Assembly (NCBI GenBank): GCA_964291315.2
Contig: OZ219753.1
Location: 1,568,001-1,632,000 of the forward strand
DNA: 64,000 nt
Direction: 5' to 3'
From: Candidatus Poribacteria bacterium
Lineage (GTDB): Bacteria; Poribacteria; WGA-4E; WGA-3G
Part shown: piece by piece, positions 1 to 64,000 of the stretch
How positions within the stretch are numbered: the first letter of the stretch is position 1
How the letters are laid out: every line of letters begins with the position of its first letter
The notes under the pieces: model-generated
Seen by the model: only the letters and a program-made list of their open reading frames with translations
The model's database searches: none
Told to the model about the DNA's origin: nothing
Made by a program: the position numbers and the translations under genes

Positions 1-112
1 TTTATAAAGTCAAATTAAAATTCGGACGCTTAACATTTCAAACCCTTGATTGAGATGACTGAATTCCAATTTTCAGTGTCGTTTCTCCACAAAACATGCT
101 ATCATAATTGCT

Positions 113-724
113 ATGAGTATGTTTCGTGAACATTGGATCGGTGGTCTAGTCGCTTATAGCTCTTTTTTCACCCTTTCTGTTATCATAACCATTACTATTT
201 CAGTCCTTCAGGGAGTTCCGCTGACTTGGAATCCAACTATTTCTTTGAATCCCATAAAGATCGCTGGGTGTTTCGCGATTGCAGTGCTCTTCGGATTGTG
301 GCCAGATGTTGATATCAAGAGCAAAAGTCAAAAGATCTTTTATAAAATCTTGTTTGTGTTGAATGTTGTGTTGATTGTTATAGGGCGGAAATATTTGGAA
401 GCAGCACTGCTTGGTCTATTTGCAATGCTTCCAATTATGAGTAAACACCGCGGATGGACACATGCGAAAGTTACAATGATTTTGCTACCCGGGCTGTTTC
501 TATTAGTGCCTATTTATGCTACATATCCAGAGTGGCGCAGCGGAGACACTCTTTTAGATTCTGTCAGCACCTTACTTGAATGGGAAGAACTACCGGGCGT
601 TCTCCGCACTGGTTTGCCGTTCTGTGTGGCGAGTTTTATCGGTTATGCGAGTCACCTCTATCTTGACGGGATCCTTTTTCGGTCTCGTAAATCCCAACGG
701 CAGAAGGCACGGGCAAAACAGTGA
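113..724 (+). CDS. Membrane-bound metal-dependent hydrolase (YdjM/DUF2227-like)
   Basis: Hydrophobic 203-aa ORF with H...PDVD, HRGWTH and GYASHLYLDG motifs typical of this family. Confidence 0.75.
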   Translation: MSMFREHWIGGLVAYSSFFTLSVIITITISVLQGVPLTWNPTISLNPIKIAGCFAIAVLFGLWPDVDIKSKSQKIFYKILFVLNVVLIVIGRKYLEAALLGLFAMLPIMSKHRGWTHAKVTMILLPGLFLLVPIYATYPEWRSGDTLLDSVSTLLEWEELPGVLRTGLPFCVASFIGYASHLYLDGILFRSRKSQRQKARAKQ

Positions 725-2055
725 GAATAAGCCACTCTACCCTCCATGAATTGTTTGGTAACCGCACTATGCAAGCATTGTGCGTTTTTGCAAAATCTCG
801 CGGGGTACGCCTCTATCTCGTAGGCGGTAGCGTCCGAGATCTGCTCCTCAAGCGTCAAACAACAGATTTTGATTTTGCCTTGGATGCCGATGCAATCCAC
901 TTTGCTAAGGCGTTTGCTGCTCATATCAAAGCGACTTGCATTCCCCTTGAAGAAAAACCACCGACTGCCCGCGTGGTTGTTAAGCAGTGCACTTCTTCAC
1001 AATCGGCACAATTAAGCATGGATTTTGCGCAATTCCGAGCCGCATCCCTCATAGATGATTTACGTTTGCGAGACTTGACAATCAATGCAATGGCGATAGG
1101 GTTTGAGAATGTGGATACGGTTATAGACCGCGCCGGTGGGGCAAATTGCTGCCGAGTTATTGATCCATGTGGCGGTATGGAGGATTTAAAGTTAAGAACG
1201 CTGCGATTCCCGAGCGAACGTGTGATCTGGGCGGATCCGATCCGTCTTCTGCGGATTTACAGATTCGCTGCACAGTTAGGATTTGAAATTTCCGAAAATT
1301 CAATCGATTTGGTACGGAAGCACCGCGGATTATTAGCAAGTGCCGCGGCGGAACGATGCCGTGACGAGTTGATGAAAGTTCTTGATGTTGAGAAATCCCA
1401 TCTATACTTGCGACAGATGGACACCGTTGGGATACTGACAGAAGTTTTGCCAGCTATCAACCGTGAGGGGGATGCGTGGAGGTCCCTTAAAACATTTGAG
1501 GAGACTCCGATTCCGTTAGCATTTCACGCCTATTGTCAGGAAATCAAAAACTATCTTCGGGACGAATTAGAAAATGGGGTGAGTCGGCGTTCCCTAATCA
1601 AAGTCATTCTACTGTTAGGGGCAAGCCTCGGCAATACTGGGAGACAGATTCGATTAAGCCGCAGGGCGACACAGTTTATGAAATTGATTACCGCTAAGTA
1701 TGCAGAATTTTTTCAAGATGCCAACACACAATTGACGCATGAACAGATAGTATATTTCCTCAGGACTTCTGCACCCTATTGGTGGGGGGTGCTTCTCTAT
1801 GCAGCTGCGTCACGTCCGACGGATTCGATGAGATTTAAACAGATAGCCGACACCTATTATGAACATATCCTTCCAATCCAAGAACAGGGGAGACTCATCA
1901 CTGGAGATGATTTAATTCAGATTTTCAGCTTAAAGGAGGGAAAACAGATTGGGAATTTGTTGGAGCAGATCGAAGAACTCCGATTTAAGGGTGAAGTCCG
2001 GACGCGGGAAGAAGCGCTCGCTGCCGTGGAGATATTAATTCGCAAGTTTCCGTAG
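721..2055 (+). CDS. Class II tRNA nucleotidyltransferase / poly(A) polymerase family, probably CC-adding type
   Basis: LYLVGGSVRDLLL..DFDF, RDLTINAMA, DPIRLLRIYRFAAQLGF and ERCRDEL motifs; C-terminal LITGDDL..G..IG..L; short segment in place of the flexible loop. Confidence 0.85.
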   Translation: MRISHSTLHELFGNRTMQALCVFAKSRGVRLYLVGGSVRDLLLKRQTTDFDFALDADAIHFAKAFAAHIKATCIPLEEKPPTARVVVKQCTSSQSAQLSMDFAQFRAASLIDDLRLRDLTINAMAIGFENVDTVIDRAGGANCCRVIDPCGGMEDLKLRTLRFPSERVIWADPIRLLRIYRFAAQLGFEISENSIDLVRKHRGLLASAAAERCRDELMKVLDVEKSHLYLRQMDTVGILTEVLPAINREGDAWRSLKTFEETPIPLAFHAYCQEIKNYLRDELENGVSRRSLIKVILLLGASLGNTGRQIRLSRRATQFMKLITAKYAEFFQDANTQLTHEQIVYFLRTSAPYWWGVLLYAAASRPTDSMRFKQIADTYYEHILPIQEQGRLITGDDLIQIFSLKEGKQIGNLLEQIEELRFKGEVRTREEALAAVEILIRKFP

Positions 2056-2071
2056 GGACCTCATCGAATGA

Positions 2072-2761
2072 CTAATGCCGGTCTGTTTGATGTCTCCGAA
2101 GATAGTTCGGAATGATCGATATGACCAGCATAAGCACGCCAGCGATTCCGAGATAGATCATGGTCCTCAAAATATTACCTTCGCCATTAACGAATGCACC
2201 TCCTAGCAGAACCAACGCTATTGTCCCCGGTAACATGAAAATGGCAGAGGTTAGTACGAATGTGGGGAACCGGATGTTTGTTAATCCATAAGCATAGTTT
2301 TGTAGGTTGAACGGGAAAATTGGAACCAAGCGTGTAAACATCAAAATCCGCCATCCTTGTACTTCAACCTGTTTATCTATTTTGCGAAATTGTTCGTTCT
2401 CCTTGACCCATCCTTCAACGAGATCGCGCGCAACATAGCGGGCTGTCAGAAAAGCACAAGAGACAGAAATGATAGAGCCGATAAAAGCATAAAAAACACC
2501 CCATAGCGGTCCGAAAACGAAACCGGCTAACACAGTTACTGGAAAACCGGGGAGAAAAAAGACGGTAGATAAGAGATAGAGTCCAATATAAACCAACGGA
2601 GCTATTACGCCAAAGCTTTCCACCCACGTTTTGATTTTCGGGACGTTTTCTAATCGAATATATGCTGTTATCCCGTAGTGCCTCAACACGAGATAAACAG
2701 ACACAATGATACTAGCAACAATCAGAATTTTAATCAGGTTTCTCTTCATTTTTTTTGGCAA
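2072..2761 (-). CDS. TVP38/TMEM64 (VTT/DedA superfamily) membrane protein
   Basis: FFLPG...LAGFVFGPLWG and RLVPIFPFNLQNYAYGLT motifs; start may be the ATG at 2749. Confidence 0.85.
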   Translation of the reverse strand: MPKKMKRNLIKILIVASIIVSVYLVLRHYGITAYIRLENVPKIKTWVESFGVIAPLVYIGLYLLSTVFFLPGFPVTVLAGFVFGPLWGVFYAFIGSIISVSCAFLTARYVARDLVEGWVKENEQFRKIDKQVEVQGWRILMFTRLVPIFPFNLQNYAYGLTNIRFPTFVLTSAIFMLPGTIALVLLGGAFVNGEGNILRTMIYLGIAGVLMLVISIIPNYLRRHQTDRH

Positions 2762-4238
2762 TTGCCTCTAGATATGCTTTAATCTGTGTTCGATATTTTA
2801 TAGGAATAAGGTTGTTGTTAATAGCTTCGGCGTATGTTCGCGTTGCGTTGAGAATGACATCACTGAAAGGCAGATATGGTGGAGCGTCGGTCCGGGGCTC
2901 ACCCATAAAAACGCCGGAGAAACTTTCTGAGTCGCCAGATGAACCGGCAGTGAGAGTAAGAGAGGCGCCGTTAACTTGTAAAGCCGGTGTTTCGTCCGAG
3001 ATCAGGGCCGTTGTCGGATCTCCTGCCTCTGTTATATTCTCTATTTTTTTATCATCGACCGCCTCTAATGTTGATTGAGGTTCGAAGTTGCTTTGAGCTT
3101 CACGCGTGCCTTGTACTTCACGCGTACCAGCATTTTGCCCAGGTGTACCCGCCGCATTGGCGATTCCGCCGTCAGAGCTTGTCGTTTGAATATCCGCAAG
3201 CGCTAACTCTTTCCTGTTCGCCATTAGTTCTGCTTCTAAACCGGCAAGGTTCGCTAATGTTTCGGCTTTCTGAAGTGTGTCGATAATGTCTTGCAAGTGC
3301 TCAAGTGTAACTGTCTTATCTTGAACCTGATTCAACGAATTACGCAGTGCACCTTCTGGAAGGTTTTCAACCAAACGTTCGAAGAGACTTTGCAGCTCCG
3401 CTCGGAGTTCTAGTGGTATCTCAGCCTGTTTTGTTATCTCTTTAAGTTCTGACCCAAGGTTGTCGGCATCCATACCGCGAAAGTGTTGGCTTGCTTTCAT
3501 CGCCTCCACAATAGCAGCTTGTGCTGAGTATGCTTTACGGACTTTTGTATTCAAGTCGCTGAGATGTTCTTGCGCTGTGTTGAGATCTGTTGTGACTTTT
3601 AGTCTACTTATTGTGGCTCGGATTTGCTTCTGGAGGGCTGGATCCTTGACTTGTTTCTGTTCAAGGCTTTGGACGACCCTATCTAATGCCTTTTGTTGGA
3701 ATTCGGTGAGCGGCCGCGGCACATCATAAAAAGTCGGGATGCCGAAAGATATACCTATCAATAAGATCGGAATCGGAAACATGCGCGATAACTGTGGTAC
3801 CCGATAGGGTTGGACTCTCTTTTTATCTAAGGTTCTTGCAGTCTTTGCTGCATCTCGAATTTGGGATTGTGCGAATTCGCCTTGCGTTGTATTTTGTATC
3901 AATCCAAAGGCTGTACTCAGTCTCTCTCTGAGATCCATTTTTTCATCAACAACTTGGGCGATAAATTGTAAGTCCTTCCAATGTTTAATGCTTAGGCAGA
4001 TACCTACTATCCCTGCTAAGAATATGACGATCCAAATGATACTTGACATTTGGATGGGCAAAAGAATCACTCGGCTCAAAAGAGACAAAATAGCAAGCAG
4101 AACAAGTCCACAGAAAATCGTATATGTAAGTGTTTGCAACAGGCCTTGTCTATACATTCTTGAACGGATATCGGTTAGACAGTTTCTGATCCGTTGCACG
4201 TTCGATGTTTCCATCTGACGGTGTTTAGATTTTACCAT
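2730..4238 (-). CDS. Hypothetical membrane-anchored coiled-coil protein
   Basis: Two N-terminal TM segments, LRERLSTA motif, long helical region, C-terminal IPIKYRTQIKAYLE motif resembling MoxR-cluster-associated proteins. Confidence 0.6.
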   Translation of the reverse strand: MVKSKHRQMETSNVQRIRNCLTDIRSRMYRQGLLQTLTYTIFCGLVLLAILSLLSRVILLPIQMSSIIWIVIFLAGIVGICLSIKHWKDLQFIAQVVDEKMDLRERLSTAFGLIQNTTQGEFAQSQIRDAAKTARTLDKKRVQPYRVPQLSRMFPIPILLIGISFGIPTFYDVPRPLTEFQQKALDRVVQSLEQKQVKDPALQKQIRATISRLKVTTDLNTAQEHLSDLNTKVRKAYSAQAAIVEAMKASQHFRGMDADNLGSELKEITKQAEIPLELRAELQSLFERLVENLPEGALRNSLNQVQDKTVTLEHLQDIIDTLQKAETLANLAGLEAELMANRKELALADIQTTSSDGGIANAAGTPGQNAGTREVQGTREAQSNFEPQSTLEAVDDKKIENITEAGDPTTALISDETPALQVNGASLTLTAGSSGDSESFSGVFMGEPRTDAPPYLPFSDVILNATRTYAEAINNNLIPIKYRTQIKAYLEAIAKKNEEKPD

Positions 4239-5248
4239 GCAAGCCTCTCCACTGTTGCCATAACGGTATCCGGGGTAATTGCTGCAAGATTCTCGAGCGC
4301 TCGGTCAGGATATGCATCCCACTCCTTCGACGATAGCGTTTTCATAAACGGGCACGATTCACGCTTAACCACAGCATGCTTGTTCCACGGTGGAGCCCAC
4401 TGAATGAGATTTGACGCCCCAAACAAAGCGACCGTTGGTGTTTTAACTGCCGTGCCGAGATGCATCGGTCCCGTATCGTTGCTAATGTATAGGTGACACC
4501 GTTGGAGAAGTGCTGCGAGTTGCATCGGAGTCGCCTGATTGATAATGATCGGAGAGTGTGACATCTGCTTGGCTACTTCGCTTGCCAACTCACCTTCACG
4601 GGGACCGGTTGTGATGAGAATATGTGCGCTGTACGCTTTGTGAAGTTGATCACCGAGAGCTGCAAAATTCGCGGTACTCCAACGGCGGTAAGCAGTCGCT
4701 GCCCCCGGATTCAGACCAACGACCGGATTGCTGTCATTGACTTTCTGGTTTTCAAGAAGGTCATTCGCCCACGCCATACCGTCCTTGTCGACAAATACCT
4801 CCGGTTCATCGTCTGTGACTGCAATGCCCAATGCGCGAACCACATCGAGATAACGTTGCGTTTCATGCTGCACTGTGTTATTCGGGACAGCTAGACGTAA
4901 CAGCTTCTTGCCGCCAGTATTTGTTTCAAATCCGACGCGAATTGGAATCCGGGCAAGGAATGTATGGAGCACCAAACGAAAAGTGGGTTGTAGCACAACC
5001 GCCATCTGGAAACTCTCGCGAGCGATTTGATAAATGAGTTTCGGTACCGATGCCTGATAGGTAAGTACCTTGTTTAGGTGCGGATTTGCGGATACCAAAT
5101 CTTCTCGTGTAGGTGCTACCATGTAAGCAATATAGGCATCACGGAAATGCTGACGTAGGGCACGGATAACAGGAGTCGTCAGAACCGTCTCGCCCAAAGG
5201 CGCAAGTCTAATAATTAAGATACGTTCAATCCGCTCAAGGGCAAACAT
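4232..5248 (-). CDS. Glycosyltransferase family 9 (LPS heptosyltransferase II-like)
   Basis: RILIIRLAPLGETVLTTP, GLNPGA...RRW and ISNDTGPMHL motifs; ATG at 5248 preferred over the ORF-track start at 5377. Confidence 0.85.
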   Translation of the reverse strand: MFALERIERILIIRLAPLGETVLTTPVIRALRQHFRDAYIAYMVAPTREDLVSANPHLNKVLTYQASVPKLIYQIARESFQMAVVLQPTFRLVLHTFLARIPIRVGFETNTGGKKLLRLAVPNNTVQHETQRYLDVVRALGIAVTDDEPEVFVDKDGMAWANDLLENQKVNDSNPVVGLNPGAATAYRRWSTANFAALGDQLHKAYSAHILITTGPREGELASEVAKQMSHSPIIINQATPMQLAALLQRCHLYISNDTGPMHLGTAVKTPTVALFGASNLIQWAPPWNKHAVVKRESCPFMKTLSSKEWDAYPDRALENLAAITPDTVMATVERLAW

Positions 5249-5426
5249 TCTATCTTTATTTTTGTATATTTCGCACAGTCGAATCTTGGACAACTCGTGT
5301 CCGTAACAGGGACGTTTAATTTTCTTATAGGACAGAAACCCCAAAGCCTGACTTTCCCTATAGGAGGGATTTTCCAATCCTGACTCCTCTTAAATTGAAT
5401 AGCCACAGTATCCGTAAATCCATCTA

Positions 5427-5455
5427 TTGCTAATTTTTGTCGGTAACGGTATAAT
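5427..5455 (+). promoter_or_regulatory. Sigma70-type promoter for the CPBP gene
   Basis: TTGCTA-17 bp-TATAAT, 25 nt upstream of the ATG at 5481. Confidence 0.55.
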
Positions 5456-5480
5456 ACCCTAAAATCAGTCGGATGTCAAG

Positions 5481-6215
5481 ATGAATTTCCAGATTCAGAC
5501 CTTAAAAGAGAAGTATCTACGAGGTTGGGAACGACAAGCAACTGTTGTTCTGATTGCCTCTGCCCTATTGTTAACGTTGCATAGATATTACAGCCGACGC
5601 AGTTTCTTCAACCGCCACTTTGCTGAATACTTTGGCAGTGGACCTCTGGCAGATAGTTACGCCTACTACTACTGGTTTTTGACAACAGCAGTTACGTTAT
5701 TACTCGTTCCTGCCCTCGTTGCAAGATTCGGAACAAAAGAGAGACTGAGGAACTATGGATGCCAACTCGGAGATCAGAAACTTGGCTGGAGTGTCACTGC
5801 GGCGGCATGGTTTCTGATGATTCCGGTGGTTATTTTTGCTGTCATTGTGTATCCGCCTTTTGTAGCGAAGTATCCGCTCAGCAAAGTCGTTGCAAGCAGT
5901 TGGCAGACATTTCTGTCTTATCAACTTGCCTACGGCGTTTACATGTTTTCTTGGGAATTTTTCTTCCGTGGATTTATGATCTTCGGATTGGAACGAAAAT
6001 TTGGGAACTACAGCATTTTGATTCAAACGATTCCGTTTGCAGTAATGCACTATTCGAAGCCGTTGCCAGAGGCACTTGGTTCAATAGTCGCGGGTGTATT
6101 GCTCGGCGTACTCGCCTTGGAGACGCGTTCATTTATCTATGGTGCGGTGATCCATTGGCTCGTCGCGATGACGATGGACGTCATGGCAGTCACCTTTCGG
6201 CATTTCTTTCTCTAA
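5481..6215 (+). CDS. CPBP (Abi/CAAX type II) intramembrane metalloprotease
   Basis: WEFFFRG, FAVMH and H(WLV)..D motifs in a multi-TM protein. Confidence 0.85.
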   Translation: MNFQIQTLKEKYLRGWERQATVVLIASALLLTLHRYYSRRSFFNRHFAEYFGSGPLADSYAYYYWFLTTAVTLLLVPALVARFGTKERLRNYGCQLGDQKLGWSVTAAAWFLMIPVVIFAVIVYPPFVAKYPLSKVVASSWQTFLSYQLAYGVYMFSWEFFFRGFMIFGLERKFGNYSILIQTIPFAVMHYSKPLPEALGSIVAGVLLGVLALETRSFIYGAVIHWLVAMTMDVMAVTFRHFFL

Positions 6216-6407
6216 AAATTTTATTGCGGATGCCCGGCAATTGTGTTATATACTCATGGTATTGTTAAAAACCGTTCTGAAACATGGGAAGATCCGGTGA
6301 TCCTTTTCGTACTCCAAGTGCATTGTAAAGAACGAAGAACAATGTCTTTACAAGATTTCTCGATCGTTTCAGAAACCTACTAATCTTTTATATAAAGCGA
6401 AAAAAGA

Positions 6408-7700
6408 ATGGATAATATTACAAAAATTGTAAACGACTTCGGCGAAAATATTGTTCGGGTAGATGGTGACATTCCTGTCGATCTACCAACAAGAGACGGC
6501 GACCGGTTTTTATTTATTAGTCACGACCAAAGGTTTCTTACACACAGTTTGCACAAATATCCTGCCAAATTTTTCCCTGAGTTACCGCGCTGGCTCATTA
6601 AGCGTTATTCTCAAGAAAACGACTATATTCTTGATCCGTTTGCGGGCAGCGGTACTACAAACGTCGAGGCACTTCTTTTAAAGCGAAACTCGGTCGGAAT
6701 TGATGTTGATCCATTTTCACGTTTCATTTCAAAAGTGAAAGTAACACCTTTATCGGAAAAAGACCTCAGAGGCGCGCACAAAATCCTTTTAGATGTTATC
6801 CTTAATTATCGGCCTTCGCTTGTCGCTGAATCTGATTTACCGAAGTTTCCTTACAGGGACAACTGGTTCAATAAAGAAATTTTGCTGGAGCTAACCTATC
6901 TAAAAAAGCAGATTGAGCTCCTTGATACTGAGGAGAGCGTCAAAGATTTCTTCAAAGTTTGTCTTTCATCTATTATCCGCGCTGTCTCCAACGCCGATGA
7001 CAATTGCACTCGTACAGTGATTCGGAAAAAATTAAATAAATCGGTTCGTCCTTCAGACGCACTGAAGCGCTTTGCGAAAGCACTCCATACCAAAGTCCCT
7101 AAAATGATGGATTTTTCTCAAAGATATCCATCAGGTGTAACTGCTGACTTTCCAGAGAACATGGACGCAAGGAACATCAACTACGAATCGGAGCACTTCG
7201 ATTTGGCGGTAACCTCGCCGCCTTATGTCAATGCCGTTGACTATCCGAGAACCCACCAATTGGAAATGTACTGGTTGGGCTTCGCGCAGAACTCACTTGT
7301 CCCCTTGAAAAAGCGAAACGTCGGCACGGAAAGCGTTTCAGCTATTCATTATAAAGTCCGACACGAGATGGGAGTGCCTGAGGCAGATACGGTTATAGCG
7401 GAGATTTTTAAAGATGATCCGAGACGCGCGTTTATTGCGTTCAAGTATTTAGAAGATATGCGAAAAAATCTTACCGAAGTTCATAAGGTGTTGTGCAAAG
7501 GCGGTAGATATATTATCGTCGTTGGTAATAACCGCATTAGGGGACGACTGTTTGAGAATTGGAAATATCTGATGGCAATTGCTGAAGATATTGGCTTCTA
7601 TATTGAAACTTACTTTGGTTCAGAGATTATTAAACATTTTATTAAAGTACCCAGAGGAGAACGCATCAACACTGATTGGGTTTTAGTTTTGAAAAAATAA
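6408..7700 (+). CDS. Amino-DNA methyltransferase, alpha order, probably N4-cytosine
   Basis: HKYPAKF, motif I ILDPFAGSGTT and, later, motif IV VTSPPY. Confidence 0.85.
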   Translation: MDNITKIVNDFGENIVRVDGDIPVDLPTRDGDRFLFISHDQRFLTHSLHKYPAKFFPELPRWLIKRYSQENDYILDPFAGSGTTNVEALLLKRNSVGIDVDPFSRFISKVKVTPLSEKDLRGAHKILLDVILNYRPSLVAESDLPKFPYRDNWFNKEILLELTYLKKQIELLDTEESVKDFFKVCLSSIIRAVSNADDNCTRTVIRKKLNKSVRPSDALKRFAKALHTKVPKMMDFSQRYPSGVTADFPENMDARNINYESEHFDLAVTSPPYVNAVDYPRTHQLEMYWLGFAQNSLVPLKKRNVGTESVSAIHYKVRHEMGVPEADTVIAEIFKDDPRRAFIAFKYLEDMRKNLTEVHKVLCKGGRYIIVVGNNRIRGRLFENWKYLMAIAEDIGFYIETYFGSEIIKHFIKVPRGERINTDWVLVLKK

Positions 7701-7718
7701 TGAAACAGGGGTAGAAGC

Positions 7719-8237
7719 ATGGTTGACAGAGAAGAAACAGGTAGACAAGCATCCGTAGCTGGATTTGCTCATGAGCATATCGCTACTGGAATTTTAATGA
7801 AAAGATACCAGAACGTTTCATTGGTCGATTTACCTTTATCACCGTACGACATTATCATCGTCCGCAAGAAGTCAGATGGCAATGAGGACATCATCCGAGC
7901 GCAAGTGAAAACGGCAACCCAATCCGTTTCCTTTACTGGGGGCGGAAGAGGAGGAGTTGATAGGGAGTACAAATCTGACGTTAAGACTTATACGCAATCC
8001 ACAGCGACCTCAGATGTTGTCATTGGAGTTCATCCAACAAACAATAATGCATTTGAACTCTACTTTGTTCCGACTGTTCTCATTGAAGAACTCAAGCAGA
8101 AGAGCATTTCTGTTAACAAAATTCGAGATTTAAAGGAAAACTATTACATTTTAGAAAATTGCAAAGATAAGAAAACAGTAATCAATAAATGTAGAGAATA
8201 TGGAATTCTCTTATCAAATTCTCGTTGTACTTTCTAG
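7719..8237 (+). CDS. Small PD-(D/E)xK-family nuclease, probable restriction partner of the upstream methyltransferase
   Basis: G..HE, SPYDIII and RAQVKT motifs; 18 nt after the MTase stop; AT-rich. Confidence 0.65.
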   Translation: MVDREETGRQASVAGFAHEHIATGILMKRYQNVSLVDLPLSPYDIIIVRKKSDGNEDIIRAQVKTATQSVSFTGGGRGGVDREYKSDVKTYTQSTATSDVVIGVHPTNNNAFELYFVPTVLIEELKQKSISVNKIRDLKENYYILENCKDKKTVINKCREYGILLSNSRCTF

Positions 8238-8540
8238 TAATTTATCCATCTTGAATTTTAAGGCATGTTAACCGTATGAACGAGAGAACCACGCCCTACA
8301 CCAAAATGGTTTGGAGGGTTTAGATGGTATTCGTCTTGGCTTGCTAAAACGTGTTGCTGGATCTAGTAAGAGAATTCATTGTATAGGCTACTTTACCGAT
8401 AGTATATAAAATAGCAAGTAATGCCTCTTGTTCTTGTAAGGAGAATACCATAGTTAACATAAAGCGAGCCACTAAGTATTAGGGTTTCACATTTGAGAAA
8501 TCTGACAATTCGATCACACTTCACGTACAGGAGAAAGTAA

Positions 8541-10484
8541 ATGGTTAACAATGTTTTTCCACCGGTGGAAACCGACTATCCTATTGACTCCGCGCACGTC
8601 AACAGCTTAAAGGCATACCAAGCAAAGTATGCCGAATCCATCCGAGACCCCGAAGAATTTTGGGCAACAGTGGCAGACCGATTGGCGTGGTATCAGAAAT
8701 GGCATACTGTTCACGATTATGACTTCGTTACAGCAGAAATTAAATGGTTTGAAGGCGGTACACTGAACGCTTGTTATAACTGCCTTGATCGACATGTAGA
8801 GGCTGGGCACGCGGATACAACCGCTATTATTTGGGAGGGAAACGACCCGTCCGAAGATCAGAGATTTAGTTACGGTGAACTTCTCGCCGAGGTAAAAAAG
8901 TTCGCCAATCTCTTGAAAGCAGAAGGTGTCGGGAAAGGGGATCGCGTCTGCATCTACCTGCAAATGGTTCCTGAGTTAGCGATCGCGATGTTGGCGTGTG
9001 CAAGAATTGGCGCTATACATTCCATCGTCTTTGGTGCTTTTTCAGCGGAAGCCCTGCGTGACAGAATTAACGACTCAGCGTGTAAAATGCTCATTACCCA
9101 AGATACCGCGGTGCGCGGCCCCCGGGGCGACATCCCGATGAAGGCAAACGCCGATGCCGCGGTTGCCGAATGTCCGTCAATTGAGAAAGTCATTGTTGTC
9201 AGACGCACCGGGGACCCGGTCGACTTTGACGCATCGCGAGATATTTGGTGGCATGAGGCGATAGTAGAAGCAGACACGGAATGTGAACCCGAGGTTATGA
9301 ATGCCGAAGACCCGCTCTTTATTTTGTACACTTCCGGGTCAACAGGAAAGCCGAAAGGGGTCTTGCATACAACAGGCGGTTACCTCGTTTATACCTCTTA
9401 CACACACCAACAGATTTTTGACTACCACAAAGGTGATGTCTATTGGTGTACCGCCGACATAGGATGGATTACCGGGCACTCTTACATTATCTACGGGCCC
9501 CTTGCAAATCGGGCAATTACTGTTATGTTTGAAGGGGTTCCCAACTATCCGGACTTTGGAAGATTTTGGCAGATTGTCGAAAAGCACGGCATTAATATCT
9601 TCTACACCGCTCCAACCGCGCTCCGCGCCTTGATGAAGGAAGGCGATGCATGGGTCGAGAAGGCCGACCGCTCCACACTCAGGTTGCTCGGCACAGTTGG
9701 TGAACCTATCAAAGAACCCGAATGGCTGTGGTACTATAATGTAGTTGGTAACAAACGTTGTCCTATTGTCGATACGTGGTGGCAGACTGAGACAGGCGGA
9801 ATCCTCATCACTCCGCTCCCCGCAGCAACGCCATTAAAACCCGGGTCAGCAACCTTTCCGTTCTTTGGAATTGAACCGGTGATACTCGACGAAGCCGGGA
9901 ACGAAGTCAAAGGCAATCCTGCAACAGGCTATCTCTGTATGAAAACCGCCTGGCCCGGTATTATGCGGACGATCTACGGCGATCATGATCGGTTTTTGGA
10001 TACCTATTTTCGCCGATTCCCCGGTTACTATATGACAGGAGATGGGGTCCTGCGTGATGAAGAGGGTTACTATTGGATTACAGGTCGTGTAGACGACGTT
10101 CTGAATGTTTCTGGGCACCGGTTGGGAACCGCCGAAGTTGAAGGCGCTATCGGGCAACATGAGGCGGTTGCAGAAGCAGCCGTAGTCGCCTACCCTCACG
10201 ACATCAAGGGGCAAGGTATTTACGCTTATGTCACGCTAATGACAGGTGAATCTCCATCTAATACAATAGAAACGGGGATCAAACAGGCAGTCCGACGACA
10301 TATTGGCCCTATCGCTACACCTGACAAGATCCAGTTTACATCCGCATTGCCGAAAACGAGATCCGGGAAAATTATGCGCCGTATCCTCCGAAAAATAGCA
10401 GAAGGTGATATCACTGAACTCGGTGATACCTCAACCCTCGCTGATCCGACGGTTGTTGAGACATTGGTTGAAGGGAGGCAGTAG
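8541..10484 (+). CDS. acs: Acetyl-CoA synthetase
   Basis: [57 protein letters not shown]; RBS AGGAG. Confidence 0.97.
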
Positions 10485-10581
10485 ACTTTAGGATCGCAAC
10501 CGCTGTCAGAAACCCCCGGCCAGGCGAAGAAGATATCCGTGACTTCCACAGACTGATTGTTCACTACCGACCGCCATATTT

Positions 10582-11097
10582 ATGACGAATGAGGAGCAGA
10601 AATTGGCATCCGCACAAAAAATTGTAGATGAATTGAAAAGACATGACATCACCCATGCCGTAGGCGTTCCCGATAACGGTAGCGCGCGGATCTATGAAAT
10701 TTTGCGGACAGACCCGGGAATTGATGTCATCACGGTAACTCGTGAAGCCGAAGCGTTTGCTATCGCATCCGGGTTGTACGTCGGAGGTAAGAGACCTGTC
10801 ATTATTATTCAGAACACAGGATTCTTGGAATCCGGAGATGCTATACGCGGCACCGTTGTTAACATGCAGGTACCCGTGGTCGTGTTCATTGGTTATCGTG
10901 GGTATCACAACCGCGATGCGAATGGAAATTGGGTCGACTCTGTCGCAACCTTTCTGGAACCGACGTTGAAAGCATGGGGGTTACCTTATGAAATGCTGGA
11001 AGCGGATCACGATATTTCGTGTATCAGTAGAGCGTTTGAAAAAGCTTCCTCCACGTCTTTTCCAGCGACAGTCCTACTAATAGGACATGCAAAGTAA
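10582..11097 (+). CDS. ThDP-dependent decarboxylase alpha subunit (ComD / phosphonopyruvate decarboxylase-like)
   Basis: GVPD, TREAEAFAIASG, IQNTGF and IGYRG motifs; 171 aa. Confidence 0.75.
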   Translation: MTNEEQKLASAQKIVDELKRHDITHAVGVPDNGSARIYEILRTDPGIDVITVTREAEAFAIASGLYVGGKRPVIIIQNTGFLESGDAIRGTVVNMQVPVVVFIGYRGYHNRDANGNWVDSVATFLEPTLKAWGLPYEMLEADHDISCISRAFEKASSTSFPATVLLIGHAK

Positions 11098-11310
11098 TTT
11101 TCTAAAGTTCTGATTTCAGCCTTATGAAGAACTAGCAATCTCGCTGAAATCTCCAGAATACTTTTTCGGCAAGGACAATCGTTGTACACGGTTTTTCCGA
11201 GGCGGCAGGGCCCGATTGTGCTTTTGTGTTGTCTTTTTTCGGAAATTTTAGTAAGATATTTTAGTAAGGTGTAGTGTCATGCAGTTTTCCGTTTTTTTTA
11301 AACATTTTAC

Positions 11311-11340
11311 TTGACAAAACGTTTAAGAAGAAGGTATTAT
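11311..11340 (+). promoter_or_regulatory. Sigma70-type promoter upstream of the sigma factor gene
   Basis: TTGACA-18 bp-TATTAT in AT-rich DNA, followed by RBS AAGGAGAGGAG. Confidence 0.55.
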
Positions 11341-11402
11341 TAATTTTCGTATCTATATTATTATCACATGAATCATGAATATTGTAAATTAAGGAGAGGA
11401 GA

Positions 11403-13007
11403 ATGATGGAAGCCGAGTATTTCGGTGAAACGGCAGCAAATATAGGGAGTGTTGAATCTTACATAGACCCAGCATTTCCCATGGACGAAACAGAGCATCC
11501 TAAGAATTGTAAAGGAAGCGATCGGACAGCATTAACAAGTTGGCTCCGAAGCGTGGCCGGTCACCGCCTATTAACGCGAGAAGAAGAAGTTGAATTGGCG
11601 AAACGGATTGAAGCGAGCAATGCAAAAGCACTCGACGAACTCCTAGATGTACTGGTAAAGGTAAACCTACTATCTCCTGAGATAAAAGTAGCCCTATTGA
11701 AACACATTGAAGCCGGCGAGAGCAAGCTACAAAAAGCATTGGATAAACTCCTAGAGAAACTGGTGGAAAATAACCGATTATCTTTTGATATGAAAGAGGA
11801 ACTCGGAAAACGGTTTGAACCTAGCGGAGATAATGTCCGAACGGTATTGATAGGAGAGCTGCAAAGTGTTGTGGTGCAGGCTGATGTATTATCTGACAAA
11901 CAAAGAAAAACCCTGGCGAAACGGATTGAAGCGAGCAATGCAAAAGCACTCGACGAACTCCTAGATGTACTGGTAAAGGTAAACCTACTATCTCCTGAGA
12001 TAAAAATAGATCTGTTGGAGCAGATTGAAGCCAGCGAGGCAGATGTACTCGAGCAGCTCCTAGATGTACTGCTGGAAAAGCGTATATTATCTCCTGAGAT
12101 GAAACAGACGTTAACGAAACGGTTTGAGTCTGGTAGAGGTAATATCCGGAAAGCACTTGTAGAAGAGCTGCAAAGCGTTTTAGAACAATCCGACAAATTA
12201 TCCGGAGCGCAAAAAAGAAAACTCGCGAAACGGATTGGAGATGCCCAAGTAGAAGGACACAGCGCTCGAGATGAACTTGTCCAAGCCAATCTACGGCTCG
12301 TTATTTCTATTGCTGTTAAATACCAAGGCCACAACGTCCCACTTGAAGACCTAATTCAGGAAGGAAACATCGGACTCATTAAGGCTGCGAGCAAATTTGA
12401 TTATCGGAAAGGCTTTAAATTCAGTACATACGCTATCTGGTGGATTAAGCAGGCTATCATGCGTACGCTAGACAATTTTTCTCGATCAATCCGATTACCT
12501 TCCTATATTGTCGCAAAAATGAACAAATTCGACGTTCTCTATGCAACGTTGTGCCAGGAGCTGCAACGTGAACCGACATGTGAAGATATAGCAGAAGCTT
12601 TGGATATTACTGTCAAGCAGGTTGAAGAGATTATGACCTTTAACGCTGATACGATTTCAATGGATGTACCGCTCAGTGATGAACGTTCCGCTTCGAGGCT
12701 AGGCGATTTAATCGAGGATCCAGCTACAAGCGGCGAGAAAGGGCCTATCACTGAATTGATTAACGAGGATTTAATCGCTCAATTTCTCGAAAGGCTGCCA
12801 GAGCGCGAACAGCAAGTTCTTAAGATGCGCTTTGGGCTCGAAGATGGTGAAAGGAAGACGCTCCGCGAAATTGGAATTGCACTGAAAGTTACCCGAGAAC
12901 GAGTGCGCCAACTGGAGATAGAGGCAATTAAACGATTACGCGTGTTGTATAATGAGCTGGAAGAGTTCCAACCGAATCAGTCTTGGATAGGTGAAACTGC
13001 CGCGTAA
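11403..13007 (+). CDS. RpoD/SigA-family sigma70 factor (group 1/2-like) with amplified region 1.2 repeats
   Basis: LLTREEEVELAKRIE (1.2), ANLRLVISIA..Y, DLIQEGNIGL, KFSTYAIWWIKQAI (region 2), TLREIG..VTRERVRQLE (4.2); no region 1.1 recognised. Confidence 0.92.
   Translation: MMEAEYFGETAANIGSVESYIDPAFPMDETEHPKNCKGSDRTALTSWLRSVAGHRLLTREEEVELAKRIEASNAKALDELLDVLVKVNLLSPEIKVALLKHIEAGESKLQKALDKLLEKLVENNRLSFDMKEELGKRFEPSGDNVRTVLIGELQSVVVQADVLSDKQRKTLAKRIEASNAKALDELLDVLVKVNLLSPEIKIDLLEQIEASEADVLEQLLDVLLEKRILSPEMKQTLTKRFESGRGNIRKALVEELQSVLEQSDKLSGAQKRKLAKRIGDAQVEGHSARDELVQANLRLVISIAVKYQGHNVPLEDLIQEGNIGLIKAASKFDYRKGFKFSTYAIWWIKQAIMRTLDNFSRSIRLPSYIVAKMNKFDVLYATLCQELQREPTCEDIAEALDITVKQVEEIMTFNADTISMDVPLSDERSASRLGDLIEDPATSGEKGPITELINEDLIAQFLERLPEREQQVLKMRFGLEDGERKTLREIGIALKVTRERVRQLEIEAIKRLRVLYNELEEFQPNQSWIGETAA
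11596..12005 (+). repeat. Perfect 92-bp direct repeat (11596-11687 = 11914-12005) inside a degenerate 318-bp tandem duplication
   Basis: tggcgaaacggattgaagcgagcaatgca...ctcctgagataaaa occurs twice, 318 nt (106 codons) apart. Confidence 0.95.
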
Positions 13008-13029
13008 ACACCAATCACGGAAGGCAATT

Positions 13030-13644
13030 ATGAAAAATTTCTTGAAAAAGCTCACAGGGCCTGAAACACCTTTACTTGAAGTTACAGAGGCCGCACACAG
13101 AAAAATTCAAACAGTCATACAAGCCGAAGAAGTTGACGTCGAAGGGGTACGGATCGCTATTCAAGGTAAAACTGCCGCGGCTTTCCAATACAGCCTCGGC
13201 TTAGCTACTGAAGTTCAAGACAATGATATTATCGTTGATTGTGAAGATTTTAAAGTACTCGTTGATGCAGAAAGTGCCCCTGACCTCAAAGGGGCTGTTA
13301 TTGACTATATCGAGGACCTGAATTCCAGCGGGTTTAATATCGAAAATCCGAATACGCCGACATGGGACAATCCCAAGGCACAGGAAATTCAGAAACTCAT
13401 TGATGAGCGCATTAACCCTGCTGTCGCTGCGCATGGCGGACAGATAGAACTCATGAACGTCGAGGAGGATTCTATCTACATTCACATGGGCGGCGGATGC
13501 CAAGGTTGTGGGATGGCGAACGCCACTCTCAAACACGGTATTGAAGCGATGATTCAGGAAGTTTTTCCAGAAATTAAGCATGTCGTTGATGTAACAGACC
13601 ATGCTGCTGGGAATAATCCGTATTATTCTGCAAGCAGAGGTTAA
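13030..13644 (+). CDS. nfuA: Fe-S biogenesis protein NfuA
   Basis: Degenerate A-type domain plus Nfu domain with INPAVAAHGG and GGGCQGC; ATG at 13030. Confidence 0.88.
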   Translation: MKNFLKKLTGPETPLLEVTEAAHRKIQTVIQAEEVDVEGVRIAIQGKTAAAFQYSLGLATEVQDNDIIVDCEDFKVLVDAESAPDLKGAVIDYIEDLNSSGFNIENPNTPTWDNPKAQEIQKLIDERINPAVAAHGGQIELMNVEEDSIYIHMGGGCQGCGMANATLKHGIEAMIQEVFPEIKHVVDVTDHAAGNNPYYSASRG

Positions 13645-13650
13645 AACGGG

Positions 13651-13685
13651 CGGGCAGATGTAGAAATCTGCCCGTTTCTGCTTTT
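13651..13685. terminator. Probable intrinsic terminator between convergent nfuA and the GHMP gene
   Basis: cgggcagat-gtagaa-atctgcccg followed by tttctgctttt. Confidence 0.7.
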
Positions 13686-14652
13686 AAACTGACACCACCT
13701 CTGCCCCTGAATTGTTCGCCCGTGTAATAAAACAGGTCCCCCCATTCGGAAGTGTTTTCAAGAATCTCTCTGTTTTCCGATTAAGTTCTTCGATGTCCTC
13801 GCCTAACACACAAATCGCCGGGCCCCAACTGCTGACCGCTGCTCCAAAAGCACCGCTATTGCCTAAGAAATCAAGCGTTAGTTGTAACTCATCACCTTGT
13901 GCATCAATTTCTACCCGTTTCCACCCAAATTTTTGGATACAATTTAAAGCGTTGCCGAAGGTGAGCATGTCCCCCTCAATGAGAGCAGGGAGTATCTGGA
14001 GTAAGAGTATATGAGAGAGTTTCTGAGCAACCCATTCGGGTTGTGGACACAGCGTCTGGAACAGCTCTATTTCTGCTTCTCCGTAAATCCTGGAACAGTT
14101 CGGCATCACAATCAGCATCTGCCATTCTGGAAACGGGTAGCGCAGTAGAACCGGGGGTGGTGCAATGTCACCTAGGGCAGAAGAAGGAAGAAACGAACCT
14201 TTCTCATCTGGAAAGCGATGTCCACCGTCTACGATGAAACCTCCAGTGTCAAACGCTGCAACACCGATACCTGAAGTCCCGCCTCGTCCTGCTATTCTTG
14301 CAAGCTCTTGCACATCCAAACCGAGTTCATACAATACATTGACTGCCTTAGCGATCCCGAGAGCGAGTTGCGTTCCAGACCCAAATCCACAATGCATCGG
14401 GATTTCATCTTCAAACGTTAATTTGATACCGGGAAAAGGATAAATGTTTCGGATCTTCTCAAGAACCGAAGAGGCCCGGTCGCGGTACACAGAGGATGCT
14501 ATATGAATGCCGGTGGCTCGCTCTGCAACAATTTGAAAATTAGGAGCAGTAATTGCCAAACCAAAGCCCCCATCGATTCGTCCAAGCGCACCGTTCAGAT
14601 CAAGCAGAGAAAAATGTAGCCGAGATGGAGTGATAATTCTGACAGCGGGCAT
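13684..14652 (-). CDS. Beta-ribofuranosylaminobenzene 5'-phosphate synthase family (MptG-like, GHMP fold)
   Basis: TPSRLHFSLLDLNG..GRIDGGFG, PMHCGFGSGTQL, GRGGTSGIG, GGFIVDGGH and SSWGP motifs; ATG at 14652. Confidence 0.85.
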   Translation of the reverse strand: MPAVRIITPSRLHFSLLDLNGALGRIDGGFGLAITAPNFQIVAERATGIHIASSVYRDRASSVLEKIRNIYPFPGIKLTFEDEIPMHCGFGSGTQLALGIAKAVNVLYELGLDVQELARIAGRGGTSGIGVAAFDTGGFIVDGGHRFPDEKGSFLPSSALGDIAPPPVLLRYPFPEWQMLIVMPNCSRIYGEAEIELFQTLCPQPEWVAQKLSHILLLQILPALIEGDMLTFGNALNCIQKFGWKRVEIDAQGDELQLTLDFLGNSGAFGAAVSSWGPAICVLGEDIEELNRKTERFLKTLPNGGTCFITRANNSGAEVVSV

Positions 14653-14811
14653 AGTTGGATTAGTTTTAGATAGGCTTGTCGGCGTAACTGGCAAACATGG
14701 TTTCTATAGAATTGGATGTCCTGGGAAGGAGACCCCGCCCGTGCAGTTTTAACTCAGGCAAGGGTATTCACTTTACTATATCTTTAATTATTCCGCGCCT
14801 GCTCCATTATG

Positions 14812-15492
14812 TCAGTTTTGTCTAATGTCCCGTTCGATTAAACCGTCCCGAATATGCAGCACCCGCTTGGCATGTTCTGCGACTTCCGGCTCGTGTGTTA
14901 CCATGATGATGGTATTTCCTTCGTCATTAAGCCGTTTGAAGATCGCCATGATCTCATCTCCTGAACGGGTATCTAAGTTACCTGTCGGTTCATCAGCGAA
15001 GATCATTGACGGTTTATTGACTAGAGCACGCGCAATCGCAACCCGCTGAATCTGGCCGCCTGACAATTCTGTTGACTTATGATCAACCCGGTCCGCCAAT
15101 CCAACCGCTTCTAAGGCTTCAAATGCCCGGCGTTTCCGCTCCTTTCTGCCTAGGCCGGAGTAGATAAGTGGTAATTCAACGTTATTGAGTGCACTCGTCC
15201 GGGGCAACAGGTTAAATGATTGAAACACAAAGCCGATCTTTTTATTTCGGATATCTGCAAGACGATTGTCCGACAGTTTGCCGACCTCTTCGCCTTCGAG
15301 GAAATATTCGCCAGATGTTGGAGTTGCTAGACATCCCAGGATATCCATCATCGTAGACTTCCCCGACCCCGATGGTCCCATAATCGCAATGAACTCACCG
15401 GGTGTTACCGTAAAGGTCACGCCTCGCAACGCGTGTACACGAACGTCCCCCATTTGGTAAATTTTCGTCAGATTTTTTACATTTATTAACAC
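14812..15492 (-). CDS. ABC transporter ATP-binding protein (LolD/MacB-type)
   Basis: [24 protein letters not shown] and ADEPTGNLD. Confidence 0.93.
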
Positions 15493-15631
15493 AACGTATC
15501 CTCCTTAGCAGTACTGACATGAAGCTAAAGATATATCTAAGCTTATAGTCCTTATTTTAAGCCTTTTCTTTCTGAAGCAATATCAAAAAGGAAGAGAATT
15601 AGGTTTATCTATAAGGGCGAGCAAGCAAATT

Positions 15632-17608
15632 TTACCTGTCGTCCTCATCATTTGAAGTTTTTTCATCCTTCGTTAATTCTTGCATCGAAGGCACAAAAAC
15701 CCGATCCCCTTCTTTCAAACCACCAGTGATTTGAAAATGTGTGTTATTGCGCTGACCGATTGTAATGTGAGTCTTAGTGCCCTTTCCGTCTTTGTTATTG
15801 TCATCATTAGATTCTCCAGTGTCTAGCATGACAAAGTGCTGTCGTTCACTACTCACTTCAGCTTCAATATCAGGGAGGACATTTCCATCGGTAATAAGAA
15901 TAGATATCTCTATTGGCCCCTTTCTTAAACCTTTCTGGTCACCTTCAAACAAAATTTCAAGATTACTCCTGTTCTCCTCCGGTAAAATTTTGCCAACCTG
16001 TCCACTGAACTCTTTTCCCACCAGATTCCGGATTTTGAGTTCTTGACCTTCCCTGAATTGTTCCAAATCCCCCGGATTGACCTTCGCTCTGACGGTAAAA
16101 ATCTCAGGGGTCAGCACTGCTACGATTGGAAGTTGCAGAATATCTGATTCTTCAAACACAATGATGTCTACATCAGCAGACATCCCTGGCAGTAATTCTT
16201 GCGGTGAGCCAATGACCTCTACATCTACTTCGAAAGTGATAACAGAATTCTGGTTTTGTGAACCCCGCGGTGTTGCGCTCGGTGAAATCTCGCTGACTCT
16301 CCCCGGGAAAATACGGTCGGGATAGCTATCAACACTGATTTCAGCCCGTTGATCTTTTTTTATTTTTCCAATCTCTACTTGATTGATTTGTGTTCTGACA
16401 ATCATCTGGTCGAGATCGGCGATCCGCATGATCGCTTCCCCTCGTGAAAAAGCTGAGCGTCCTGAGGTGATAATTTCGCCCTCTTCCACAATCAGACGTG
16501 TAACCGTACCAGAAATAGGGGCGGTGACTGTAGTCCATTCGTATCGCTCCTGCTGCGATTTGAGTCGACTTTCCGCCTCAAGCCGGTTTGCCTCCGCACT
16601 AACTCTCGCATGTATTGTTAACTCTTTTTCTTCTTTTATCGTTTCTTGTATTTGTTCTAAACGAGTTTGCGCGTCTTCAAGTTCAGCTTTGTACTGCTTA
16701 CGCTGGGCATCTAAAGATTCTTTGAGCGTCGTTACGTTCTTTTGATTGAGCTCAAATGTTGACACCCTACTCTCAATTGCTTCTTCCCGCGCTTTGATGT
16801 TTTCCTCCTGAGATTTTACCGTCTCATGTTGCGAGTCAACCTCTTTTAACGCTGTGTCGTAATTCGATTTAGCGATAATGAGTTGTTTTTGTGAATCTTC
16901 CAATGCCTGTTTTGAAATAAGCTGCTTTTCGAAGAGTTCCTTGTTCCGTTCATGCTCCGATTGTGTAGTCTCATAGGAGATTTTTGCAGATTCAACTGTT
17001 GATTGTGCGCGTTCAAGCGTCAGTTTCGCTTGTGATAAGGCAATTTCTGACTGCTTCAATCCGATGATGTCTTGATTAAGAGAATTCCGGGTCGTCGCAA
17101 CGAGGGTTTCAGCCTCGGTTATACGCTGCTGTGTAGTAGCAACAAATGCGGCTAAAGTCGCTTGCGCCTTAAGGACAGAATTTTCTGCTTGTGCCAGATT
17201 ACTATCCTGCTGTTTTTCAGTTATCTGGATACGGAGTTCCGCACGTTTTAGCTCAGCCTTGCGCGCCTCAAGATTCGCCTCTGCTTGTTTCTTTTCTTCT
17301 AAAATTTGCTCGTCATCAATTCGGAGCAGCGGATCTCCTAACTGAACCGAGTCGCCTTCGTCAACGAGAATTTCAACGATCTCGCCCTCAACATTTGAGC
17401 GGACATCCACCTCGCGGAAGGAGCGCAGGTTGCCAGACTCACGCACCCTCACACGGAATTCTCCACGGCGCGCGACCTCTTGTTTAACTTCTGACTCTTC
17501 CTTTCCTCGACCGGAACTGAAGTTCATACGGGTCACACCGATGGCTCCAACGATAACAACAAGGAGGACTATTGCACCGATGATAATCCACTTTTTCCTG
17601 GTTTTCAT
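15632..17608 (-). CDS. Periplasmic adaptor (MFP/HlyD family) with a long coiled coil
   Basis: N-terminal TM, split lipoyl halves (V.EGD.V..GD.L; APISGTV..L.VEEGE), LLPGMSADVDI. Confidence 0.85.
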   Translation of the reverse strand: MKTRKKWIIIGAIVLLVVIVGAIGVTRMNFSSGRGKEESEVKQEVARRGEFRVRVRESGNLRSFREVDVRSNVEGEIVEILVDEGDSVQLGDPLLRIDDEQILEEKKQAEANLEARKAELKRAELRIQITEKQQDSNLAQAENSVLKAQATLAAFVATTQQRITEAETLVATTRNSLNQDIIGLKQSEIALSQAKLTLERAQSTVESAKISYETTQSEHERNKELFEKQLISKQALEDSQKQLIIAKSNYDTALKEVDSQHETVKSQEENIKAREEAIESRVSTFELNQKNVTTLKESLDAQRKQYKAELEDAQTRLEQIQETIKEEKELTIHARVSAEANRLEAESRLKSQQERYEWTTVTAPISGTVTRLIVEEGEIITSGRSAFSRGEAIMRIADLDQMIVRTQINQVEIGKIKKDQRAEISVDSYPDRIFPGRVSEISPSATPRGSQNQNSVITFEVDVEVIGSPQELLPGMSADVDIIVFEESDILQLPIVAVLTPEIFTVRAKVNPGDLEQFREGQELKIRNLVGKEFSGQVGKILPEENRSNLEILFEGDQKGLRKGPIEISILITDGNVLPDIEAEVSSERQHFVMLDTGESNDDNNKDGKGTKTHITIGQRNNTHFQITGGLKEGDRVFVPSMQELTKDEKTSNDEDDR

Positions 17609-17611
17609 AGT

Positions 17612-18988
17612 TTATTGTAACACTCCCATTGCGTCTTGCAGACGGGTTTGTGCGATCTTGTAATTGTAAAAGGCGTTCACTTGATTCGTCAATGCTTGTG
17701 CGTAACTTGTTTGGGCATCCAGCAATTCCAGCAAAATTGCTTTGTCCACATCAAAGCGTCCTTGGATCACATCTAGACTCAGTTGGGCATTGATAACTTG
17801 TTTTTTGGAAATGTCGAGGGAGATTTCACTTCGTTTGAGGTTTAGGTATGCTTGTCTAACCGCAAGAGCCACGCTCCGCTCCAGATCGCTTGCGTTTTCA
17901 CGGGTTTGCTCTAACTGCATGTTTATTTCCTTGACTCGGTTGCTCAAGATACCTCCGTCAAAAAGGGTAAAATTTAGAGATGCCCCAATACTCCAGCTCC
18001 GGAAGTCAGAGAAATTCTCACGCTCACGGAGATAATCGTCAAGATTAACATCGTAATTTGCATCTGCATTCAAGCGAGGCCAGCGTTGTAGTTTTGCAAG
18101 GGTTAAGCTCCACTCTTGTACCTTTAACTGTGATTGGATTTCTTGAAATTCCGGTCGATTGTCAAGGGCTGTTTGTATAGCTTCTTCTACCGATATTTCG
18201 ATCCTGTCAATTGTGCCCCGATCTTGATACAACTGATACAATTCGTCAACTGCTACAGTAAGAAGCACCCCGGGATCTAAACCTAGAAGCCGTGGCAATG
18301 TTGCCTGTGCTGTTTGAAGTGCATTTTGATTGTTTACTAAGTTTAACTGATCATTTGCTTCGCGAACCTCGGCGGTGGCAATATCTGCCGGAATGAGCGA
18401 TCCCGCCTCTACGAAATCCCGCGTCCGCCGGGTATTCTCTTGAGACCTCGCTAGAATTTGTTCGCTCACGTTGACGAGTTCCTGCGTTTGCAGGACATCG
18501 TAGTAAGCCTGCGTAATATTAAGAATTAAGCCTTGTTTAGTTGCCTCGTTGCGGCTCACTGTAGCGTTCAAATTTTCTTTTGCCTGTGCAAACCCGCCTT
18601 CGCGTTGCCCGTTATCCCAAATCGTATATTGTCCTCGGAGCCCTAAATTATAATTTTCAGTTTCAAAACCGAAGTCAACCCGGTCAGAAAAATTATAACT
18701 ACCGGTCGCGAAAATTTGTGGAAAATAACCAGCGCGTGCATTTCGCACACGAAGTTCTTGGATCGCAAGATTCAGGCGGGCATTCCGCATAGTTGTCGCT
18801 TTTTCCAAACCTATTTGAATACACTGTTCAAGAGTCAAAGGTTGCGATAAATCAATTTCACCTTCCGGCCCTTGCGCACTTACACACAATCCCCCTATAA
18901 ATTGAGTCATCAAGATAACTGTTAGCAGTAGGTTTGGCACTCTCACAAGTTTTGACAGAACAGCAAACTTCGTTTTTCCGTGAATCAT
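17612..18988 (-). CDS. TolC-family outer membrane efflux protein
   Basis: LTLEQCIQIGLE, GYFPQI, ITQAYY and LLDAQ motifs; ATG at 18988 behind AAGGAG. Confidence 0.85.
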   Translation of the reverse strand: MIHGKTKFAVLSKLVRVPNLLLTVILMTQFIGGLCVSAQGPEGEIDLSQPLTLEQCIQIGLEKATTMRNARLNLAIQELRVRNARAGYFPQIFATGSYNFSDRVDFGFETENYNLGLRGQYTIWDNGQREGGFAQAKENLNATVSRNEATKQGLILNITQAYYDVLQTQELVNVSEQILARSQENTRRTRDFVEAGSLIPADIATAEVREANDQLNLVNNQNALQTAQATLPRLLGLDPGVLLTVAVDELYQLYQDRGTIDRIEISVEEAIQTALDNRPEFQEIQSQLKVQEWSLTLAKLQRWPRLNADANYDVNLDDYLRERENFSDFRSWSIGASLNFTLFDGGILSNRVKEINMQLEQTRENASDLERSVALAVRQAYLNLKRSEISLDISKKQVINAQLSLDVIQGRFDVDKAILLELLDAQTSYAQALTNQVNAFYNYKIAQTRLQDAMGVLQ

Positions 18989-19329
18989 TAACTTCTCCTT
19001 GTCCTTACCGATGCATGTAGACGAGCGTTCCAAGCACGCCTCTTATGCCAACTTAAAAGTTTTCATTCGCAGGTTCTAGAAACCTAGTCGGTACAATTTC
19101 TTAAGTATGTGTCTTGATTCTATAGCAGATGCTTAAGTTTTTAAGCGCAAATTTTGGAAACTTGCAAGCTGAGTCAAGAAACCATAATTTATAATCTTTT
19201 GACGTAATTTCCCACTAAACGTTTAGACATTGTAACACCTAACATAGTTCTTTTTTCTTGAAATCGTTCACGATTTTTGTTAAACTAATCATTTAAATAG
19301 ACTCTAATCGGAAATTGTAGGTAGAACCT

Positions 19330-20937
19330 ATGCTGAAACCCGATACTAGACTTACCTCTATTCTTATCTCTGTTACGTTTGTTATTGCCGTATCAGTGCC
19401 GGCGTTTTCGGTCGATTCTAGTACACACTGGTTGCTTGTGGATGCGACTGCAGAAACACAAGCACACACTCCCCTGAATTCGCTTACTGACCTTTTGACA
19501 ATGCGCGGAAAAGTCCCGAGCGAACAGATCCATCATCTTGAGGGTGACCTCGCTACAGCAGACGAGATTTATGTTCGACTCCAAGCGCTTGGGCAGCAGA
19601 TGCAAGCAGAGGAGACTCTAATTTTTCTATACCACGGGAAGGTAACAAAACCAAAGGGCATGAATGCTATGCATCTGTTAATACCGGGAAGTGCAGACGG
19701 AATTCAAGATGCCACATTTAATAAGTGGCTTAGAGAAAGGCAAAGCGAGCATACCACTGTTATTGTTGATGGCTATACCGACGATACGAATCTAAGTGCT
19801 TACTACGCGAATCGAGAAGTACTCGGGGCTGCTGCCTTGAACTCGATTCAACCAGCCGGAAGCGCTGATGCTACAAAGCTTCTTCAGGCACTTTACGATG
19901 CACTCGCTGCAGACACAACCGATACGGATGATAACAGACAGCTCAGTATTATTGAGGTATACGAACTTTTGCGAATGAATTCAGATTTTACGAATGGCAT
20001 TCTTGCACCAACAGGCGACGTTGAGGCAGCGCTCCTCAAACTCAGCCCCGCACTTAAGATTGAAACACTGCCCGAAGGTGCACAAATTTCTATCAACGAT
20101 GTAGAAGTTGGAACTACACCAAAACTCGTCACAGAGAACCTGCAGCCCGGTACTTCCACAATATCGGTTAAAAAAGCAGGATATCACATGCCGCTGCCTA
20201 AAACTGCTGAATTGCAGCTAGTCCTCGGTGAGTCGGTCCATGTAGGCTGGGTACTTCAGCCTATCACCGTTCACGGCAGCGTCGAAGGCGTTTTAGGTGA
20301 ATCGGTCGAAGACACAATTGTTTGGATTGGTGGAACAAAGCATCAGCAGATTCTAAAGGCAGATGGGGGATTTCGATTCGAGAAACTGACAGTCGGGGAA
20401 ACTTACACGCTTCATGCAAAGCAGGGAGATCTGAACTATGCAGCTGTGACGTTTACATTTGATGGCTATACCAATATAGAGCAGTCTATTCAACTTGTAA
20501 AACGGACATGGTTCGAGATCTCACAAATTGCGTTTGACCAGAACGACCACCAAGGCGCGATCATCGCTTTCCAGAACGGGATTGAGCAAACCGTAGATTT
20601 CCCGAAGCTGTCTCCTGAGTTAACAGTTCTGCTACTCACCTCTTTCGCCGATGCGCTTGACAGGCAAGACGTTCAGGATATTAACTCTCTAGTTGTTACG
20701 GCGAAACTAGCCGAACAGCATGGACAGCCAGACCTGGCAATAAGATATTGGCAAGAGGTCAAAACAAAAGCACAAAAGGGCACTCCTGCTTTGAAACTCG
20801 CGACTCAGCGCCTCTGGCAACTCAATCGCAGTCGCTATCTCTTCAACATCGGTCTCATTGCCGGATTGGTAATTCTGATTGTATCTGGGGCGTGGACGTT
20901 TTATAGATTTCGAAGATCAAAACGAGCGGCTTCCTAG
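19330..20937 (+). CDS. Exported, C-terminally anchored protein with a degenerate caspase-like domain and a PEGA domain
   Basis: Signal peptide; ATADEI..LIFLYHG..VIVDGY..DTDDNRQLSIIEVYE; ETLPEGAQISIND..GTTP (PEGA); C-terminal TM with basic tail. Confidence 0.6.
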   Translation: MLKPDTRLTSILISVTFVIAVSVPAFSVDSSTHWLLVDATAETQAHTPLNSLTDLLTMRGKVPSEQIHHLEGDLATADEIYVRLQALGQQMQAEETLIFLYHGKVTKPKGMNAMHLLIPGSADGIQDATFNKWLRERQSEHTTVIVDGYTDDTNLSAYYANREVLGAAALNSIQPAGSADATKLLQALYDALAADTTDTDDNRQLSIIEVYELLRMNSDFTNGILAPTGDVEAALLKLSPALKIETLPEGAQISINDVEVGTTPKLVTENLQPGTSTISVKKAGYHMPLPKTAELQLVLGESVHVGWVLQPITVHGSVEGVLGESVEDTIVWIGGTKHQQILKADGGFRFEKLTVGETYTLHAKQGDLNYAAVTFTFDGYTNIEQSIQLVKRTWFEISQIAFDQNDHQGAIIAFQNGIEQTVDFPKLSPELTVLLLTSFADALDRQDVQDINSLVVTAKLAEQHGQPDLAIRYWQEVKTKAQKGTPALKLATQRLWQLNRSRYLFNIGLIAGLVILIVSGAWTFYRFRRSKRAAS

Positions 20938-20942
20938 AAATG

Positions 20943-20965
20943 GAGGGGCAGACTTGCCCCTTCTT
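20943..20965. terminator. Probable terminator hairpin
   Basis: gaggggca-gact-tgccccttc between convergent genes. Confidence 0.5.
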
Positions 20966-20996
20966 GTCCGTACCCATCTATTTGTAGCTACCTAAC

Positions 20997-21890
20997 TTAG
21001 TGACGGTATGTCTCATCAATCAGATTGTTTGCAGCCCGGACAGGGCGGAAGAGCGTCTGCCGTTTCGCCGGCATTTCCGCTAAGAGTTTCGGATGCGGAT
21101 CCCAGTCATGCCATTTGCTGTTCACCGTGTTGTAACAACTAAAGATAGCTAGCCGATCGTTACGGGCATTCGTCCATTGATCGGTACTATGTGTCAGTGC
21201 CTCTGTGAAAAACAGCAGTGAGCCGGCAGGACACTCATACGTATCCCATATCGATGAATCTGGACTCTGGATTGTGTCGGGGGCTGTATAGACCGCCTTA
21301 TGGCTTGCTGTAATAAATAGCGTGCCGCCCTGCCTGTATTTGACAGGATTGAGTTCCCAAACCACGCGGGTTAATCCACTGTGTGCTTTGCCTGGAATGC
21401 ACCGATAGAGATGGGAATCCCCGGGGAAACGAAGCATCCCGTTTCCGTTGTGGGGCCCAAAATTGCCATCACCAACAGTGCGATAAAATAGGTTACACGA
21501 TTCCATCCTGAATCCATAGCACTTCTGATTGGATAGGGCAGGGTGAGCGACGAACTCGTTGAGAAAACCGACAACGTTTGGATGATCCGCTAAACGCTGC
21601 AAGGGGCCACCAAGCGGAGAACGCTCGTGTTCTGGGATCGATTCTGGATCATGACGGAGCCGATAGGCGAATTCCTGCATCTGCACCAGCTCGTCGCCGG
21701 AGAGCACACCAGGAACTAAGAGCCAACCGCGCATATCGAACAGATACTTCTGCTCTTGCGCCAGGGCAACGACCGCTGTGCCGTCAGAAGTTGTCGTCGT
21801 GAGTTGGGCCTGTGCTTTTTCCAAGTCAAGTGCTGATCCAAGGTTTTTATCGACAATGAAAGGTTTGCTGTGATTTATGACGTTTGCCAT
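20997..21890 (-). CDS. Phytanoyl-CoA dioxygenase (PhyH) family protein
   Basis: KYLFDMRGWLLVPGVL, PHNG, GGTLFITASHKA and AGSLLFFTEALTH motifs; ATG at 21890. Confidence 0.78.
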   Translation of the reverse strand: MANVINHSKPFIVDKNLGSALDLEKAQAQLTTTTSDGTAVVALAQEQKYLFDMRGWLLVPGVLSGDELVQMQEFAYRLRHDPESIPEHERSPLGGPLQRLADHPNVVGFLNEFVAHPALSNQKCYGFRMESCNLFYRTVGDGNFGPHNGNGMLRFPGDSHLYRCIPGKAHSGLTRVVWELNPVKYRQGGTLFITASHKAVYTAPDTIQSPDSSIWDTYECPAGSLLFFTEALTHSTDQWTNARNDRLAIFSCYNTVNSKWHDWDPHPKLLAEMPAKRQTLFRPVRAANNLIDETYRH

Positions 21891-21927
21891 CAGAAAAATC
21901 CTCTTGATTCGTTGATTATTTGACTTT

Positions 21928-23133
21928 CTATGCAGCTTTAGCGCGTTTGAAGGCATCTTCAGAAACTGTAAGCGTTCTTGCAATGTCTTCATCGGTGTGC
22001 GACATTGACATGAACCAGATATGCTCTTCCGGTAGGTAGAGACCACCATCTAGGGTCGTTTCATAGAAGGTCTTACGGAAACGTTGTTGCCGGTCATCGC
22101 TGCCGTCGGCGTTCACTCCGAAGTATGGCATCGGACCGATCCCTCCAATCCGGGCGTTCTCAATACCTAGCCTCGCCACCATTTCTGTATAGCTGTCCAA
22201 TAGTTTCTGCCCCTGTTTCCACATAAACGCAACCCCATTTTTCGCTTCTAGCTCTTCTATCGTGGCGATTGCGGCTGCGACGAGCGAAACCTCTCCGTGA
22301 AAGGTTGCTGCTACCCAGACATCACTAACTTCATCCATAATTTCTTTCTGACCGACAACGACGGCAGTCGCGAAACCGTTAGCGAGCGCCTTTCCAAAGA
22401 CAGACATGTCAGGCGTGACCCCGAAGTATTCTTGTGCACCACCCAAAGCGTACCGGAAACCAGTCTTGACCTCATCGAAAATCATCAGGGCCCCGTTAGC
22501 ATTAACAAGCTTTTTTGCCTCTTCTAGATAGTTATCTTTCGGGAGATCATGCCCAGAAGGCTCCATAATCAGGCAGGCAATCTCGCCACGGTGTGCTTTA
22601 AACAGATCGGCAAGTCCTTCGAGGTCATTGAAATTGACATTGAGTGTAGAAGCAGCAGTGCTCGGTAAATGGCCGCTGGTGTGGTTACACCAATCGTGCC
22701 ATCCGTGATAGCCTGACCGGATCACTTTTGTTCTATGGGTATAGGCCCGCGCGAACTTAATCGCGCCTGTTGTTGCATCGGATCCACCTACAAAGTAAGC
22801 AACCCTATCGGCTGAAGGGATAATCTGAACCAACTTTTCAGCGAGTTCCACCTCGAGTGTATGCCCGAAATTGTAAACGTTCCCGCGTTCAACAATGTAT
22901 TTTGTGACTTTCTCAATCACCGTGGGATAGGCGTGTCCAAGGATCATAGGTCCATATCCCATTAAATAATCGATATAGTCGTTTCCGTCGGCATCCCAGA
23001 AATGTGCACCTTTCGCACCAGCAATCATAATGGGGTGCGGCGGTTGGCTCCGTTTGTGCGGTTGCCCGCCACCCACCAAGGTAGCTTTTGCACGCTTCTG
23101 CCACGCCAATGATTTTTCAAAACTTCGTCCCAT
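21928..23133 (-). CDS. Class III PLP aminotransferase (GSA aminomutase-like)
   Basis: DADGNDYIDY, GYHGWHD, IFDEVKTGFR and PD..VFGKALANG. Confidence 0.9.
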   Translation of the reverse strand: MGRSFEKSLAWQKRAKATLVGGGQPHKRSQPPHPIMIAGAKGAHFWDADGNDYIDYLMGYGPMILGHAYPTVIEKVTKYIVERGNVYNFGHTLEVELAEKLVQIIPSADRVAYFVGGSDATTGAIKFARAYTHRTKVIRSGYHGWHDWCNHTSGHLPSTAASTLNVNFNDLEGLADLFKAHRGEIACLIMEPSGHDLPKDNYLEEAKKLVNANGALMIFDEVKTGFRYALGGAQEYFGVTPDMSVFGKALANGFATAVVVGQKEIMDEVSDVWVAATFHGEVSLVAAAIATIEELEAKNGVAFMWKQGQKLLDSYTEMVARLGIENARIGGIGPMPYFGVNADGSDDRQQRFRKTFYETTLDGGLYLPEEHIWFMSMSHTDEDIARTLTVSEDAFKRAKAA

Positions 23134-23372
23134 TCTGAAACCTCCAAGTTCGTACTACGGCCATAAGCATTGCCTCCAACTTTTTGACTATTTTACCACA
23201 ACTTCGGATTTGATAGAAAGAATTTCTCGCTTTTCCCGCCGACACCTAACGGAGTTGGATTCCAAAACCGGCTACCCCCTTGAAAATTCTACAATTTTGT
23301 GAAATAATTGGAATAATCAGACGCTTGTAAATAGACAAAAAAGCAAGTCTCAAAAAGAGGAAGGAACAAAGA

Positions 23373-24746
23373 ATGGCAGCACACCTTTTAACAGACGCGC
23401 AGATGCGAGATTTTATTGTGAAGGGGTACCTCACCGTCACAACTGACTTGCCTGCACAATTTCACCATATGATCTATGAAAAGACAACGGCTGTCTTTGA
23501 TAAAGAAGGCAATCCCGGTAATAACCTCGTGCCGCGGATACCCGAAATTCAGAGCGTTCTCGGCGATCCAAACGTTAAAGGAGCCTTGACAAGCTTACTA
23601 GGCGCGGATTATTACATGCAACCGCACCGGCATGCACACTATAATCCGCCGGGTAGCAAGGGGCAGAGGATGCACCAAGATGGTGGAAAACGCTGGTCCC
23701 ATCATACACGCCGGTTGCTGGTCTTCTATTATCCGCAAGATACGCCGCTTGAACTCGGTCCTACAGGCGTCGTTCCCATGAGCCACTACTATAGTACCCG
23801 GGAAGGGGCACAGGTATCCCCTGAACACCCTATCGTTGGCAAAGCCGGAACTGTTGCCTTTGCGAACTACGACCTCTGGCACCGTGCCATGCCTAACAGT
23901 AGCGGGAAAAGACGTTACATGATGAAATTTCTCTATACCCGGATGTCGGAACCCCGGGAACCTACTTGGGCAAATAACGCAACAGACTGGGCAAATGGGT
24001 CTCCTATAGGACCTGCAGAACATCAAGGAATGTTCAGACACCTCTGGAATTGGCATCGCGGCGTTGAAAATAATAGCACCTCCAGAATATCAAACGGCGA
24101 ATCGATCTCCAGTTTAATCAGCTCTCTTAACAGTACATCGGAGTCGGTCGGGCTGCAAGCAGCTTATGAATTACCTCGATGTGGTGAGACGGCAGTGTTT
24201 GCTCTGGTGAAGTGTTTGCAAGATGAATCCGAGATGACGCGCCGAAACGCATGTTACGCTCTCAACGCAGTAGGAACCCCAGTCGTTGAACACCTGCATG
24301 AGGCGTTGAAAGATTCCAAGGAATACGTTCGGGATAGCGCAGTAGAAGCACTAGGCGACTTAGGCAACAAGGCAGAACCTGCTGTGCCAGCATTGCTCAA
24401 GACGCTTGAGGACCCTTCGCGTTCTGTCCGTTTGCATGCTATAGAGGCATTAGGTACAACGAGTCAGTCAAGCTCAATCGCTGTTTCTAAGATTGTGGAA
24501 GCATTAAAGGATGAAAACGAGGGCATCCGCCGAAATGCAGCTTTCGCCTTGGCGCGGATCGGTAAAGATGCCCCCGGCGCGGTTGAAGGATTGCAAAATG
24601 TGTTGTTCGATGTGAATCGTTACGTGCGGGCGGACGCTGTGCATGCCCTCTACCGTATCGGAACACCGGCAGCGACAGCGACCCTCCTGCATTATCTTGA
24701 AACAACGCGCTGGTGTCCTTTAACCTCAAAAGAGAGCACGTTTTAA
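23373..24746 (+). CDS. PhyH-family dioxygenase fused to HEAT/PBS repeats
   Basis: HQDG and WHRA motifs, then repeats such as VRDSAVEALGDLG, VRLHAIEALG and IRRNAAFALARIG. Confidence 0.8.
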   Translation: MAAHLLTDAQMRDFIVKGYLTVTTDLPAQFHHMIYEKTTAVFDKEGNPGNNLVPRIPEIQSVLGDPNVKGALTSLLGADYYMQPHRHAHYNPPGSKGQRMHQDGGKRWSHHTRRLLVFYYPQDTPLELGPTGVVPMSHYYSTREGAQVSPEHPIVGKAGTVAFANYDLWHRAMPNSSGKRRYMMKFLYTRMSEPREPTWANNATDWANGSPIGPAEHQGMFRHLWNWHRGVENNSTSRISNGESISSLISSLNSTSESVGLQAAYELPRCGETAVFALVKCLQDESEMTRRNACYALNAVGTPVVEHLHEALKDSKEYVRDSAVEALGDLGNKAEPAVPALLKTLEDPSRSVRLHAIEALGTTSQSSSIAVSKIVEALKDENEGIRRNAAFALARIGKDAPGAVEGLQNVLFDVNRYVRADAVHALYRIGTPAATATLLHYLETTRWCPLTSKESTF

Positions 24747-24797
24747 GCAGGATTAGGACACGGTTTAGTGATTTTACATAGATGTAATGAACGCGGT

Positions 24798-25514
24798 CTA
24801 AGTGAAAAATTCTTCGTTATATGGACGAACATCCACTTCAAAGGTCCAGGCACTCCGTTCCTGTTGTATCAGAGCCCAATAGGTATCCGCAATTGCCTCA
24901 GGTTCAAGGAGTGGTTCGTTTTCTCTAAGTTTATAACGCTGACGTACCCCGGGGGTATCAATGACACCGTCAATAATAACGTGTGCAACATGAATGCCCT
25001 GCGGTCCGAGCTCACGAGCAAGGGCAGATGCTAAGCCGCGCGTGGCATACTTCGCACTACTGAAAGCCGATGCTCCTGCTCTACCGCGGACAGCAGAAGT
25101 GGCACCCGTGAAGAGTATATTTCCGTCACCTTTCTGGAGCATCCCCGGTACAACCTGTTTTGAACAGAGAAAGCCGCCGAGCGTGCAAACGCGCCACGCG
25201 CCTTCGAACGCCTCCGGAGTGAGATCGGCAAAACTACCCCAAGCGGCGTTCCCCGCATGATTCACAAGGATATCCGGATCACCAAGCTCTTCTCGGATGC
25301 GCGCGAAACTTTCCGCGACCTGCTTAGCCTCGGCAATATCTGTGGAAATAGGTATAACCTTACGTCCAGATCCTGTCAATCTTGTGGAGAGGTTTTTTAT
25401 ATAGGCAGATGAGCGAGACAGGAGGGCTACGTCACACCCTTCCTGTACAAATTTACGGGCAAGAGCAGCCCCTAAGCCGGGACCCACACCCGCAATAACT
25501 GCTATTTTTTCCAT
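24798..25514 (-). CDS. Short-chain dehydrogenase/reductase
   Basis: AGVGPGLG, NHAG, FTGATS.RG and FSSAK motifs. Confidence 0.88.
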   Translation of the reverse strand: MEKIAVIAGVGPGLGAALARKFVQEGCDVALLSRSSAYIKNLSTRLTGSGRKVIPISTDIAEAKQVAESFARIREELGDPDILVNHAGNAAWGSFADLTPEAFEGAWRVCTLGGFLCSKQVVPGMLQKGDGNILFTGATSAVRGRAGASAFSSAKYATRGLASALARELGPQGIHVAHVIIDGVIDTPGVRQRYKLRENEPLLEPEAIADTYWALIQQERSAWTFEVDVRPYNEEFFT

Positions 25515-25786
25515 ATTGATTCCTTCTTATCGCAAATTGTCAAAATACGCGAAATATGTAGAAACACCTTGGGGAACTCTGGGCGTACCCTCACTATGAG
25601 TAAATGAGGTTTTCAGCCACACCGGCCCTCTGTTCACTGTATTCTATAATCTATCGTTTTAAGAGCAAAAAGCTAAATTAACTTTCCACAGATTATTTCG
25701 TCAGGAATACACGCCGCATTTCCAATTTAGTCAAATAGAAAAGAGAAAGGTTCGCTCTTTATCTCTCTATTTGGTTAAGGATAATT

Positions 25787-26800
25787 TTACAAGTTTGGCA
25801 TATCGACTGCACTATTTCTGCGTTTGTGCATATTCTTTTCCATCGCTTCAGGGTATCGATCTGGCAGATGCGAGACTTCGTTGAGTTTTTCGAGCACGTT
25901 GCCTTCAAGTCGCCACCCTGCTGCACCGAGATTGTCCCGCAAATGTCTTGTGTGCCTTGCGCCGACAATCACTGAAGTCATTGTACGCTGTTCGAGTATC
26001 CACCGTAGCGCGACTTGTGCAGGGCTACGTCCAAGTTCATCAGAAACTTGGAGAAGGGTTTGCAATGTTTCATCTGCATTTTCTGCAAAATACGGTTGTG
26101 GGTATGCCCAACCTTCAGCGGATCGGGTGCCGTCTTGTGTCCGTTCTCCGGGTCTGTATTTACCAGATAGGAATCCGCCCGCCAATGGGCTCCATACGAC
26201 AACACCTAATCCTTTGAGTTCACAGAGCGGAACGAGCTCTTGCTCTATATCCCGTACAACGAGGCTGTATTGCGGTTGATAACAAGAGAAACGGGTCCAT
26301 CCGTGGATATCGCTAATCCATAACGCTTCGCAGAGTCGCCACGCTTGATAGTTACTGCAGGCCGTATAGCGGACTTTCCCTTGCTGAACAAGATTATCGA
26401 GTGCCTGGAGCATCTCTTCTAATGGGGTCTGCGAATCAACGTGGTGAATATAGTAGATGTCTACGTAATCCATCTGTAGACGTTTGAGACTGTCGTCAAT
26501 CGCCTGCATGATATGGACGCGAGACATGCCAGAGTCGTTGGGTCCGGTGCCCATGGGGTTGAAGAATTTGGTTGCGACTATTGCATCACGCCGTCTACCT
26601 TTGAGTGCTTTACCGAGCAAAATTTCAGATTCTCCATCACCGTAGGAATTGGCAGTATCAAAAAAGTTCACACCTGCATCACAGGCGAGATGTACCATCC
26701 GGTTCGATTCAGCTTCATCGGCGCCGTGCCCAAAAGTCATTGTGCCTAAACAGATTTCAGATACTTTGACTCCACTTTTCCCCAACCTTCTATATTCCAC
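25787..26800 (-). CDS. Aldo/keto reductase
   Basis: LGTMTFG, FFDTANSYG, SLKRLQMDYVDIYYIH and WSPLAGGFLSGKY. Confidence 0.92.
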   Translation of the reverse strand: MEYRRLGKSGVKVSEICLGTMTFGHGADEAESNRMVHLACDAGVNFFDTANSYGDGESEILLGKALKGRRRDAIVATKFFNPMGTGPNDSGMSRVHIMQAIDDSLKRLQMDYVDIYYIHHVDSQTPLEEMLQALDNLVQQGKVRYTACSNYQAWRLCEALWISDIHGWTRFSCYQPQYSLVVRDIEQELVPLCELKGLGVVVWSPLAGGFLSGKYRPGERTQDGTRSAEGWAYPQPYFAENADETLQTLLQVSDELGRSPAQVALRWILEQRTMTSVIVGARHTRHLRDNLGAAGWRLEGNVLEKLNEVSHLPDRYPEAMEKNMHKRRNSAVDMPNL

Positions 26801-26984
26801 GTTTTCCCTCCAATTTATAGACAGCTGTGAACAGATTCGGCTCTACGGAATGCATGTCCCATAAAGTTAAACATATCTTACAATCAAAATGCGTTTGAAT
26901 AATTATTTGGCTCCTTCCGGATAAAACGGGAACTTGCAGAACCTAACAGGTTATGCGACAAGGACTAAAAAGACATAGAGGAAA

Positions 26985-29900
26985 CTAAAAGCTTATGTTA
27001 CGAGTGTCGGAGAGGGACAGATCGGGCAACCTCTTAACAATCTCCACCGTCTTTAGACTGACACTGATAACGCGCGCCACTAAATCCACAATATACCGCG
27101 GCGCATCCGAACGATTTGGATCGTTGACCAACCCACTCCGACTGTGCGTCTTGACGCGATACTGATCTATCACCCACTCCAACGCCGAACGAGTGCCTAA
27201 CCGATATTCAAACGCCTCGGCAGGAATGCCCTCCAACGTCAAGAAGTCGTTATATTTCAACTGTGTTTTGTCTTTGGACAGCTTCATCTTCTCCACGCGC
27301 CAATCTACGGGGGTGTCGGGCGTTTCTCTGTATTTCAACGGGAACTTCTGTGCGGCTTCGTAGTTGACGTGGAGCTCTGCGAGTTGTGCCCCTGCGGTAG
27401 CGAACGCCCAGAAGTCTGTCGCGAACGGCATATGCGGCAGATCGCGCTTGAGGTTCGCCTCGTATCTCTCTCGGTAGTCTGGATGATGCAGGAGGCCATA
27501 GGTGTAGTGGAAGATGTCCCACTTGCTGATGGCATCGTCCTTGTAGTGAGAGCGGAACGTGAATAACGCCCAATCGGTGATATTTTCGCGGCGGTTCGAG
27601 CCGTCTTCATTGTAGCTGTAGAAAGGGAACGACTGATTCGCATCGACTATACCAAGGCACGGGATCGCAGCTACCATCAATGGGTGAAAAGGTTTCTTGC
27701 TGCCGATACCGTTGACACAGAGCACCCGATTTTCTGATTCCGTCTCCGGCGTAGGGAAGATAGATGGAAAGCCTGCTACCCTATGGTTCATCATTCGGTC
27801 AAAGTAGAGGTTGGATTTCGTAAAAGGTCGATAGAGACTGGAACGGATTTTCGCATCTGTAAATGCTGTGGTCTGACCGCTCTGTAGTTTCTGCTTTAAC
27901 GTCGAACTCCACTTGATTTTTGTATCGTCGTAGACCACAAAATTATCAACGTTCGCCTCCCTATTTGTTCGTTGTGTCCAGCGTGCCACCTCTGCGTTGT
28001 AATTTTCAATCATCCGACTTATATTTTCAGTGAGCGCGTCTCGGTTGAAATTGTAGACCCACGCATCACGAGCCGTCCCCACGCCGTTGCTATAGGTTTT
28101 GAAAATTACTTCTGTTGCAGCCCCCTTTTTTGCCTTCGCTGCCTTAGTCCCGATCGGAACAAAGGTCTCGAATTCAGGACGGAGCCGTTCCGTGAGCCAG
28201 GTATGGTGCCCATCAGGTGTTATTTGCCGCCATTCAACCTTTTGGTAATTCTGCTTGGAATCGAGGTAGTGATGTTTCTCTTCCTTTCGCCAAAATTTAT
28301 TAACACTTGCATAGAAGATTTCGGTGGGATTTGAATATGTCTTGACAGAATTTCTCTTGATGAGAAAATTGATACTCACTCCAACCTGAATGCCAAAAAC
28401 ATTATGAGTTGTTCCAGACAACTTCGGATTCTGGCGGACATCCCCGCCTAGATCCAAAACGTAAATCGCATTGAAATCCTGTGCCAAGTGTTTTCGCATG
28501 CCATCAAACGCAATGCCGTCGAGAAAACTATTGTTCGTCACAAGTGCCACGATGCCCTCCTCTCCAATTCGCTGTGATGCCCATAAAATTGCTTTCACAT
28601 ACGGATCCGAGAGCGCGTTTTTGTTCGAAGCTTTTGAATCTTGCGAATAGGTGTCCCGCAACAGCGCATCCATGAGCGGATACTTCCGGTTCTTGTTGTT
28701 GTCGTTTTCACTGACTTGCCGGGTGTTGTAAGGGGGATTGCCGATCACCACGAACATGTCCGCTGACTTCTGCCGCTTCACGCGCTCCGTGTTTTCGCGC
28801 GTGAAGAGCTGGCCCTGCTCCTGCTCAAGCAGCTCGAATGTATCCGCCAGCACGATACCCTCAAACGGCAGATACGCACCAGTCCGACGGAAGTATTCCT
28901 GCTCAATGTTTAGGCTGGCAATGTAATACGGCAACAGCATCACCTCGTTGCAGTGCAGCTCCCCACGGTATTTCGTCTCGAGTGTCGTGCCTTGAATGTC
29001 TTGCATCAGCCGCACGATGAAGTTGCCCGTGCCGACAAACGGGTCGATGATATGCACACCACTATCTGACAGCGAACGATCAAACTCGGCCTCTAATAGA
29101 TGCTGCACGCTATTGACCATGAAATCCACGATCGGCTGCGGCGTGTAGACAATGCCGTGTGTGTCGGCTGTATCTTCGGAGAACCCTTGAAAGAACTGCT
29201 CATAGAATGTATTGAGGAAGTGCTGTTTCTGTGAGAAGTCTTTGCAGAATAACGCCGCCTGTTCAATAGCACTGTAGAAACGATCTAAAGGCTCAAGAAA
29301 CACATCCCGGCTGAACGCTCTATGGATCAGTTTATCCACCACGTTTTCAATCTCGCGGGCGATGATGTTCCGGCGCGTGAAATCGGAGTTATTAAACACC
29401 GTGCGGAAGATGCGTTCGGTGAGGATATGTTGGATCAGCATCTCCTCGACTTCATCGTGTGAGAGCTCGGGGTTAATCGCCGTGCGACAGGTCTCATAAA
29501 AGCTGGCAAATGCCGCTTGGAACCCTGCGTCCCCGGTGTGCTGCTCCTCTATGAGCTGCTTCAACTTGCCAGCCAGGGCCGGCACATGTTCCTTGAAGTC
29601 GTTGACAGCCGACTGCCAATTTTCCAGTGCTGGCGGCACGTAAGCAAACAGAGCTTCCAGGGCAGCGATCAGAGAGACCGGGGCAGTAATGTCTACATCG
29701 AGCACCTCTGCTCCGTTCTGATACAAAATAGCACGCTGTGGGTTCTGGAACAGGATGTTGTCTAGCGGATACCCCGCCGCGCGTTTCTCCTCAACGGCTT
29801 TAGGGAGATCGTCATCAATATCTTTTGCCTCCCAGTAGGCGAGCGGCAGGCTGTATTCATCCAAGATAGCGCCGTCTATGATGATACGGTTTCCGTTGGG

Positions 29901-30083
29901 GGCGTGCATCTGATATTGCGGGATGAGCGTCGCTTTCATCTGCTTCGCGCAAGTATCGAGCAAGAAGGCGAACGGATTGCTGACTGCCCCCTCGTGCGTT
30001 GCCTTGTGCTGGTCGTATGCCTGCAGCGTGGCGTAATAGTCGCGGATCGGTTTGTGGGTGGGTTTGAGTTTGAGTTGTGGCAT
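26985..30083 (-). CDS. Single-chain restriction-modification enzyme (nuclease + N6A MTase + type ISP-like target recognition domain, no helicase)
   Basis: N-terminal IDG...YWEAKD, GIVYTP, DPFVGTG, IGNPPY, C-terminal LYRPF and EWVIDQY. Confidence 0.85.
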   Translation of the reverse strand: MPQLKLKPTHKPIRDYYATLQAYDQHKATHEGAVSNPFAFLLDTCAKQMKATLIPQYQMHAPNGNRIIIDGAILDEYSLPLAYWEAKDIDDDLPKAVEEKRAAGYPLDNILFQNPQRAILYQNGAEVLDVDITAPVSLIAALEALFAYVPPALENWQSAVNDFKEHVPALAGKLKQLIEEQHTGDAGFQAAFASFYETCRTAINPELSHDEVEEMLIQHILTERIFRTVFNNSDFTRRNIIAREIENVVDKLIHRAFSRDVFLEPLDRFYSAIEQAALFCKDFSQKQHFLNTFYEQFFQGFSEDTADTHGIVYTPQPIVDFMVNSVQHLLEAEFDRSLSDSGVHIIDPFVGTGNFIVRLMQDIQGTTLETKYRGELHCNEVMLLPYYIASLNIEQEYFRRTGAYLPFEGIVLADTFELLEQEQGQLFTRENTERVKRQKSADMFVVIGNPPYNTRQVSENDNNKNRKYPLMDALLRDTYSQDSKASNKNALSDPYVKAILWASQRIGEEGIVALVTNNSFLDGIAFDGMRKHLAQDFNAIYVLDLGGDVRQNPKLSGTTHNVFGIQVGVSINFLIKRNSVKTYSNPTEIFYASVNKFWRKEEKHHYLDSKQNYQKVEWRQITPDGHHTWLTERLRPEFETFVPIGTKAAKAKKGAATEVIFKTYSNGVGTARDAWVYNFNRDALTENISRMIENYNAEVARWTQRTNREANVDNFVVYDDTKIKWSSTLKQKLQSGQTTAFTDAKIRSSLYRPFTKSNLYFDRMMNHRVAGFPSIFPTPETESENRVLCVNGIGSKKPFHPLMVAAIPCLGIVDANQSFPFYSYNEDGSNRRENITDWALFTFRSHYKDDAISKWDIFHYTYGLLHHPDYRERYEANLKRDLPHMPFATDFWAFATAGAQLAELHVNYEAAQKFPLKYRETPDTPVDWRVEKMKLSKDKTQLKYNDFLTLEGIPAEAFEYRLGTRSALEWVIDQYRVKTHSRSGLVNDPNRSDAPRYIVDLVARVISVSLKTVEIVKRLPDLSLSDTRNISF

Positions 30084-30101
30084 ACGGATATAATAGTAGA
30101 T

Positions 30102-31151
30102 CTACGAAACAGAAACAGGATCGCCTTCAGAGCGCAACCCCGCCTCATAAACCTTCATGACTTCTAGGGCAAACTCGAGCGATCCCTGCTCTGCCGGTTT
30201 GCCTTCTAATATACAGTCACAAAAATACCGCATCTCTTGATAGAATCCTTGTATAAAAAGTCCCTTATTCTCAAGTGTTCCGAGGCTGTTTTGGGGTTCC
30301 CAGACGATTGCCCCACTATTAAAACCTTGTGGCACATAACTCGTACTGTTCCTATAATTGAAGGGCATGCCGCGCTGGAGTGAGACGTGTGTACTGTTCC
30401 GAATTTCGGCGTGACATCCATCCCCAAAGAATTGATAGAGTTCCGAGGGTTGCCCGTGCCTCGCGCCGTCAGCAAGATGGAAGTTTCCGAGTGCACCGCT
30501 TTCATATTCTAATATACACGCCCCGCCACCGCGCTGGCTCCTGTGAAGGGTGACAGTCGCAACTTTCCCGCCGACAGCGACAAACAGTGATATAGGATGA
30601 CATCCATTTTGGAGCCAGTTTGTATGCTCTTTTTCACGCAGCACACGTTTCCCGTCGCTCGGAATTGTCATCGGATAGACTCCTAGAAGGCTTCTTAAGG
30701 GCCCATATTCATCCGTTGCGAAGATTTCGATAATCTTTTGCGTAGCTGGCATAAACACCTTTTTGAATCCGACGACAACAACGCGGTCCTTTCGGTGAGC
30801 AATCATTTCGGAAACTTCGTCGGCAAACATGCCGGGCGGTTTTTCTAACCAGACGTGGGCACCTGCGTCTAGGGCTTTGCATGTCAATTCAGGGTGAAGA
30901 CGCGGCGGTACACAGAGAAAAATGGCATCCAATGTTTCATGCTCAAACATCGATTCCATGTTTGAATAAAAAGCATCGACCCCATACTGCTTAGCGGTAG
31001 CATGCGCCCGATCCGTATTAAGATCGCACAGTGCTTTCAGCCGGACCGGAAGAAACGTCATTGTCGGTAGTACATTCCGATAACCGTGGGAACCCACGCC
31101 AACGACTGCAACATCCAATCGCTTTTCAAATTCTCTCTGATAATTCATCAC
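30102..31151 (-). CDS. Gfo/Idh/MocA oxidoreductase
   Basis: VVGVGSHG and HVWLEKP. Confidence 0.85.
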
Positions 31152-32632
31152 TACTCCGATGAAAGCAGGTTCTCAAGATAGGCATCTAGGTCTCTTTTCA
31201 TCTTCTGCAATTCGCCTTGGTCAATGTACATCATGTGTCCGGCATGGTAGTAAGCCGTTGAAATGTTGTTCTGCAAGGATCTGTCGAGTCCAAGGTGGGT
31301 GAACGTATATTCTGATGCCAAAAACGGCGTTGCAAGATCGTAATAGCCGTTTGCAACAAAGACCTTTAGGGCAGGATTGGTGGTCATCGCCTTCCGAAGC
31401 GTATCTGCCACGTTAACATATGTGTTCTGATGGTCGCTGTAATCCCAGGGATGCACGCGCCTGCTCAGGATTTCGTACGGAAGGTCAGACGCGAATGCCA
31501 GCTCATCCCGGACGTAGGCGTTGAGCATTGCAGTATAAGCACCTTGGACGACAGCAGAGCTCGGATCGTACTCATAGGTCTCGCCTGCTGAATCCCGGTC
31601 GATGCCTTTGTAGCGGCTATCGAACCGTCCAACCGTGCGCCCTTCGTCCCGGAGGAGCTCCTTGCAAAAACGCCCGATATTGATGCGTAAGTCTGTTCGT
31701 TCGATGTATTCTGAGGCAAGTCCGGTATATTGGGCGAGTTTTTGGATAATATTTGCACGTCGATCAGGCGGTAGGTCGCTCCCTTGCATCAGAGCAGTCG
31801 TATAATCCCCCATAGCGAATTGGCGGACTTCATCCATGAATGCCTCAAATTGACCGTTTCTGTCCAATTTATCGTGATAGAATGCCGTCGCTGCGTATGT
31901 AGGCAGGTAGAGGATATAGGGCAGATCGTTCCCAGGCGCAAAACGGATCGTCTGAAAATTCAGCACCACTGACACAAGGATAATACCGTTGAGATAGGCA
32001 CCGTGCTGTTCCTGCAGATAGCCGGAGAGCCCGCTGGCGCGCGTCGTTCCATAACTTTCACCAATCAGTAACTTAGGCGAACCCCACCGTTTATAACGTC
32101 CGAGATAAAGAAGGATAAAATCGCCTACGGACTCTATATCCTTCTTGAACCCATGGAACTGCTTCGCCTCCTCCCCAGGGACGGCTCTACTGAAACCGGT
32201 ACTCACAGGATCAATGAAAACCAGATCCGTTTTGTCTAAGATAGAGCATTCGTTATCCTTGAGTTCGTACGGCGGATGCGGCAATTCACCCTCTTTGTCC
32301 GGTTTAACACACCGCGGTCCCAATAGACCTAAGTGCAACCACACCGAGGAAGAGCCAGGCCCTCCATTAAACGAAAAGGTTATCGGACGTTTGCATATAT
32401 CGTCAACATCATCACGGGTATAGGCAATAAAAAACACGGACGCTTTCGCTTTTTCGCCTTCTTTATCGATCTCTTCCTTCAGCACGAGTGTCCCCGTTGT
32501 CGCCGTATAGCGTATTTCTTCACCGTTGATTGTGACGCTGTGGTGTGTAACCGAAAGGTTATCTTCAGGTGTAGATAGACCTTTCTCTTCAGTCGAGTCT
32601 TCTTTAGATGCCTGCTTTCCTTTTTCGCTCAT
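31151..32632 (-). CDS. Peptidase S10 serine carboxypeptidase
   Basis: [31 protein letters not shown] and GHMMY. Confidence 0.93.
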
Positions 32633-32971
32633 GTGCAGATTCCTCCATGTTTTTTATGCCAATGACCTAAACAGATTGCTTTGCAAACGTATTATAGCAT
32701 ATTTTTCAGAAATAGGTATGACAAAAATCACAGGAGATATTTGCGTATGCTGCTTCTGGTACCTTTAACGTCCTCTTGTAGGATCGAGTGACCACTGCTC
32801 AAGACGTTTGCTGAAAATCCTGATTCTGACAACACAGGGTGTCAAAAAACAGCGTCATCCGTGTAATTTACTATTCAGACTTCACTTTCACAAATATTCA
32901 CGCGTCCTATCAATATAAAGAATTTGACATAATTCCAAAATATGCTAAACTCTACACAAAGGAGAAACACG

Positions 32972-34027
32972 ATGAAGAAACCGATTCGCTTAGGTTTGGT
33001 TGGTTGTGGCGGGATCGTCCAAAAGACGCATGCTTGCGCCTACCACGCACTCACAGATACCGTTGAAGTAACCGCCCTTGCAGATGTTGTCCCGGGAAAC
33101 CTCCAAAAGACCGCGGAGTTGTTCGGTGTGCCCACAGAAAACCGTTATCTCGATTACCGGGAGATGCTAGAACATGCCGCTATTGATGTCGTGATCATTG
33201 CCACACCGCACGCATTTCATGCTGCACAAGCTATTGAGTGCGCCAATGCAGGCGTGGCAGTTATTTCTGAAAAACCGATGGCAACCACTCTCGAAGAAGC
33301 AGACGATATTCTGGCAGCCGTGGAGCACAACGGGGTGCCTTACACGGTCATACATAACTATCTCTTCACCGCAGGTATGACGGCAGCGATGGCAGAACTT
33401 GACGCGCTCGGCGAATCCCATTTTGGTAGAAGCGTCGGAATGGGATTGAAACCAACAGATTTTTCAGCGAATCACCCGACCTCCGCGTTTGCATGGCGCG
33501 CCAGCAAGTCAAAAGGCGGGGGATGTGTCAGTGATACTAGCTATCACGAAATCTATGCCGTTTGCGCTTTGATGCAATCGCCCGTCCGATACGTTGAGGC
33601 ACGCGTCCAAACACTCCGCTTCAATATTGATGTGGATGATATCGCTATGTTGCTCTGTGAACATGAAAATGGAGGTATCACGACTATATCAGGTGCATGG
33701 TGTGTACCTGCCACAGATTTCGGATGGTGTGAGATGCACGCTGAAAACGGATCCCTACGAGTCCGACACCGTGTTAATGTAGAGGACGCGCTTCACCGTT
33801 TTACGAGAGTAGACGGATGGAGGCAGTTAGAACTCTCTGAATTTAAGGAAACCGCACATCAAGACGCAAGCGGGCACATCCGCTATTTTACAGACACATT
33901 CAATGCACTTGCGACTGGTACGCCGCTCCCAGTAGATCCAAACAAGGCGTATCACAACCTCGCCATTATCCAAGCTGCGCGTAAAGCGACGACAGAACGC
34001 CGCGCAATCGAGATTGTATCGTCGTGA
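32972..34027 (+). CDS. Gfo/Idh/MocA oxidoreductase
   Basis: GLVGCGGI, IATPH..H and SEKPM; ATG at 32972 behind AAGGAG. Confidence 0.88.
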   Translation: MKKPIRLGLVGCGGIVQKTHACAYHALTDTVEVTALADVVPGNLQKTAELFGVPTENRYLDYREMLEHAAIDVVIIATPHAFHAAQAIECANAGVAVISEKPMATTLEEADDILAAVEHNGVPYTVIHNYLFTAGMTAAMAELDALGESHFGRSVGMGLKPTDFSANHPTSAFAWRASKSKGGGCVSDTSYHEIYAVCALMQSPVRYVEARVQTLRFNIDVDDIAMLLCEHENGGITTISGAWCVPATDFGWCEMHAENGSLRVRHRVNVEDALHRFTRVDGWRQLELSEFKETAHQDASGHIRYFTDTFNALATGTPLPVDPNKAYHNLAIIQAARKATTERRAIEIVSS

Positions 34028-34053
34028 AAACATATGTCTGGAAAGGAACTGAT

Positions 34054-34491
34054 ATGAGAAAGGAACTGCTATTTCATATTTTAATCGTTTTGATGTTGAT
34101 GTCGATATTGGGTTCCAATTTTGCTTTGCAGGCTACTGCCCAACAGAACGCGACGTTCGTTGACGCAAAGACTGCCGCTGAGTACGATGCTGAGGATGAT
34201 GTTAACACAGCTGTATGGATCGCCGCCGGTGGCGTTTTGGGAGTGATCGGTGCTCTTCCGCTGGGTGCTGCTGCGATCGGAGGCGCGTATGTCTACCAAC
34301 CTGTACCACGCGTCGAGAGGCTTCTCGGTAAGTCTGCGGAATATGTCACTGTTTACACAGAAGCATATAAAACCAAGTCGCGCAACTTGCGGTTGGTTGC
34401 CGCTGTAAAAGGATCGCTCGGTGGATCGGCTGTGTTTTGCCTGTTAGGCATGGTTAAGATAAAGCCGTGGGCGGATTTTGTTTTCTGGTAG
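34054..34491 (+). CDS. Hypothetical membrane protein
   Basis: Signal-like N-terminus and two hydrophobic segments; ATG at 34054 behind AAGGAA. Confidence 0.55.
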   Translation: MRKELLFHILIVLMLMSILGSNFALQATAQQNATFVDAKTAAEYDAEDDVNTAVWIAAGGVLGVIGALPLGAAAIGGAYVYQPVPRVERLLGKSAEYVTVYTEAYKTKSRNLRLVAAVKGSLGGSAVFCLLGMVKIKPWADFVFW

Positions 34492-34539
34492 ATGTTGGCA
34501 GTTAGCAATCGGCAGCCGACGTTTGACTGCTGGCTTCTG

Positions 34540-35490
34540 TTAGAGGATCGTTAATTCATCTTCCGCGCCGCTTTCTTCGAGAACCGTTACGAGTTCGGCA
34601 GCGACCCCGCCAAATGCTTCTGATTGCGGTGACTCTGGATTTCCTGCGACGATCGGAACGCCGATATCTCCGGCAGTACAAACTTCGGCGTCAAGTGGAA
34701 TCTGCCCTAAGAATGCTGTCCCAAATCGTTCGCTTGTGTTTTTCCCACCATCTGCACTAAAGATCTCGGTTTTTTCGTGGCAGTGTGGGCAGAGAAAGTA
34801 GCTCATGTTTTCTATAATTCCCAGAATCGGCACGCTGAGACGTTCAAACATAGCAACTCCTCGCCGGACGTCCGCAAGTGCCACGTCTTGAGGGGTTGTA
34901 ACGATAACTGCCCCGGTCAATGGAATTGCTTGTGTTAATGTGAGTGCGACGTCGCCTGTTCCGGGCGGGAGGTCAATAATTAGATAATCTAGTTCGCCCC
35001 ATGCCACGTCGCTCAGGAATTGGCGGATCGCACTGTGTAGCATCGGCCCCCGCCAAATCATCGCTTGTTCTTCCGGGACCATAAACCCGATCGACATCAA
35101 TTTAATATTGTGCCGAACCAGCGGAATCAGTTTTCGCTCCGGGCTGGTTCGCGGGCGTTCCTGAATGCCCATCATCGTCGGAATACTTGGACCGTAAGCA
35201 TCTGCATCCATTAAGCCGACTGCGGCACCACCGTTTGCAAGCGAAATTGCTAGATTCGTGGCGACAGTCGATTTTCCGACCCCGCCCTTTCCGCTTGCAA
35301 TTGCAATCTTATGTTTTATATTCGGTAATGTAATATTCTGTTGTTGTGTCTGCTGTTGCGGACTCGGTTTTTGTTTTTGCTGTCCAGAAATTTCTGAACC
35401 ACTGATTACCTTTAAGTCTGGATGCTGCTTTGCTGTTGGGGCTGATGGCGGTTTCGGTTTCTTCGTATCCCCTTTTTTTAAAAATCTCAT
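34540..35490 (-). CDS. mrp: Mrp/NBP35 (ApbC) Fe-S carrier ATPase
   Basis: SGKGGVGKST, DADAYGPS, WRGPM, DLPPGTGD and ENMSYFLCPHC; P/Q-rich N-terminus. Confidence 0.92.
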   Translation of the reverse strand: MRFLKKGDTKKPKPPSAPTAKQHPDLKVISGSEISGQQKQKPSPQQQTQQQNITLPNIKHKIAIASGKGGVGKSTVATNLAISLANGGAAVGLMDADAYGPSIPTMMGIQERPRTSPERKLIPLVRHNIKLMSIGFMVPEEQAMIWRGPMLHSAIRQFLSDVAWGELDYLIIDLPPGTGDVALTLTQAIPLTGAVIVTTPQDVALADVRRGVAMFERLSVPILGIIENMSYFLCPHCHEKTEIFSADGGKNTSERFGTAFLGQIPLDAEVCTAGDIGVPIVAGNPESPQSEAFGGVAAELVTVLEESGAEDELTIL

Positions 35491-35614
35491 GTTCGGTCTC
35501 CTGACTGATGGAATTTTATTGTTAACGTATTAGATGTTGCCGGCGCGATTAGCGCGGGCGTGTCGCATGTGTAATATTTCCGGTATACCGCAAAATAGTT
35601 TAACATTTTTTCTT

Positions 35615-35966
35615 TTCACATACCCTCCAGCTAAATCGAGGGGATCCCGTTGCCAAGTGAATCCCATGCTTCTTAGTGCGGATCACGGCGTTCCGACATC
35701 GGCAACCGAAGTCTACAAGGGTTGATCGCCGCTAGTCCGACGTCCTCTAAGCCAAAGGTTGCGGTTTCCGCAATCTTATTCCATTCATAGAATTCGGGGG
35801 ACTCATGTAGTGTTCCTTCCGAACAAGTGAACATCGTTCGGATACCGAAGTCAAAACGGAACAGAACAGACGGGAAGCAGCTTGACCCGTCTTACGGCAG
35901 CCCTTCAGAAACGGTATGGTCTGTCACAATGGAGATATAAAAATCGCCGAGGTTTTCTTACTTCAG
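35615..35966 (-). ncRNA. Putative structured RNA of about 350 nt with an IS200/IS605 reRNA-like 3' part
   Basis: Follows a near-consensus promoter, has no credible ORF, has multiple hairpins and ends ggatcccctcgatttagctggagggtatgtgaa. Confidence 0.5.
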
Positions 35967-35972
35967 ATATTT

Positions 35973-36000
35973 ATTATACCACATTTCCCGCAATTGTCAA
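35973..36000 (-). promoter_or_regulatory. Consensus sigma70 promoter with extended -10
   Basis: Minus strand reads TTGACA-16 bp-TATAAT, with TGnTATAAT. Confidence 0.75.
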
Positions 36001-36192
36001 ATATATTTTGACACGACTCATTAACCGCTACGACATCCCCAGCACAGAGAAACACAGTTTTGTAGCAGAATTTTTGATAATTTTGTATAATAACAGGAAT
36101 AGATAACTAAAGGTTAGCAGTCAGTCACTGACGGTTACGGGTAACCGGCCCCGAGTATCCTAATTGCTGACAGTCATTAAAAGGAGCTTTTT

Positions 36193-36858
36193 ATGAACAT
36201 TCTCATGTTGCGCCATTCCGCTGGTTTTGAACACACTTATCTACCCAATGCGGAAGTAGCACTGAAGCAGATTGGCGCAGAAAACGGTTGGAACGTTGTT
36301 ACAACGCACCGGTGTGAGCTGATTAATGCTGAAAATCTCGAAAAACAGGACCTCGTCGCGTTCGCAACCACGGGCAACTTGCCGTTTGATGATATGCAAA
36401 AAGAGGCACTTCTAAGTTTTGTACGCAACGGAAAAGGATTTTTGGGCATCCATAACGCTACAGATACCTGCTACGATTGGCCCGAATACGGCGAGATGCT
36501 AGGCGGCTATTTTGCTGGACACCCCTGGCACCAAGAAGTAAACGTTATCGTTGAGGATGCTGACCACCCTGCAACCCGTATGCTCGGCGGCAGTTTCAAA
36601 GTGGTTGACGAAATTTATACCTTCAAAAACTGGGACCGTAACAAAACCCGGGTCTTAATGCGCCTAGACAATGATTCTATTGACATCTCGCGTGGAAACC
36701 GTGAAGACCACGATTATGCCCTCGGATGGTGTCATACTTACGGGGAGGGGCGCGTGATGTATACGGCGCTCGGACACCCCGATCCACTCTGGGACGAGAA
36801 ATGGTTTCATGAGCACATCATGGGATGTATCAAATGGACTGCCGGACTTGAGGACTAG
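36193..36858 (+). CDS. ThuA-like domain protein
   Basis: GFEH, GKGFLGIH.ATD, GGYFAGHP, DEIY and GRVMYTALGH. Confidence 0.85.
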   Translation: MNILMLRHSAGFEHTYLPNAEVALKQIGAENGWNVVTTHRCELINAENLEKQDLVAFATTGNLPFDDMQKEALLSFVRNGKGFLGIHNATDTCYDWPEYGEMLGGYFAGHPWHQEVNVIVEDADHPATRMLGGSFKVVDEIYTFKNWDRNKTRVLMRLDNDSIDISRGNREDHDYALGWCHTYGEGRVMYTALGHPDPLWDEKWFHEHIMGCIKWTAGLED

Positions 36859-36969
36859 CACTTGCCTACAGTTTCATCTAAAAAACGCGATCTTGATAAT
36901 TATTGCGTTCAGCTTTGGATAAAGAGAGCACTTGCACAGGAAACCAACAGCCTATGCTACAGGAACGGG

Positions 36970-37002
36970 AGAGGCACAGACTGACAGTCTATGCTACAAG
37001 TC
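36970..37002. repeat. REP-like palindrome, copy 1 (33 bp identical to 38407-38439)
   Basis: agaggcacagactgacagtctatgctacaagtc; the reverse strand reads GTAG followed by the hairpin catagactg-t-cagtctgtg. Confidence 0.8.
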
Positions 37003-37076
37003 TCTTGCATTCGTCTAAATTCCTAGGTGCGCTCTATTCGCGCGCCGTTCCGCATTCACTCCCGATGCAGCTCAAC

Positions 37077-38078
37077 TTAATCAGCGATAACCCGTGTTGC
37101 CCGCAGAAGTGTCTCCTGTACCAGCAATTCATGCGATACCGGACGATCCGGTGCTTGTGTTCCTGCGATGGTTGCCAAAAAAGCGTCCAGCTCCAACTCA
37201 TAAAGCCGTTGGCGACTTTCCCCAGCTATGTTCACAATCTGTTCCCCCTGTGTGTAACCATCTTTCGCTTCTTCCAGACAGAGGCGAATCTTTAACCCCG
37301 GTTCAAACGGTTCAAGAATTATGGCACTTCCCGCACTACCGTAAACCTCAAATCGGCGTGCAACGGGGCGTGGTTCCAAAGCTGATATAGTTATAAACGC
37401 CATCGCTTTTTCGAATTCGTATACTGTCAATGTATTATCTTTGAAGGGTTCCACCGAGTCGCCATCGTTTCGGAGGAAAGAGGTCACCTTTTCCGGGCGT
37501 CCGAGAATCCATAGCACCTGGTCGAGTACGTGTCCGCCTAAGTCGAAGAAGATGCCTCCGATGTGTTGGCTAATACGTTTCCGTGATTCGTGCGGAATGT
37601 TGGTTGACATGTGGGCGCGAACAGAAAAAATGTCGCCTAAAAAACCTGATTTTGCCCATTCTGCAACCTGTTTAAAGGCAGAGTGATACCGCAACATATA
37701 GCCCATCTGCACAAGCAGGGCATGTTCCTGTGCGGTATTAATGACCCGCTGCCACTGTGCCCAGTTTTCACCCGCTGGTTTGTCGTACCAGACGTGTTTG
37801 CCAGCCCTCACAATCTCCTCGGTCTGATCTAGGCTCTCTGCGTTGTTCCCTTCCGAAGCAATCGCGACGATGCTTTTATCGTTCAGCATTTCTGCTGCGT
37901 CCATATACCAATGAACCTCAGCAAATTGTCCGCCGTTATTTTGCAGTTTTGCGCGCTGCACTGCATCAGGTTCAAACACTCCTGCGACTTCAACGCCCGG
38001 GTTCACAAGCATCGCCTGCAGCTTCCCACGGGCATGCCCATGCTTAGTTCCATATTGCGCCATCCGTATTTTTGCCAT
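37077..38078 (-). CDS. Gfo/Idh/MocA oxidoreductase
   Basis: HVWYDKP, MGYMLRY and GGIFFDLGGH. Confidence 0.85.
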   Translation of the reverse strand: MAKIRMAQYGTKHGHARGKLQAMLVNPGVEVAGVFEPDAVQRAKLQNNGGQFAEVHWYMDAAEMLNDKSIVAIASEGNNAESLDQTEEIVRAGKHVWYDKPAGENWAQWQRVINTAQEHALLVQMGYMLRYHSAFKQVAEWAKSGFLGDIFSVRAHMSTNIPHESRKRISQHIGGIFFDLGGHVLDQVLWILGRPEKVTSFLRNDGDSVEPFKDNTLTVYEFEKAMAFITISALEPRPVARRFEVYGSAGSAIILEPFEPGLKIRLCLEEAKDGYTQGEQIVNIAGESRQRLYELELDAFLATIAGTQAPDRPVSHELLVQETLLRATRVIAD

Positions 38079-38406
38079 AGTTTACCTGTTCCTTCAAAAC
38101 TTGATATGTCTGCGCAAAGGCGGACATATCTGGTGTTGGTGTTTCTGCTTCGAGGTCCACTGCATTTCTAGTACCTATAGATAGGTGCACGTTTCACTTC
38201 TGAAAATCTTATAGATCATATCCTATTTTCTTGATTCTGTCAAATTTTTGTCTTTTATTCGCCGGGTTTCTATCCATAAACGTTGATGAAAATCCTTGAA
38301 ATTTTCTTAGCGTTATGCTAATATGATGCGAACTTGATGATTATTGAGTTCATCTTTGGATAAAGAGAGTCTTGAAAAACCGAACCGTTTTTGCTGCAAG
38401 CGTTGA

Positions 38407-38439
38407 AGAGGCACAGACTGACAGTCTATGCTACAAGTC
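38407..38439. repeat. REP-like palindrome, copy 2
   Basis: Identical to 36970-37002. Confidence 0.8.
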
Positions 38440-38598
38440 CCTCACAGAGGAACCGAATACGTTCTGCTACAAAAGAGCCTGATCACTCTTTTTTCGAACT
38501 CACGCTAATATACTTAATTGTTAAAACCTGTAGATTTTTGAGTCAACTGTAGGGAGAAAAGTAGGCGATCCGGTGACCTTCCAAAATTCAGAGCAATA

Positions 38599-39498
38599 AT
38601 GCTTACACCACAATTTCTGAGACAGCTTGATCCGTTCTACATCCACCCGAGGCGCTCGTTTCGAGGTAAGTTCAGGGGTGAACGCCGGAGTCTCAGGCGC
38701 GGCACCGGGATGGAGTTCGCAGACTACCGGAGCTATGAGCTCGGTGACGACCTGCGATACGTCGATTGGAATATCTATGCTCGTCTGGGCAAACTCTTTA
38801 TCAAACTCCACCATACCGATGCGGATTTGCCGCTCACTCTTCTCCTTGACAGTAGTCGATCCATGGAATTCGGTGCACCGACGAAGTTGGCATGCGCGAA
38901 ACAGGTAGCTGCTGCACTCGGCTACATGGCGCTAGCACACACTGACAGCGTGGCGGTTTACACCTGTGCAGAACGTCTGTCAGTAGCACTGCCGCCCACA
39001 TCGGGCAAGTCGCAATTCTCACGACTCACAAAAGCGATCACAGCTATTTCAATAGGTGGACAAACACGATTAACAGAATGCCTCAAGCGACTTTCGATGT
39101 ATCAGCAGCACCCAGGCGCGGTGATCATTCTTTCAGATTTTTTGGCCCCGGGCGGCTACGCAGCAGGTCTCAAATTCCTCAGAGGACACGGATTTTCTCT
39201 CACTGCAATTCAGATGATAACGCCCGAAGAAATAAATCCACAGGCAGACTTGGAAAACGCGGCTGCAGGAAACAATTGGCTGATAGAAGACGCAGAAACC
39301 GGTGAAACGAAAGCTATCACAATGAATGCCGAGATTCTAGCGCACTATCAAGCACAACAGCAAGTCTTTTGCGACAGTTTGCAACGTTTCTGTATTGATC
39401 ACGGTATCCTGTACGCTCAACTAGGAGTCAATACTCTGATAGAAGATTTTGTTTTACAAGATTTGTATAGGGCAGGTTTGATCCAGAGAAAGCGATGA
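38599..39498 (+). CDS. DUF58 family protein (vWA-related)
   Basis: GMEFADYRSY..GDDLRYVDWN, LDSSRSM and ILSDF. Confidence 0.9.
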   Translation: MLTPQFLRQLDPFYIHPRRSFRGKFRGERRSLRRGTGMEFADYRSYELGDDLRYVDWNIYARLGKLFIKLHHTDADLPLTLLLDSSRSMEFGAPTKLACAKQVAAALGYMALAHTDSVAVYTCAERLSVALPPTSGKSQFSRLTKAITAISIGGQTRLTECLKRLSMYQQHPGAVIILSDFLAPGGYAAGLKFLRGHGFSLTAIQMITPEEINPQADLENAAAGNNWLIEDAETGETKAITMNAEILAHYQAQQQVFCDSLQRFCIDHGILYAQLGVNTLIEDFVLQDLYRAGLIQRKR

Positions 39499-39529
39499 TC
39501 AACTTCAAAAAAAGGAATGAGGTGACGTA

Positions 39530-40093
39530 ATGGCAAGGCAAATACAAGGAATAGATGTACTCCTCACCCAAGGGGATATAACGCAAACACGGGTTGATGC
39601 GCTTGTGAACGCAGCGAACAGCAGGCTTATTGGTGGCGGTGGTGTGGACGATGCAATACGCAGAGCTGGCGGCGCTGAAGTCGTTCAAGCTTGTACAGAA
39701 ATCCGTAGACGTGCCGGCGGCTGTCCCACGGGTCAGGCAGTTATCACCCCCGCCGGTAACCTTCAAGCGAAATATGTCATCCATACAGTCGGCCCAGTCT
39801 GGAAAGGGGGCAATTCAGGTGAACCTGCACTGTTGGCGAGCTGTTATCAGGAGAGCCTCCGACTCGCTATAGAAAATGATATTCAGAGCATCGCTTTCCC
39901 CTCTATTAGCACTGGTATCTATGGATATCCGACCGATCGGGCAGCAAGCGTTGCTCTAACAGCGGTAAGAGATTTTGCACAAGCGCGGAACGGCGCACTA
40001 ACGGAAATTCAGTTTGTCTTGTTTGATGCAGCGACATACAAACATTATAAAGACGCTATGTCTACGATTTTTCCGAAATCGGAAACAGCTTAG
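39530..40093 (+). CDS. Macro domain protein (YmdB-like O-acetyl-ADP-ribose deacetylase)
   Basis: GDIT, VNAAN..L.GGGGVD, VIHTVGP and FPSISTGIYGYP. Confidence 0.92.
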   Translation: MARQIQGIDVLLTQGDITQTRVDALVNAANSRLIGGGGVDDAIRRAGGAEVVQACTEIRRRAGGCPTGQAVITPAGNLQAKYVIHTVGPVWKGGNSGEPALLASCYQESLRLAIENDIQSIAFPSISTGIYGYPTDRAASVALTAVRDFAQARNGALTEIQFVLFDAATYKHYKDAMSTIFPKSETA

Positions 40094-40123
40094 GAACCCG
40101 CCGCTGTTGAAAGTCCTCTAAAA

Positions 40124-41314
40124 TTGAACACCCCTAAATTTAGCCGAGTTTCGCTGATTCTTCCCATTTACATTCCAGCATTTTTCTTAGCAACGGGCGG
40201 CGGTATCGTTTCACCGACACTCTCAATTTATGTTAAATCGTTCGAGTTATCTTACACACTCACCACCATTGTCTTCGCGGTTGGCGTGCTCGGCAACATT
40301 CCAGCAGGCGTTTTGGTGGAGCGACTCGGGCGCAAAATGTCGATGTTGTTAGGTTTGGTGATGATAGGACTATCGACTGTCGGTATGGGCGCAGCGACCC
40401 ATTTTTTTCAACTCGTTGCCGCACAATTAGTCGGAGGTATTGGACATGCATTGTGGATGCTTGCCCGGCATGCGTATATGACAGATGTCATTCCGCTAGC
40501 GAATCGTGGAAGGGCAATTGCGCTCTTCGGCGGTGTCAACCGAATCGGGACCTTCATGGGGCAGTTTTGTTCCGTCTTCCTTGGGGTGAACCTCCGCTTC
40601 CCGTTTTTTATATTCGCGGGGCTTGTAGTTTTGAATTTTGTGCTATGTCTCTTCTTTATCCCGGAGACACATCGAACGATAAGCCGACCTACCGGCAAAA
40701 AAGTATCTTATCTGGGACATCTGGTTCAGATATCGCGTCAACATGCACGTCTCCTAGCCACCGCTGGTGTGGGCCAGATATGTGTGCAGACCCTTCGGCG
40801 TGGGTGTAATATTATTATTCCCCTCTATGCGGACGAGGTGGTTGGGTTAAAAACACAGCAAGTACGACAAGTAGTGATGCTCTCTTCAGCGGTAGATATG
40901 TCCATGTTCCCGATTGCGGGTTACATGATGGATCGATACGGTCGAAGGTTTGCGACGGTCCCTGGGATTTGCATTTTTGCAACTGGAATGGTATTGATGC
41001 CGTTTACGGGAACTTTCACAGGCCTACTGTTCGCGGCAATTTTCATGAGACTCGGGAACGGGGTGGCGTCCGGGACAATGATGACGCTCGGGGCAGACCT
41101 CGCACCGCGTGAAGGAACCGGAGAATTCTTAAGTTTGTGGCGACTGACGGGAGACTTCGGAGGCTCGGCAGGCCCGGTTATCGTAGGTAACCTTGCAGAT
41201 GTGTTCGGATTAGGTTATTCGGGCTTCACGTTAGGGGGTATCGGTTATCTCGCGGTAGCTATTTTTCTCTATCTGGTCCCGGAGACCTTGCAGAAAGAAA
41301 AAACAGGTAGGTAG
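40124..41314 (+). CDS. MFS transporter
   Basis: About 12 hydrophobic segments; G.LVERLGRK and G.MMDRYGRR motif A. Confidence 0.88.
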   Translation: MNTPKFSRVSLILPIYIPAFFLATGGGIVSPTLSIYVKSFELSYTLTTIVFAVGVLGNIPAGVLVERLGRKMSMLLGLVMIGLSTVGMGAATHFFQLVAAQLVGGIGHALWMLARHAYMTDVIPLANRGRAIALFGGVNRIGTFMGQFCSVFLGVNLRFPFFIFAGLVVLNFVLCLFFIPETHRTISRPTGKKVSYLGHLVQISRQHARLLATAGVGQICVQTLRRGCNIIIPLYADEVVGLKTQQVRQVVMLSSAVDMSMFPIAGYMMDRYGRRFATVPGICIFATGMVLMPFTGTFTGLLFAAIFMRLGNGVASGTMMTLGADLAPREGTGEFLSLWRLTGDFGGSAGPVIVGNLADVFGLGYSGFTLGGIGYLAVAIFLYLVPETLQKEKTGR

Positions 41315-41362
41315 ACCCGCTTAGAAAGCATGCCATGCTGTTTAGAGCGTCTCTGTTATAGA

Positions 41363-41448
41363 TGCCGGGAAAGGGACTCGAACCCTTACGCGCGAAATGC
41401 ACACTAGAACCTGAATCTAGCCTGTCTACCAAATTCCAGCATCCCGGC
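41363..41448 (-). tRNA. tRNA-Leu (anticodon CAG), CCA not encoded
   Basis: GCCGGGA/TCCCGGC-type acceptor stem, D-loop with TGGTAGAC, anticodon arm ctaga-ttCAGgt-tctag, long variable arm, GGTTCGAGTCC T-arm. Confidence 0.95.
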
Positions 41449-41465
41449 AAATAATTGACAGCTAC

Positions 41466-41494
41466 AGTATACCTTAATTTCCGCTTCTTGTCAA
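41466..41494 (-). promoter_or_regulatory. Sigma70 promoter of tRNA-Leu
   Basis: Minus strand reads TTGACA-17 bp-TATACT. Confidence 0.75.
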
Positions 41495-41734
41495 ATTAAA
41501 ACGGATGAGGAGACTTCGCCCGGATGTTATTTTCATTTCAGTGTCCCCGGGGATGTAGCATCAACAACTTTACAGACCCGATTAAGTCACGGAGAATAGA
41601 TTAGGAAGAATTCGGATTAAACTTGTAATGTTTCTGACACATCTAATATAATTAACAAACAGACTGACCCCCTCCCTGCAAGTGGGCAACCTGTGGTTAC
41701 ATCACTATACACAACATAAAAGGAGCTTAAACCC

Positions 41735-42481
41735 ATGAAAATAAGAATATTTGGCTGCGTAATACTCGCGTTAGGTCTCATCGCCAGTTATAGTCAAGCC
41801 AAGATTGACCCGGACAAAATCGTTGGTATCTGGTTACTAGACGAAGGTAAGGGCGATGTTGCTGAAGATGCATCTGAAAACGGGCGCGAGGGTACAATTA
41901 CAGAAGGTAGATGGGAAAAAGGCAAGTTCGATGGTGCACTTGAAATCAAAAAAGGTGGAACCGTTACCATTCCGCTCGGTCAAGGCATTATTGAAAGTAA
42001 AGTGACTTTCGTCCTCTGGTTACAATTTACTGACATCGGTGGTCAGCAAAATTATTTTTCTATATGGGATCAGAGCAACAACCGCTATGTTCCTTACAAA
42101 AACGATGGTAATCTTCTTCGTAGCTGGACGAATAATTGGGATATCGCCAGCGGTGTGACTGTTAAAGCGGGGACCTGGTATCACGTTGCCAACGTCTACG
42201 ACGGGGAAAACTGTCGTATCTATATTGATGGCGAGGAGAAGGTTTCACAAAAGGTCCCGAAGTTCCAACTCCAAGATCAGGATCAGACAGCGTGGCTTGC
42301 GACCGATAGGGGCACCGGTTTCCTATCCGCCTGTATTATGGATGATGTTGGACTTTTTAACGATGCACTCACCGAAGCTGAAGTTCAGGGGATCATGAAT
42401 AACGGCATTTATCAAACCGCTTTTGCTGTGGCCCCGTTGGATAAGCTTCCTGTCCTTTGGAGTGAATTAAAGACACATTAA
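41735..42481 (+). CDS. Exported LamG-like jellyroll domain protein
   Basis: Signal peptide, WLLDEG.G..A.D.S, GKFDGAL, WYHVA.VYDG...IYIDG, DDV..FN.AL; C-terminal AVAPLDKLPVLWSELK. Confidence 0.85.
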   Translation: MKIRIFGCVILALGLIASYSQAKIDPDKIVGIWLLDEGKGDVAEDASENGREGTITEGRWEKGKFDGALEIKKGGTVTIPLGQGIIESKVTFVLWLQFTDIGGQQNYFSIWDQSNNRYVPYKNDGNLLRSWTNNWDIASGVTVKAGTWYHVANVYDGENCRIYIDGEEKVSQKVPKFQLQDQDQTAWLATDRGTGFLSACIMDDVGLFNDALTEAEVQGIMNNGIYQTAFAVAPLDKLPVLWSELKTH

Positions 42482-42551
42482 CAATGACGGTTTCGAGATC
42501 GCTGTGGTTTGCTTTGCATCGCGGGTCTCGTTTTGCAAAAGAGACAGACTT

Positions 42552-43043
42552 ATGAGATATTTCGCCTATGGGTCCAATATGGATCACAGTCAAATGCGCC
42601 AACGTTGCCCGGGTGCTGTTTCTGTCGGTAGCTTGAAGCTTGAGCGTTTCCGCCTCGTTTTTAACTATTATGCTGACATTATCCCATCGGAGGCGTGTTC
42701 AGTTTACGGCGGACTCTGGCAAATCACAGAGTCTCACGAAAAATCCCTTGACCACTATGAAGGCTATCCGGACCACTACGGCAAGCATTACCGAGACGAT
42801 GTCATGTTTTACCGGATGGAGCAAGGGTACAGATATCAAGAGCCTCCGGCAAGATGGTATCTGGAAACGGTTATTCAGGGGTATTGTGAGTTTGGGTTAG
42901 TACAAGCAGACTTTGAGGCGAGCCTTGGTGTCAAGGAGCTGGGACTCACGGGGAGAGACCTCGAAGAAATCCTCGGTATGCCCCGCGACGAATTAGAGGA
43001 TCTATTTTCGGCGGCAGCAGCTACTTGTACCGATCTGTTGTGA
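42552..43043 (+). CDS. Gamma-glutamylcyclotransferase family protein
   Basis: YFAYGSNM and LDHYEGYP; ATG at 42552. Confidence 0.85.
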   Translation: MRYFAYGSNMDHSQMRQRCPGAVSVGSLKLERFRLVFNYYADIIPSEACSVYGGLWQITESHEKSLDHYEGYPDHYGKHYRDDVMFYRMEQGYRYQEPPARWYLETVIQGYCEFGLVQADFEASLGVKELGLTGRDLEEILGMPRDELEDLFSAAAATCTDLL

Positions 43044-43051
43044 CCCTGGCT

Positions 43052-44782
<1,731 letters not shown>

Positions 44783-44854
44783 GATTCTATATTTCCTCAC
44801 TTTGATTGTTGGGTTTTGAGACACAAACCGAAAAAACAGAGTGCTAAAAGAGGC

Positions 44855-46234
44855 CTAGCGTAAAACGCCTTGTGCTTTTAGGCGTGAAATCAACTCGGCT
44901 TGTGTGCCCTGTCCTTTTGTAGAGTTGCATGCGGCACAGAGAAGTTGTAAGTTGTCTTCGTGGTCGGTGCCGCCTTGCGATCTTGGCACGATGTGATCAA
45001 TCGTCATGTTCCGAAACGGGAATTGCGTGGAACATCCATTACATAAGCCCTCCTGTTTACCGAACAAGGTATGCTTATGGGTGCGATAATTAGGTACCTT
45101 CTCGCTCCGTGTAGGGATGTCCGTGCGGTGGATAACTCTTCCGAAAAGTCTAACTTCATTCTCTAAACGCGAGCGCACAAGGTCGACTGCTTTGGGTGAT
45201 ATGTCAATCCCTATCCATTGACGTTGGTGTCGTTCTGCTGCGACACAGGTTGTGGCGCACCCACAGAAGGGGTCGAGTACGATATCTCCTTGATTGCTGG
45301 AGGCTTCGATAATGCGTTCTAAAAGGGCGACCGGTTTTTGTGTCGGGTAACCGGTCCGTTCTTCTCCGGCAGGTGGGGAGATGTCATCCCAAATATTACC
45401 GAATGACGTGCCTTTGTAATCCTTCATATATATTCGCCGCTGTAACTTTCCGTCAGGCCGAATAACTATATTTCCTTTCTGGTACTCTTCCTCTAAGCGT
45501 TCCTTGCTTAATCTCCATCCGGATGGGTGGGGATTAACGAATCCGCGCCATTCATAACAGAGGTTGGGTCGCTCCCCCATACCAGGATTCCGCCAAATCG
45601 GCATTGAGTCGTTATAGCGTTCTCCATTTTCGTCAACGTGTTTGAATTTCTTGAGCATTTCGGCTTCTGTGAGTTTTCGCTCTGGCCGCACTGATGTTGA
45701 TGTAGAGGCGGCGTAGTATAAGAGTATATCGGCGTTGTTGCCCCATCGCAAGCTGCGATGCTGGGATCCTTTTTGGGTGGACGTTGTACGTCTCCATGTG
45801 ATTTCGGACCTATAGTTATTTTTTCCGAAAATGCTGTCCATGGTAACTTTCAAATAGTGGCTGGCGGTTGGGTCACAGTGAAGATATATGCTACCGGTCT
45901 TTTTGAGGAGACGCTTCATTTCTAACAAGCGCACTGCCATCATAATGAGGTAAGACTTCATGCCTTTGCCGTGTGTGAGTTCGGCTGTGTGTATTACCTG
46001 ATACAGGGCCGGCTCTCGGTCGGCTATTTCGCCGTGCCATGCGTTGTCTACATCGGAGAGTGTCCAGGTGTCTTTGAAGGCTGTGCCTGCTGCGCTGCTG
46101 CCGATAGGTGCTGCATAGTTGCGATTGGAATTGAATGGCGGGTCAAGATAGATCAGATCGATGGACGCTGTATCTATTCCTCGCAGAACGGGCAAGTTGT
46201 CGTTTGAGAAGAGGGTTCGGTTTTGGGTGTTCAT
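44855..46234 (-). CDS. Beta-order DNA methyltransferase fused to a C-terminal HNH endonuclease
   Basis: YLDPPF, YPTQKP..LLERII, LDPFCGCATT, then CNGC..IDHIVPRSQGG.D...NLQLLC..CN..K. Confidence 0.88.
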   Translation of the reverse strand: MNTQNRTLFSNDNLPVLRGIDTASIDLIYLDPPFNSNRNYAAPIGSSAAGTAFKDTWTLSDVDNAWHGEIADREPALYQVIHTAELTHGKGMKSYLIMMAVRLLEMKRLLKKTGSIYLHCDPTASHYLKVTMDSIFGKNNYRSEITWRRTTSTQKGSQHRSLRWGNNADILLYYAASTSTSVRPERKLTEAEMLKKFKHVDENGERYNDSMPIWRNPGMGERPNLCYEWRGFVNPHPSGWRLSKERLEEEYQKGNIVIRPDGKLQRRIYMKDYKGTSFGNIWDDISPPAGEERTGYPTQKPVALLERIIEASSNQGDIVLDPFCGCATTCVAAERHQRQWIGIDISPKAVDLVRSRLENEVRLFGRVIHRTDIPTRSEKVPNYRTHKHTLFGKQEGLCNGCSTQFPFRNMTIDHIVPRSQGGTDHEDNLQLLCAACNSTKGQGTQAELISRLKAQGVLR

Positions 46235-46408
46235 TTATACGGCATAGTATGTAACGCGGCGCAACCTAAGCGTTTGTGCTGCGTCAGAGAAATCTATCAT
46301 CGGCATACAGTATCACGGAACAAAGCTATCATGAGAATCATTTATTGTCAAGCATCTTGAATGTTTTGGTTTATTGGGAAAAAACTTCTCCATTAGGTAT
46401 AGAAAGTG

Positions 46409-47137
46409 TTAAGGTTTTTCTCCTTCTAATGCTTTCATATCTGGGGGCTTGGTTTCTACGATCCCTTGATCTGGATTGACGGCATTGTGGGCAACCATGG
46501 TTTTGAGGATCTGGTGTGCTAAGTCGATGTATTTCATTGCGGTTTTAGGATTCACTTCATTAAAGATGAGCTGTTTCTGGTAGCCGTAGAGGGTTTCTAA
46601 TTCTCGTGAAAGGTTCATGGAGATATCTAGATTCGGGCTTCGATGATTCGCGTAAAATTCACTTCGAGTTTGGGTAAATAGGGTCCGGTATTTATTCGGG
46701 AATTGAGCGTGATCGATATTAAGGCGGCGGAATCGATTGAACAGATTTTGTCGGAACGTCTTGAGGCGTTCTTGGTGATCGGTGATGGCTTCCTGTTGCA
46801 ATTTGATCTGGAGCTTGGTGAGCTTGGATTCGCGAGTCTCTTGATATTCTTCATGGGCTATTTCATTGAGTTTTTGATCGGCTTTGTCCCCGTATTCTTC
46901 TTCGAACTCTTCTGTGTATTCCTCAATGGCACTGTCGATGTATTCACGTTTTTCTTCTGCTTCTTCTTCGGTTAGCGGTTGGGCCAATAGTTCGTCGAGC
47001 TCGGGCATTTTTTCGAGCTGTGGGATTGGAATTTCATTCTCAAATTTTTCGAGGAATGCCTCGACGATGTCGGTTAATTTCATAAACCGAGCGAAACAGT
47101 TAACGACGAATTCTTTATGTTGTTCTGTGAGTTTCAT
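46409..47137 (-). CDS. Hypothetical protein with DUF2280-like termini and an acidic insert
   Basis: KEFVVNCFARF...IVEAFLEKF and KYRTLFTQTRSEF resemble DUF2280 (recalled, not searched); RBS AAGGAG. Confidence 0.45.
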   Translation of the reverse strand: MKLTEQHKEFVVNCFARFMKLTDIVEAFLEKFENEIPIPQLEKMPELDELLAQPLTEEEAEEKREYIDSAIEEYTEEFEEEYGDKADQKLNEIAHEEYQETRESKLTKLQIKLQQEAITDHQERLKTFRQNLFNRFRRLNIDHAQFPNKYRTLFTQTRSEFYANHRSPNLDISMNLSRELETLYGYQKQLIFNEVNPKTAMKYIDLAHQILKTMVAHNAVNPDQGIVETKPPDMKALEGEKP

Positions 47138-47519
47138 TTTAATACTCCTTAAAAATGTTACACTGGTGTAACGTTTGATATCGTCATGTTATGGGCAAAG
47201 AACCCAGTGAATACAAGGGTTAACAAGCGTTATATTACCTTTGTGAAAAAAAAGCAATTTGGCAGAAAGTGTAACATTTTCTACAAACCTTGCACCTTTC
47301 TGGGAGCGGTAATGGGTTGTAGTTTCGTAAAACATTTTCTGCGTAGATAGCTGGATAACATGCTTTTTCCTCGATTATTCTGCTTCTCTAAACATCACAT
47401 AATATATGATAACACATATCACTTAATAAGTCAAATTTATTTTCTCCCCTATTTAAGTGTAGTTTTTAGGCGATGATTTCTGCTGTGTTTTAGATGCGTT
47501 AAAGACTTCTAGGAAGGTA

Positions 47520-47544
47520 TGGGTGCGGTTTGTAACCGCACCCA
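47520..47544. repeat. Palindrome (REP-like or terminator of the aminotransferase gene)
   Basis: tgggtgcggtt-tgt-aaccgcaccca, perfect 11-bp stem. Confidence 0.6.
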
Positions 47545-47669
47545 CAAATTTAGGCGGTTGTCCGATGTGACAGTTTTGGACACGGACGCAAGCGGATTGG
47601 AAAATCTGACTCCTGCGCGGTTGCCTCAGTAAGCCGACTCACAAAGTGTGCGCAGAAGAGGAACTGACA

Positions 47670-48857
47670 TTACTGCAGCGCCTTTTTTATTCGGTCTAAT
47701 CCGCGGTTAATCTCTGTCAACGAGGTCGCGAAGGAGAGTCGGAGGTGTTTGTCAGCGCCGAACCCGTCGCCCGGTACAACGCCCACGCCTGCGGAGTTGA
47801 GAAGGTAATCGGTCATATCCATTGCGTTTTCTATTTTGTTTCCGCCGAGCGTTCTGCCGTAGTGTGCGGAAAAATCGGGGAAGATATAGAAAGCGCCTTG
47901 GGGTTTGGCATAACTGATTCCTTCGATGTCATCAAAACGTTGACAGATCACGTTTCGGCGTTCCTCGAACGCTTTTCGCATCTCTTCAACAGCGTCTTGT
48001 GGTTCATTAAGTGCGGCTAGAGCGGCTTTCTGAGCAATGGAGGTGGGGTTTGAGGTGCTGTGGGATTGGATACGCGACATCGCCGAGACGGCTTCTTCGG
48101 GACCCGCCGTATACCCGATCCGCCATCCTGTCATAGAGTAGGCTTTAGAGACACCGTTGACAACAAAGGTGATGGCTTTGGTCTGCTCATTGAAGGAGGC
48201 GGGACTCTGATGTGTCGCTGCATCGTAGAGCAGGGCTTCGTAAATTTCGTCGGAGATAAGGTAGACCTGATGCTTGACCGCAATATCGGCAACGGCTTTG
48301 AGGGTATCCAAATCGTACGTAGTGCCGGTAGGGTTGCTCGGACTGTTAAGGAGGATTGCCTTTGTCTTTGGCGAGAGAGCAGCCTCGACCTGCTGGGGGT
48401 CCATGCAGAAGTTGTCTGCCGGTGTGGTCTCAATGACGCGTGGTATTGCCCCGGCGAGTTTGATTTGCTCAGGGTAGCTGACCCAATAGGGAGCAGCGAA
48501 GATGACCTCGTCGCCTGGGTCACAGATGGCTTGAAAGATGTTATAGATGGTGTGTTTTGCGCCGCATGAGACGATGACTTCGGACGGTTTGTAGCTCAGT
48601 CCGTTGTCCCTTTTAAATTTGTCGGCAATCGCTTGGCGAAGTTCGGGGGTGCCGGGCACAGGCGTGTATTTCGTAAATCCTGCGTTGAGTGCGTCTATTG
48701 CTGCGTTTTTGATATAATCCGGTGTGTCAAAATCGGGTTCGCCTGCGCCGAATTTGACCACATCTACGCCCTCCGCGATCAAGGCGTTAATTTTGGCGGT
48801 GATCGCTAACGTGGAGGATGGTGTTACGCTTTGGCTTCGTTGTGATAAAGAGATCAT
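47670..48857 (-). CDS. Aspartate aminotransferase (class I/II PLP enzyme)
   Basis: GAGEPDFDTP, NSPSNPTG, SDEIY and NGVSKAYSMTGWRIG. Confidence 0.93.
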   Translation of the reverse strand: MISLSQRSQSVTPSSTLAITAKINALIAEGVDVVKFGAGEPDFDTPDYIKNAAIDALNAGFTKYTPVPGTPELRQAIADKFKRDNGLSYKPSEVIVSCGAKHTIYNIFQAICDPGDEVIFAAPYWVSYPEQIKLAGAIPRVIETTPADNFCMDPQQVEAALSPKTKAILLNSPSNPTGTTYDLDTLKAVADIAVKHQVYLISDEIYEALLYDAATHQSPASFNEQTKAITFVVNGVSKAYSMTGWRIGYTAGPEEAVSAMSRIQSHSTSNPTSIAQKAALAALNEPQDAVEEMRKAFEERRNVICQRFDDIEGISYAKPQGAFYIFPDFSAHYGRTLGGNKIENAMDMTDYLLNSAGVGVVPGDGFGADKHLRLSFATSLTEINRGLDRIKKALQ

Positions 48858-48860
48858 TTA

Positions 48861-48970
48861 TTCTCCTTTGAAAATAAGTTTAGGTTTTGGTTTGTAGTAA
48901 AAGTTTCAGGCCGATGGGCCATTTCTTGAGCTGCGTAAGAGGTGTTTCAACCTGTTAATCCCTTTCTATT
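48861..48970. repeat. Diverged direct repeat of 50101-50210 (offset 1240 bp)
   Basis: 46/60 identical over 48861-48920 vs 50101-50160 by hand alignment; similarity continues into the coiled-coil tail. Confidence 0.8.
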
Positions 48971-48973
48971 CAG

Positions 48974-50083
48974 TCAGTCACTCTCCGTTAAACGGCGGAT
49001 TTGCGATTCTAATCGCTCATACCTAGATTCTAATTCTCTGATTCTATCTTGAAGTTGGCGGTGAGTGCCCGGACGTTGAACAACCCTCGTCTCAAATTCA
49101 GAACGCTCAATCTGTTGAAATCGATTGTGGCGAAGATTTTCATAAAAAATCCAGGTGTCTCGATTTGTGCTATTCGCAAATACCCCGAACCTTGTATCCG
49201 TTGCACAGAGATAGGACTTTAATTGGTCAGGACCATACCCTACAACATTTTCTGGCTTACACTCGGCGATTGCAGCAAAACTCCCTTCTGGGTCAATTAG
49301 CACGATGTCAGCCCTGCGGCGGCTAACTCCCATCTGAATTTCGCATTCCCTTGCTGTGGAAAATTCTTGCCTGAGCTCAGAAAAATAAGACTTAACTTCC
49401 CTTACTACTTGAGCTTCACCGTCCTGAAAACCATCGGGCAGAACACGTATATTTCTAGTCCTAATTTGATACCGGGATGTGGGTGGAAAGATGTTAAAGT
49501 GCCCCTCTATACTAACATTAGCCCCTTCCCTTGAAGGAAAGTCACCTGCAATATCGGGAGAAAGTGTGCATTCAATCATTTCTGTGGCACCACTCTCATT
49601 AGCGTCAACATTTATGAGAGCCATACGGATATATCCTTGGTTAGTGCGGGTCCACTCGAAGATTTCCCCTTGAACCGTGATTGAATGGGGTTTTATACTG
49701 TTTTTTAAGGCGGTGGTTAGAGAACTAACGGAAACGGTTTGATCTGGCTGGCCAGCTCCAGGCGTTTCTATACCGGTAACAGCGAACTTATATGCTCCCC
49801 TGTCTCGAAGGAGGATAACCCTACCTGTGATAAACACTTCATTGCCTACTGACGGCACATTTTGAAAAAGGGAAGGATACGCCCTATGAATAAGACATTC
49901 AATCCTGCTTTTGGGGGACTCCATGTCTTGGAGTGTGAAAGCGTAAGGTAGATATTCTGGGTTCGCTGAGATTTTTCCACGTACCCAGACGTTTTGAAGT
50001 GCAGACTGCTCACTTATGACATCCGAGAACATATCCGTTACTTCACGAACGCTGTAGGTATCTATATTAATGTCGTTTGGCAT
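48974..50083 (-). CDS. Two XseA-N-like OB folds + HsdR-N-like PD-(D/E)xK nuclease + coiled coil
   Basis: YSVREVT...VWVRGKIS and VSVSSLT...ITVQGEI (OB folds); RADIV...IAECK...DQLKSY...FGVFANS (HsdR-N-like); ATG at 50083 behind GGAGG. Confidence 0.7.
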   Translation of the reverse strand: MPNDINIDTYSVREVTDMFSDVISEQSALQNVWVRGKISANPEYLPYAFTLQDMESPKSRIECLIHRAYPSLFQNVPSVGNEVFITGRVILLRDRGAYKFAVTGIETPGAGQPDQTVSVSSLTTALKNSIKPHSITVQGEIFEWTRTNQGYIRMALINVDANESGATEMIECTLSPDIAGDFPSREGANVSIEGHFNIFPPTSRYQIRTRNIRVLPDGFQDGEAQVVREVKSYFSELRQEFSTARECEIQMGVSRRRADIVLIDPEGSFAAIAECKPENVVGYGPDQLKSYLCATDTRFGVFANSTNRDTWIFYENLRHNRFQQIERSEFETRVVQRPGTHRQLQDRIRELESRYERLESQIRRLTESD

Positions 50084-50145
50084 GTGCACCTCCTCCTATA
50101 TTCGCCTTTGAAAATAAATTTTGTCTTCGGTTTGTAGTAAGGTTT

Positions 50146-50302
50146 TCAATCCGACGGATCGTTTTTTAGGCTGTTAAGCAGCCTCTCAAACTGTTGAATC
50201 CCTTCGTTCCATGCCGTCTCTTTCCGTTTAAGACGGCAAATTTCAGACTTTAAGTGCTCACATTCGGCCTCTAACGATTTGATTTTATCTTGAAATACAT
50301 GT
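50146..50302 (-). pseudogene. Out-of-frame coiled-coil tail of the giant ORF
   Basis: FQDKIKSLEAECEHLKSEICRL aligns with LQDRIRELESRYERLESQIRRL of the paralog; detached by a frameshifting deletion at about 50302. Confidence 0.7.
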
Positions 50303-53300
50303 GCATTCGGCGATCGCGGCAAAATTCCCTTCGGAATCAATTAGTACGACATCGGCCCTGCGGTGAGCAACTCCCATCTGAATTTGGTATTCCTTTACTG
50401 TGGAAAATCCTTCTTGTTTGAGCTCAGAAAAGTAAGACTCAACGACCTCTACTACTTGAGGTTCGCCTGCAGCACCCACTGCCGTCTCCACACCCGCTAC
50501 CTGCTCAGCGAAACGCGTCGCGATCCTACCTCTTATATCGTCGAACATCACATCCTGTAAAGCAGGCTCTATCGCCCGATAAAAAGCAGGAGCATTTTCA
50601 CGATTCGCTAATTTCTGAAGAATAACCTTCTGGAGAGCATCATATGCGGAAGACGCGAGGACAAAGTTTGTATTGTAATCAATCCCTTGAGGCACTGTAC
50701 CGGGTTCCGCACGGAAGAGGTCTATATTCTCAATCATATCATAATCTGCGGGGTCTAATTCTTCCGTCATCGCCTCTATCTGCTCAGCGGCATCCGTATC
50801 TCGCTGTTCTAATAACGGCATTTCAACCTGCCATTGTCCGTTGCCGACCTGTCGGACAGACACTCGCAGGTCATCCGTAATCTGATATATTGTTTCCCCA
50901 CTACTGAGTTCTTTAACACGGATATGTCCCCGGTGGACAGGGTTCAACCATGCGGAAAGCGTTGCGTAGTTCGCCTGTGCGAAGCTTTCAACGATACGCG
51001 GGAGCCGCTCTATCCGTGTCCCCTCTCCGTCCGTGCTATTTTCTACCTCTAAACTAAAGATAACCCTGTTTTGTCTACTTATACGCATCCGTGGCTCTAC
51101 GACCAACAAAATCTCTTCCCGAGGCCCCACAGCCTCCTGCGTCTCTGTCGCGGGAGAGCCCTCTATCGCCTGAGAGACCGCATTAATACGAATAAAGGGA
51201 TTGTTTGTAACCCGATAGGACGCACGGACTGCCCGGTGTTCTGTACCATCTACATCTACTGTGACCCCTTCTGCTTGGGTCTGTTCAGCAATAGGAGACG
51301 CGCCAGCAATCTCTTCCCTACGCGCACGAAGTTCCTGAGCGAGAGCTGTATCTGAAATTGTAACAGAATGTGTAAGCGAAGCGGTATCAAATGTCTCAGG
51401 ATCGAGCGTAAGACTATCTGCTACATGCTCCCTGCCCCCTTCACGCGTCTTGAGCACTGTGTTCAAAACATTCTGCGATTTTCGTCTCTGTCCACGAATT
51501 ACAGCAGGACGATAAGGAGCGTCCTTGAAATACTCCCCTTGCAACCGCCAGATAGCGTCCTTGACATCCCGTATCGCGATAGGATAGCTGCGCGTAATCC
51601 GTCGCATCTGTGATTCTAGAGAATCCACGACCTCTCGCAACGACTTTCGTAACACATCATTAGAGACATGCGTATCAATCGCATTTAAGAGAGCCTCCCG
51701 ACCTACAGGGCTCCCCTCCCCTACTTTAGGGAAGACCAAACGACGGATGCCCCAGCGATTGTAGACCTTCTGTACTTCCTCCGAACCCGATCTTGCGATT
51801 TCTACCTCTAAAGATTTTAGTAACCGTCTATAATTAGAAACCGAAGTTTCTAGCCCATTCTGCAGTGCCCGTTGCTGATCCACAAGTTCTTGAAGATTCT
51901 CAAGCACAGTCGCCCGTGTCTCTGCATCCAACTCATCTTTCAATTCATTGCGGTACCCCTCCATCCTGCGATCCGAGAGCGGAGGCTCTACATCAAACGC
52001 ATTTTCTACAAAATATTCAACCGTTACATTCTTTTCGAAGAAGCGGTCTTTATTAGAGTGATCAGCGAAGCGGTGGAATGTCTCTATAGCAGAAAGTGCA
52101 GCTGAATCAAAAGCGTTCGCAAGTATCTCTGCCTCGCCACTCTCACCCATATATCCTTCATCTTCATAAAAGGCTAATACGAGAGGGTCCATGTAAGAGC
52201 GAGCCGTACTCCGCTTCTTAAATCCTGAAGCGTTAATATCTCGGATCGTTAAACTCGCACCTGAGGCAGCGTGTGTCACCGAAGCGATAAAGGTATCAGG
52301 AGCAGATTGAGCAATCGCAATACGGAGCCCCGTCCCTGATTCATAAACACGCACACCATTAACAAAGCCTGTGGATTGCATAGCATCATTGCGATTCGGG
52401 ACACGCAATGCGACACCATCGGGCGTAAGCCCTGTAGATGACTGAGCGAGGGTGGATTGCCCCGATTGCACCATCTGCTCGTTGAAAGCCTTCACACCTT
52501 GAAGGAAACGCGTGTGACGCGCCTCTAGTTCCTGTGCGATAGCACTCTCAGACTCAGCGGTCTCTATGAAATTCGAACGAGAGATCTCTATATCGACACG
52601 GAAATGATGCTGGATACCCTCGGGGACAGGGGAGTAGTAAGCCCCCGCGAGGAACCTTATTGGTTCCATATCCCGATAAAGTTGTTCTAGCGTAGAGAGG
52701 ATATAAGACTCAGAAACCCCGTCAACTAAAATCCAAGGCGTTGTTCTACGGAGATATGCCCGTTGTGCTTGTATCGCAGCCTTGCGTTCATTATCTATCT
52801 CTGTCGCTTCCCGCGAAGATTCCCCTGGTGTCTCTGACTGTATGTCTACAGGGAGTTCACTTGTCTGCCGTCTGTGCTCAAAGCCACGTAGTGGTTCCGC
52901 TTCAAAAGTTGTCGGGTCCGGTACCCAAGCATCCGCCTCTCTTCTGACATAAATTCCGCGTTCGGTATCGAAAAAGGCGACACGCCTAAACTTCTCAGCG
53001 TTCACTGGGCTCCGTGCGGGAGATGGGAAATTCGCCTGAGACGGGTCATCCGCACGGTCTGTTAGCAACAGATGCATCTCTATGGGTTCGCCTTCTATCG
53101 CATATCTCTGAATATGGTCTACAGGAGGCGTATCCTTACCCGCATAATACTGCGTATCTTCAATATCTCTAGGTAGCCGGCGGACGGGGCCTGTATAGCG
53201 AGCATATGTTCGTGTCGGTCTCCGATCCAAAGCAGCGCGGACTTCTAGAGGTTCTAAATCATCATCAGTATCCGTCTCCGCGGCATCACGCTCCTCAAAT

Positions 53301-56300
53301 TCCTTCACAAAGGCAAGTTGTCGCTCTAACGCAATATCCGTTATCACCACCCGCGTCTCTCTGCGTCGCTCCGGCTCCCAGTTGCCATTTCTATAAACTT
53401 CTAAAACCGCAGCACGTTCTATTGCGGGGAAGCGAACACGCCTTTCATCACTAATTTCCCATACAACATCATCATTGACTTCCCTGCGTATATTGTAATT
53501 CCCAAAACTACCCGCTTCAATCATACGTCGCATGTGCCCGCGTACCGTATTTACGAACTTCCTGCCCACATATTCCCATAAAGACCGAGCATCTGCGTAA
53601 TCTATCTCTTCAAGCACGACACCATTATAGAAAACCTTTGCGACACCACTCCCCTCAAGGAACTCAACCACATACCCCTGGTATTCCTGATGCACATACC
53701 TACGGACAACAGGATTGTCATAATGCTGTTCCACCCAGTTTTTATCTGTTGGTGTCCATGTATTTTGAGCCTCTAATCGTCTCCTGAGTAGGCTCGGGAC
53801 TGCCCATCTGAGTTGAGCTACCGTGCGTTGAGCATCAAGAGAGTCCATCACTTCCCTATTGACCACATCAACTAAAGCCTCATATACATCGAGCCGAGTG
53901 TAGAGCGGAGTTTCTGAAGCGAACACAGCCGTCTCTATCGCTTGCGTCAACTCTGCACCAAACACGAACGCAATATCCCTTGACCAATCCTTCCAATCTT
54001 CTATAAGAATGTTATTAGGGTCAGTATCTGCTTCCCGCCAGCCAGTAATAGTAGGCGGTTTCCCTTCTTGAACCTCAACACGTTGTCCGAAGGGACGTAC
54101 TTTCGGGAGATTCCATCCCTTTTCAGCCGCAACTTCACGTTGAGACCAAAGGATGTATGAGATCGCTTCATGCGGAGAACGTGGTTGTCCGTCTGGTGTC
54201 TCTATAGCGACAGCCACTGCGGGGACAGGTGTCCCATTTGCGTCGCGGAAGACAGGAACCGATTCATCCCCACGGAAGGCATCTATCCTATATCTGAAGC
54301 CCGATTCTGTGGGTACCACCTGAACAGTAAAAGTATAGTCAGGCGACTCAACAACACCATCTGCCCCTAAATCAAAAGCGACAGTATCCCCTAGTTCAAA
54401 TCGCCAGGCACCCTGACCCCCCATATCTATCGCGGCAAGCTGGAGCGGGATATTCCCTGATAAAGAGAAACCATCTCGCATCACCATTGCGATAGGAGCA
54501 ATCGCCCTTCGCAACGCATCTGTTGTATTCAGCGGGCCTGTTTGCCAGTTCGTGACAAACACTTTATCACTTATCGTCCCATCTTTCCGGTTCTCAATTG
54601 TCACCTCACCCTTCTCACCCTTCTTGAATCGGATAGTTAAGTCAGAGCCGAGCATCGCGACCTGTACTTCTGTATCAGAGTCCTGGATCACCTCAAACTG
54701 TGTCCCCTTTGTCCTATCTATGTAAAAACGTGTAGACTCCCGTTTTGTGCCATCCGCATCCGTCTCCTCCATAGAAGCAACCGCCATCCGCAACTGCGTT
54801 GAGGGACGACGAAATACCTGCTTTTTATCAGGAATAACGACATATTCGTGCATCGCAGACGCAGGTACCAGTTTCCCCGTATTCGTCAACACTATATCTG
54901 AACGGGGACGCTCACCCGCTAACGTCTCTAGATTCTTTTGAAACGCAGAGAGCGGTAAATTGGTAAGAACGACACCTTTCAACTTAAATGCGTCTAGACC
55001 TCGGAGTTCTACAAAAGCCGATTGTAATGTATTGAGGAGCTGCTTTAAGGCGACACCCTCAGGCTCCCAAAGCGACATCATAGAGAAATTTTCATTTTTA
55101 GACGTAAACGTTTCAAGGTCTGCTGCGAGCTGCATCAACCGGTTCTGCTTAACCGTGTCTTCCGTATTCCCCGCGAGACGCTTGAGCATATGAGCCGTAT
55201 CCCCCGCCATATCTGAAAGCCCCGCACCCCGTCGCTCACCCGTTGCTCGCCATTTCCCATCAGGCCCCTTCTTCTTCACCTCTGCTGTAGCGGGTATAGA
55301 CCCATCATTCCAGAGGGCATCAAACCCATTTTCAGGAGCATTTATGACCATTTCATATGTATCAAACCATTGCGGAGCATAAATCTCATCTATCTGCGAC
55401 TCCCGTGGCACACCTGTTGCAGCGACCCGTCCTGCGAGAGACCGTATCTGAGCCTTAGGCGAACGCGGGTCTTCTACTACACCCTCACCGTCATCCTCCG
55501 TATCCTCATCTGCGTCAGGCGGGCGTTCCCCCGCTTCTATGATCTCTTCATCCGTCGCTGTATCCGGTTCCTCTGCTTCCGCTTGATCTTGTGCGAAGTC
55601 AGGATTATCTAAATCTATATCATCCATAGAGCCGACACCCTGGTTCGTAATCTCAGACAACAGCACAGTCTGTATCGTTTCTGGCGAATACTCCACCGTC
55701 TGCGGTACCGGGACAGATGTAATATGAGGCGTGAGACGCTGCATCTCTCTACGGATTGACTTGAGATAATTTTCCACCTGCGTCAAGATGTTTGGAGGGT
55801 CAGGGAGCCGCAACACGAACTGACGCACCGCTGCGATCTCCGCTTCTGTCGGACGAGCATCCGTACGGGACGTTTGATACCGAGTAATAAAAGACTTAAC
55901 TAAATCCCATTGCTGTTGCTTTTCTTTTATAGTGTAGCCTTTAAAGACAAGATCCGCGACAGAGAGGTCTTCAAGCTCTACAGGCGTTCCGAACGAGACA
56001 CGTTCTGTATCTCCTCTAACATCTGTTCTCCACAGATGCGGAGTTACCCACAGATATTCATAAAGTGCTTCATTCTCAGAGTCCCAGCCTTGCGAGAAAT
56101 CTGACCATGGCATTTGGAGCCGAATATTCAACGGGAAAGACAACGGCAAACGCAGGCCTTTATTCTGTGGCGTGACGACAGAGAGATATTTACCACTTAC
56201 AGAGAGACGTACCTCTATATCCCTGAAATTCCCTAAATAATAATGATATACCTGCTTTTCTGTCAGAACAGGGATTGAGGCGTAAGGAACATTCTCTTCC

Positions 56301-59300
56301 TGCCAGCTGAACGTCTGGTCTTCATCACGCGTATGGTGTTGCTCCCCTACCTTCGCGTACTCACCCCGTGTTACAATATCCTGTGGCGGTGCGAGACCAC
56401 CTTGTTCTGTATCTCGGGATGCGAGATTTACGACACGATACTTTAGATTACCACGACGCTTCACCGGTATCAGAGGATCGTTCGGGTGTGATTCTACGGA
56501 ATCAACAGAGCTATCCCCATAGATACCTGGATTTACAACACCGGGAGCGAGCGAACGGAAGAGATGCTCTACAGCGACAGGGAAGTCCTCACTACCAAAA
56601 ACGAGCCCCGCATATGCTTCCCGAGTTCCTAATTCGGAAGGGAACGCTGTCCGCATCCCAAGTTCTGCGGCACCTTCTGTCATTTCTGTCTCTAGTTGCA
56701 ACAGGTCTGCTTCTTGCGTCCGAGGCGTAGTGAGTTTCCACTCCACACTATCCTCAGGCCCCCTTCGCAAAATAAGTTCAAAGCCGGGATAATGCGCGTG
56801 TCTATAGATAACCTGTTGTACCGTCCCTTCCGTATCTGCTTTTAAATCTACAAGTGCGAGAGCACCCGCTGCCTTAGGAGCATACATAGACATCGCTTTT
56901 GTCACACGAACCTCACTCCGTCCGGCAATAGGGTCAGGCGGTGGAGCGGGAACTTCTCTCGCAATCCCTACAGGGTCAAACACCTCTGTGAGACCACCGG
57001 GCTGGATGTCTACCACACGCATCCCTAGCACATCGTGCATAATCTCGCCAAGAATAGAGCGGTGCGAGGCACGAGATTCACGTTCTAACGCCCCGAACGC
57101 AATCGCACTCTCTCCCAAAGCCTCCCCGGCGATATGAAGACGGATCGTGTCTTTAAGAAACATCCCGAGGTCTTTCTGTGTTTTCCGTAGATAGTTATGA
57201 TACGCAGCAGTAAAAGCAGGGTCAAGCCCACCCCTTCGGAGACGGTCATTTGTGCGCGTAATCCCTGAAAGTCTATCTATAATCAACTGATAGGCGTGGT
57301 CATTTTGAGAAGGCGTGAATTCGTGAGCTGCGACATACTTTATATCTGTATCCCTAAAAGATTCCCGCAGACGTTCTGCGTGAGACCAAGAATCTTCAAG
57401 AGCGTTTGTCTGTGGATTGCGTTGCCTGTCCCACATCGTCATCCGCACATCCACGAACACTTTAACACCAGAGGCTTTCAAATCCCTGTAGAATGTTTCA
57501 AAGTTTTCATAGTTACGGAGACCTATCAATCCCCCTGTAACAGTCCGTTCCGCTTCATCTAACGGAGTGACATATTCAAACTCAGAAGATGTTGTAGGTG
57601 CGGGGTGTCGTGCTGCGAGCAGGCGGTTGAGTATACGAAGTTCCGCAGAAGCACGGAGGGCCGCACTTTGTGTCGGTATCGCTCCCTCTTTTGTCAACTG
57701 GCTCTGAATCTCTCCGATACGATCCTGTAGTTGTCCTTCTGTCCAGTCCGCTGTTTTTGTTTCAAATTCCTGGTACGCTTTTTCTGCGAAAGCAGAAGTG
57801 GGATGTGTAAGTGTCGCGACCTCTTTGAGTGCTTTTAGGAGATTCTTTCCATCCCAAAGATATGTTGTTTCAATCTTCCCCGTCCGTTTATTTTGATACT
57901 CCCCTTTTTTGACCAGCGGGCTAGACTTTGTATTCTTGAGAACAATCACGCCAGGGAGTGTCGCGAGGTACTCGCTCCCTTCAAGTGGAGAACCGAAAAG
58001 AGCAGGGTCAAGGATAACAACAGGGCGGCCCGCTTGCAAGGATTTTAGAGCCGTATCTACTGCCTGGTCATTCTCTTTATGGCTCGCGTGTGTAATGAAA
58101 GTCACGTGGCTAAGAGACGCGATAAGAGCATTCTTCTGAAAGTTGTTCCTCTGATATGGCGATCTCCCTGTTGCCGTTGTCACCTCGTTGGCATCATAGC
58201 CTGTCGGATGCATAGAGATAGCACCCGCATTTACTCCATCAATTTCAGGCACATTCGGCTGATACTGAGCCGTTCGGCTAAAAGGCGTAGCACGCCTCTC
58301 TATCCCGCCGGGCATTGCGACCAGCACATTCGCCCGCTTCTGTTTTGTAACAGCTTTCACCACTTCACGCCCTGTGCCAAAGGTGCCATCTGTGACAGCA
58401 ATCTCCTCATTCAGTGCGGTAGCAAGTGCAGCCGCTGCATTAGCACCTTCTCCCTGTGCTTTATTATAGGCATCTATTCGCTCTTCAACCGCTTGATCCC
58501 ATTCTGAAGCATCCGTGATCCATCCGAGGCGAGTCGCAACATCTATCTTCTTCTGCCGCGTCTGCTCTTCTGTCTCTCCCATAGAAGAAAACGAGCTGTT
58601 ATTACGCTGAGAGCCTGCTATTCCGAAGGTCAGATTACCTTGAGCCGCTTTATTAAGAATCATCTCCGCAGTATTGTGGAGATAGAGCGACCTTATATCT
58701 ATCCCGAGAGCGTCAGCCGCGGACTGCATCCGTGGCGGTAAATCCGCAAAAGGCATTTGTCCCGCAGGTTCAGCGTCTGCGGGTGTCGGCACAGGTATTT
58801 TTCCATCTTTGAGCTGCTGCCGTATTTGCATCAAATGTCGGCCAAGTAGGTTCTCTCCCTTGACACCTTGCGGAGTTATATTCACACCCCAAACGGGTTT
58901 CGCGTTACTGATCGTCTCCCGGTCGGTGCTAATCGGTTCTACAAAAAGCAAACGACGGTCACCTGTTGCGAGGAGCCAGTCTGCGAGTGTCCTCGCCTCA
59001 CGAGCATCAAACTTGTAAAGCTGGGGAGACGCATATTTCGCAAGCAACGCTTCACGCATCAACGAACTCCTGCGTTGCACCCAGGCTGCGGTCTGTTCAG
59101 GCGTAAGTTCAGACTCATATTTATTCGCAATCTTCCACGCCTCTTCTGCGGTGTTTGCTCTACGGATACCTTCTGAGACAGGTATCTGTTGCCGTTTACC
59201 ATCACGAGCCCGTACCCACCACATCTTTAAGCCGCTGTTCGCAAACTTCATAGAGAGCATATAATGCTCAACAGAGGTATAACGTTGTCCGCCTATCTTT

Positions 59301-60367
59301 GGATAATCCGCAAAAAAAGTAGATAACGCGCGGAACGGGCCACGGAGCGATTCATAATTAAAATAGAGCGTATTGTTAACACTCCCCGCAGCTTCTTCCT
59401 CCGCGTCCACATCTAATCCCGCTTCATATTCCTGAAACTGCTCTAACCCCTCTTGGAACAGAGCCACTGTTTGCTGTAATTCTCGGAGCGTTTCTGCCTC
59501 TGTCTCTGTCCGCACATCCTTCGCTTCAAGTTCCGCAATATCCTCTTTTAAGTCTGCGATAGCTTTTTCAACATTCGAAACACTTAACTCCCCATCCTGC
59601 AATGCTTCAAACACTTCATTCTCTTGTCCGAAGGGAGAACCGAGGGTTTCCCAGCCATCGTCATCCGTATCCGCTTGTGCCTGTGCTTCACGTCGTTGCC
59701 GTATCCTGTCAAGGATTTTATTCGCTGCAGCATCACTTGTCCTTATCTTCGCAGTCTCTGGTATCTCTCGTTCTTCTTCTTCTGCTTCAGGCTCTCCGGG
59801 TTCTTTTATCGGCAGTTCTTCTTCCTGTTGCTGGGTTTCCTGCTCCTGTTCTTCTTCCTGCTCAGGCTCAGGCTCCGGTTCTGGTTCAGTTCTACGAGCA
59901 TATCGGGTCTGTCCCCCCTCTCTGCTACTATCTATTTCGTCAAAGAGGTTATCAACCGCCGTGATCAACGCTCGGAGTTCCAGCCATTGCGACAATCCCT
60001 CTGAGAAATAAGCCAGCTTTTCATGAGCCTTTCGAAGGTCTTTCACCTCTGCTTCGGTTAGCCCCGATTTCGCTTCGAGTTCCACAATCGTAGCTTCAAT
60101 CTGCGCTTTTCCTTCTTCAACCACAGCAACCGGCAGACCATCGCGGAGCGCACCAAACACTATATTTCCATCAGCAGCCTCTTCTCCAAACGATGACGTG
60201 AGTACGGTTGCTTCCTCTTCCACCTGATAGAGCGGGTGCGGTGGGCTTTCTTCTATTGCTGTATCGCCAACGAGTTCTGTTGTCTCATTGGTTTCTGATA
60301 CTCTTGAATAGCAGACATCTCGTCCGTCTCTCTCGCTGCTAATAAATCCTTTTTTCCGAGTTGACAC
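50285..60367 (-). CDS. Giant 3360-aa polyvalent-type protein (NADAR + DprA/SMF + DUF488 + unknown regions + truncated HsdR-N-like nuclease)
   Basis: 10-kb uninterrupted ORF with RBS GAGGAGG; NADAR at about 58805-59370, DprA-like at about 57940-58635, DUF488-like at about 57005-57545, nuclease half at 50303-50464. Confidence 0.8.
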   Translation of the reverse strand: MSTRKKGFISSERDGRDVCYSRVSETNETTELVGDTAIEESPPHPLYQVEEEATVLTSSFGEEAADGNIVFGALRDGLPVAVVEEGKAQIEATIVELEAKSGLTEAEVKDLRKAHEKLAYFSEGLSQWLELRALITAVDNLFDEIDSSREGGQTRYARRTEPEPEPEPEQEEEQEQETQQQEEELPIKEPGEPEAEEEEREIPETAKIRTSDAAANKILDRIRQRREAQAQADTDDDGWETLGSPFGQENEVFEALQDGELSVSNVEKAIADLKEDIAELEAKDVRTETEAETLRELQQTVALFQEGLEQFQEYEAGLDVDAEEEAAGSVNNTLYFNYESLRGPFRALSTFFADYPKIGGQRYTSVEHYMLSMKFANSGLKMWWVRARDGKRQQIPVSEGIRRANTAEEAWKIANKYESELTPEQTAAWVQRRSSLMREALLAKYASPQLYKFDAREARTLADWLLATGDRRLLFVEPISTDRETISNAKPVWGVNITPQGVKGENLLGRHLMQIRQQLKDGKIPVPTPADAEPAGQMPFADLPPRMQSAADALGIDIRSLYLHNTAEMILNKAAQGNLTFGIAGSQRNNSSFSSMGETEEQTRQKKIDVATRLGWITDASEWDQAVEERIDAYNKAQGEGANAAAALATALNEEIAVTDGTFGTGREVVKAVTKQKRANVLVAMPGGIERRATPFSRTAQYQPNVPEIDGVNAGAISMHPTGYDANEVTTATGRSPYQRNNFQKNALIASLSHVTFITHASHKENDQAVDTALKSLQAGRPVVILDPALFGSPLEGSEYLATLPGVIVLKNTKSSPLVKKGEYQNKRTGKIETTYLWDGKNLLKALKEVATLTHPTSAFAEKAYQEFETKTADWTEGQLQDRIGEIQSQLTKEGAIPTQSAALRASAELRILNRLLAARHPAPTTSSEFEYVTPLDEAERTVTGGLIGLRNYENFETFYRDLKASGVKVFVDVRMTMWDRQRNPQTNALEDSWSHAERLRESFRDTDIKYVAAHEFTPSQNDHAYQLIIDRLSGITRTNDRLRRGGLDPAFTAAYHNYLRKTQKDLGMFLKDTIRLHIAGEALGESAIAFGALERESRASHRSILGEIMHDVLGMRVVDIQPGGLTEVFDPVGIAREVPAPPPDPIAGRSEVRVTKAMSMYAPKAAGALALVDLKADTEGTVQQVIYRHAHYPGFELILRRGPEDSVEWKLTTPRTQEADLLQLETEMTEGAAELGMRTAFPSELGTREAYAGLVFGSEDFPVAVEHLFRSLAPGVVNPGIYGDSSVDSVESHPNDPLIPVKRRGNLKYRVVNLASRDTEQGGLAPPQDIVTRGEYAKVGEQHHTRDEDQTFSWQEENVPYASIPVLTEKQVYHYYLGNFRDIEVRLSVSGKYLSVVTPQNKGLRLPLSFPLNIRLQMPWSDFSQGWDSENEALYEYLWVTPHLWRTDVRGDTERVSFGTPVELEDLSVADLVFKGYTIKEKQQQWDLVKSFITRYQTSRTDARPTEAEIAAVRQFVLRLPDPPNILTQVENYLKSIRREMQRLTPHITSVPVPQTVEYSPETIQTVLLSEITNQGVGSMDDIDLDNPDFAQDQAEAEEPDTATDEEIIEAGERPPDADEDTEDDGEGVVEDPRSPKAQIRSLAGRVAATGVPRESQIDEIYAPQWFDTYEMVINAPENGFDALWNDGSIPATAEVKKKGPDGKWRATGERRGAGLSDMAGDTAHMLKRLAGNTEDTVKQNRLMQLAADLETFTSKNENFSMMSLWEPEGVALKQLLNTLQSAFVELRGLDAFKLKGVVLTNLPLSAFQKNLETLAGERPRSDIVLTNTGKLVPASAMHEYVVIPDKKQVFRRPSTQLRMAVASMEETDADGTKRESTRFYIDRTKGTQFEVIQDSDTEVQVAMLGSDLTIRFKKGEKGEVTIENRKDGTISDKVFVTNWQTGPLNTTDALRRAIAPIAMVMRDGFSLSGNIPLQLAAIDMGGQGAWRFELGDTVAFDLGADGVVESPDYTFTVQVVPTESGFRYRIDAFRGDESVPVFRDANGTPVPAVAVAIETPDGQPRSPHEAISYILWSQREVAAEKGWNLPKVRPFGQRVEVQEGKPPTITGWREADTDPNNILIEDWKDWSRDIAFVFGAELTQAIETAVFASETPLYTRLDVYEALVDVVNREVMDSLDAQRTVAQLRWAVPSLLRRRLEAQNTWTPTDKNWVEQHYDNPVVRRYVHQEYQGYVVEFLEGSGVAKVFYNGVVLEEIDYADARSLWEYVGRKFVNTVRGHMRRMIEAGSFGNYNIRREVNDDVVWEISDERRVRFPAIERAAVLEVYRNGNWEPERRRETRVVITDIALERQLAFVKEFEERDAAETDTDDDLEPLEVRAALDRRPTRTYARYTGPVRRLPRDIEDTQYYAGKDTPPVDHIQRYAIEGEPIEMHLLLTDRADDPSQANFPSPARSPVNAEKFRRVAFFDTERGIYVRREADAWVPDPTTFEAEPLRGFEHRRQTSELPVDIQSETPGESSREATEIDNERKAAIQAQRAYLRRTTPWILVDGVSESYILSTLEQLYRDMEPIRFLAGAYYSPVPEGIQHHFRVDIEISRSNFIETAESESAIAQELEARHTRFLQGVKAFNEQMVQSGQSTLAQSSTGLTPDGVALRVPNRNDAMQSTGFVNGVRVYESGTGLRIAIAQSAPDTFIASVTHAASGASLTIRDINASGFKKRSTARSYMDPLVLAFYEDEGYMGESGEAEILANAFDSAALSAIETFHRFADHSNKDRFFEKNVTVEYFVENAFDVEPPLSDRRMEGYRNELKDELDAETRATVLENLQELVDQQRALQNGLETSVSNYRRLLKSLEVEIARSGSEEVQKVYNRWGIRRLVFPKVGEGSPVGREALLNAIDTHVSNDVLRKSLREVVDSLESQMRRITRSYPIAIRDVKDAIWRLQGEYFKDAPYRPAVIRGQRRKSQNVLNTVLKTREGGREHVADSLTLDPETFDTASLTHSVTISDTALAQELRARREEIAGASPIAEQTQAEGVTVDVDGTEHRAVRASYRVTNNPFIRINAVSQAIEGSPATETQEAVGPREEILLVVEPRMRISRQNRVIFSLEVENSTDGEGTRIERLPRIVESFAQANYATLSAWLNPVHRGHIRVKELSSGETIYQITDDLRVSVRQVGNGQWQVEMPLLEQRDTDAAEQIEAMTEELDPADYDMIENIDLFRAEPGTVPQGIDYNTNFVLASSAYDALQKVILQKLANRENAPAFYRAIEPALQDVMFDDIRGRIATRFAEQVAGVETAVGAAGEPQVVEVVESYFSELKQEGFSTVKEYQIQMGVAHRRADVVLIDSEGNFAAIAECTCISR

Positions 60368-60516
60368 GTGTACCTCCTCACTCTATATTATTTTATACAA
60401 AAAACGTTCAAAAGAGAGAAAATAACCTCAGAAGAGATATTACTCCTCTTGGTGAAAATAGGAGCCCATTGAAGACATTTTCAGTGGCGACTTTCAAGTA
60501 GCTACGGTTCTCCGAA

Positions 60517-61383
60517 TCACAACGTTTTTTCGAATTCCTTCAGCAGGTTTCGCTGCTTGCGAGACAGCGATTTCGGTATTTCTACGACCAGCCTGACCTT
60601 TAAATCTCCTTTTCGTCCGGAGGCATCCACGGCGCCGCGCCCGCGTAAGCGGAGCTGCTGTCCGGGTTGCGCACCCGCGGGGATCTTTAGCTCGACATTG
60701 TCGGTGAGCGTTTTGATCCGAACAGAACCCCCTAACGCTGCGTCTGTCATAGAGATTTTGGCATCTGTTAGCAGGTCCAAACCGTCGCGTGTCAGGGTGG
60801 GATGAGGCTGCACAGAGACTGTTACCAATAGGTCCCCTGAGGTGCCTATTCCGCGAGATTCGCCTTGTCCTCGGATGCGGAGGGTTTTTCCATCTTCGAT
60901 AGTGGGCGGAATTGTAAGCGTGATCCGTTTTCCTCGGACGTTTACGTCTTTCTTACTGCCTAATACTGCGTCTGAGAAAGGGATAGTGATATTCATACGA
61001 ATATCTCGTCCACGGGCTGGCGTAGTAGTTCGGCGCTGTCCGAATGCGTCGCCGAATGCGTCGCTAAATCCGCCGAGCCCGCCGAACCCGCGTCCAAAAA
61101 TGTCATCTAAATTGAGGTGGGCGAAAATATCATCCGTGGTCCTATAGCCTTCGAAACCCATGTTGTTGACTCCGGCGTGCCCCTGTGTATCATAGACGCG
61201 TCGCTTTTCTGGATCAGAGAGCACAGAATAGGCATTAGAGGCCTCTTTGAACTTCTCTTCTGCTGCTTTATCGCCAGGGTTTTTGTCTGGATGATACCGG
61301 ACTGCAAGTTTGCGATACGCTTTCTTGATTTCGTCTGGCGTGGCTCCTCGGGCTATACCGAGGATTTCATAGTAATCTCTCAT
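60517..61383 (-). CDS. DnaJ-family chaperone without zinc finger (CbpA-like)
   Basis: DYYEILG, YHPDKN J-domain, G/F region and DnaJ C-terminal domains; no CxxCxGxG. Confidence 0.92.
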
Positions 61384-61427
61384 AGTATTTTCTGTGATAA
61401 AGGTTGTGCGGTGTATATCCGATCGAT

Positions 61428-62564
61428 TTAGAGCATCGCAAGAACTGCTGCAATATCATTTAAAGATCGATGCTGTTTTACAAGTGTGGTTCCGAATTGA
61501 AGTGCTGCTCTCTCTACCCGCAGTTTATGGGATATATCAACAATACTTTCTATATCTTTGACGTGGGCCGCCCCGATGAGACGGCGTAGGATCTCCAACC
61601 CTGCAAACCCGATTGCATCGTGAAAGATGCCCTGCAATACTTGTGCTTTCAATTTAGTATCAACTGTTTTAAATTCATCCGTGTAGATATGCCACGTTTG
61701 CATGAGGGCGGTTTTAAGCATCGATTGTACGCTTGCGGTGCCTCGGTGTGAAAAGTAGGATAAGAGGTAATTTGCCCAATAGCATCCGAGGTCAAATCCG
61801 ACGGGGCCGTAGAAGGCAAATTCGGCATCGATAACTTTGGCTGTGTCGTTTTGGACCAAAACGCTCCCTGTATGCAGGTCTCCGTGGGTAACGCCCTGTT
61901 GCGTTGTTAGGAAAATCTGTTTGAGGGACGCTGCCTGCCCCAAAAATTCCGGATCCGTTTTTAATTGTTGAACATCCTGTTCTAAGCCGGGTGTCCAGAA
62001 GTTCGTCTCATGGTCGGTATACGGGAAGGTGAATACATAGTCGGCAGTTATTGCCTGCATAGTTGTATTCGCGAATTGTTGGGCGTAGTGCTGTGCAGTT
62101 GCGGGGTCAAGATTCGCTACATAGGTCTGGCTATGTACAACCCCCATGAATCGTCCGATCTGCTCGGCGATTGCAAGGTCCACCCTGCCTGTGATCAGGT
62201 CGTCCCGTAGGACACGGGCATCTCGGAGGTCTTCCATAGCTATGACGGCTGTTTCCGCATCAAAGCTGTATTGCACAGGCACGGCGCTGCTTGCTAAGCG
62301 GTTGTAGACCTCTAGTGCGCGAGATTCGTAAGTCAACCGTTGGGTGGACAGCGGATACTCGGGCCCCAATATTTTAATATAGGGCGGTGCATATTTAAGG
62401 ACGAGCGAATGCTGTGGGCGCGCCGTGTCCGAGACGCGATAGATTGTGTTGAGGTTTCCATCGCCAATCTCTTCTACGCGCAATTCGGTATCAGCCCGAA
62501 ACATGTGGATATCTGCATGTCGCTGACGCAGGTAACTTGGTAGCGTGGCAAGGTTGATTTCCAT
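61428..62564 (-). CDS. mtnK: S-methyl-5-thioribose kinase
   Basis: [32 protein letters not shown] and RRLIGAAHV. Confidence 0.88.
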
Positions 62565-62577
62565 ATCTTCCGTAAGT

Positions 62578-63579
62578 TTACAACAGCAGCCCCTCAGCTA
62601 TCTGAATAGCATTTAAGGCGGCACCTTTGCGAAGATTATCTGCGACTACCCATAGGTTCAATCCGTTTTCTATAGAGGTGTCCTCCCGGATGCGCCCGAC
62701 GTAAACGTCATCTTTACCTGCGACATCTACTGCGAGTGGGTACTGCTGGTTGCTCGGATCGTCTATAAGTTTCACACCGGGGGCGGCGGCGAGGCGTTCT
62801 CTGGTTTCAGCGGCTGTGAGTTTTTCGTGCGTTTCAACATTTATCGATTCGGAGTGTGCAAAGAAAACGGGGACTCGGACGGTTGTCGCAGAAACGCCGA
62901 TCGTATCATCTTCAAGTATCTTCCGAGTTTCGTTAACCATTTTAACTTCTTCCTCGTTATCGCCGCTGTCTAAGAAGGGCCAATCAAATGCGACATTGAA
63001 TGCCATTTGGTGCGGGAATTTGTCCAAAGTAACGGGGATACCTGCCAGAGCGTCCTTCGTCTGTTGCACCAATTCTGTGACAGCCTTTCCACTTTTCCCG
63101 GAAACGCTCTGATACGTTGAAATGACAATCCGTTTGATACCGACTGCATCATGAATCGGTTTAAGCGCTAGCATCATTTGGATAGTGGAGCAGTTCGGGT
63201 TGGCGATAAGCCCGTTGTGAGTGTGAGCAGTATCCATGTTGACTTCTGGCACTACCAAAGGGGTCGCCGGATCCATGCGGAAGGCACTTGTGTTGTCAAT
63301 GACAAGCGCACCTTTTTGCACGGCTGTTGGAATAAACTCTCGACTAATCGATGCACCCGCTGACGAAAAGACCACGTCTACATCTTCAAACGACTCGTGC
63401 GTTAATTCTTCAACAACAATCGGATCATTTTTAAACGAGAGAATCTCACCGGCGGAGCGATACGATGCCAAAAGTTTCAGGGAGGCGATAGGAAACCCGC
63501 GTTCTTCTAAAATCTGCAACATAGTGTTGCCAACAGCCCCGGTCGCACCTACGATTGCTACACGATAACTTTCATGCAT
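62578..63579 (-). CDS. asd: Aspartate-semialdehyde dehydrogenase
   Basis: VGATGAVG, DNTSAFRM, ANPNCST, RVPVFFAHS and DNLRKGAALNA. Confidence 0.96.
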   Translation of the reverse strand: MHESYRVAIVGATGAVGNTMLQILEERGFPIASLKLLASYRSAGEILSFKNDPIVVEELTHESFEDVDVVFSSAGASISREFIPTAVQKGALVIDNTSAFRMDPATPLVVPEVNMDTAHTHNGLIANPNCSTIQMMLALKPIHDAVGIKRIVISTYQSVSGKSGKAVTELVQQTKDALAGIPVTLDKFPHQMAFNVAFDWPFLDSGDNEEEVKMVNETRKILEDDTIGVSATTVRVPVFFAHSESINVETHEKLTAAETRERLAAAPGVKLIDDPSNQQYPLAVDVAGKDDVYVGRIREDTSIENGLNLWVVADNLRKGAALNAIQIAEGLLL

Positions 63580-63777
63580 TTTTGATATTGTCCTTTATCT
63601 ATCTGTCTTCCTCAAACAGATCTTTCAGCAAACTTTATTTTTTTATAATATTACCACAAACGTAGCCTTTAAAGCAAATATTTTGGCAAGACGATCGGAA
63701 GAGGTGTGCATCGGAAACTCCGAACAGTAGGGAATTGAGGTAAAAATTCGCTTTAATACAGGTATTTAAAAAAAAAT

Positions 63778-63808
63778 TTGACAAAATTATGGAATGTGTG
63801 GTATTAAT
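63778..63808 (+). promoter_or_regulatory. Sigma70-like promoter
   Basis: A-tract, TTGACA, then TGTGGTATTAAT (imperfect -10, 18-bp spacer). Confidence 0.55.
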
Positions 63809-63813
63809 TTTAA

Positions 63814-63993
63814 TGCTCTTCCGTCAAAGTCCATGTGCTTTAGTTTGCGGGCTGTAGACGGAGACCAAGGGTGTTATTGAAAAAAGGCAGACTTAGCTGC
63901 CGTAAGTGGACTAGTTGTCAGACCTCCCGTCAAAGGAAGGAAACCGACTGCAAGGCCACACAAGCCCCTACCTTCAGGTAGTGGGTACTATGA
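63814..63993 (+). ncRNA. Putative structured RNA ending in an IS200/IS605-type terminal hairpin
   Basis: Several complementary segments, TGTCAGACC motif, terminal caagcccctaccttcaggtagtgggtac; downstream context is cut by the window edge. Confidence 0.5.
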
Positions 63994-64000
63994 TGATATG

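Follow-up and report, generated by a model that had tools for sequence, protein, structure and literature searches.

Insertion sequences of the IS200/IS605 family that carry tnpB alone, such as ISGst of Geobacillus stearothermophilus and ISDra2 of Deinococcus radiodurans, are the closest described counterparts of the locus analysed here. This arrangement is known as the IS1341 type. Like these elements, the locus has asymmetric ends, with subterminal hairpins that are weakened in this copy; it went in 3′ of a short fixed motif and duplicated no target, and its mobilisation would need a Y1 TnpA provided in trans. A guide-RNA scaffold overlaps the right end (RE) and the 3′ end of tnpB, and the tnpB of its intact relatives codes for the OrfB_IS605 and zinc-ribbon domains. 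In contrast to them, the copy in the window (the whole stretch of DNA that was analysed, 64 kb long) lacks a tnpB open reading frame, its ends are decayed and no intact TnpB or TnpA was found in the assembly. The fixed motif is TTATCAA here, whereas it is TTGAT in ISDra2 (PMC8612924). The reRNA of ISDra2, ~150 nt long, matches the 3′ end of tnpB together with the RE, after which come ~16 nt of flank (PMC8612924).

Two other kinds of system come close. Palindrome-associated transposable elements and those like them (PATE-like) are short and non-autonomous, possess a left end (LE), an RE and an omegaRNA region without any protein gene, and often encode omegaRNAs that would need TnpB in trans (PMC10055086). 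The locus resembles them in these structural traits, but it retains tnpB debris and looks like a derivative deleted in place, not like a streamlined and amplified miniature. It is nothing new in kind, since gene-less elements that keep an omegaRNA have already been described (PMC10055086). The TldR-type domesticated TnpB systems, with guide RNAs as transcription factors, also have a scaffold at a fixed chromosomal locus beside host genes; however, they keep a TnpB-derived protein (PMC10705468), and no such protein was found in this assembly.

The original prediction for this locus was a promoter-driven orphan RNA with a TnpB reRNA-like 3′ end, acting either as a stand-alone, possibly domesticated guide or as a leader of mrp. 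Our analysis favours another reading, to which we assign a probability of about 0.92: the locus would be a decayed, gene-less, multi-copy fossil of an IS200/IS605-family tnpB-only element and not an orphan guide-RNA gene. A decayed multi-copy non-autonomous IS605 element is the outcome that the prediction itself had named as contradicting it.

An insertion in the thuA–mrp spacer

All coordinates are those of the 64-kb window, and the element is read on the minus strand. On one side lies mrp (34540..35490, minus strand; Pfam PF10609, E 6.4e-105), which codes for a ParA/NUBPL-type Fe-S P-loop NTPase, is oriented like the element and starts 124 nt past its right end. On the other side lies a divergent thuA-like gene (36193..36858, plus strand; Pfam PF06283, E 2.6e-50). 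A search for mrp in 41 genomes of the genus, that of the window included, gave matches in 40, that is, in 39 of the 40 relatives, and the mrp loci of the 11 best relatives were compared. In ten of them thuA is divergent from mrp, the eleventh (L027) showing no thuA match within the locus. The spacer between the two genes measures 216–423 nt in those ten relatives and 702 nt here. The element is absent from all ten relatives compared across this spacer: their sequence runs ...TTATTATACAAAATT(G/A)TC(A/G)GAAAAAATGTTAAAC... unbroken across the insertion site, and their similarity to the window restarts at query position 447/448, which corresponds to window position 35614. The alignment of left ends, the empty sites and this resumption of similarity define an element of 459 nt (36073..35615, minus strand), an internally deleted derivative of a tnpB-only IS200/IS605-family element. 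Its left boundary is based on the alignment of 12 left ends together with the empty sites, and its right boundary on the restart of homology to relatives at 35614 and on a covariance-model match that stops at 35615. Read against these loci, the element of the window is a lineage-specific insertion.

Directly 5′ of the left end lies TTATCAA (36074..36080, minus strand), the target or transposon-adjacent motif (TAM). By manual count, this motif or a variant of it with one or two differences precedes all 12 aligned left ends, whose conservation starts at TTATCAA and continues with A(A/T)TCTTCCGCTACAAAAC; it also precedes the intact element of genome G021 (TTTATCAA). No target duplication is visible in the comparison with the empty sites of the ten relatives; in this, in its fixed motif and in lacking inverted terminal repeats, the copy behaves as IS200/IS605 elements do. 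The LE (35960..36073, minus strand) carries a weakened subterminal palindrome, CTGCTAC...GTAGCGG, and a promoter; it aligns with 11 other left ends of the genome and also with those found before full-length tnpB genes of genomes G001 and G005. The RE of the window copy keeps a hairpin, CCCTC/GAGGG, and finishes in TGAA where the family has TCAA. Folded as single-stranded DNA, the LE of the window copy reaches −2.6 kcal/mol (z −0.25) vs −11.5 kcal/mol (z −4.24, none of 200 shuffles folding as well) for that of the intact G021 element (L036), and its RE, in which only a 5-bp stem is kept, folds no better than shuffles (z +0.58).

The insertion is shared by related strains. Contigs from three public runs, all of one study, carry the element at the thuA–mrp locus, and no joint of an empty site across the element was found in them. 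Contigs 9 and 11 of X2 cover both element junctions, and contig 17 of X3 spans 35578–36436 with 29 differences and three gaps. Strains that share the insertion are up to ~3.4% diverged in these contigs. Within 35973–36000, the interval of the promoter, no base change is listed among the three runs, and one insertion (35986) is seen at partial depth. Because 28 nt should show only about one change when strains differ by ~3.4%, conservation of the promoter across strains is not significant, and the persistence of the element, as read from these contigs, gives no significant sign of constraint.

tnpB debris, sister copies and the guide-RNA scaffold

Intact counterparts exist in the genus. Genes for TnpB with both Pfam domains (OrfB_IS605 and the Cas12f1-like_TNB zinc ribbon) were found at L013 and L036 (400 aa each) and at L014 (405 aa). 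The intact L036 element is 1438 nt long (L036 1456–2893). It follows TTTATCAA, its left end holds a promoter-like TTGAAC-17-TAGACT, and it finishes in GTATGTCAA; the L014 element has the same layout, with the target, the promoter of the LE and a GTATGTCAA right end. The window element aligns with L036 by blastn in two blocks (E 6e-25 each). Element positions 115–290 correspond to nt ~452–609 of the L036 coding sequence (70% identity, with a 17-nt gap in L036), and positions 296–459 to the stretch from nt ~1059 to the stop codon and its 17-nt tail (73% identity). The two-block alignment implies that the 5′ UTR with codons 1 to ~150 and, further on, codons ~204 to ~352 have been lost; what is retained of tnpB amounts to two fragments of ~100 codons in total. 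This homology to an element encoding a TnpB with OrfB_IS605 and Cas12f1-like zinc-ribbon domains ties the locus to the IS200/IS605 family. Since the element contains no intact tnpB open reading frame (those over the region do not exceed 53 aa, and Pfam matches none of them), it is a derivative and not a functional member.

The first coding remnant (35966..35784, minus strand) was detected by tblastn with the G021 TnpB as query (57% identity, E 4e-14). It corresponds to TnpB residues 149–203, the RuvC-I Asp region, lies out of frame and carries an extra ~17–18 nt relative to the intact gene. The description of the stretch as non-coding, with no tnpB in the window, therefore stands for an intact gene but not for this remnant. 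The extra ~17–18 nt, situated before the RuvC-I Asp codon region, are present in four copies of this genome (window ~35880–35900 on the minus strand, C3:~3180–3200, C3:~281800 and C4:~1442300) when compared with the G021 and G024 genes. They may represent a six-residue insertion typical of a subfamily, and in the window they produce the agacggg/cccgucu inverted repeat.

The RNA had also been called an orphan, a term that does not survive a search of its own genome (4.40 Mb in 4 contigs, 95.2% complete), as about a dozen places there hold parts of the element. Parts of the stretch occur at seven further places with 76–90% identity; sensitive searches gave 28 pieces by blastn and 19 by nhmmer, and with queries of 411–561 nt parts recur at 8–28 places. 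Twelve loci of the genome have the left end in common, and a covariance model built from relatives only locates the scaffold at 13 places, two of which form a duplicate on C2 and C3. The sister copies follow one plan, in which a 5′ module of ~110 nt with the promoter and a 3′ module of ~170 nt ending in ...GTATGTCAA flank varying amounts of related sequence, up to ~1.1 kb in the longest copy. Their deletion end-points differ and their identity is only ~66–82%. All scaffold copies of the genome sit in gene-less or broken elements: a Pfam OrfB_IS605 remnant is left in a long copy (C3:3223–3417), and a Cas12f1-like zinc-ribbon remnant with one internal stop (C4:1295001–1295117) lies directly upstream of a 3′ module.

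Some further observations concern these copies. The longest decayed one (~1.1 kb, with a frameshifted tnpB) is identical at C3:2491–3586 and C2:10734–9639, both near contig ends, and may reflect an assembly-breaking repeat or a duplicated segment. The paralogous matches at contig ends were also considered as leaders of rRNA operons; this candidate was discarded, with no Rfam match at seven loci and no tRNA or tmRNA genes at eight. In many genomes of the genus, isolated matches of 35–37 nt (95–97% identical) contain only the RE hairpin and the terminal GTATGTCAA, as in G075, with six such matches at 95–97% over query positions 168/170–204. These could represent solo ends or miniature elements of very small size.

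The last part of the element (35615..35789, minus strand) comprises the last ~48 tnpB codons, the stop codon and the RE, and corresponds to the remnant of a reRNA/omegaRNA scaffold. The covariance model R1, built from alignment A2 of 18 relatives without any sequence of this genome, matches 35615–35789 over its full length with 65.5 bits (E 3e-18) and ends exactly at 35615. The 3′ end of the element is likewise homologous to the tnpB 3′ end and RE of intact elements (blastn E 6e-25, 73% identity). The resemblance to a TnpB right end that had been proposed is thus real, both by homology and by a model made from relatives. The scaffold finishes at the element boundary with native flank following, the layout that defines a reRNA (PMC8612924), and the start of a guide, placed near 35614 in the original prediction, coincides exactly with the position at which homology to relatives resumes. 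In the genus, 50 of the 65 genomes searched, including that of the window, match the 204-nt 3′ region of L036 with E <= 1e-8. Rfam includes the IS605-orfB motifs, HEARO and other curated RNAs. The comparison with Rfam that had been proposed gave nothing: no match at the gathering score in the 64-kb window and none even at E <= 10 in 35400–36200.

The secondary structure of the scaffold has modest backing from covariation, as judged from alignment A1 (28 scaffold copies, five of them from this genome). RNAalifold found a near-zero consensus (−2.02 kcal/mol) and missed the local hairpins. A structure of six hairpins was drawn by hand from the A1 sequences themselves, which biases the measure of paired cells; with it, 88.7% of cells fall in standard pairs, compared with 32–51% when the partners are slid. 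Fourteen cells are changed on both sides (reached by 4 of 500 shuffles), as are six pairs (163 of 500), and 29 further standard pair types occur (157 of 500); the last two measures do not exceed the shuffles. As the structure was drawn from the same sequences, these counts are supportive and not decisive. The window copy itself has degenerated. It shows nine non-standard pairs among the 34 of R1, and 3 nt are missing from helix 3. Counted by columns it keeps 25 of 35 pairs, part of its deficit in helices 5 and 6 being an alignment offset, whereas full-length non-G000 rows keep 29–35; four non-G000 rows without helices 4–5 keep 22–23, and G011 keeps 24.

Protein partners and the would-be guide

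A reRNA is bound and processed by a cognate TnpB. The statement of the original prediction that neither tnpB nor tnpA is in the window is correct for intact genes, none of which was found in the rest of the assembly either. Searches of the assembly (95.2% complete) with PF07282 and PF01385 gave only fragments in place of an intact TnpB, as did tblastn with five TnpB proteins (three plus two of further kinds), and Y1 TnpA (PF01797) had no match in the genome. Y1 TnpA is present in all four tnpB-holding relatives that were checked. An unassembled tnpB or tnpA is conceivable at the 95.2% completeness of the assembly (4 contigs). In sister species this family is multi-copy with intact members; the present genome keeps only its wrecks, a pattern that suggests loss of the transposase and TnpB machinery.

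Other TnpB lineages of the genus have similar ends. At L149 (G001:C56) and L150 (G005:C86), the same type of LE, TTATCTA followed by ATCTTCCGCTACAAAAC...GTAGCGG and then by TTGACA, is found before a full-length tnpB whose product is only 36–38% identical to the G021-type TnpB. The sharing of ends by different TnpB lineages presumably reflects a common transposase, and in G. stearothermophilus several kinds of element are served by one transposase (PMC10055086). A fragment of another lineage of TnpB, 78% identical to residues 20–158 of the L150 protein and not a full gene, also occurs in the present genome (C1:332984–333400).

If the RNA were used, its guide would be the native flank of 16–20 nt (35595..35614, minus strand), a sequence that relatives without the element also have. 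The search for genome matches to this putative guide that had been suggested returned, for the 20-mer with up to two mismatches, only its own site. The first 16 nt have one other exact copy (contig C2, approx. 62,190–62,205, plus strand) in an unrelated, coding-looking region, where it is preceded by AAAAATCA and not by TTATCAA. Because 3.0–3.7% of AT-rich 16-mers have a second copy in the genome, this match is treated as chance.

Promoter, neighbouring genes and alternative readings

The predicted promoter was found as announced, on the minus strand at 36000..35973: TTGACA-16-TATAAT, with a TG extension of the −10 box (TGgTATAAT) and 12 of 12 hexamer matches in a consensus scan, the scoring being that of a sigma-70 consensus whose validity in this phylum is assumed. 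Near-consensus hexamers occupy equal alignment columns in several sister copies among the 12 aligned left ends, and promoter-like hexamers also precede the intact tnpB genes of L014 and L036. By this shared position, TTGACA-16-TATAAT is the element's own native promoter. The strings and inverted repeats reported downstream of it are all found in the sequence, but the impression of a stretch dense in stems was not borne out: the putative 416-nt transcript has a minimum free energy z score of −0.23 and 37 of 100 shuffles fold equally well, so that its stems are no more than chance would give. Two of the stems, agacggg/cccgucu and uguucc/ggaaca, lie within the tnpB coding remnant and, from a reading of the printed copies, are not kept in sister copies.

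Insertion of an IS605-type element at this site could have had two local effects, cutting a promoter-like site of thuA and setting a consensus promoter before mrp. In L034 and L025, the empty site lies within a thuA-directed TTAACA-18-TATAAT (11 of 12 matches). Here its −35 half, TTAACA (35600..35605, plus strand), and its −10 half, TATAAT (36086..36091, plus strand), lie 480 nt apart. Only the −10 half remains on the thuA side, and the interval 35480–36200 shows no promoter-like site on the plus strand. The insertion thus likely disrupts a putative promoter of thuA. On the minus strand, the only promoter-like site of the same interval is that of the element, placed 482 nt upstream of mrp. The one terminator-like site between the two is a scaffold hairpin (35773–35759) with a poor T-run, and read-through from the element promoter into mrp is plausible from this layout.

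These findings can be joined into a probable history of the locus. An element of ~1.4 kb would have inserted 3′ of TTATCAA in the thuA–mrp spacer by single-strand ‘peel and paste’. Most of tnpB would then have been lost by frameshifts and two internal deletions, one removing the 5′ UTR and codons 1 to ~150 and the other codons ~204 to ~352. The survivors would be the LE with its near-consensus promoter and the last ~175 nt, which in intact elements constitute the TnpB guide-RNA scaffold and the right end recognised by the transposase. The promoter probably still fires, and the transcript containing the scaffold would run on across the flank as far as mrp. For want of a TnpB partner, this RNA is presumably without RNA-guided function, and the present-day effects of the element are likely to be regulatory only, namely extra transcription of mrp and a broken promoter-like site of thuA.

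The alternatives differ in how much of this history they accept. The promoter may have been co-opted for mrp after the element decayed, with the 5′ part of the transcript as a long leader, and it may compensate for the rearrangement of the divergent promoter region. The perfect-consensus promoter and the persistence of the element in all three runs leave room for such a role: the promoter matches at 12 of 12 positions, has the TG and is aimed at mrp, and no base change is listed in 35973–36000. Moreover, no other minus-strand promoter-like site is seen in 35480–36200, L034 having a TTGACG-18-TATTAT between the empty site and mrp, and the sole terminator-like site is a scaffold hairpin with a poor T-run of a kind that intact elements must read through. 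However, near-consensus promoters stand at the same position in other decayed copies and in intact elements; since they are a property of the family, the perfect promoter found here requires no selection, and conservation over 28 nt is not significant at ~3.4% divergence. We regard co-option as unlikely, and it would in any case add to the fossil explanation and not replace it.

The two roles proposed in the original prediction fare worse. A TnpB-family protein, unassembled or too divergent to be recognised, might load the scaffold in trans, for homing at the thuA–mrp donor joint or for repression of another target. The full length of the scaffold against the model, its strong promoter, the retention of ~170 nt of 3′ sequence by at least ten gene-less copies and the ~5% of the genome that may be missing are in keeping with this, as are the PATE-like elements with omegaRNAs dependent on TnpB in trans (PMC10055086). 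It is nevertheless very improbable, considering that the Pfam searches and the five-protein tblastn gave fragments only, that the scaffold has lost nine of its 34 pairs and 3 nt of helix 3 and the terminal TCAA is mutated, and that the 20-nt guide matches its own flank alone, the extra 16-mer being in a coding region and without a TAM. We hold it just as improbable that the dozen promoter-and-scaffold elements are kept for an unseen TnpB-derived effector, for instance in homing or in repression at places like the thuA–mrp promoter region, with the locus as a stand-alone guide-RNA gene. As for a novel structured RNA or a riboswitch-like leader of mrp without any relation to mobile DNA, it would agree with the inverted repeats and with a strong promoter upstream of a housekeeping gene; it is hardly credible for a stretch that has transposon homology throughout, is absent in all ten relatives compared, has no Rfam match and folds like its shuffles. 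The lineage-specific insertion, the ~12 decayed copies, the tnpB debris and the broken pairs argue against both a domesticated guide and a leader, and favour the fossil of a tnpB-only element.

For genome annotation, the locus illustrates that a strong promoter and a ‘structured’ RNA beside a housekeeping gene can be the end of a transposon, and that TnpB guide-RNA scaffolds persist after their genes are gone and can then pass for orphan sRNAs. The thuA–mrp neighbourhood has received a member of the family on another occasion as well: in L036 (G021:C220, 1340–2893), an intact copy lies ~115 nt downstream of the thuA stop codon. As its site and orientation differ from those of the window copy, it represents an independent insertion.

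Follow-up and report, generated by a model that had tools for sequence, protein, structure and literature searches.

PD-(D/E)xK nucleases are recognised by a catalytic Asp and a Glu-x-Lys motif, accompanied by a Gln-x-x-x-Tyr helix. One family placed in this superfamily by a published listing is HSDR_N_2, PF13588 (PMC3424549). The window analysed here, a 64-kb stretch of Poribacteria DNA, carries two neighbouring minus-strand ORFs with a nuclease module of this type, the giant ORF at 50285-60367 (3360 aa) and a small gene at 48974-50089 or 48974-50083 (371 or 369 aa). The small protein resembles HSDR_N_2 nucleases in exceeding the profile cut-off and in its family's invariant Asp, Glu-x-Lys and Gln-x-x-x-Tyr, but differs from them in that OB folds and a coiled coil are joined to the module; the giant ORF retains the first half only. 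Unlike type I restriction HsdR, both proteins are without a helicase motor, and their neighbours are an aspartate aminotransferase (aspAT) and a dnaJ-like gene, with no methylase or specificity partners.

XseA provides a second point of comparison. Its N-terminal OB fold is matched by the small protein (TIGR00237 positions 1-100 of 389, E 4.6e-18; PDB 8txr chain A, E 3.8e-7), and the order of OB fold, nuclease and long coiled coil is similar; however, the score is 65.6 bits against an equivalog cut-off of 180, the catalytic domain is replaced by a PD-(D/E)xK module, and two OB folds are present. When solved structures were searched by sequence with the small-gene family, the XseA OB fold was the sole match apart from coiled-coil artefacts.

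For the giant ORF, the nearest parallel is with the polyvalent proteins of phages and conjugative elements (Iyer, Aravind and co-workers), in so far as they are described in PMC9503650: the protein is very large and multidomain, with domains that process ADP-ribose and nucleotides (NADAR and DUF488), and its homologues carry a DprA-type SLOG domain. In contrast to that class, it gave no tblastn match at E <=1e-5 against 72,556 plasmids and 50,697 phage records, its single PHROG match covers the NADAR region, no mobile-element genes occur in the window, and what is present here is an internal fragment.

Polymorphic toxin and Rhs loci contain tandem, partly decayed copies, with constant segments beside variable ones. 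Here the layout is reversed, one of the two copies has a broken constant part, and no secretion or trafficking domain, immunity gene or orphan cassettes were detected. As a reversed polymorphic-toxin cassette it would show recurrent cargos and an intact effector; the fusion is unique and the module broken. Chimeras arising in defence-island-like hotspots share variable genes between housekeeping borders, toxin-antitoxin pairs and IS in relatives, and a new ORF formed by fusion to a resident start site, and differ from the present case in that here the captured fragment spans 3,290 codons and both junctions can be placed within a few codons. On balance, the locus is probably a recent chimeric scar in a recombination-prone region, in which copy A of a duplicated OB-nuclease gene was disrupted by a fragment of a giant gene, and not a cargo-capturing system.

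Organisation of the locus

The features, from the upstream to the downstream border, are the following.

60517..61383, minus strand: DnaJ/CbpA-like gene, conserved upstream border of the variable slot (NCBIfam DnaJ models)
60463..60513, minus strand: 51-nt remnant of a Macro-domain gene (BLASTN to relatives' Macro ORFs)
60368..60450, minus strand: leader of paralogue A, the putative ancestral promoter and RBS region of the OB-nuclease gene, now probably driving the giant ORF (match to relatives' leaders)
60359..60367, minus strand: start and Ser-Thr codons GTG TCA ACT from paralogue A, with the 5' junction immediately after (alignment to relatives)
50285..60367, minus strand: chimeric giant ORF, 3360 codons (ORF call and translation)
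58808..59299, minus strand: NADAR domain of the giant protein, residues 357-520 (Pfam PF08719)
50483..59716, minus strand: stretch homologous to the giant family, an internal fragment, residues 218 to about 3295 (tblastn, blastp)
50303..50467, minus strand: N-terminal half of the PD-(D/E)xK module of paralogue A, in frame with the giant ORF (nucleotide identity to copy B)
50295..50302, minus strand: breakpoint of a 197-nt deletion (A/B alignment columns 208-404)
50146..50294, minus strand: coiled-coil tail of paralogue A, itself undamaged but lying in a different frame from the giant ORF (frame listing, homology)
50099..50145, minus strand: decayed distal coding tail of A, reading NLFSKAN, up to the tandem-duplication junction (three-frame translation)
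50084..50105, minus strand: leader of paralogue B with Shine-Dalgarno, a short duplicated stretch (sequence, leader pattern, alignment)
48974..50083, minus strand: paralogue B, the small gene, 369 aa from ATG (Pfam, family alignment)
49445-50056, 49070-49417 and 48977-49069, minus strand: OB-OB part, nuclease module and short coiled coil of paralogue B
48858..48973, minus strand: decayed distal coding tail of B, ending NLNLFSKENK-stop, its TGA overlapping the aspAT ATG (three-frame translation)
47670..48857, minus strand: aspAT, conserved downstream border (NCBIfam)

As an earlier note on this DNA had stated, no integrase lies near the pair; the window's 43 ORFs that reach 100 aa include no integrase or transposase, and no conjugation genes, recombinase or repeat signals were found in the window. 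Rfam families are absent from 47000-61500, and scans for terminators and promoters around the junctions yielded nothing above shuffles.

The dnaJ-aspAT slot and the nuclease module in relatives

The placement of the pair between a dnaJ-family gene and an aminotransferase is borne out by synteny, both borders being conserved and the interval between them being a variable hotspot with tandem module genes. The syntenic order is asd, mtrK, dnaJ, variable slot, aspAT and sulfatase, with asd, mtrK, dnaJ and aspAT present in 15/15 loci and the sulfatase in 13/15 within the stretches fetched; the DnaJ/CbpA-like protein is 74-88% identical across the 15 syntenic Poribacteria loci, and full-length aspAT matches are 86-92% identical in 16 loci. 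The usual content of the slot is a Macro-domain gene followed by a gene encoding OB-OB, an HsdR/RecB-type PD-(D/E)xK module and a coiled coil (the OB-nuclease gene), the stop of which often overlaps the aspAT start. Across relatives the slot contents comprise an uncharacterised 310-aa protein, Macro, the OB-nuclease, a DUF433+PIN pair, stand-alone module genes, a module-HhH fusion and IS. Median pairwise identity in relatives is 85% for dnaJ, 83% for Macro, 93% for aspAT and 49% for the OB-nuclease, in which the OB part stands at 41% and the nuclease part at 61%.

The Macro, 310-aa, DUF433 and PIN genes of the relatives' locus are all absent from the slot of this window. The 51-nt remnant at 60463..60513 matches relatives by BLASTN at 76-80% over 45-51 nt (L029 9614-9664, L031, L011, L015 and others), in segments that fall within Macro ORFs preceding the OB-nuclease gene. 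A Macro gene elsewhere in the window (39530-40093) was considered as the slot Macro and rejected, because its orthologue is another Macro gene that is conserved separately.

In this slot the module is preceded by OB-OB in 11 of the 15 syntenic loci and by other, uncharacterised sequence in L012 (727-aa ORF) and L026 (337-aa ORF), and L017 and L047 have a short module gene alone; none of the 15 has giant cargo. More widely, the catalogue of partners that the earlier note had called for contains 65 module-bearing ORFs in 56 loci, all of at most 788 aa, and it discloses many architectures instead of one fixed form, the partners in Poribacteria being OB-OB, TPR, Macro (L013), DprA (L042, L044), SNase, HhH and long unknown regions; the module is not, however, typically C-terminal, lying within the first 51 residues in 42/65. 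Relatives also carry tandem module genes, permuted forms (L002 12042-13643) and duplicated aspAT 5' fragments. PADLOC returned nothing for the giant protein or for the Macro and 310-aa proteins of the locus; the nuclease module drew only a marginal match, to a model of a type I methyltransferase (E 6.7e-4), so that no known defence system is indicated. No description of the giant family, the OB-nuclease family or the dnaJ-aspAT locus was found in the titles and abstracts that literature searches listed.

The small gene

The OB folds ascribed to the small gene are recovered by Pfam as two tRNA_anti_2 stretches (E 2.2e-18), followed by HSDR_N_2 at residues 246-314 (PF13588, E 1.5e-6, 28.7 bits against a cut-off of 25). 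Residues D261, E276, K278, Q289 and Y293 are invariant in 12/12 aligned family members, and the database copy of the protein (P0003) begins at the 50083 ATG. Copy B has a mosaic make-up, resembling gene 2 of L002 in the OB region and gene 1 of the same locus in the nuclease, tail and flank.

The giant protein and its family

The polyvalent domains attributed to the giant ORF hold in part, NADAR being well supported (PF08719, E 4.2e-12, 47 bits against a cut-off of 35.1) and DUF488 weakly matched by Pfam, but the ORF is not a complete protein of its kind, for it is a fragment internal to a longer giant family. By tblastn, residues 880-4040 of P0124 align to 59716-50489 (34%) and residues 790-3327 of P0125 to 57889-50483. 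The long homologues P0124, P0125, P0128 and P0135 run on past the junction into a further conserved stretch of about 3,300 aa, their C-terminal half, which the window's ORF does not have, with P0124 and P0125 48% identical over 3,350 aa in that part. NADAR, DNA_processg_A and DUF488 occur in homologues P0127, P0130 and P0131, and the family layout is NADAR, a DprA-like SLOG domain and DUF488, followed by about 2,000 uncharacterised residues.

The family is rare. Residues 2100-3299 are matched by 14 representatives among 1.84 billion, including the window's own protein, and none of 13 giant homologues contains the nuclease module; apart from the window's own protein, the C-terminal 660 aa have no near-length homologue. 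Among solved structures, the sequence search gave nothing for the giant protein. Third-position GC skew, +0.27 in this ORF, ranges from -0.10 to -0.41 in its same-strand neighbours, a contrast that speaks for a recent event.

Junctions, nuclease stub and tail

At the 5' end, the leader of paralogue A is 77% identical over 83 nt to L029 9906-9987 (E 8e-10), in a match that stops 1 nt short of the ATG of the L029 gene, and is also matched in the OB-nuclease genes of L011, L032, L046 and L047. The OB-nuclease genes of L029, L032 and L001 open with ATG/GTG TCA ACC, aligned to the GTG TCA ACT of the giant ORF. Past codon 3, local DNA alignment of the giant ORF with nine relatives (300 shuffles each) remained at background in 8/9, the exception being L046 (score 22, reached by 4/300 shuffles). 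Kinship of the giant N-terminus with the OB-nuclease family beyond codon 3 was rejected on these alignments and on a blastp-short search with nothing significant. BLAST also found no internal repeat in the first 400 residues and no similarity of residues 1-250 to the giant homologues. Leaders shared by the two genes at their starts are present as originally quoted: the pattern GAGGAGGTRCACRTG, with at most 2 mismatches, has 2 matches in the 64 kb, both at the two gene starts, whereas shuffles average 0.22 matches and 2/100 reach 2, a weak test because the pattern was derived from both sites.

At the 3' end, homology to the giant family stops at nt 50483-50489 and nuclease homology begins at 50467; this junction lies no more than about 5 residues from the module boundary seen in every other architecture. 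The nuclease halves, first reported as 39/54 identical, agree by tblastn at 72.7% over 55 aa (50303-50467 against the small protein), near that value, and by BLASTN at 80.5% over 164 nt (50304-50467 vs 49260-49420, E 3.9e-38), and the half-module of copy A is 83.8% identical over 111 nt to L002 10710-10820. The supposition of a constant nuclease effector on the giant protein fails here. The ORF is without 197 nt present in the small gene (alignment columns 208-404), a length that is not a multiple of 3, and its C-terminus reads AIAEC-T-CISR-stop where the family has AIAEC-K, ending 5 codons past the lost catalytic Lys with a stop at 50285-50287. The stub keeps the Asp and Glu and is without the Lys of E-x-K, the Q-x-x-x-Y helix and the last strands, which leaves the PD-(D/E)xK core incomplete; Pfam reports no HSDR_N_2-type domain in the giant protein.

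The DNA of the tails and downstream region is homologous, as proposed, and over a greater length (BLASTN, 50099-50294 vs 48859-49053, 70.2% over 198 nt, E 2e-16), but the likeness does not extend to shared tails at the protein level, since the tail DNA behind the giant ORF (50146-50294) sits in another frame. This coiled-coil tail of copy A is 62.5% identical over 48 aa to the P0004 tail (E 1.5e-15), residues 341-398 of P0004 match 50301-50122, and the tail region is 79.6% identical over 201 nt to L002 11026-11226. What had been taken for homologous flank is, on three-frame translation, decayed coding sequence of the family's longer C-terminus: the distal tail of copy A was compared in three frames with family C-termini KLKNLFSKENK, and copy B differs from it by a 2-nt indel and by TGA where A has TGG (Trp). 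A search for OB-fold remnants in copy A found none. Estimated over just 45-54 codons, dN/dS is 0.28-0.36 for the half-module of copy A and 0.23 for its out-of-frame tail (against L002), similar to the 0.16-0.31 of intact genes, which likewise speaks for a recent event. Leader, start, nuclease module and tail are of one ancestry, with unrelated sequence between them, as the earlier note had held.

Origin of the chimeric gene

Tandem duplication, one replacement event and later decay account for everything seen. An OB-nuclease gene would first have been tandemly duplicated into copies A and B, with the junction between the last codons of the A tail and a leader of about 20 nt; copy B would have kept its OB folds and nuclease, but a frameshift and stop codons would have cost it the distal tail; and codons 4 to about 222 of copy A would have been swapped for about 9.9 kb from the middle of a rare giant-family gene. 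As both junctions are in frame, the fragment would be translated from A's leader, start codon and first three codons. A 197-nt deletion, possibly the same event as the replacement, would have removed the second half of the A nuclease and put the tail out of frame, so that the giant protein would end in a stub of about 55 residues, presumably catalytically dead. Since the stub is cut before the Lys, a recent rearrangement is indicated rather than a cassette system, and the common leader, module and flank would be relics of common descent and not a constant effector for cargo loading. The homologies, the positions of the junctions, the truncation and the single occurrence of the fusion are observed; the sequence and age of the events and the inactivity of the stub are inferred. 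The OB region and nuclease-tail of copy B resemble different L002 paralogues, and recombination among paralogues, beyond simple duplication, has therefore also shaped the locus.

Two in-frame junctions have a chance of roughly 1 in 9 if unselected, the 5' junction retains exactly the start codon, the 3' junction is near the canonical module boundary, and the 3360-codon frame is still open. These features are consistent with a fusion that was selected at least for a time.

A functional cargo-nuclease fusion, a weaker form of the earlier note's idea, in which a still intact nuclease and coiled coil acquired a giant fragment in frame and the product was selected as a new effector, the 197-nt loss being a very recent mutation or an assembly error, is unlikely but deserves weighing. 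In-frame junctions at the start codon and the module boundary speak for it, as do natural fusions of the module to DprA and Macro, domains akin to those of the giant protein, and the dN/dS of the A half-module and tail (0.23-0.36), which points to coding until recently; yet such values are equally explained if A was an ordinary OB-nuclease gene until the event, the gene as assembled has lost Lys, Q-x-x-x-Y helix, last strands and tail frame, and no second case exists in 13 giant homologues or 65 module ORFs.

A more elaborate variant, which we hold to be a distinctly long shot, is that the dnaJ-aspAT slot encodes an undescribed, fast-diversifying nuclease system associated with Macro, made up of an OB-OB sensor, a RecB/HsdR-type nuclease and a coiled coil, with the sensor swapped through recombination between the conserved leader and module, the giant ORF being a briefly functional NADAR/SLOG capture of 3,300 residues that replaced the lost Macro partner before the nuclease decayed.

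Systematic cassette exchange, in which the conserved leader and nuclease module would serve as homology arms for repeated replacement of the N-terminal, nucleic-acid-binding part between them, the giant being one cargo, appears decidedly improbable. The faster divergence of the OB part relative to the nuclease part, the mosaic copy B, and the tandem genes, permuted forms and duplicated aspAT fragments of relatives would all suit such exchange; against this, giant homologues possess neither arm, which argues that the cargo did not enter by arm homology, the window holds no recombinase, integrase or repeat signals, the module is mostly N-terminal, and OB-OB, never giant cargo, is the prevailing partner at syntenic loci. 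Cargo capture onto an effector, as the earlier note envisaged it, has no recurrence among the 13 giant homologues and the 65 module ORFs.

An assembly chimera, in which giant ORF and nuclease remnant would lie apart in the real genome, is conceivable for an uncultured-organism assembly whose repeated module sequences could mislead an assembler, but highly improbable, as the two fragment ends adjoin parts of a single ancestral gene, correctly ordered and oriented and within conserved synteny, two independent misjoins would be required, the protein database gives the contig as 3.26 Mb, and the repeat copies, at 70-80% identity, are too divergent to collapse.

Implications

Read as a chimeric scar, the giant ORF shows with unusual clarity how a gene can be born by capture: a 10-kb internal piece of a giant gene came under a resident leader, start and first three codons; it looks expressed, and both junctions could be located to a few codons through relatives. 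It also carries a caution, in that "constant" segments around unrelated cargo may be relics of tandem duplication later disrupted, not a modular system.

Two by-products may outweigh the chimera in worth: a Poribacteria-wide, highly promiscuous HSDR_N_2-type nuclease module, and the conserved pairing of a Macro gene with an OB-OB-nuclease gene within a hypervariable slot, evolving far faster than its flanks. As this pair matches no catalogued defence system and evolves fast, it is a candidate for a new conflict or DNA-repair system in sponge symbionts.

Gene order and the paired repeats

The interval under study carries the following minus-strand genes.

62578-63579, minus: aspartate-semialdehyde dehydrogenase (asd)
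61428-62564, minus: methylthioribose kinase (mtrK)
60517-61383, minus: DnaJ/CbpA-like gene
50285-60367, minus: giant ORF, 3360 codons
48974-50089, minus: small ORF, 371 codons (369 counted from the ATG at 50083)
47670-48857, minus: aspartate aminotransferase (aspAT)

Beyond aspAT, the minus-strand order continues with an unknown gene, a methyltransferase-HNH fusion and a sulfatase. A 242-aa ORF between aspAT and the methyltransferase gene (46409-47137, minus) has no match in Pfam or NCBIfam and no tblastn match in any of 56 related loci. The gene at 44855-46234 (minus) joins a DNA adenine methyltransferase to an HNH region at the C-terminus, for which the IscB and Cas9d models give matches in their own HNH parts (E about 1e-10); the gene keeps this position in several relatives. 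Farther away, 26985-30083 (minus) encodes a type ISP restriction-modification enzyme with coupler, N6 methylase and Type_ISP_C domains, residues 1-160 lying outside these domains.

The small protein combines two XseA-type OB folds (tRNA_anti_2, E 2.2e-18), an HSDR_N_2 PD-(D/E)xK domain above the Pfam cut-off (E 1.5e-6) and a short coiled coil. By profile and motifs, the gene is assigned to the PD-(D/E)xK HSDR_N_2 family, in which the Asp, the Glu, the E-x-K lysine and the positions of the Gln-x-x-x-Tyr helix and last strands are invariant in 12 of 12 members. Unlike HsdR it has no motor domain, and it is therefore no HsdR; its likeness to XseA is limited to the OB fold and general layout. Its tail is shortened by a 2-nt indel and stop codons, one of them a TGA where the giant's nuclease copy and the database proteins P0004 and P0012 have Trp (TGG in the giant's copy).

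The repeats that the earlier note had described between the giant and small genes are real, both blocks being recovered by BLASTN: 50304-50467 against 49260-49420 (80.5% over 164 nt, E 3.9e-38; 72.7% identity over 55 residues at the protein level) and 50099-50294 against 48859-49053 (70.2% over 198 nt, E 2e-16). Within the window, no copy of the leader motif GAGGAGGTRCACRTG is seen outside the two start sites; the motif is short, includes the Shine-Dalgarno sequence and was built from the very sites in question. Between the two blocks, 197 nt present in the small gene are missing from the giant copy (alignment A1, columns 208-404). As a result, the ...FAAIAEC-K of the family is replaced by ...FAAIAEC-T-CISR-stop in the giant, and, the gap not being divisible by three, the coiled-coil tail (50146-50294) is out of frame with the giant ORF. 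Only the first half of the nuclease module is thus carried by the giant, which keeps Asp and Glu but has lost the E-x-K lysine, the Gln-x-x-x-Tyr helix and the final strands. Judged by its motif content, the giant protein as assembled cannot act as a nuclease, but a function exerted by its NADAR, DprA-like and DUF488 region may persist.

Ends of the giant gene and a probable tandem duplication

The 149 nt upstream of the giant GTG are not novel sequence. In L029, one of the related genome loci, the leader that abuts the OB-OB-nuclease start codon aligns with 60369-60450 (77% over 83 nt, E 8e-10), as do the corresponding leaders of L011, L032, L046 and L047; 60463-60513 correspond to a stretch inside the Macro gene of these loci. 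The leader alignment extends through the first three codons of the gene (GTG TCA ACT vs ATG TCA ACC, Met-Ser-Thr) and then ends; for the sequence after codon 3, 8 of 9 local alignments score like shuffled sequence. At the other end, the giant's half-module is 83.8% identical to the OB-OB-nuclease gene of L002 (111 nt) and its out-of-frame tail and flank 79.6% (201 nt), the tail matching that of P0004 at 62.5% over 48 residues (E 1.5e-15). This leader and start at the 5' end, together with the half-module and tail at the 3' end, argue that the giant ORF stands exactly where an upstream paralogue (copy A, the small gene being copy B) had its codons 4 to about 222, and would be translated from the start of copy A, in which no OB-fold traces were found.

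The shared 3' flanks, previously taken for homologous downstream DNA, turn out to be decayed coding sequence, the family C-terminus being still readable after both copies. Past the small-gene stop, one frame of the DNA that leads up to the aspAT ATG gives ...NLNLFSKENK-stop, its TGA overlapping the ATG, and this is the family C-terminus (KLKNLFSKENK in P0008 and P0011). The same overlap of the nuclease-gene stop with the aspAT start (ATGA; window 48854-48857) occurs in 5 of 12 relatives and suggests that translation of the aminotransferase, a housekeeping enzyme, is coupled to that of a variable nuclease gene. The tail of copy A is followed by ...NLFSKAN, which runs directly into the Shine-Dalgarno sequence and ATG of copy B. 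The border between the copies thus reads as a tight tandem-duplication junction, with a gene end joined to about 20 nt of leader, which would explain why the leader common to A and B is short whereas that of A is homologous to relatives over 83 nt.

The dnaJ-aspAT interval in relatives

The flanks asd, mtrK, dnaJ and aspAT match in 15 loci at 65-95% protein identity, and the sulfatase is also seen in 13 of these 15 within the stretch fetched. Between dnaJ and aspAT lies an interval of 1.6 to 7.2 kb with variable contents: a 310-aa protein without known family, DUF433+PIN toxin-antitoxin-like pairs, stand-alone 180-190-aa module genes, and a gene with module, coiled coil and HhH. The OB-OB-nuclease gene is full length in 11 of the 15 loci, and in 12 a Macro-domain gene stands directly upstream of it (e.g., L001, 9332-9907 and 9989-11488). 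A second Macro-domain gene of the window (39530-40093, plus) was considered as the slot's missing Macro and rejected: its orthologue in relatives is a separately conserved Macro gene (about 70% identity, versus 51-57% to the slot Macro). L002 additionally holds a permuted gene (12042-13643) with a zinc-ribbon-like N-terminus, module, OB-OB and coiled coil; it has lost the usual internal nuclease through a deletion whose site nearly coincides with that in copy A.

An insertion sequence with a DDE_3 transposase occupies the L007 slot, and four relatives carry duplicated aspAT 5' fragments upstream of the intact aspAT.

Duplicated aspAT 5' fragments in related loci
L001: 11484-11585
L007: 11494-11682
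L025: 11434-11568 and 11939-12028
L026: 7947-8078 and 11621-11755

These fragments and the transposase point to tandem duplications or insertions that happened more than once at the aspAT border. Between relatives, dnaJ, Macro and aspAT have median pairwise identities of 85%, 83% and 93%, against 49% for the OB-OB-nuclease protein (OB part 41%, nuclease part 61%); the gene evolves fast within conserved surroundings, like conflict-related genes, and no PADLOC model matched it.

The giant protein and its family

In Pfam, the giant matches NADAR (residues 357-520) and, weakly, DUF488, and nothing else. With residues 2100-3299 as the query, HMMER run exhaustively over 1.84 billion representatives returned only 14 proteins, the window's own among them. 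Residues 880-4040 of P0124 (7439 aa) are collinear with giant residues 218-3293 at 34% identity, and residues 790-3327 of P0125 (6772 aa) align to giant residues 827-3295. On the DNA, this family homology ends at 50483-50489, 16-22 nt before nuclease homology starts. P0124, P0125, P0128 and P0135 run on past the junction into a conserved region (48% between P0124 and P0125 over 3,350 residues) that is wholly missing from the window's protein. About 740-890 residues precede the start of the alignment with the window's protein in P0124, P0127 and P0130; in P0125 and P0135 the alignment begins earlier. The nuclease module was found in 0 of 13 giant homologues (best E 0.29).

The homologues carry NADAR, DprA-type (DNA_processg_A) and DUF488 domains in series, a mix resembling the modules for ADP-ribose processing that passages of PMC9503650 discuss in connection with phage proteins and polyvalent effectors. 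The giant is like polyvalent proteins in construction but differs from them here in mobile-element association; tblastn against plasmid and phage collections gave no match. Its third-position GC skew (+0.27) is the highest of the window's 43 ORFs, the mean of the other 42 being -0.06 (sd 0.15), and its same-strand neighbours have the opposite sign (-0.10 to -0.41); this suggests recent arrival or inversion.

The nuclease module across the phylum

A search of a 5.8-billion-protein set with the small protein gave 127 matches; the module is present in all of the best 120, from which the details below are drawn. Full-length relatives (392-550 aa; best identities 58% and 48%, alignment A2) share the OB-OB, nuclease, coiled-coil order, usually with a far longer tail. 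Other layouts are frequent among the matches listed, such as TPR followed by a C-terminal module, or a module at residue 4 followed by about 280 residues; one match among those listed bears the name Candidatus Poribacteria. Scanning one genome per species with the family alignment, the window's own genome not included, yielded 56 loci, 52 titled Poribacteria, three uncultured bacterium (L008, L028, L031) and one labelled Latescibacterota, with L001 as best match (48%).

These loci hold 65 module-bearing ORFs of 39-788 aa, of which 42 have the module inside their first 51 residues and 23 have it deeper in the protein. Pfam partners include OB-OB, TPR on either side, helix-hairpin-helix (L026), VWA and long unannotated C-terminal regions, and fusions join the module to Macro in L013 (10007-10963), to DprA in L042 (8987-10390) and L044 (9053-10369), and to staphylococcal nuclease domains in L048, L049 and L053. 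Several proteins of 740-790 aa have the module at the N-terminus, followed by unannotated sequence. The module is thus promiscuous in the phylum, yet it is no constant C-terminal effector, and no carrier is a giant. The proposal of a reversed polymorphic-toxin layout, with variable N-terminal cargo captured in frame onto a constant nuclease effector, fails on three counts: the fusion is unique, its module is not intact, and the module's usual position is N-terminal.

Proposed history and alternative readings

In rough Nei-Gojobori estimates from 45-54 codons, dN/dS is 0.28-0.36 between copy A's half-module and copy B, L001 and L002, and 0.23 between its out-of-frame tail and L002, values in or near the range of intact genes (0.16-0.31). 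This argues that copy A spent most of its history as an ordinary coding gene and that the frameshifting deletion is recent; we infer that the replacement of its front was recent as well. In the most economical history, an OB-OB-nuclease gene would have been duplicated in tandem, the Macro and 310-aa genes of the locus would have been lost, and the OB-OB portion of copy A would have been replaced by an internal fragment of a giant gene, with the 197-nt deletion occurring afterwards or in the same step.

The main rival, a functional though transient giant-nuclease fusion, is retained because both junctions are in frame, the 3' junction is only a few residues away from the boundary that the module has in every other architecture, and the 10-kb frame remains open; we nevertheless regard it as unlikely. 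A systematic cassette-exchange mechanism, in favour of which the mosaic nature of copy B speaks, is more doubtful still. An assembly chimera is highly improbable, as two concordant misjoins would be required within conserved synteny.

The finding is rated as chimeric gene formation in a variable, defence-island-like slot. Among the titles and abstracts listed in literature searches, none treats the OB-OB-nuclease family, the dnaJ-aspAT locus or the giant family. More promising leads than the chimera itself are the Macro and OB-OB-nuclease pair, a candidate for an uncharacterised conflict or DNA-repair system, and the promiscuous nuclease module found phylum-wide.

Follow-up and report, generated by a model that had tools for sequence, protein, structure and literature searches.

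The giant gene in the 64,000-nucleotide stretch of Candidatus Poribacteria DNA analysed here (the window) is probably a captured, truncated copy of a member of a family of giant proteins that would be delivered by mobile elements, and the copy is probably a mostly inactive relic. The open reading frame (positions 50285–60367, minus strand) starts with GTG, stops with TAA and encodes 3360 amino acids, as an earlier note on this DNA had reported, and it is a real gene. A Shine-Dalgarno sequence, GGAGG (60368–60385, minus strand), is positioned 5 bases before the GTG. A promoter/terminator scan detects no convincing minus-strand promoter directly upstream of the frame, with counts close to the shuffle expectation. 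The tetranucleotide comparison called for in the earlier note gives the gene a distance of 0.241, larger than that of all 150 background 10-kb windows, a value to which the odd amino-acid make-up of one long gene may contribute in part.

The giant protein contains three domains, all placed correctly in the earlier note: NADAR (residues 357–520; 58808–59299), a DprA-like SLOG Rossmannoid domain (residues ~560–860; 57788–58690) and DUF488 (residues ~930–1125; 56993–57580), all on the minus strand. The NADAR domain passes the Pfam gathering score (PF08719, 47 bits versus 35.1). The other two are below their cut-offs in the giant protein alone: PF02481 (DprA) scores 11.9 bits versus 29.6 at residues 735–799, and PF04343 (DUF488) scores 15.9 bits versus 22.2 at residues 956–1023. 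Homologues uphold both. Four of the eight Pfam-scanned relatives reach the DprA cut-off (P0003, P0007, P0012, and P0010; 32.3–59.5 bits), and two of the eight reach that of DUF488 (P0005, 26.0; P0003, 22.3). Judged by sequence comparison, the three domains are real. A profile of the giant family matches the solved NADAR structures 2b3w (3e-16) and 8bau (3e-10), DprA structures (E ~2.5e-3) and ShosA (0.05), and finds no PDB sequence match in the DUF488 region. With the whole giant protein as query, a PDB sequence search gives no match at E up to 1, PADLOC gives none, and PHROGs gives only phrog_1017 in the NADAR region and one weak row.

An exhaustive phmmer search with residues 330–1110 recovers 14 other representatives among 1.84 billion clusters, most of them aligned over the whole 781-residue block in one stretch. 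The family is thus rare, and the giant gene provides a first handle on it. Residues ~217–3293 are collinear with metagenome-only giants of 5448–7912 residues; in BLASTP, residues 330–3286 align with residues 990–4033 of P0004 at 34% identity, and P0008, P0011, P0014, and P0015 give similar alignments. The 14 relatives and these long collinear alignments rule out that the giant protein is an orphan. The relatives exceed it by ~880 residues at the N-terminus and ~3400 residues at the C-terminus, indicating that the giant protein is a truncated central segment. In accordance, a tblastn search of the genome with residues 880–4040 of P0004 matches the giant gene only, and residues 1–880 and 4040–7439 match nothing. 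The domain record of the relatives holds only RRM (PF00076). In their extra C-terminal part we read by eye motifs that we take to be methyltransferase-like and RadC/JAB-like, as candidate labels. That the protein is the central segment of a larger conserved family was not foreseen in the earlier note, nor was the origin of its two ends in the resident locus.

The search of phages, plasmids and metagenomes proposed in the earlier note succeeded in metagenomes, the source of the 14 relatives, and gave nothing in INPHARED, PLSDB or IMG/VR. The triad has no tblastn match in INPHARED phages or PLSDB plasmids. Pattern scans derived from the triad alignment yield no confirmed relative in IMG/VR, GTDB species genomes or JGI metagenomes, and two patterns made by back-translating C-terminal columns that do not vary among the relatives have no match in IMG/VR. 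One C-terminal pattern has three JGI matches and one GTDB match, none with tblastn similarity, and these are attributed to chance. Queried with the whole protein, a word-based search of sequences of 1848–5880 residues returns only the query itself, and one with residues 1100–3360 among shorter proteins returns nothing; the phmmer result indicates that these blanks reflect limited sensitivity.

Downstream of the triad lies a core of ~2200 residues (residues ~1126–3293; 50489–56992, minus strand), composed of beta-meander and helix modules, with acidic linkers at residues ~1590–1640 and ~2360–2400. The earlier note had left this part unassigned. It has no fold or family match in Pfam, NCBIfam, PHROGs, PADLOC, PDB sequences or fold searches, and is nevertheless conserved across the family, in which three domains that process ADP-ribose or nucleotides are thus linked to several thousand conserved residues of no assigned fold. 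AlphaFold2 models built from shallow family alignments are of low confidence (residues 1150–2349, mean pLDDT 69.9 and pTM 0.40; residues 2395–3360, 59.1 and 0.34), and the structural check suggested in the earlier note assigned no fold. The best Foldseek E values against the PDB are 6.6e-3 and 1.1e-2, with TM ≤0.2 in the top rows; against BFVD the best E is 5.5e-4, with TM 0.07–0.09. ESM Atlas gives a best score of 0.77 for residues 1640–2360, and no lead. The models are multi-domain, so single domains are poorly tested by these searches.

The N-terminal region (59420–60190, minus strand) carries two copies of a ~75-residue helical motif, at residues ~60–134 and 246–316, separated by an acidic E/P/Q linker. 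The copies are 45% identical (E 6e-15) in a direct pairwise comparison; a self-BLAST of the giant protein lists no internal repeat. In the relatives, a consensus read by eye apparently has a single copy, just before NADAR, and residues 1–240 find only weak matches there (E 0.004 and 0.05).

All three putative catalytic signatures of the family are eroded in the giant protein. All relatives carry the NADAR signature LSNF, EHYFQA.KF, H.EH, YWG, and G.N.LG. The giant protein keeps the E-H of VEHY, KF, WG, and GENLLG; its residues at the family-invariant positions N350, F370, Q371, and H475 are T, M, L, and F, respectively, and a Y is replaced by V. The SLOG motif SGGAxGxD reads TDGTFGTG, a degenerate glycine-rich loop in which G660, invariant in the other members, is D and the final Asp of most relatives is Gly. 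In DUF488, the F-x-C-[VI]-E...C-H-R-S of the relatives is A-L-E...S-H-R-S, with HRS retained and both cysteines gone, as the earlier note had observed. Of the 14 aligned sequences covering the motif, 12 have both cysteines, the exceptions being the giant protein and P0011; the conserved pair offers a direct handle on DUF488 chemistry. Over 92 columns invariant in at least eight other members, the giant protein deviates at nine, compared with 1.2–4.5% of columns in the closest relatives P0003, P0006, P0007, and P0004. Six of the nine fall within NADAR or immediately ahead of it, and another affects the SLOG GGAxGxD motif. The count is small, and P0008, also of the closer group, deviates at 9.0%.

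Given the three eroded signatures and the loss of both family termini, the copy is most likely a relic of recent origin that retains little or none of the ancestral activity. Of the multi-domain counter-defence protein envisaged in the earlier note, the three domains stand; a working role in DNA protection or counter-defence is doubtful for this copy, in view of the erosion of its NADAR, SLOG, and DUF488 signatures. Binding of ssDNA by the DprA-like domain and reversal of DarT1 modification are putative activities. The copy may still serve in binding or as a decoy.

Both ends of the giant gene derive from the resident locus. The downstream neighbour, P0017 (48974–50089, minus strand), encodes two OB folds (tRNA_anti_2), an HSDR_N_2 domain and a coiled-coil tail, and is resident cargo of a variable slot that is flanked by a DnaJ/CbpA-like gene on one side and an aminotransferase gene on the other. 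The stretch GGAGG..GTG TCA A of the giant gene exactly matches the beginning of the OB/HSDR_N_2 gene in the insert-free allele: the Shine-Dalgarno site, the GTG and the first two codons come from the resident OB-fold/HSDR_N_2 gene. At the other end, the last ~55 residues (~3301–3355; 50285–50467, minus strand) are 73% identical to residues 224–277 of P0017. The alignment stops at AAIAEC, followed by TCISR and the stop codon, indicating that the lysine of E-x-K and the rest of the PD-(D/E)xK-type domain are missing. Pfam gives no HSDR_N_2 (PF13588) match in the giant protein at E up to 1. By its similarity to P0017, this segment is the front half of an HSDR_N_2 paralogue that has decayed, and it belongs to the resident locus and not to the giant family. 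The spacer that follows (50090–50284, minus strand) contains, in another reading frame, an open stretch of 50 codons that by eye resembles a coiled coil and is possibly the tail of the same paralogue; tblastn with P0017 and its G018 homologue matches the module only, and not the spacer frame. Beyond this frame lies a second, diverged copy of the Shine-Dalgarno/start region.

The copy thus keeps the central ~3080 residues of the family protein, comprising the triad and the ~2200-residue core, and lacks both termini. At the variable slot it is embedded in a paralogue of the OB-fold/HSDR_N_2 gene resident there; translation of the giant gene relies on the Shine-Dalgarno site and GTG of that paralogue, the first two codons are also taken from it, and the frame runs on into the first half of its nuclease-type module. 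The window copy illustrates how a giant gene can be shortened and joined to a host gene at a hotspot of variation.

The giant gene lies in a variable segment of 10,301 bp (50060–60360) that is either present or replaced by 14 nt. In run X1 the gene body has a depth of 424–448 and the empty joint (50059 to 60361, with the 14 nt between) a depth of 456; in run X2 the joint reaches 3152, and the gene body has a depth of 0 in both X2 and X3. About half of the X1 population therefore carries the segment, and X2 and X3 lack it. Run X3 covers 49975–50464, including the HSDR_N_2 half-module, without the gene body. Since only part of the population carries the gene, cells with and without it form a natural comparison. 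Searches with the N-terminal 1100 residues are negative in all 40 genomes of genus and order relatives, and the triad block is found in none of 175 other phylum members. The DnaJ-like and aminotransferase genes of G006 and G024 are 73–75 bp apart and the slot is empty; G007, G014, and G018 have other small cargo between them. These absences, the 10.3-kb polymorphism and the adjacency of the flanking genes in relatives bear out the foreign, accessory origin inferred earlier. In G018 the cargo includes a Macro-domain gene adjoining the OB/HSDR_N_2 gene, indicating that the ADP-ribose theme recurs at the locus.

An uncultured source population, an outlying tetranucleotide signature and presence in only one of the listed runs could also mean that foreign DNA was chimerically joined into the chromosome during assembly. 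Logan contigs of X1, however, cross both junctions (record 3, 49936–54035; record 4, 54063–60428), a check that is not fully independent because X1 may be the source sample, and the depths of the insert (~424–448) and the empty joint (456) add up against ~760–900 in the flanks. An assembly artefact is extremely improbable.

We also regard as unlikely, with a real chance of being correct, that the gene is a functional domesticated fusion, in which the family core would form a new N-terminal part of an HSDR_N_2-type scaffold and act as a decoy, a sensor, an immunity factor against an element with the full-length protein, or a non-catalytic nucleotide binder. The 3360-codon frame has no stop over ~10 kb, is in frame at both joins and has a good Shine-Dalgarno sequence and start, all of which would fit a selected, working fusion and run counter to a relic. 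The HSDR_N_2 module is joined to varied partners within the genus (two OB folds, TPR, VWA, or none), and the Macro-domain gene of G018 occupies the same slot. Cys-to-Ser changes at phosphatase-type sites, as in the DUF488 motif here, often yield binding-only proteins. Retention of the NADAR E-H and the DUF488 HRS, and of the gene in half of the X1 population, likewise speaks against a relic. However, the HSDR_N_2 module breaks off ahead of its catalytic K, with the rest of the fold missing, and the gene is missing from the other half of X1, from X2 and X3, and from all genomes searched (40 from the genus and order, 175 from the phylum). We favour the captured relic.

The family is almost devoid of cysteine. 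Thirteen relatives have 30 cysteines in 67,322 residues, compared with 0.98% in host open reading frames, and these few are usually just the DUF488 C..CHRS pair. The family-derived core of the giant protein has none (P ~9e-14 at the host frequency). This exclusion is among the strongest one could expect, and confinement of cysteine to the DUF488 active site would be expected if the polypeptide passed through a narrow channel in an unfolded state, whether injected or exported. The composition hints at export or translocation; it points to export in general, and not specifically to injection with DNA. Other large open reading frames of the genome are also cysteine-poor, one having no cysteine in 2056 residues.

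Such depletion would fit exported proteins, and thus an effector secreted against an animal host, a cysteine-free giant with a triad that would take apart NAD+-derived immune signals of the host. The genome falls among sponge-associated Candidatus Poribacteria, the closest relatives of Asd come from Candidatus Poribacteria MAGs, and PMC9503650 describes NADAR and SLOG as acting on ADPr derivatives. However, no signal peptide or membrane segment is evident on reading the N-terminal sequence, no secretion-system gene adjoins the giant gene, the copy is truncated with eroded motifs, and it is not conserved in the other phylum genomes searched. An effector is very unlikely.

The giant protein resembles polyvalent proteins, as Iyer, Burroughs, Anand, de Souza, and Aravind 2017 (PMC5512222) describe them, in its huge size, linker-strung domains, conflict-type enzymes and foreign origin. 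Several enzymatic domains in one very large polypeptide, a defining feature of that class, are found here (three enzyme-type domains and the core in 3360 residues). Location in a phage, prophage or conjugative element, another such feature, is not: the neighbours are DnaJ-like, APH, Asd, aminotransferase, and OB/HSDR_N_2 genes, and the window contains no integrase, phage or conjugation gene, in agreement with the earlier note. Unlike polyvalent proteins, moreover, the window copy is a middle fragment only, and none of their MuF, portal, SNF2, ART, ArdC, and peptidase domains is detected in it. NADAR, SLOG, and DUF488 are each mentioned zero times in the main text of PMC5512222.

A parallel in logic comes from DNA viruses, in which SLOG, Macro, NADAR, and a rhodanese-phosphatase clade (DUF4326) are fused or co-occur and are predicted to degrade ADPr-derived immune signals, cADPR-type signals or ADPr adducts, according to the sections of Iyer et al. 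2022 (PMC9503650) on these fusions. Going by the same sections, the giant family shares the combination of SLOG, N-glycosidase and phosphatase-like domain, with DUF488 in place of DUF4326, whereas the viral proteins are typically small and standalone and the triad is embedded in 3360–7900 residues. The literature searched contains no paper pairing DUF488 with NADAR. DUF488 reportedly belongs to the same superfamily as DUF4326, as Burroughs and Aravind are said to have described in 2023.

Individual parts also have counterparts. NADAR antitoxins of DarT1-type systems and YbiA-type N-glycosidases (8bau, 2b3w) share sequence homology and the E-H with the giant protein, whereas several NADAR invariant positions are changed here and the neighbourhood contains no DarT-like ART gene. 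DprA and the DprA-like antitoxin ShosA (5mll, 4ljr, 3uqz, 9vzo) share the Rossmannoid domain with the family by profile; in contrast, no matches to the SAM or winged-helix parts of DprA are seen in the giant protein, its GGAxGxD loop is degenerate, and the locus has no competence or ShosT-type partner. Small PD-(D/E)xK-type proteins with HSDR_N_2 (PF13588) resemble its last ~55 residues, with the difference that only a half-module is present.

The full-length family protein would leave the producing cell unfolded and would probably be delivered with phage or conjugative-element DNA, in the manner of polyvalent proteins. Its triad may dismantle NAD+- or ADP-ribose-derived molecules: NADAR would cut a ribosyl N-glycosidic bond, SLOG would bind or cleave a nucleotide, and DUF488 would perform a cysteine-dependent, phosphatase-like step. 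It is quite unlikely, taken as a whole, that the family represents an undescribed class of 7000–8000-residue proteins in which cysteine is tolerated only in the DUF488 site, and which would be threaded unfolded and dismantle NAD+-derived immune signals or ADP-ribosyl-DNA marks, with the window copy retained by the host on an HSDR_N_2 scaffold as a catalytically dead sensor or decoy. Should mobile elements deliver the family, the triad is a candidate counter-measure to NAD+-based immunity, including Thoeris-type signals and DarT-type DNA marking.

The gene at 50285–60367 (minus strand, read from 60367 to 50285) is, as the earlier note had it, a single open frame of 3360 codons; it starts at GTG. 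The NADAR domain occupies residues 357–520 of the giant protein and scores 47 bits against a curated Pfam cut-off of 35.1. Matches to DprA (residues 735–799; 11.9 bits) and DUF488 (residues 956–1023; 15.9 bits) fall under their Pfam cut-offs, and both lie at the sites named for them in that note. An NCBIfam scan agrees with the Pfam picture, a PADLOC scan gives no match, and PHROGs returns one function-unknown family covering the NADAR region, together with a second, weak match. A PDB sequence search with the whole protein as query finds no match. A profile of the family, in turn, matches the NADAR structures 2b3w (3e-16) and 8bau (3e-10), DprA structures (E about 2.5e-3), and the DprA-like antitoxin ShosA (E 0.05). 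In a Pfam scan covering eight relatives, with matches listed at E up to 0.01, NADAR is listed in six (above cut-off in five), DprA in seven (above cut-off in four), and DUF488 in three (above cut-off in two). Because of these Pfam matches and the family-profile matches to solved structures, all three domains are judged real by homology, two of them being weak in this copy alone. The N-terminal ~240 residues match the relatives weakly and contain a second copy of the pre-NADAR helical motif (45% identity over 75 aa, E 6e-15).

Word-based homologue searches with the giant protein return no protein other than itself. An exhaustive phmmer search of 1.84 billion cluster representatives with residues 330–1110 finds 14 other representatives, all from ENA metagenome assemblies and up to 7912 aa long. 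Most align without a break over the full 781-aa block, with identities of 26–45%. In BLASTP, residues 330–3286 are collinear with residues 990–4033 of the relative P0004 at 34% identity, and a similar series of matches is found to four further relatives (P0008, P0011, P0014, and P0015). Past about residue 3293, the multiple alignment with the relatives breaks down. In a tblastn search of the whole genome, residues 880–4040 of P0004 match the giant gene only, and the N-terminal 880 and C-terminal 3400 residues of P0004 match nowhere. The copy in the window is a truncated, strain-variable fragment from a larger, very rare family, and the interest attaches to the family rather than to this copy.

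Two more full-length relatives measure 7475 and 7307 aa. The ENA contigs encoding P0004, P0018/P0008, P0011, P0014/P0022, P0026, and P0027 fall into two length classes, about 55–67 kb and 113–128 kb. The only Pfam families recorded for the giants of the family are NADAR, DprA, and RRM_1; by database record, the RRM lies in the C-terminal extension of about 3400 aa in P0004, P0008/P0018, P0011, P0014, P0026, and P0027. Read by eye, the extension carries what we take to be methyltransferase-like and RadC/JAB-like motifs; by eye, it has a pair of NAGDG/GGR[LV]V-type stretches and two that are JAB/RadC-like (NRPSGD and HNHP). The last ~1200 aa of the relatives are strongly conserved, with a hydrophobic segment at the end (by eye).

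Of 92 columns invariant across eight or more other members, the giant protein departs from the family at nine. The corresponding departures are 1.2–4.5% for P0003, P0006, P0007, and P0004, 5.9% for P0010, 9.0% for P0008, and 12–20% for more distant members. Six of the nine changes (P327A, S341L, N350T, F370M, Q371L, and H475F) fall within or just before NADAR, where the E–H pair is retained. Another, G660D, lies in the SLOG loop, at which the family SGGAxGxD reads TDGTFGTG. Both DUF488 cysteines, correctly reported as missing, are replaced, by A and S. The alignment hints at relaxed constraint on this copy; the numbers are small and fall short of proof.

Cysteine is nearly absent throughout the family. 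The giant protein has three in 3360 aa, residue 19 and two in the resident C-terminal piece, and its family-derived core has none. Thirteen relatives together have 30 in 67,322 aa, usually a pair in each protein; in the alignment these fall at the DUF488 motif C-[VI]-E...C-H-R-S; P0011 (7912 aa) has none. At the host ORF average of 0.98% Cys, the probability of finding none in 3046 aa is about 9e-14. Other very large ORFs of the same genome are also Cys-poor (for example 2056 aa with none, 2068 aa with one, and 2991 aa with two) and may encode exported giant proteins. Because of them, Cys poverty is taken as a general sign of export or translocation. The exclusion fits delivery through a narrow channel, short of proof.

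Both ends of the giant gene are resident locus sequence. At the 5′ end, GGAGG, five bases, and GTG TCA A are common to the giant gene and the OB/HSDR_N_2 start of the empty allele, the form that is without the 10,301-bp segment 50060–60360. At the 3′ end, residues about 3301–3355 are 73% identical to residues 224–277 of P0017, the neighbouring protein (gene at 48974–50089, minus strand) with two OB folds, HSDR_N_2, and a coiled-coil tail. The HSDR_N_2 piece ends directly after AAIAEC, and therefore the Lys of E-x-K and the remainder of the module are missing. The P0017 gene is itself preceded by a second, diverged copy of the OB/HSDR_N_2 start region. In the simplest reading, the family fragment would have taken the place of the N-terminal part of a tandem P0017 paralogue, whose nuclease-type module would then have lost its second half. 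The HSDR_N_2 module recurs across the genus, with matches in 18 of 40 other genomes; its fusion partners are OB folds, TPR, or VWA, and it also occurs by itself.

Contigs of three sequencing runs of one study (X1, X2, and X3) were mapped on the window. The giant gene body is covered in X1 only, at a depth of about 424–448 (flanks about 760–900). One contig in X1 (depth 456) and one in X2 (depth 3152) join 50059 to 60361, separated only by 14 bases of other sequence. Since the empty joint is present in both runs and the body in X1 only, the 10,301-bp segment is polymorphic, present in some cells and absent from others, and its carriers make up about half of the X1 population. X3 covers the 3′ piece of the giant gene without the gene body. 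Contigs of X1 span both insert junctions, which is evidence against assembly chimerism, although X1 may be the source sample.

In the genus, the DnaJ/CbpA-like and aminotransferase genes bound a variable cargo slot (window 48858–60520). In five complete genomes, the two genes are adjacent or have 1–3.3 kb of other cargo between them: a gap of 73–75 bp in G006 and G024; genes for an OB/HSDR_N_2 protein, a Macro-domain protein, and an unassigned protein of 307 aa in G018; small genes in G007; and small genes in G014, including a homologue of the 307-aa gene and what looks by eye like a Macro remnant.

The N-terminal 1100 aa of the giant protein have no match in the 40 relatives' genomes, and a search of 175 other genomes of the phylum with the triad yields only a single weak match, to DUF488 alone (E 3.5e-4). 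The tetranucleotide comparison proposed in the earlier note places the gene at a distance of 0.241 from the genome, beyond all 150 background 10-kb windows, although the unusual composition of one long gene could explain part of this. The window contains no integrase, phage, or conjugation gene, in keeping with the statement that no element surrounds the gene, and its sole tRNA lies 9 kb away. Of the multi-domain mobile-element protein proposed from the sequence, the foreign origin, the domains, and the undescribed combination stand, but the copy is truncated, weakened in its signatures, and spliced into a resident gene. The family would be of mobile-element nature.

AlphaFold2 with shallow family alignments gives moderate models of the unassigned core (mean pLDDT 69.9 for residues 1150–2349 and 59.1 for residues 2395–3360), composed of repeated beta-meander and helix modules with disordered acidic linkers between. 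The models have no match over background in PDB and BFVD (Foldseek) or among 48,161 chains (VIA-align), and an ESM Atlas search with the core gives no lead. Because multi-domain models are a weak test, we make no claim of a new fold.

In the literature library searched, no paper has both DUF488 and NADAR, and within that scope the NADAR–SLOG–DUF488 combination is undescribed. The main text of the 2017 polyvalent-protein paper (PMC5512222) mentions NADAR, SLOG, and DUF488 zero times. According to a 2022 survey of viral NAD+-ADPr systems (PMC9503650), SLOG, Macro, NADAR, and the rhodanese-phosphatase clade DUF4326 are fused or co-occur in DNA viruses as predicted degraders of ADPr-derived signals, and polyvalent effectors are virion-packaged and injected. 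We infer an ADP-ribose-processing role for the family. Another ADP-ribose-processing gene lies in the neighbourhood: a standalone Macro-domain gene (39530–40093, plus strand; 162 bits), at a distance of about 10 kb. In G018, a Macro gene sits inside the variable slot.

Just past the aminotransferase gene lie genes for an N6/N4 DNA methyltransferase–HNH endonuclease fusion (44855–46234, minus strand) and a DUF7607 protein (46409–47137, minus strand; 25.8 bits, just below the Pfam cut-off). Since segments of each have matches dispersed over the relatives' genomes, the pair may form a further insert of mobile or defence type. A 1032-aa protein (26985–30083, minus strand) has a Type ISP coupler, an N6 methylase, and specificity domains; because Pfam detects neither a nuclease nor a helicase part, the protein may represent a Type ISP restriction-modification enzyme that has been truncated or split. 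Between the DUF7607 and aminotransferase genes, an intergenic element of ~140 bp (47141–47280) matches dozens of places in the genus relatives, above all G007, and looks like a small, MITE/REP-like dispersed repeat. X1, X2, and X3 each also contain a variant that lacks 75 bases of it (47172 joined to 47248).
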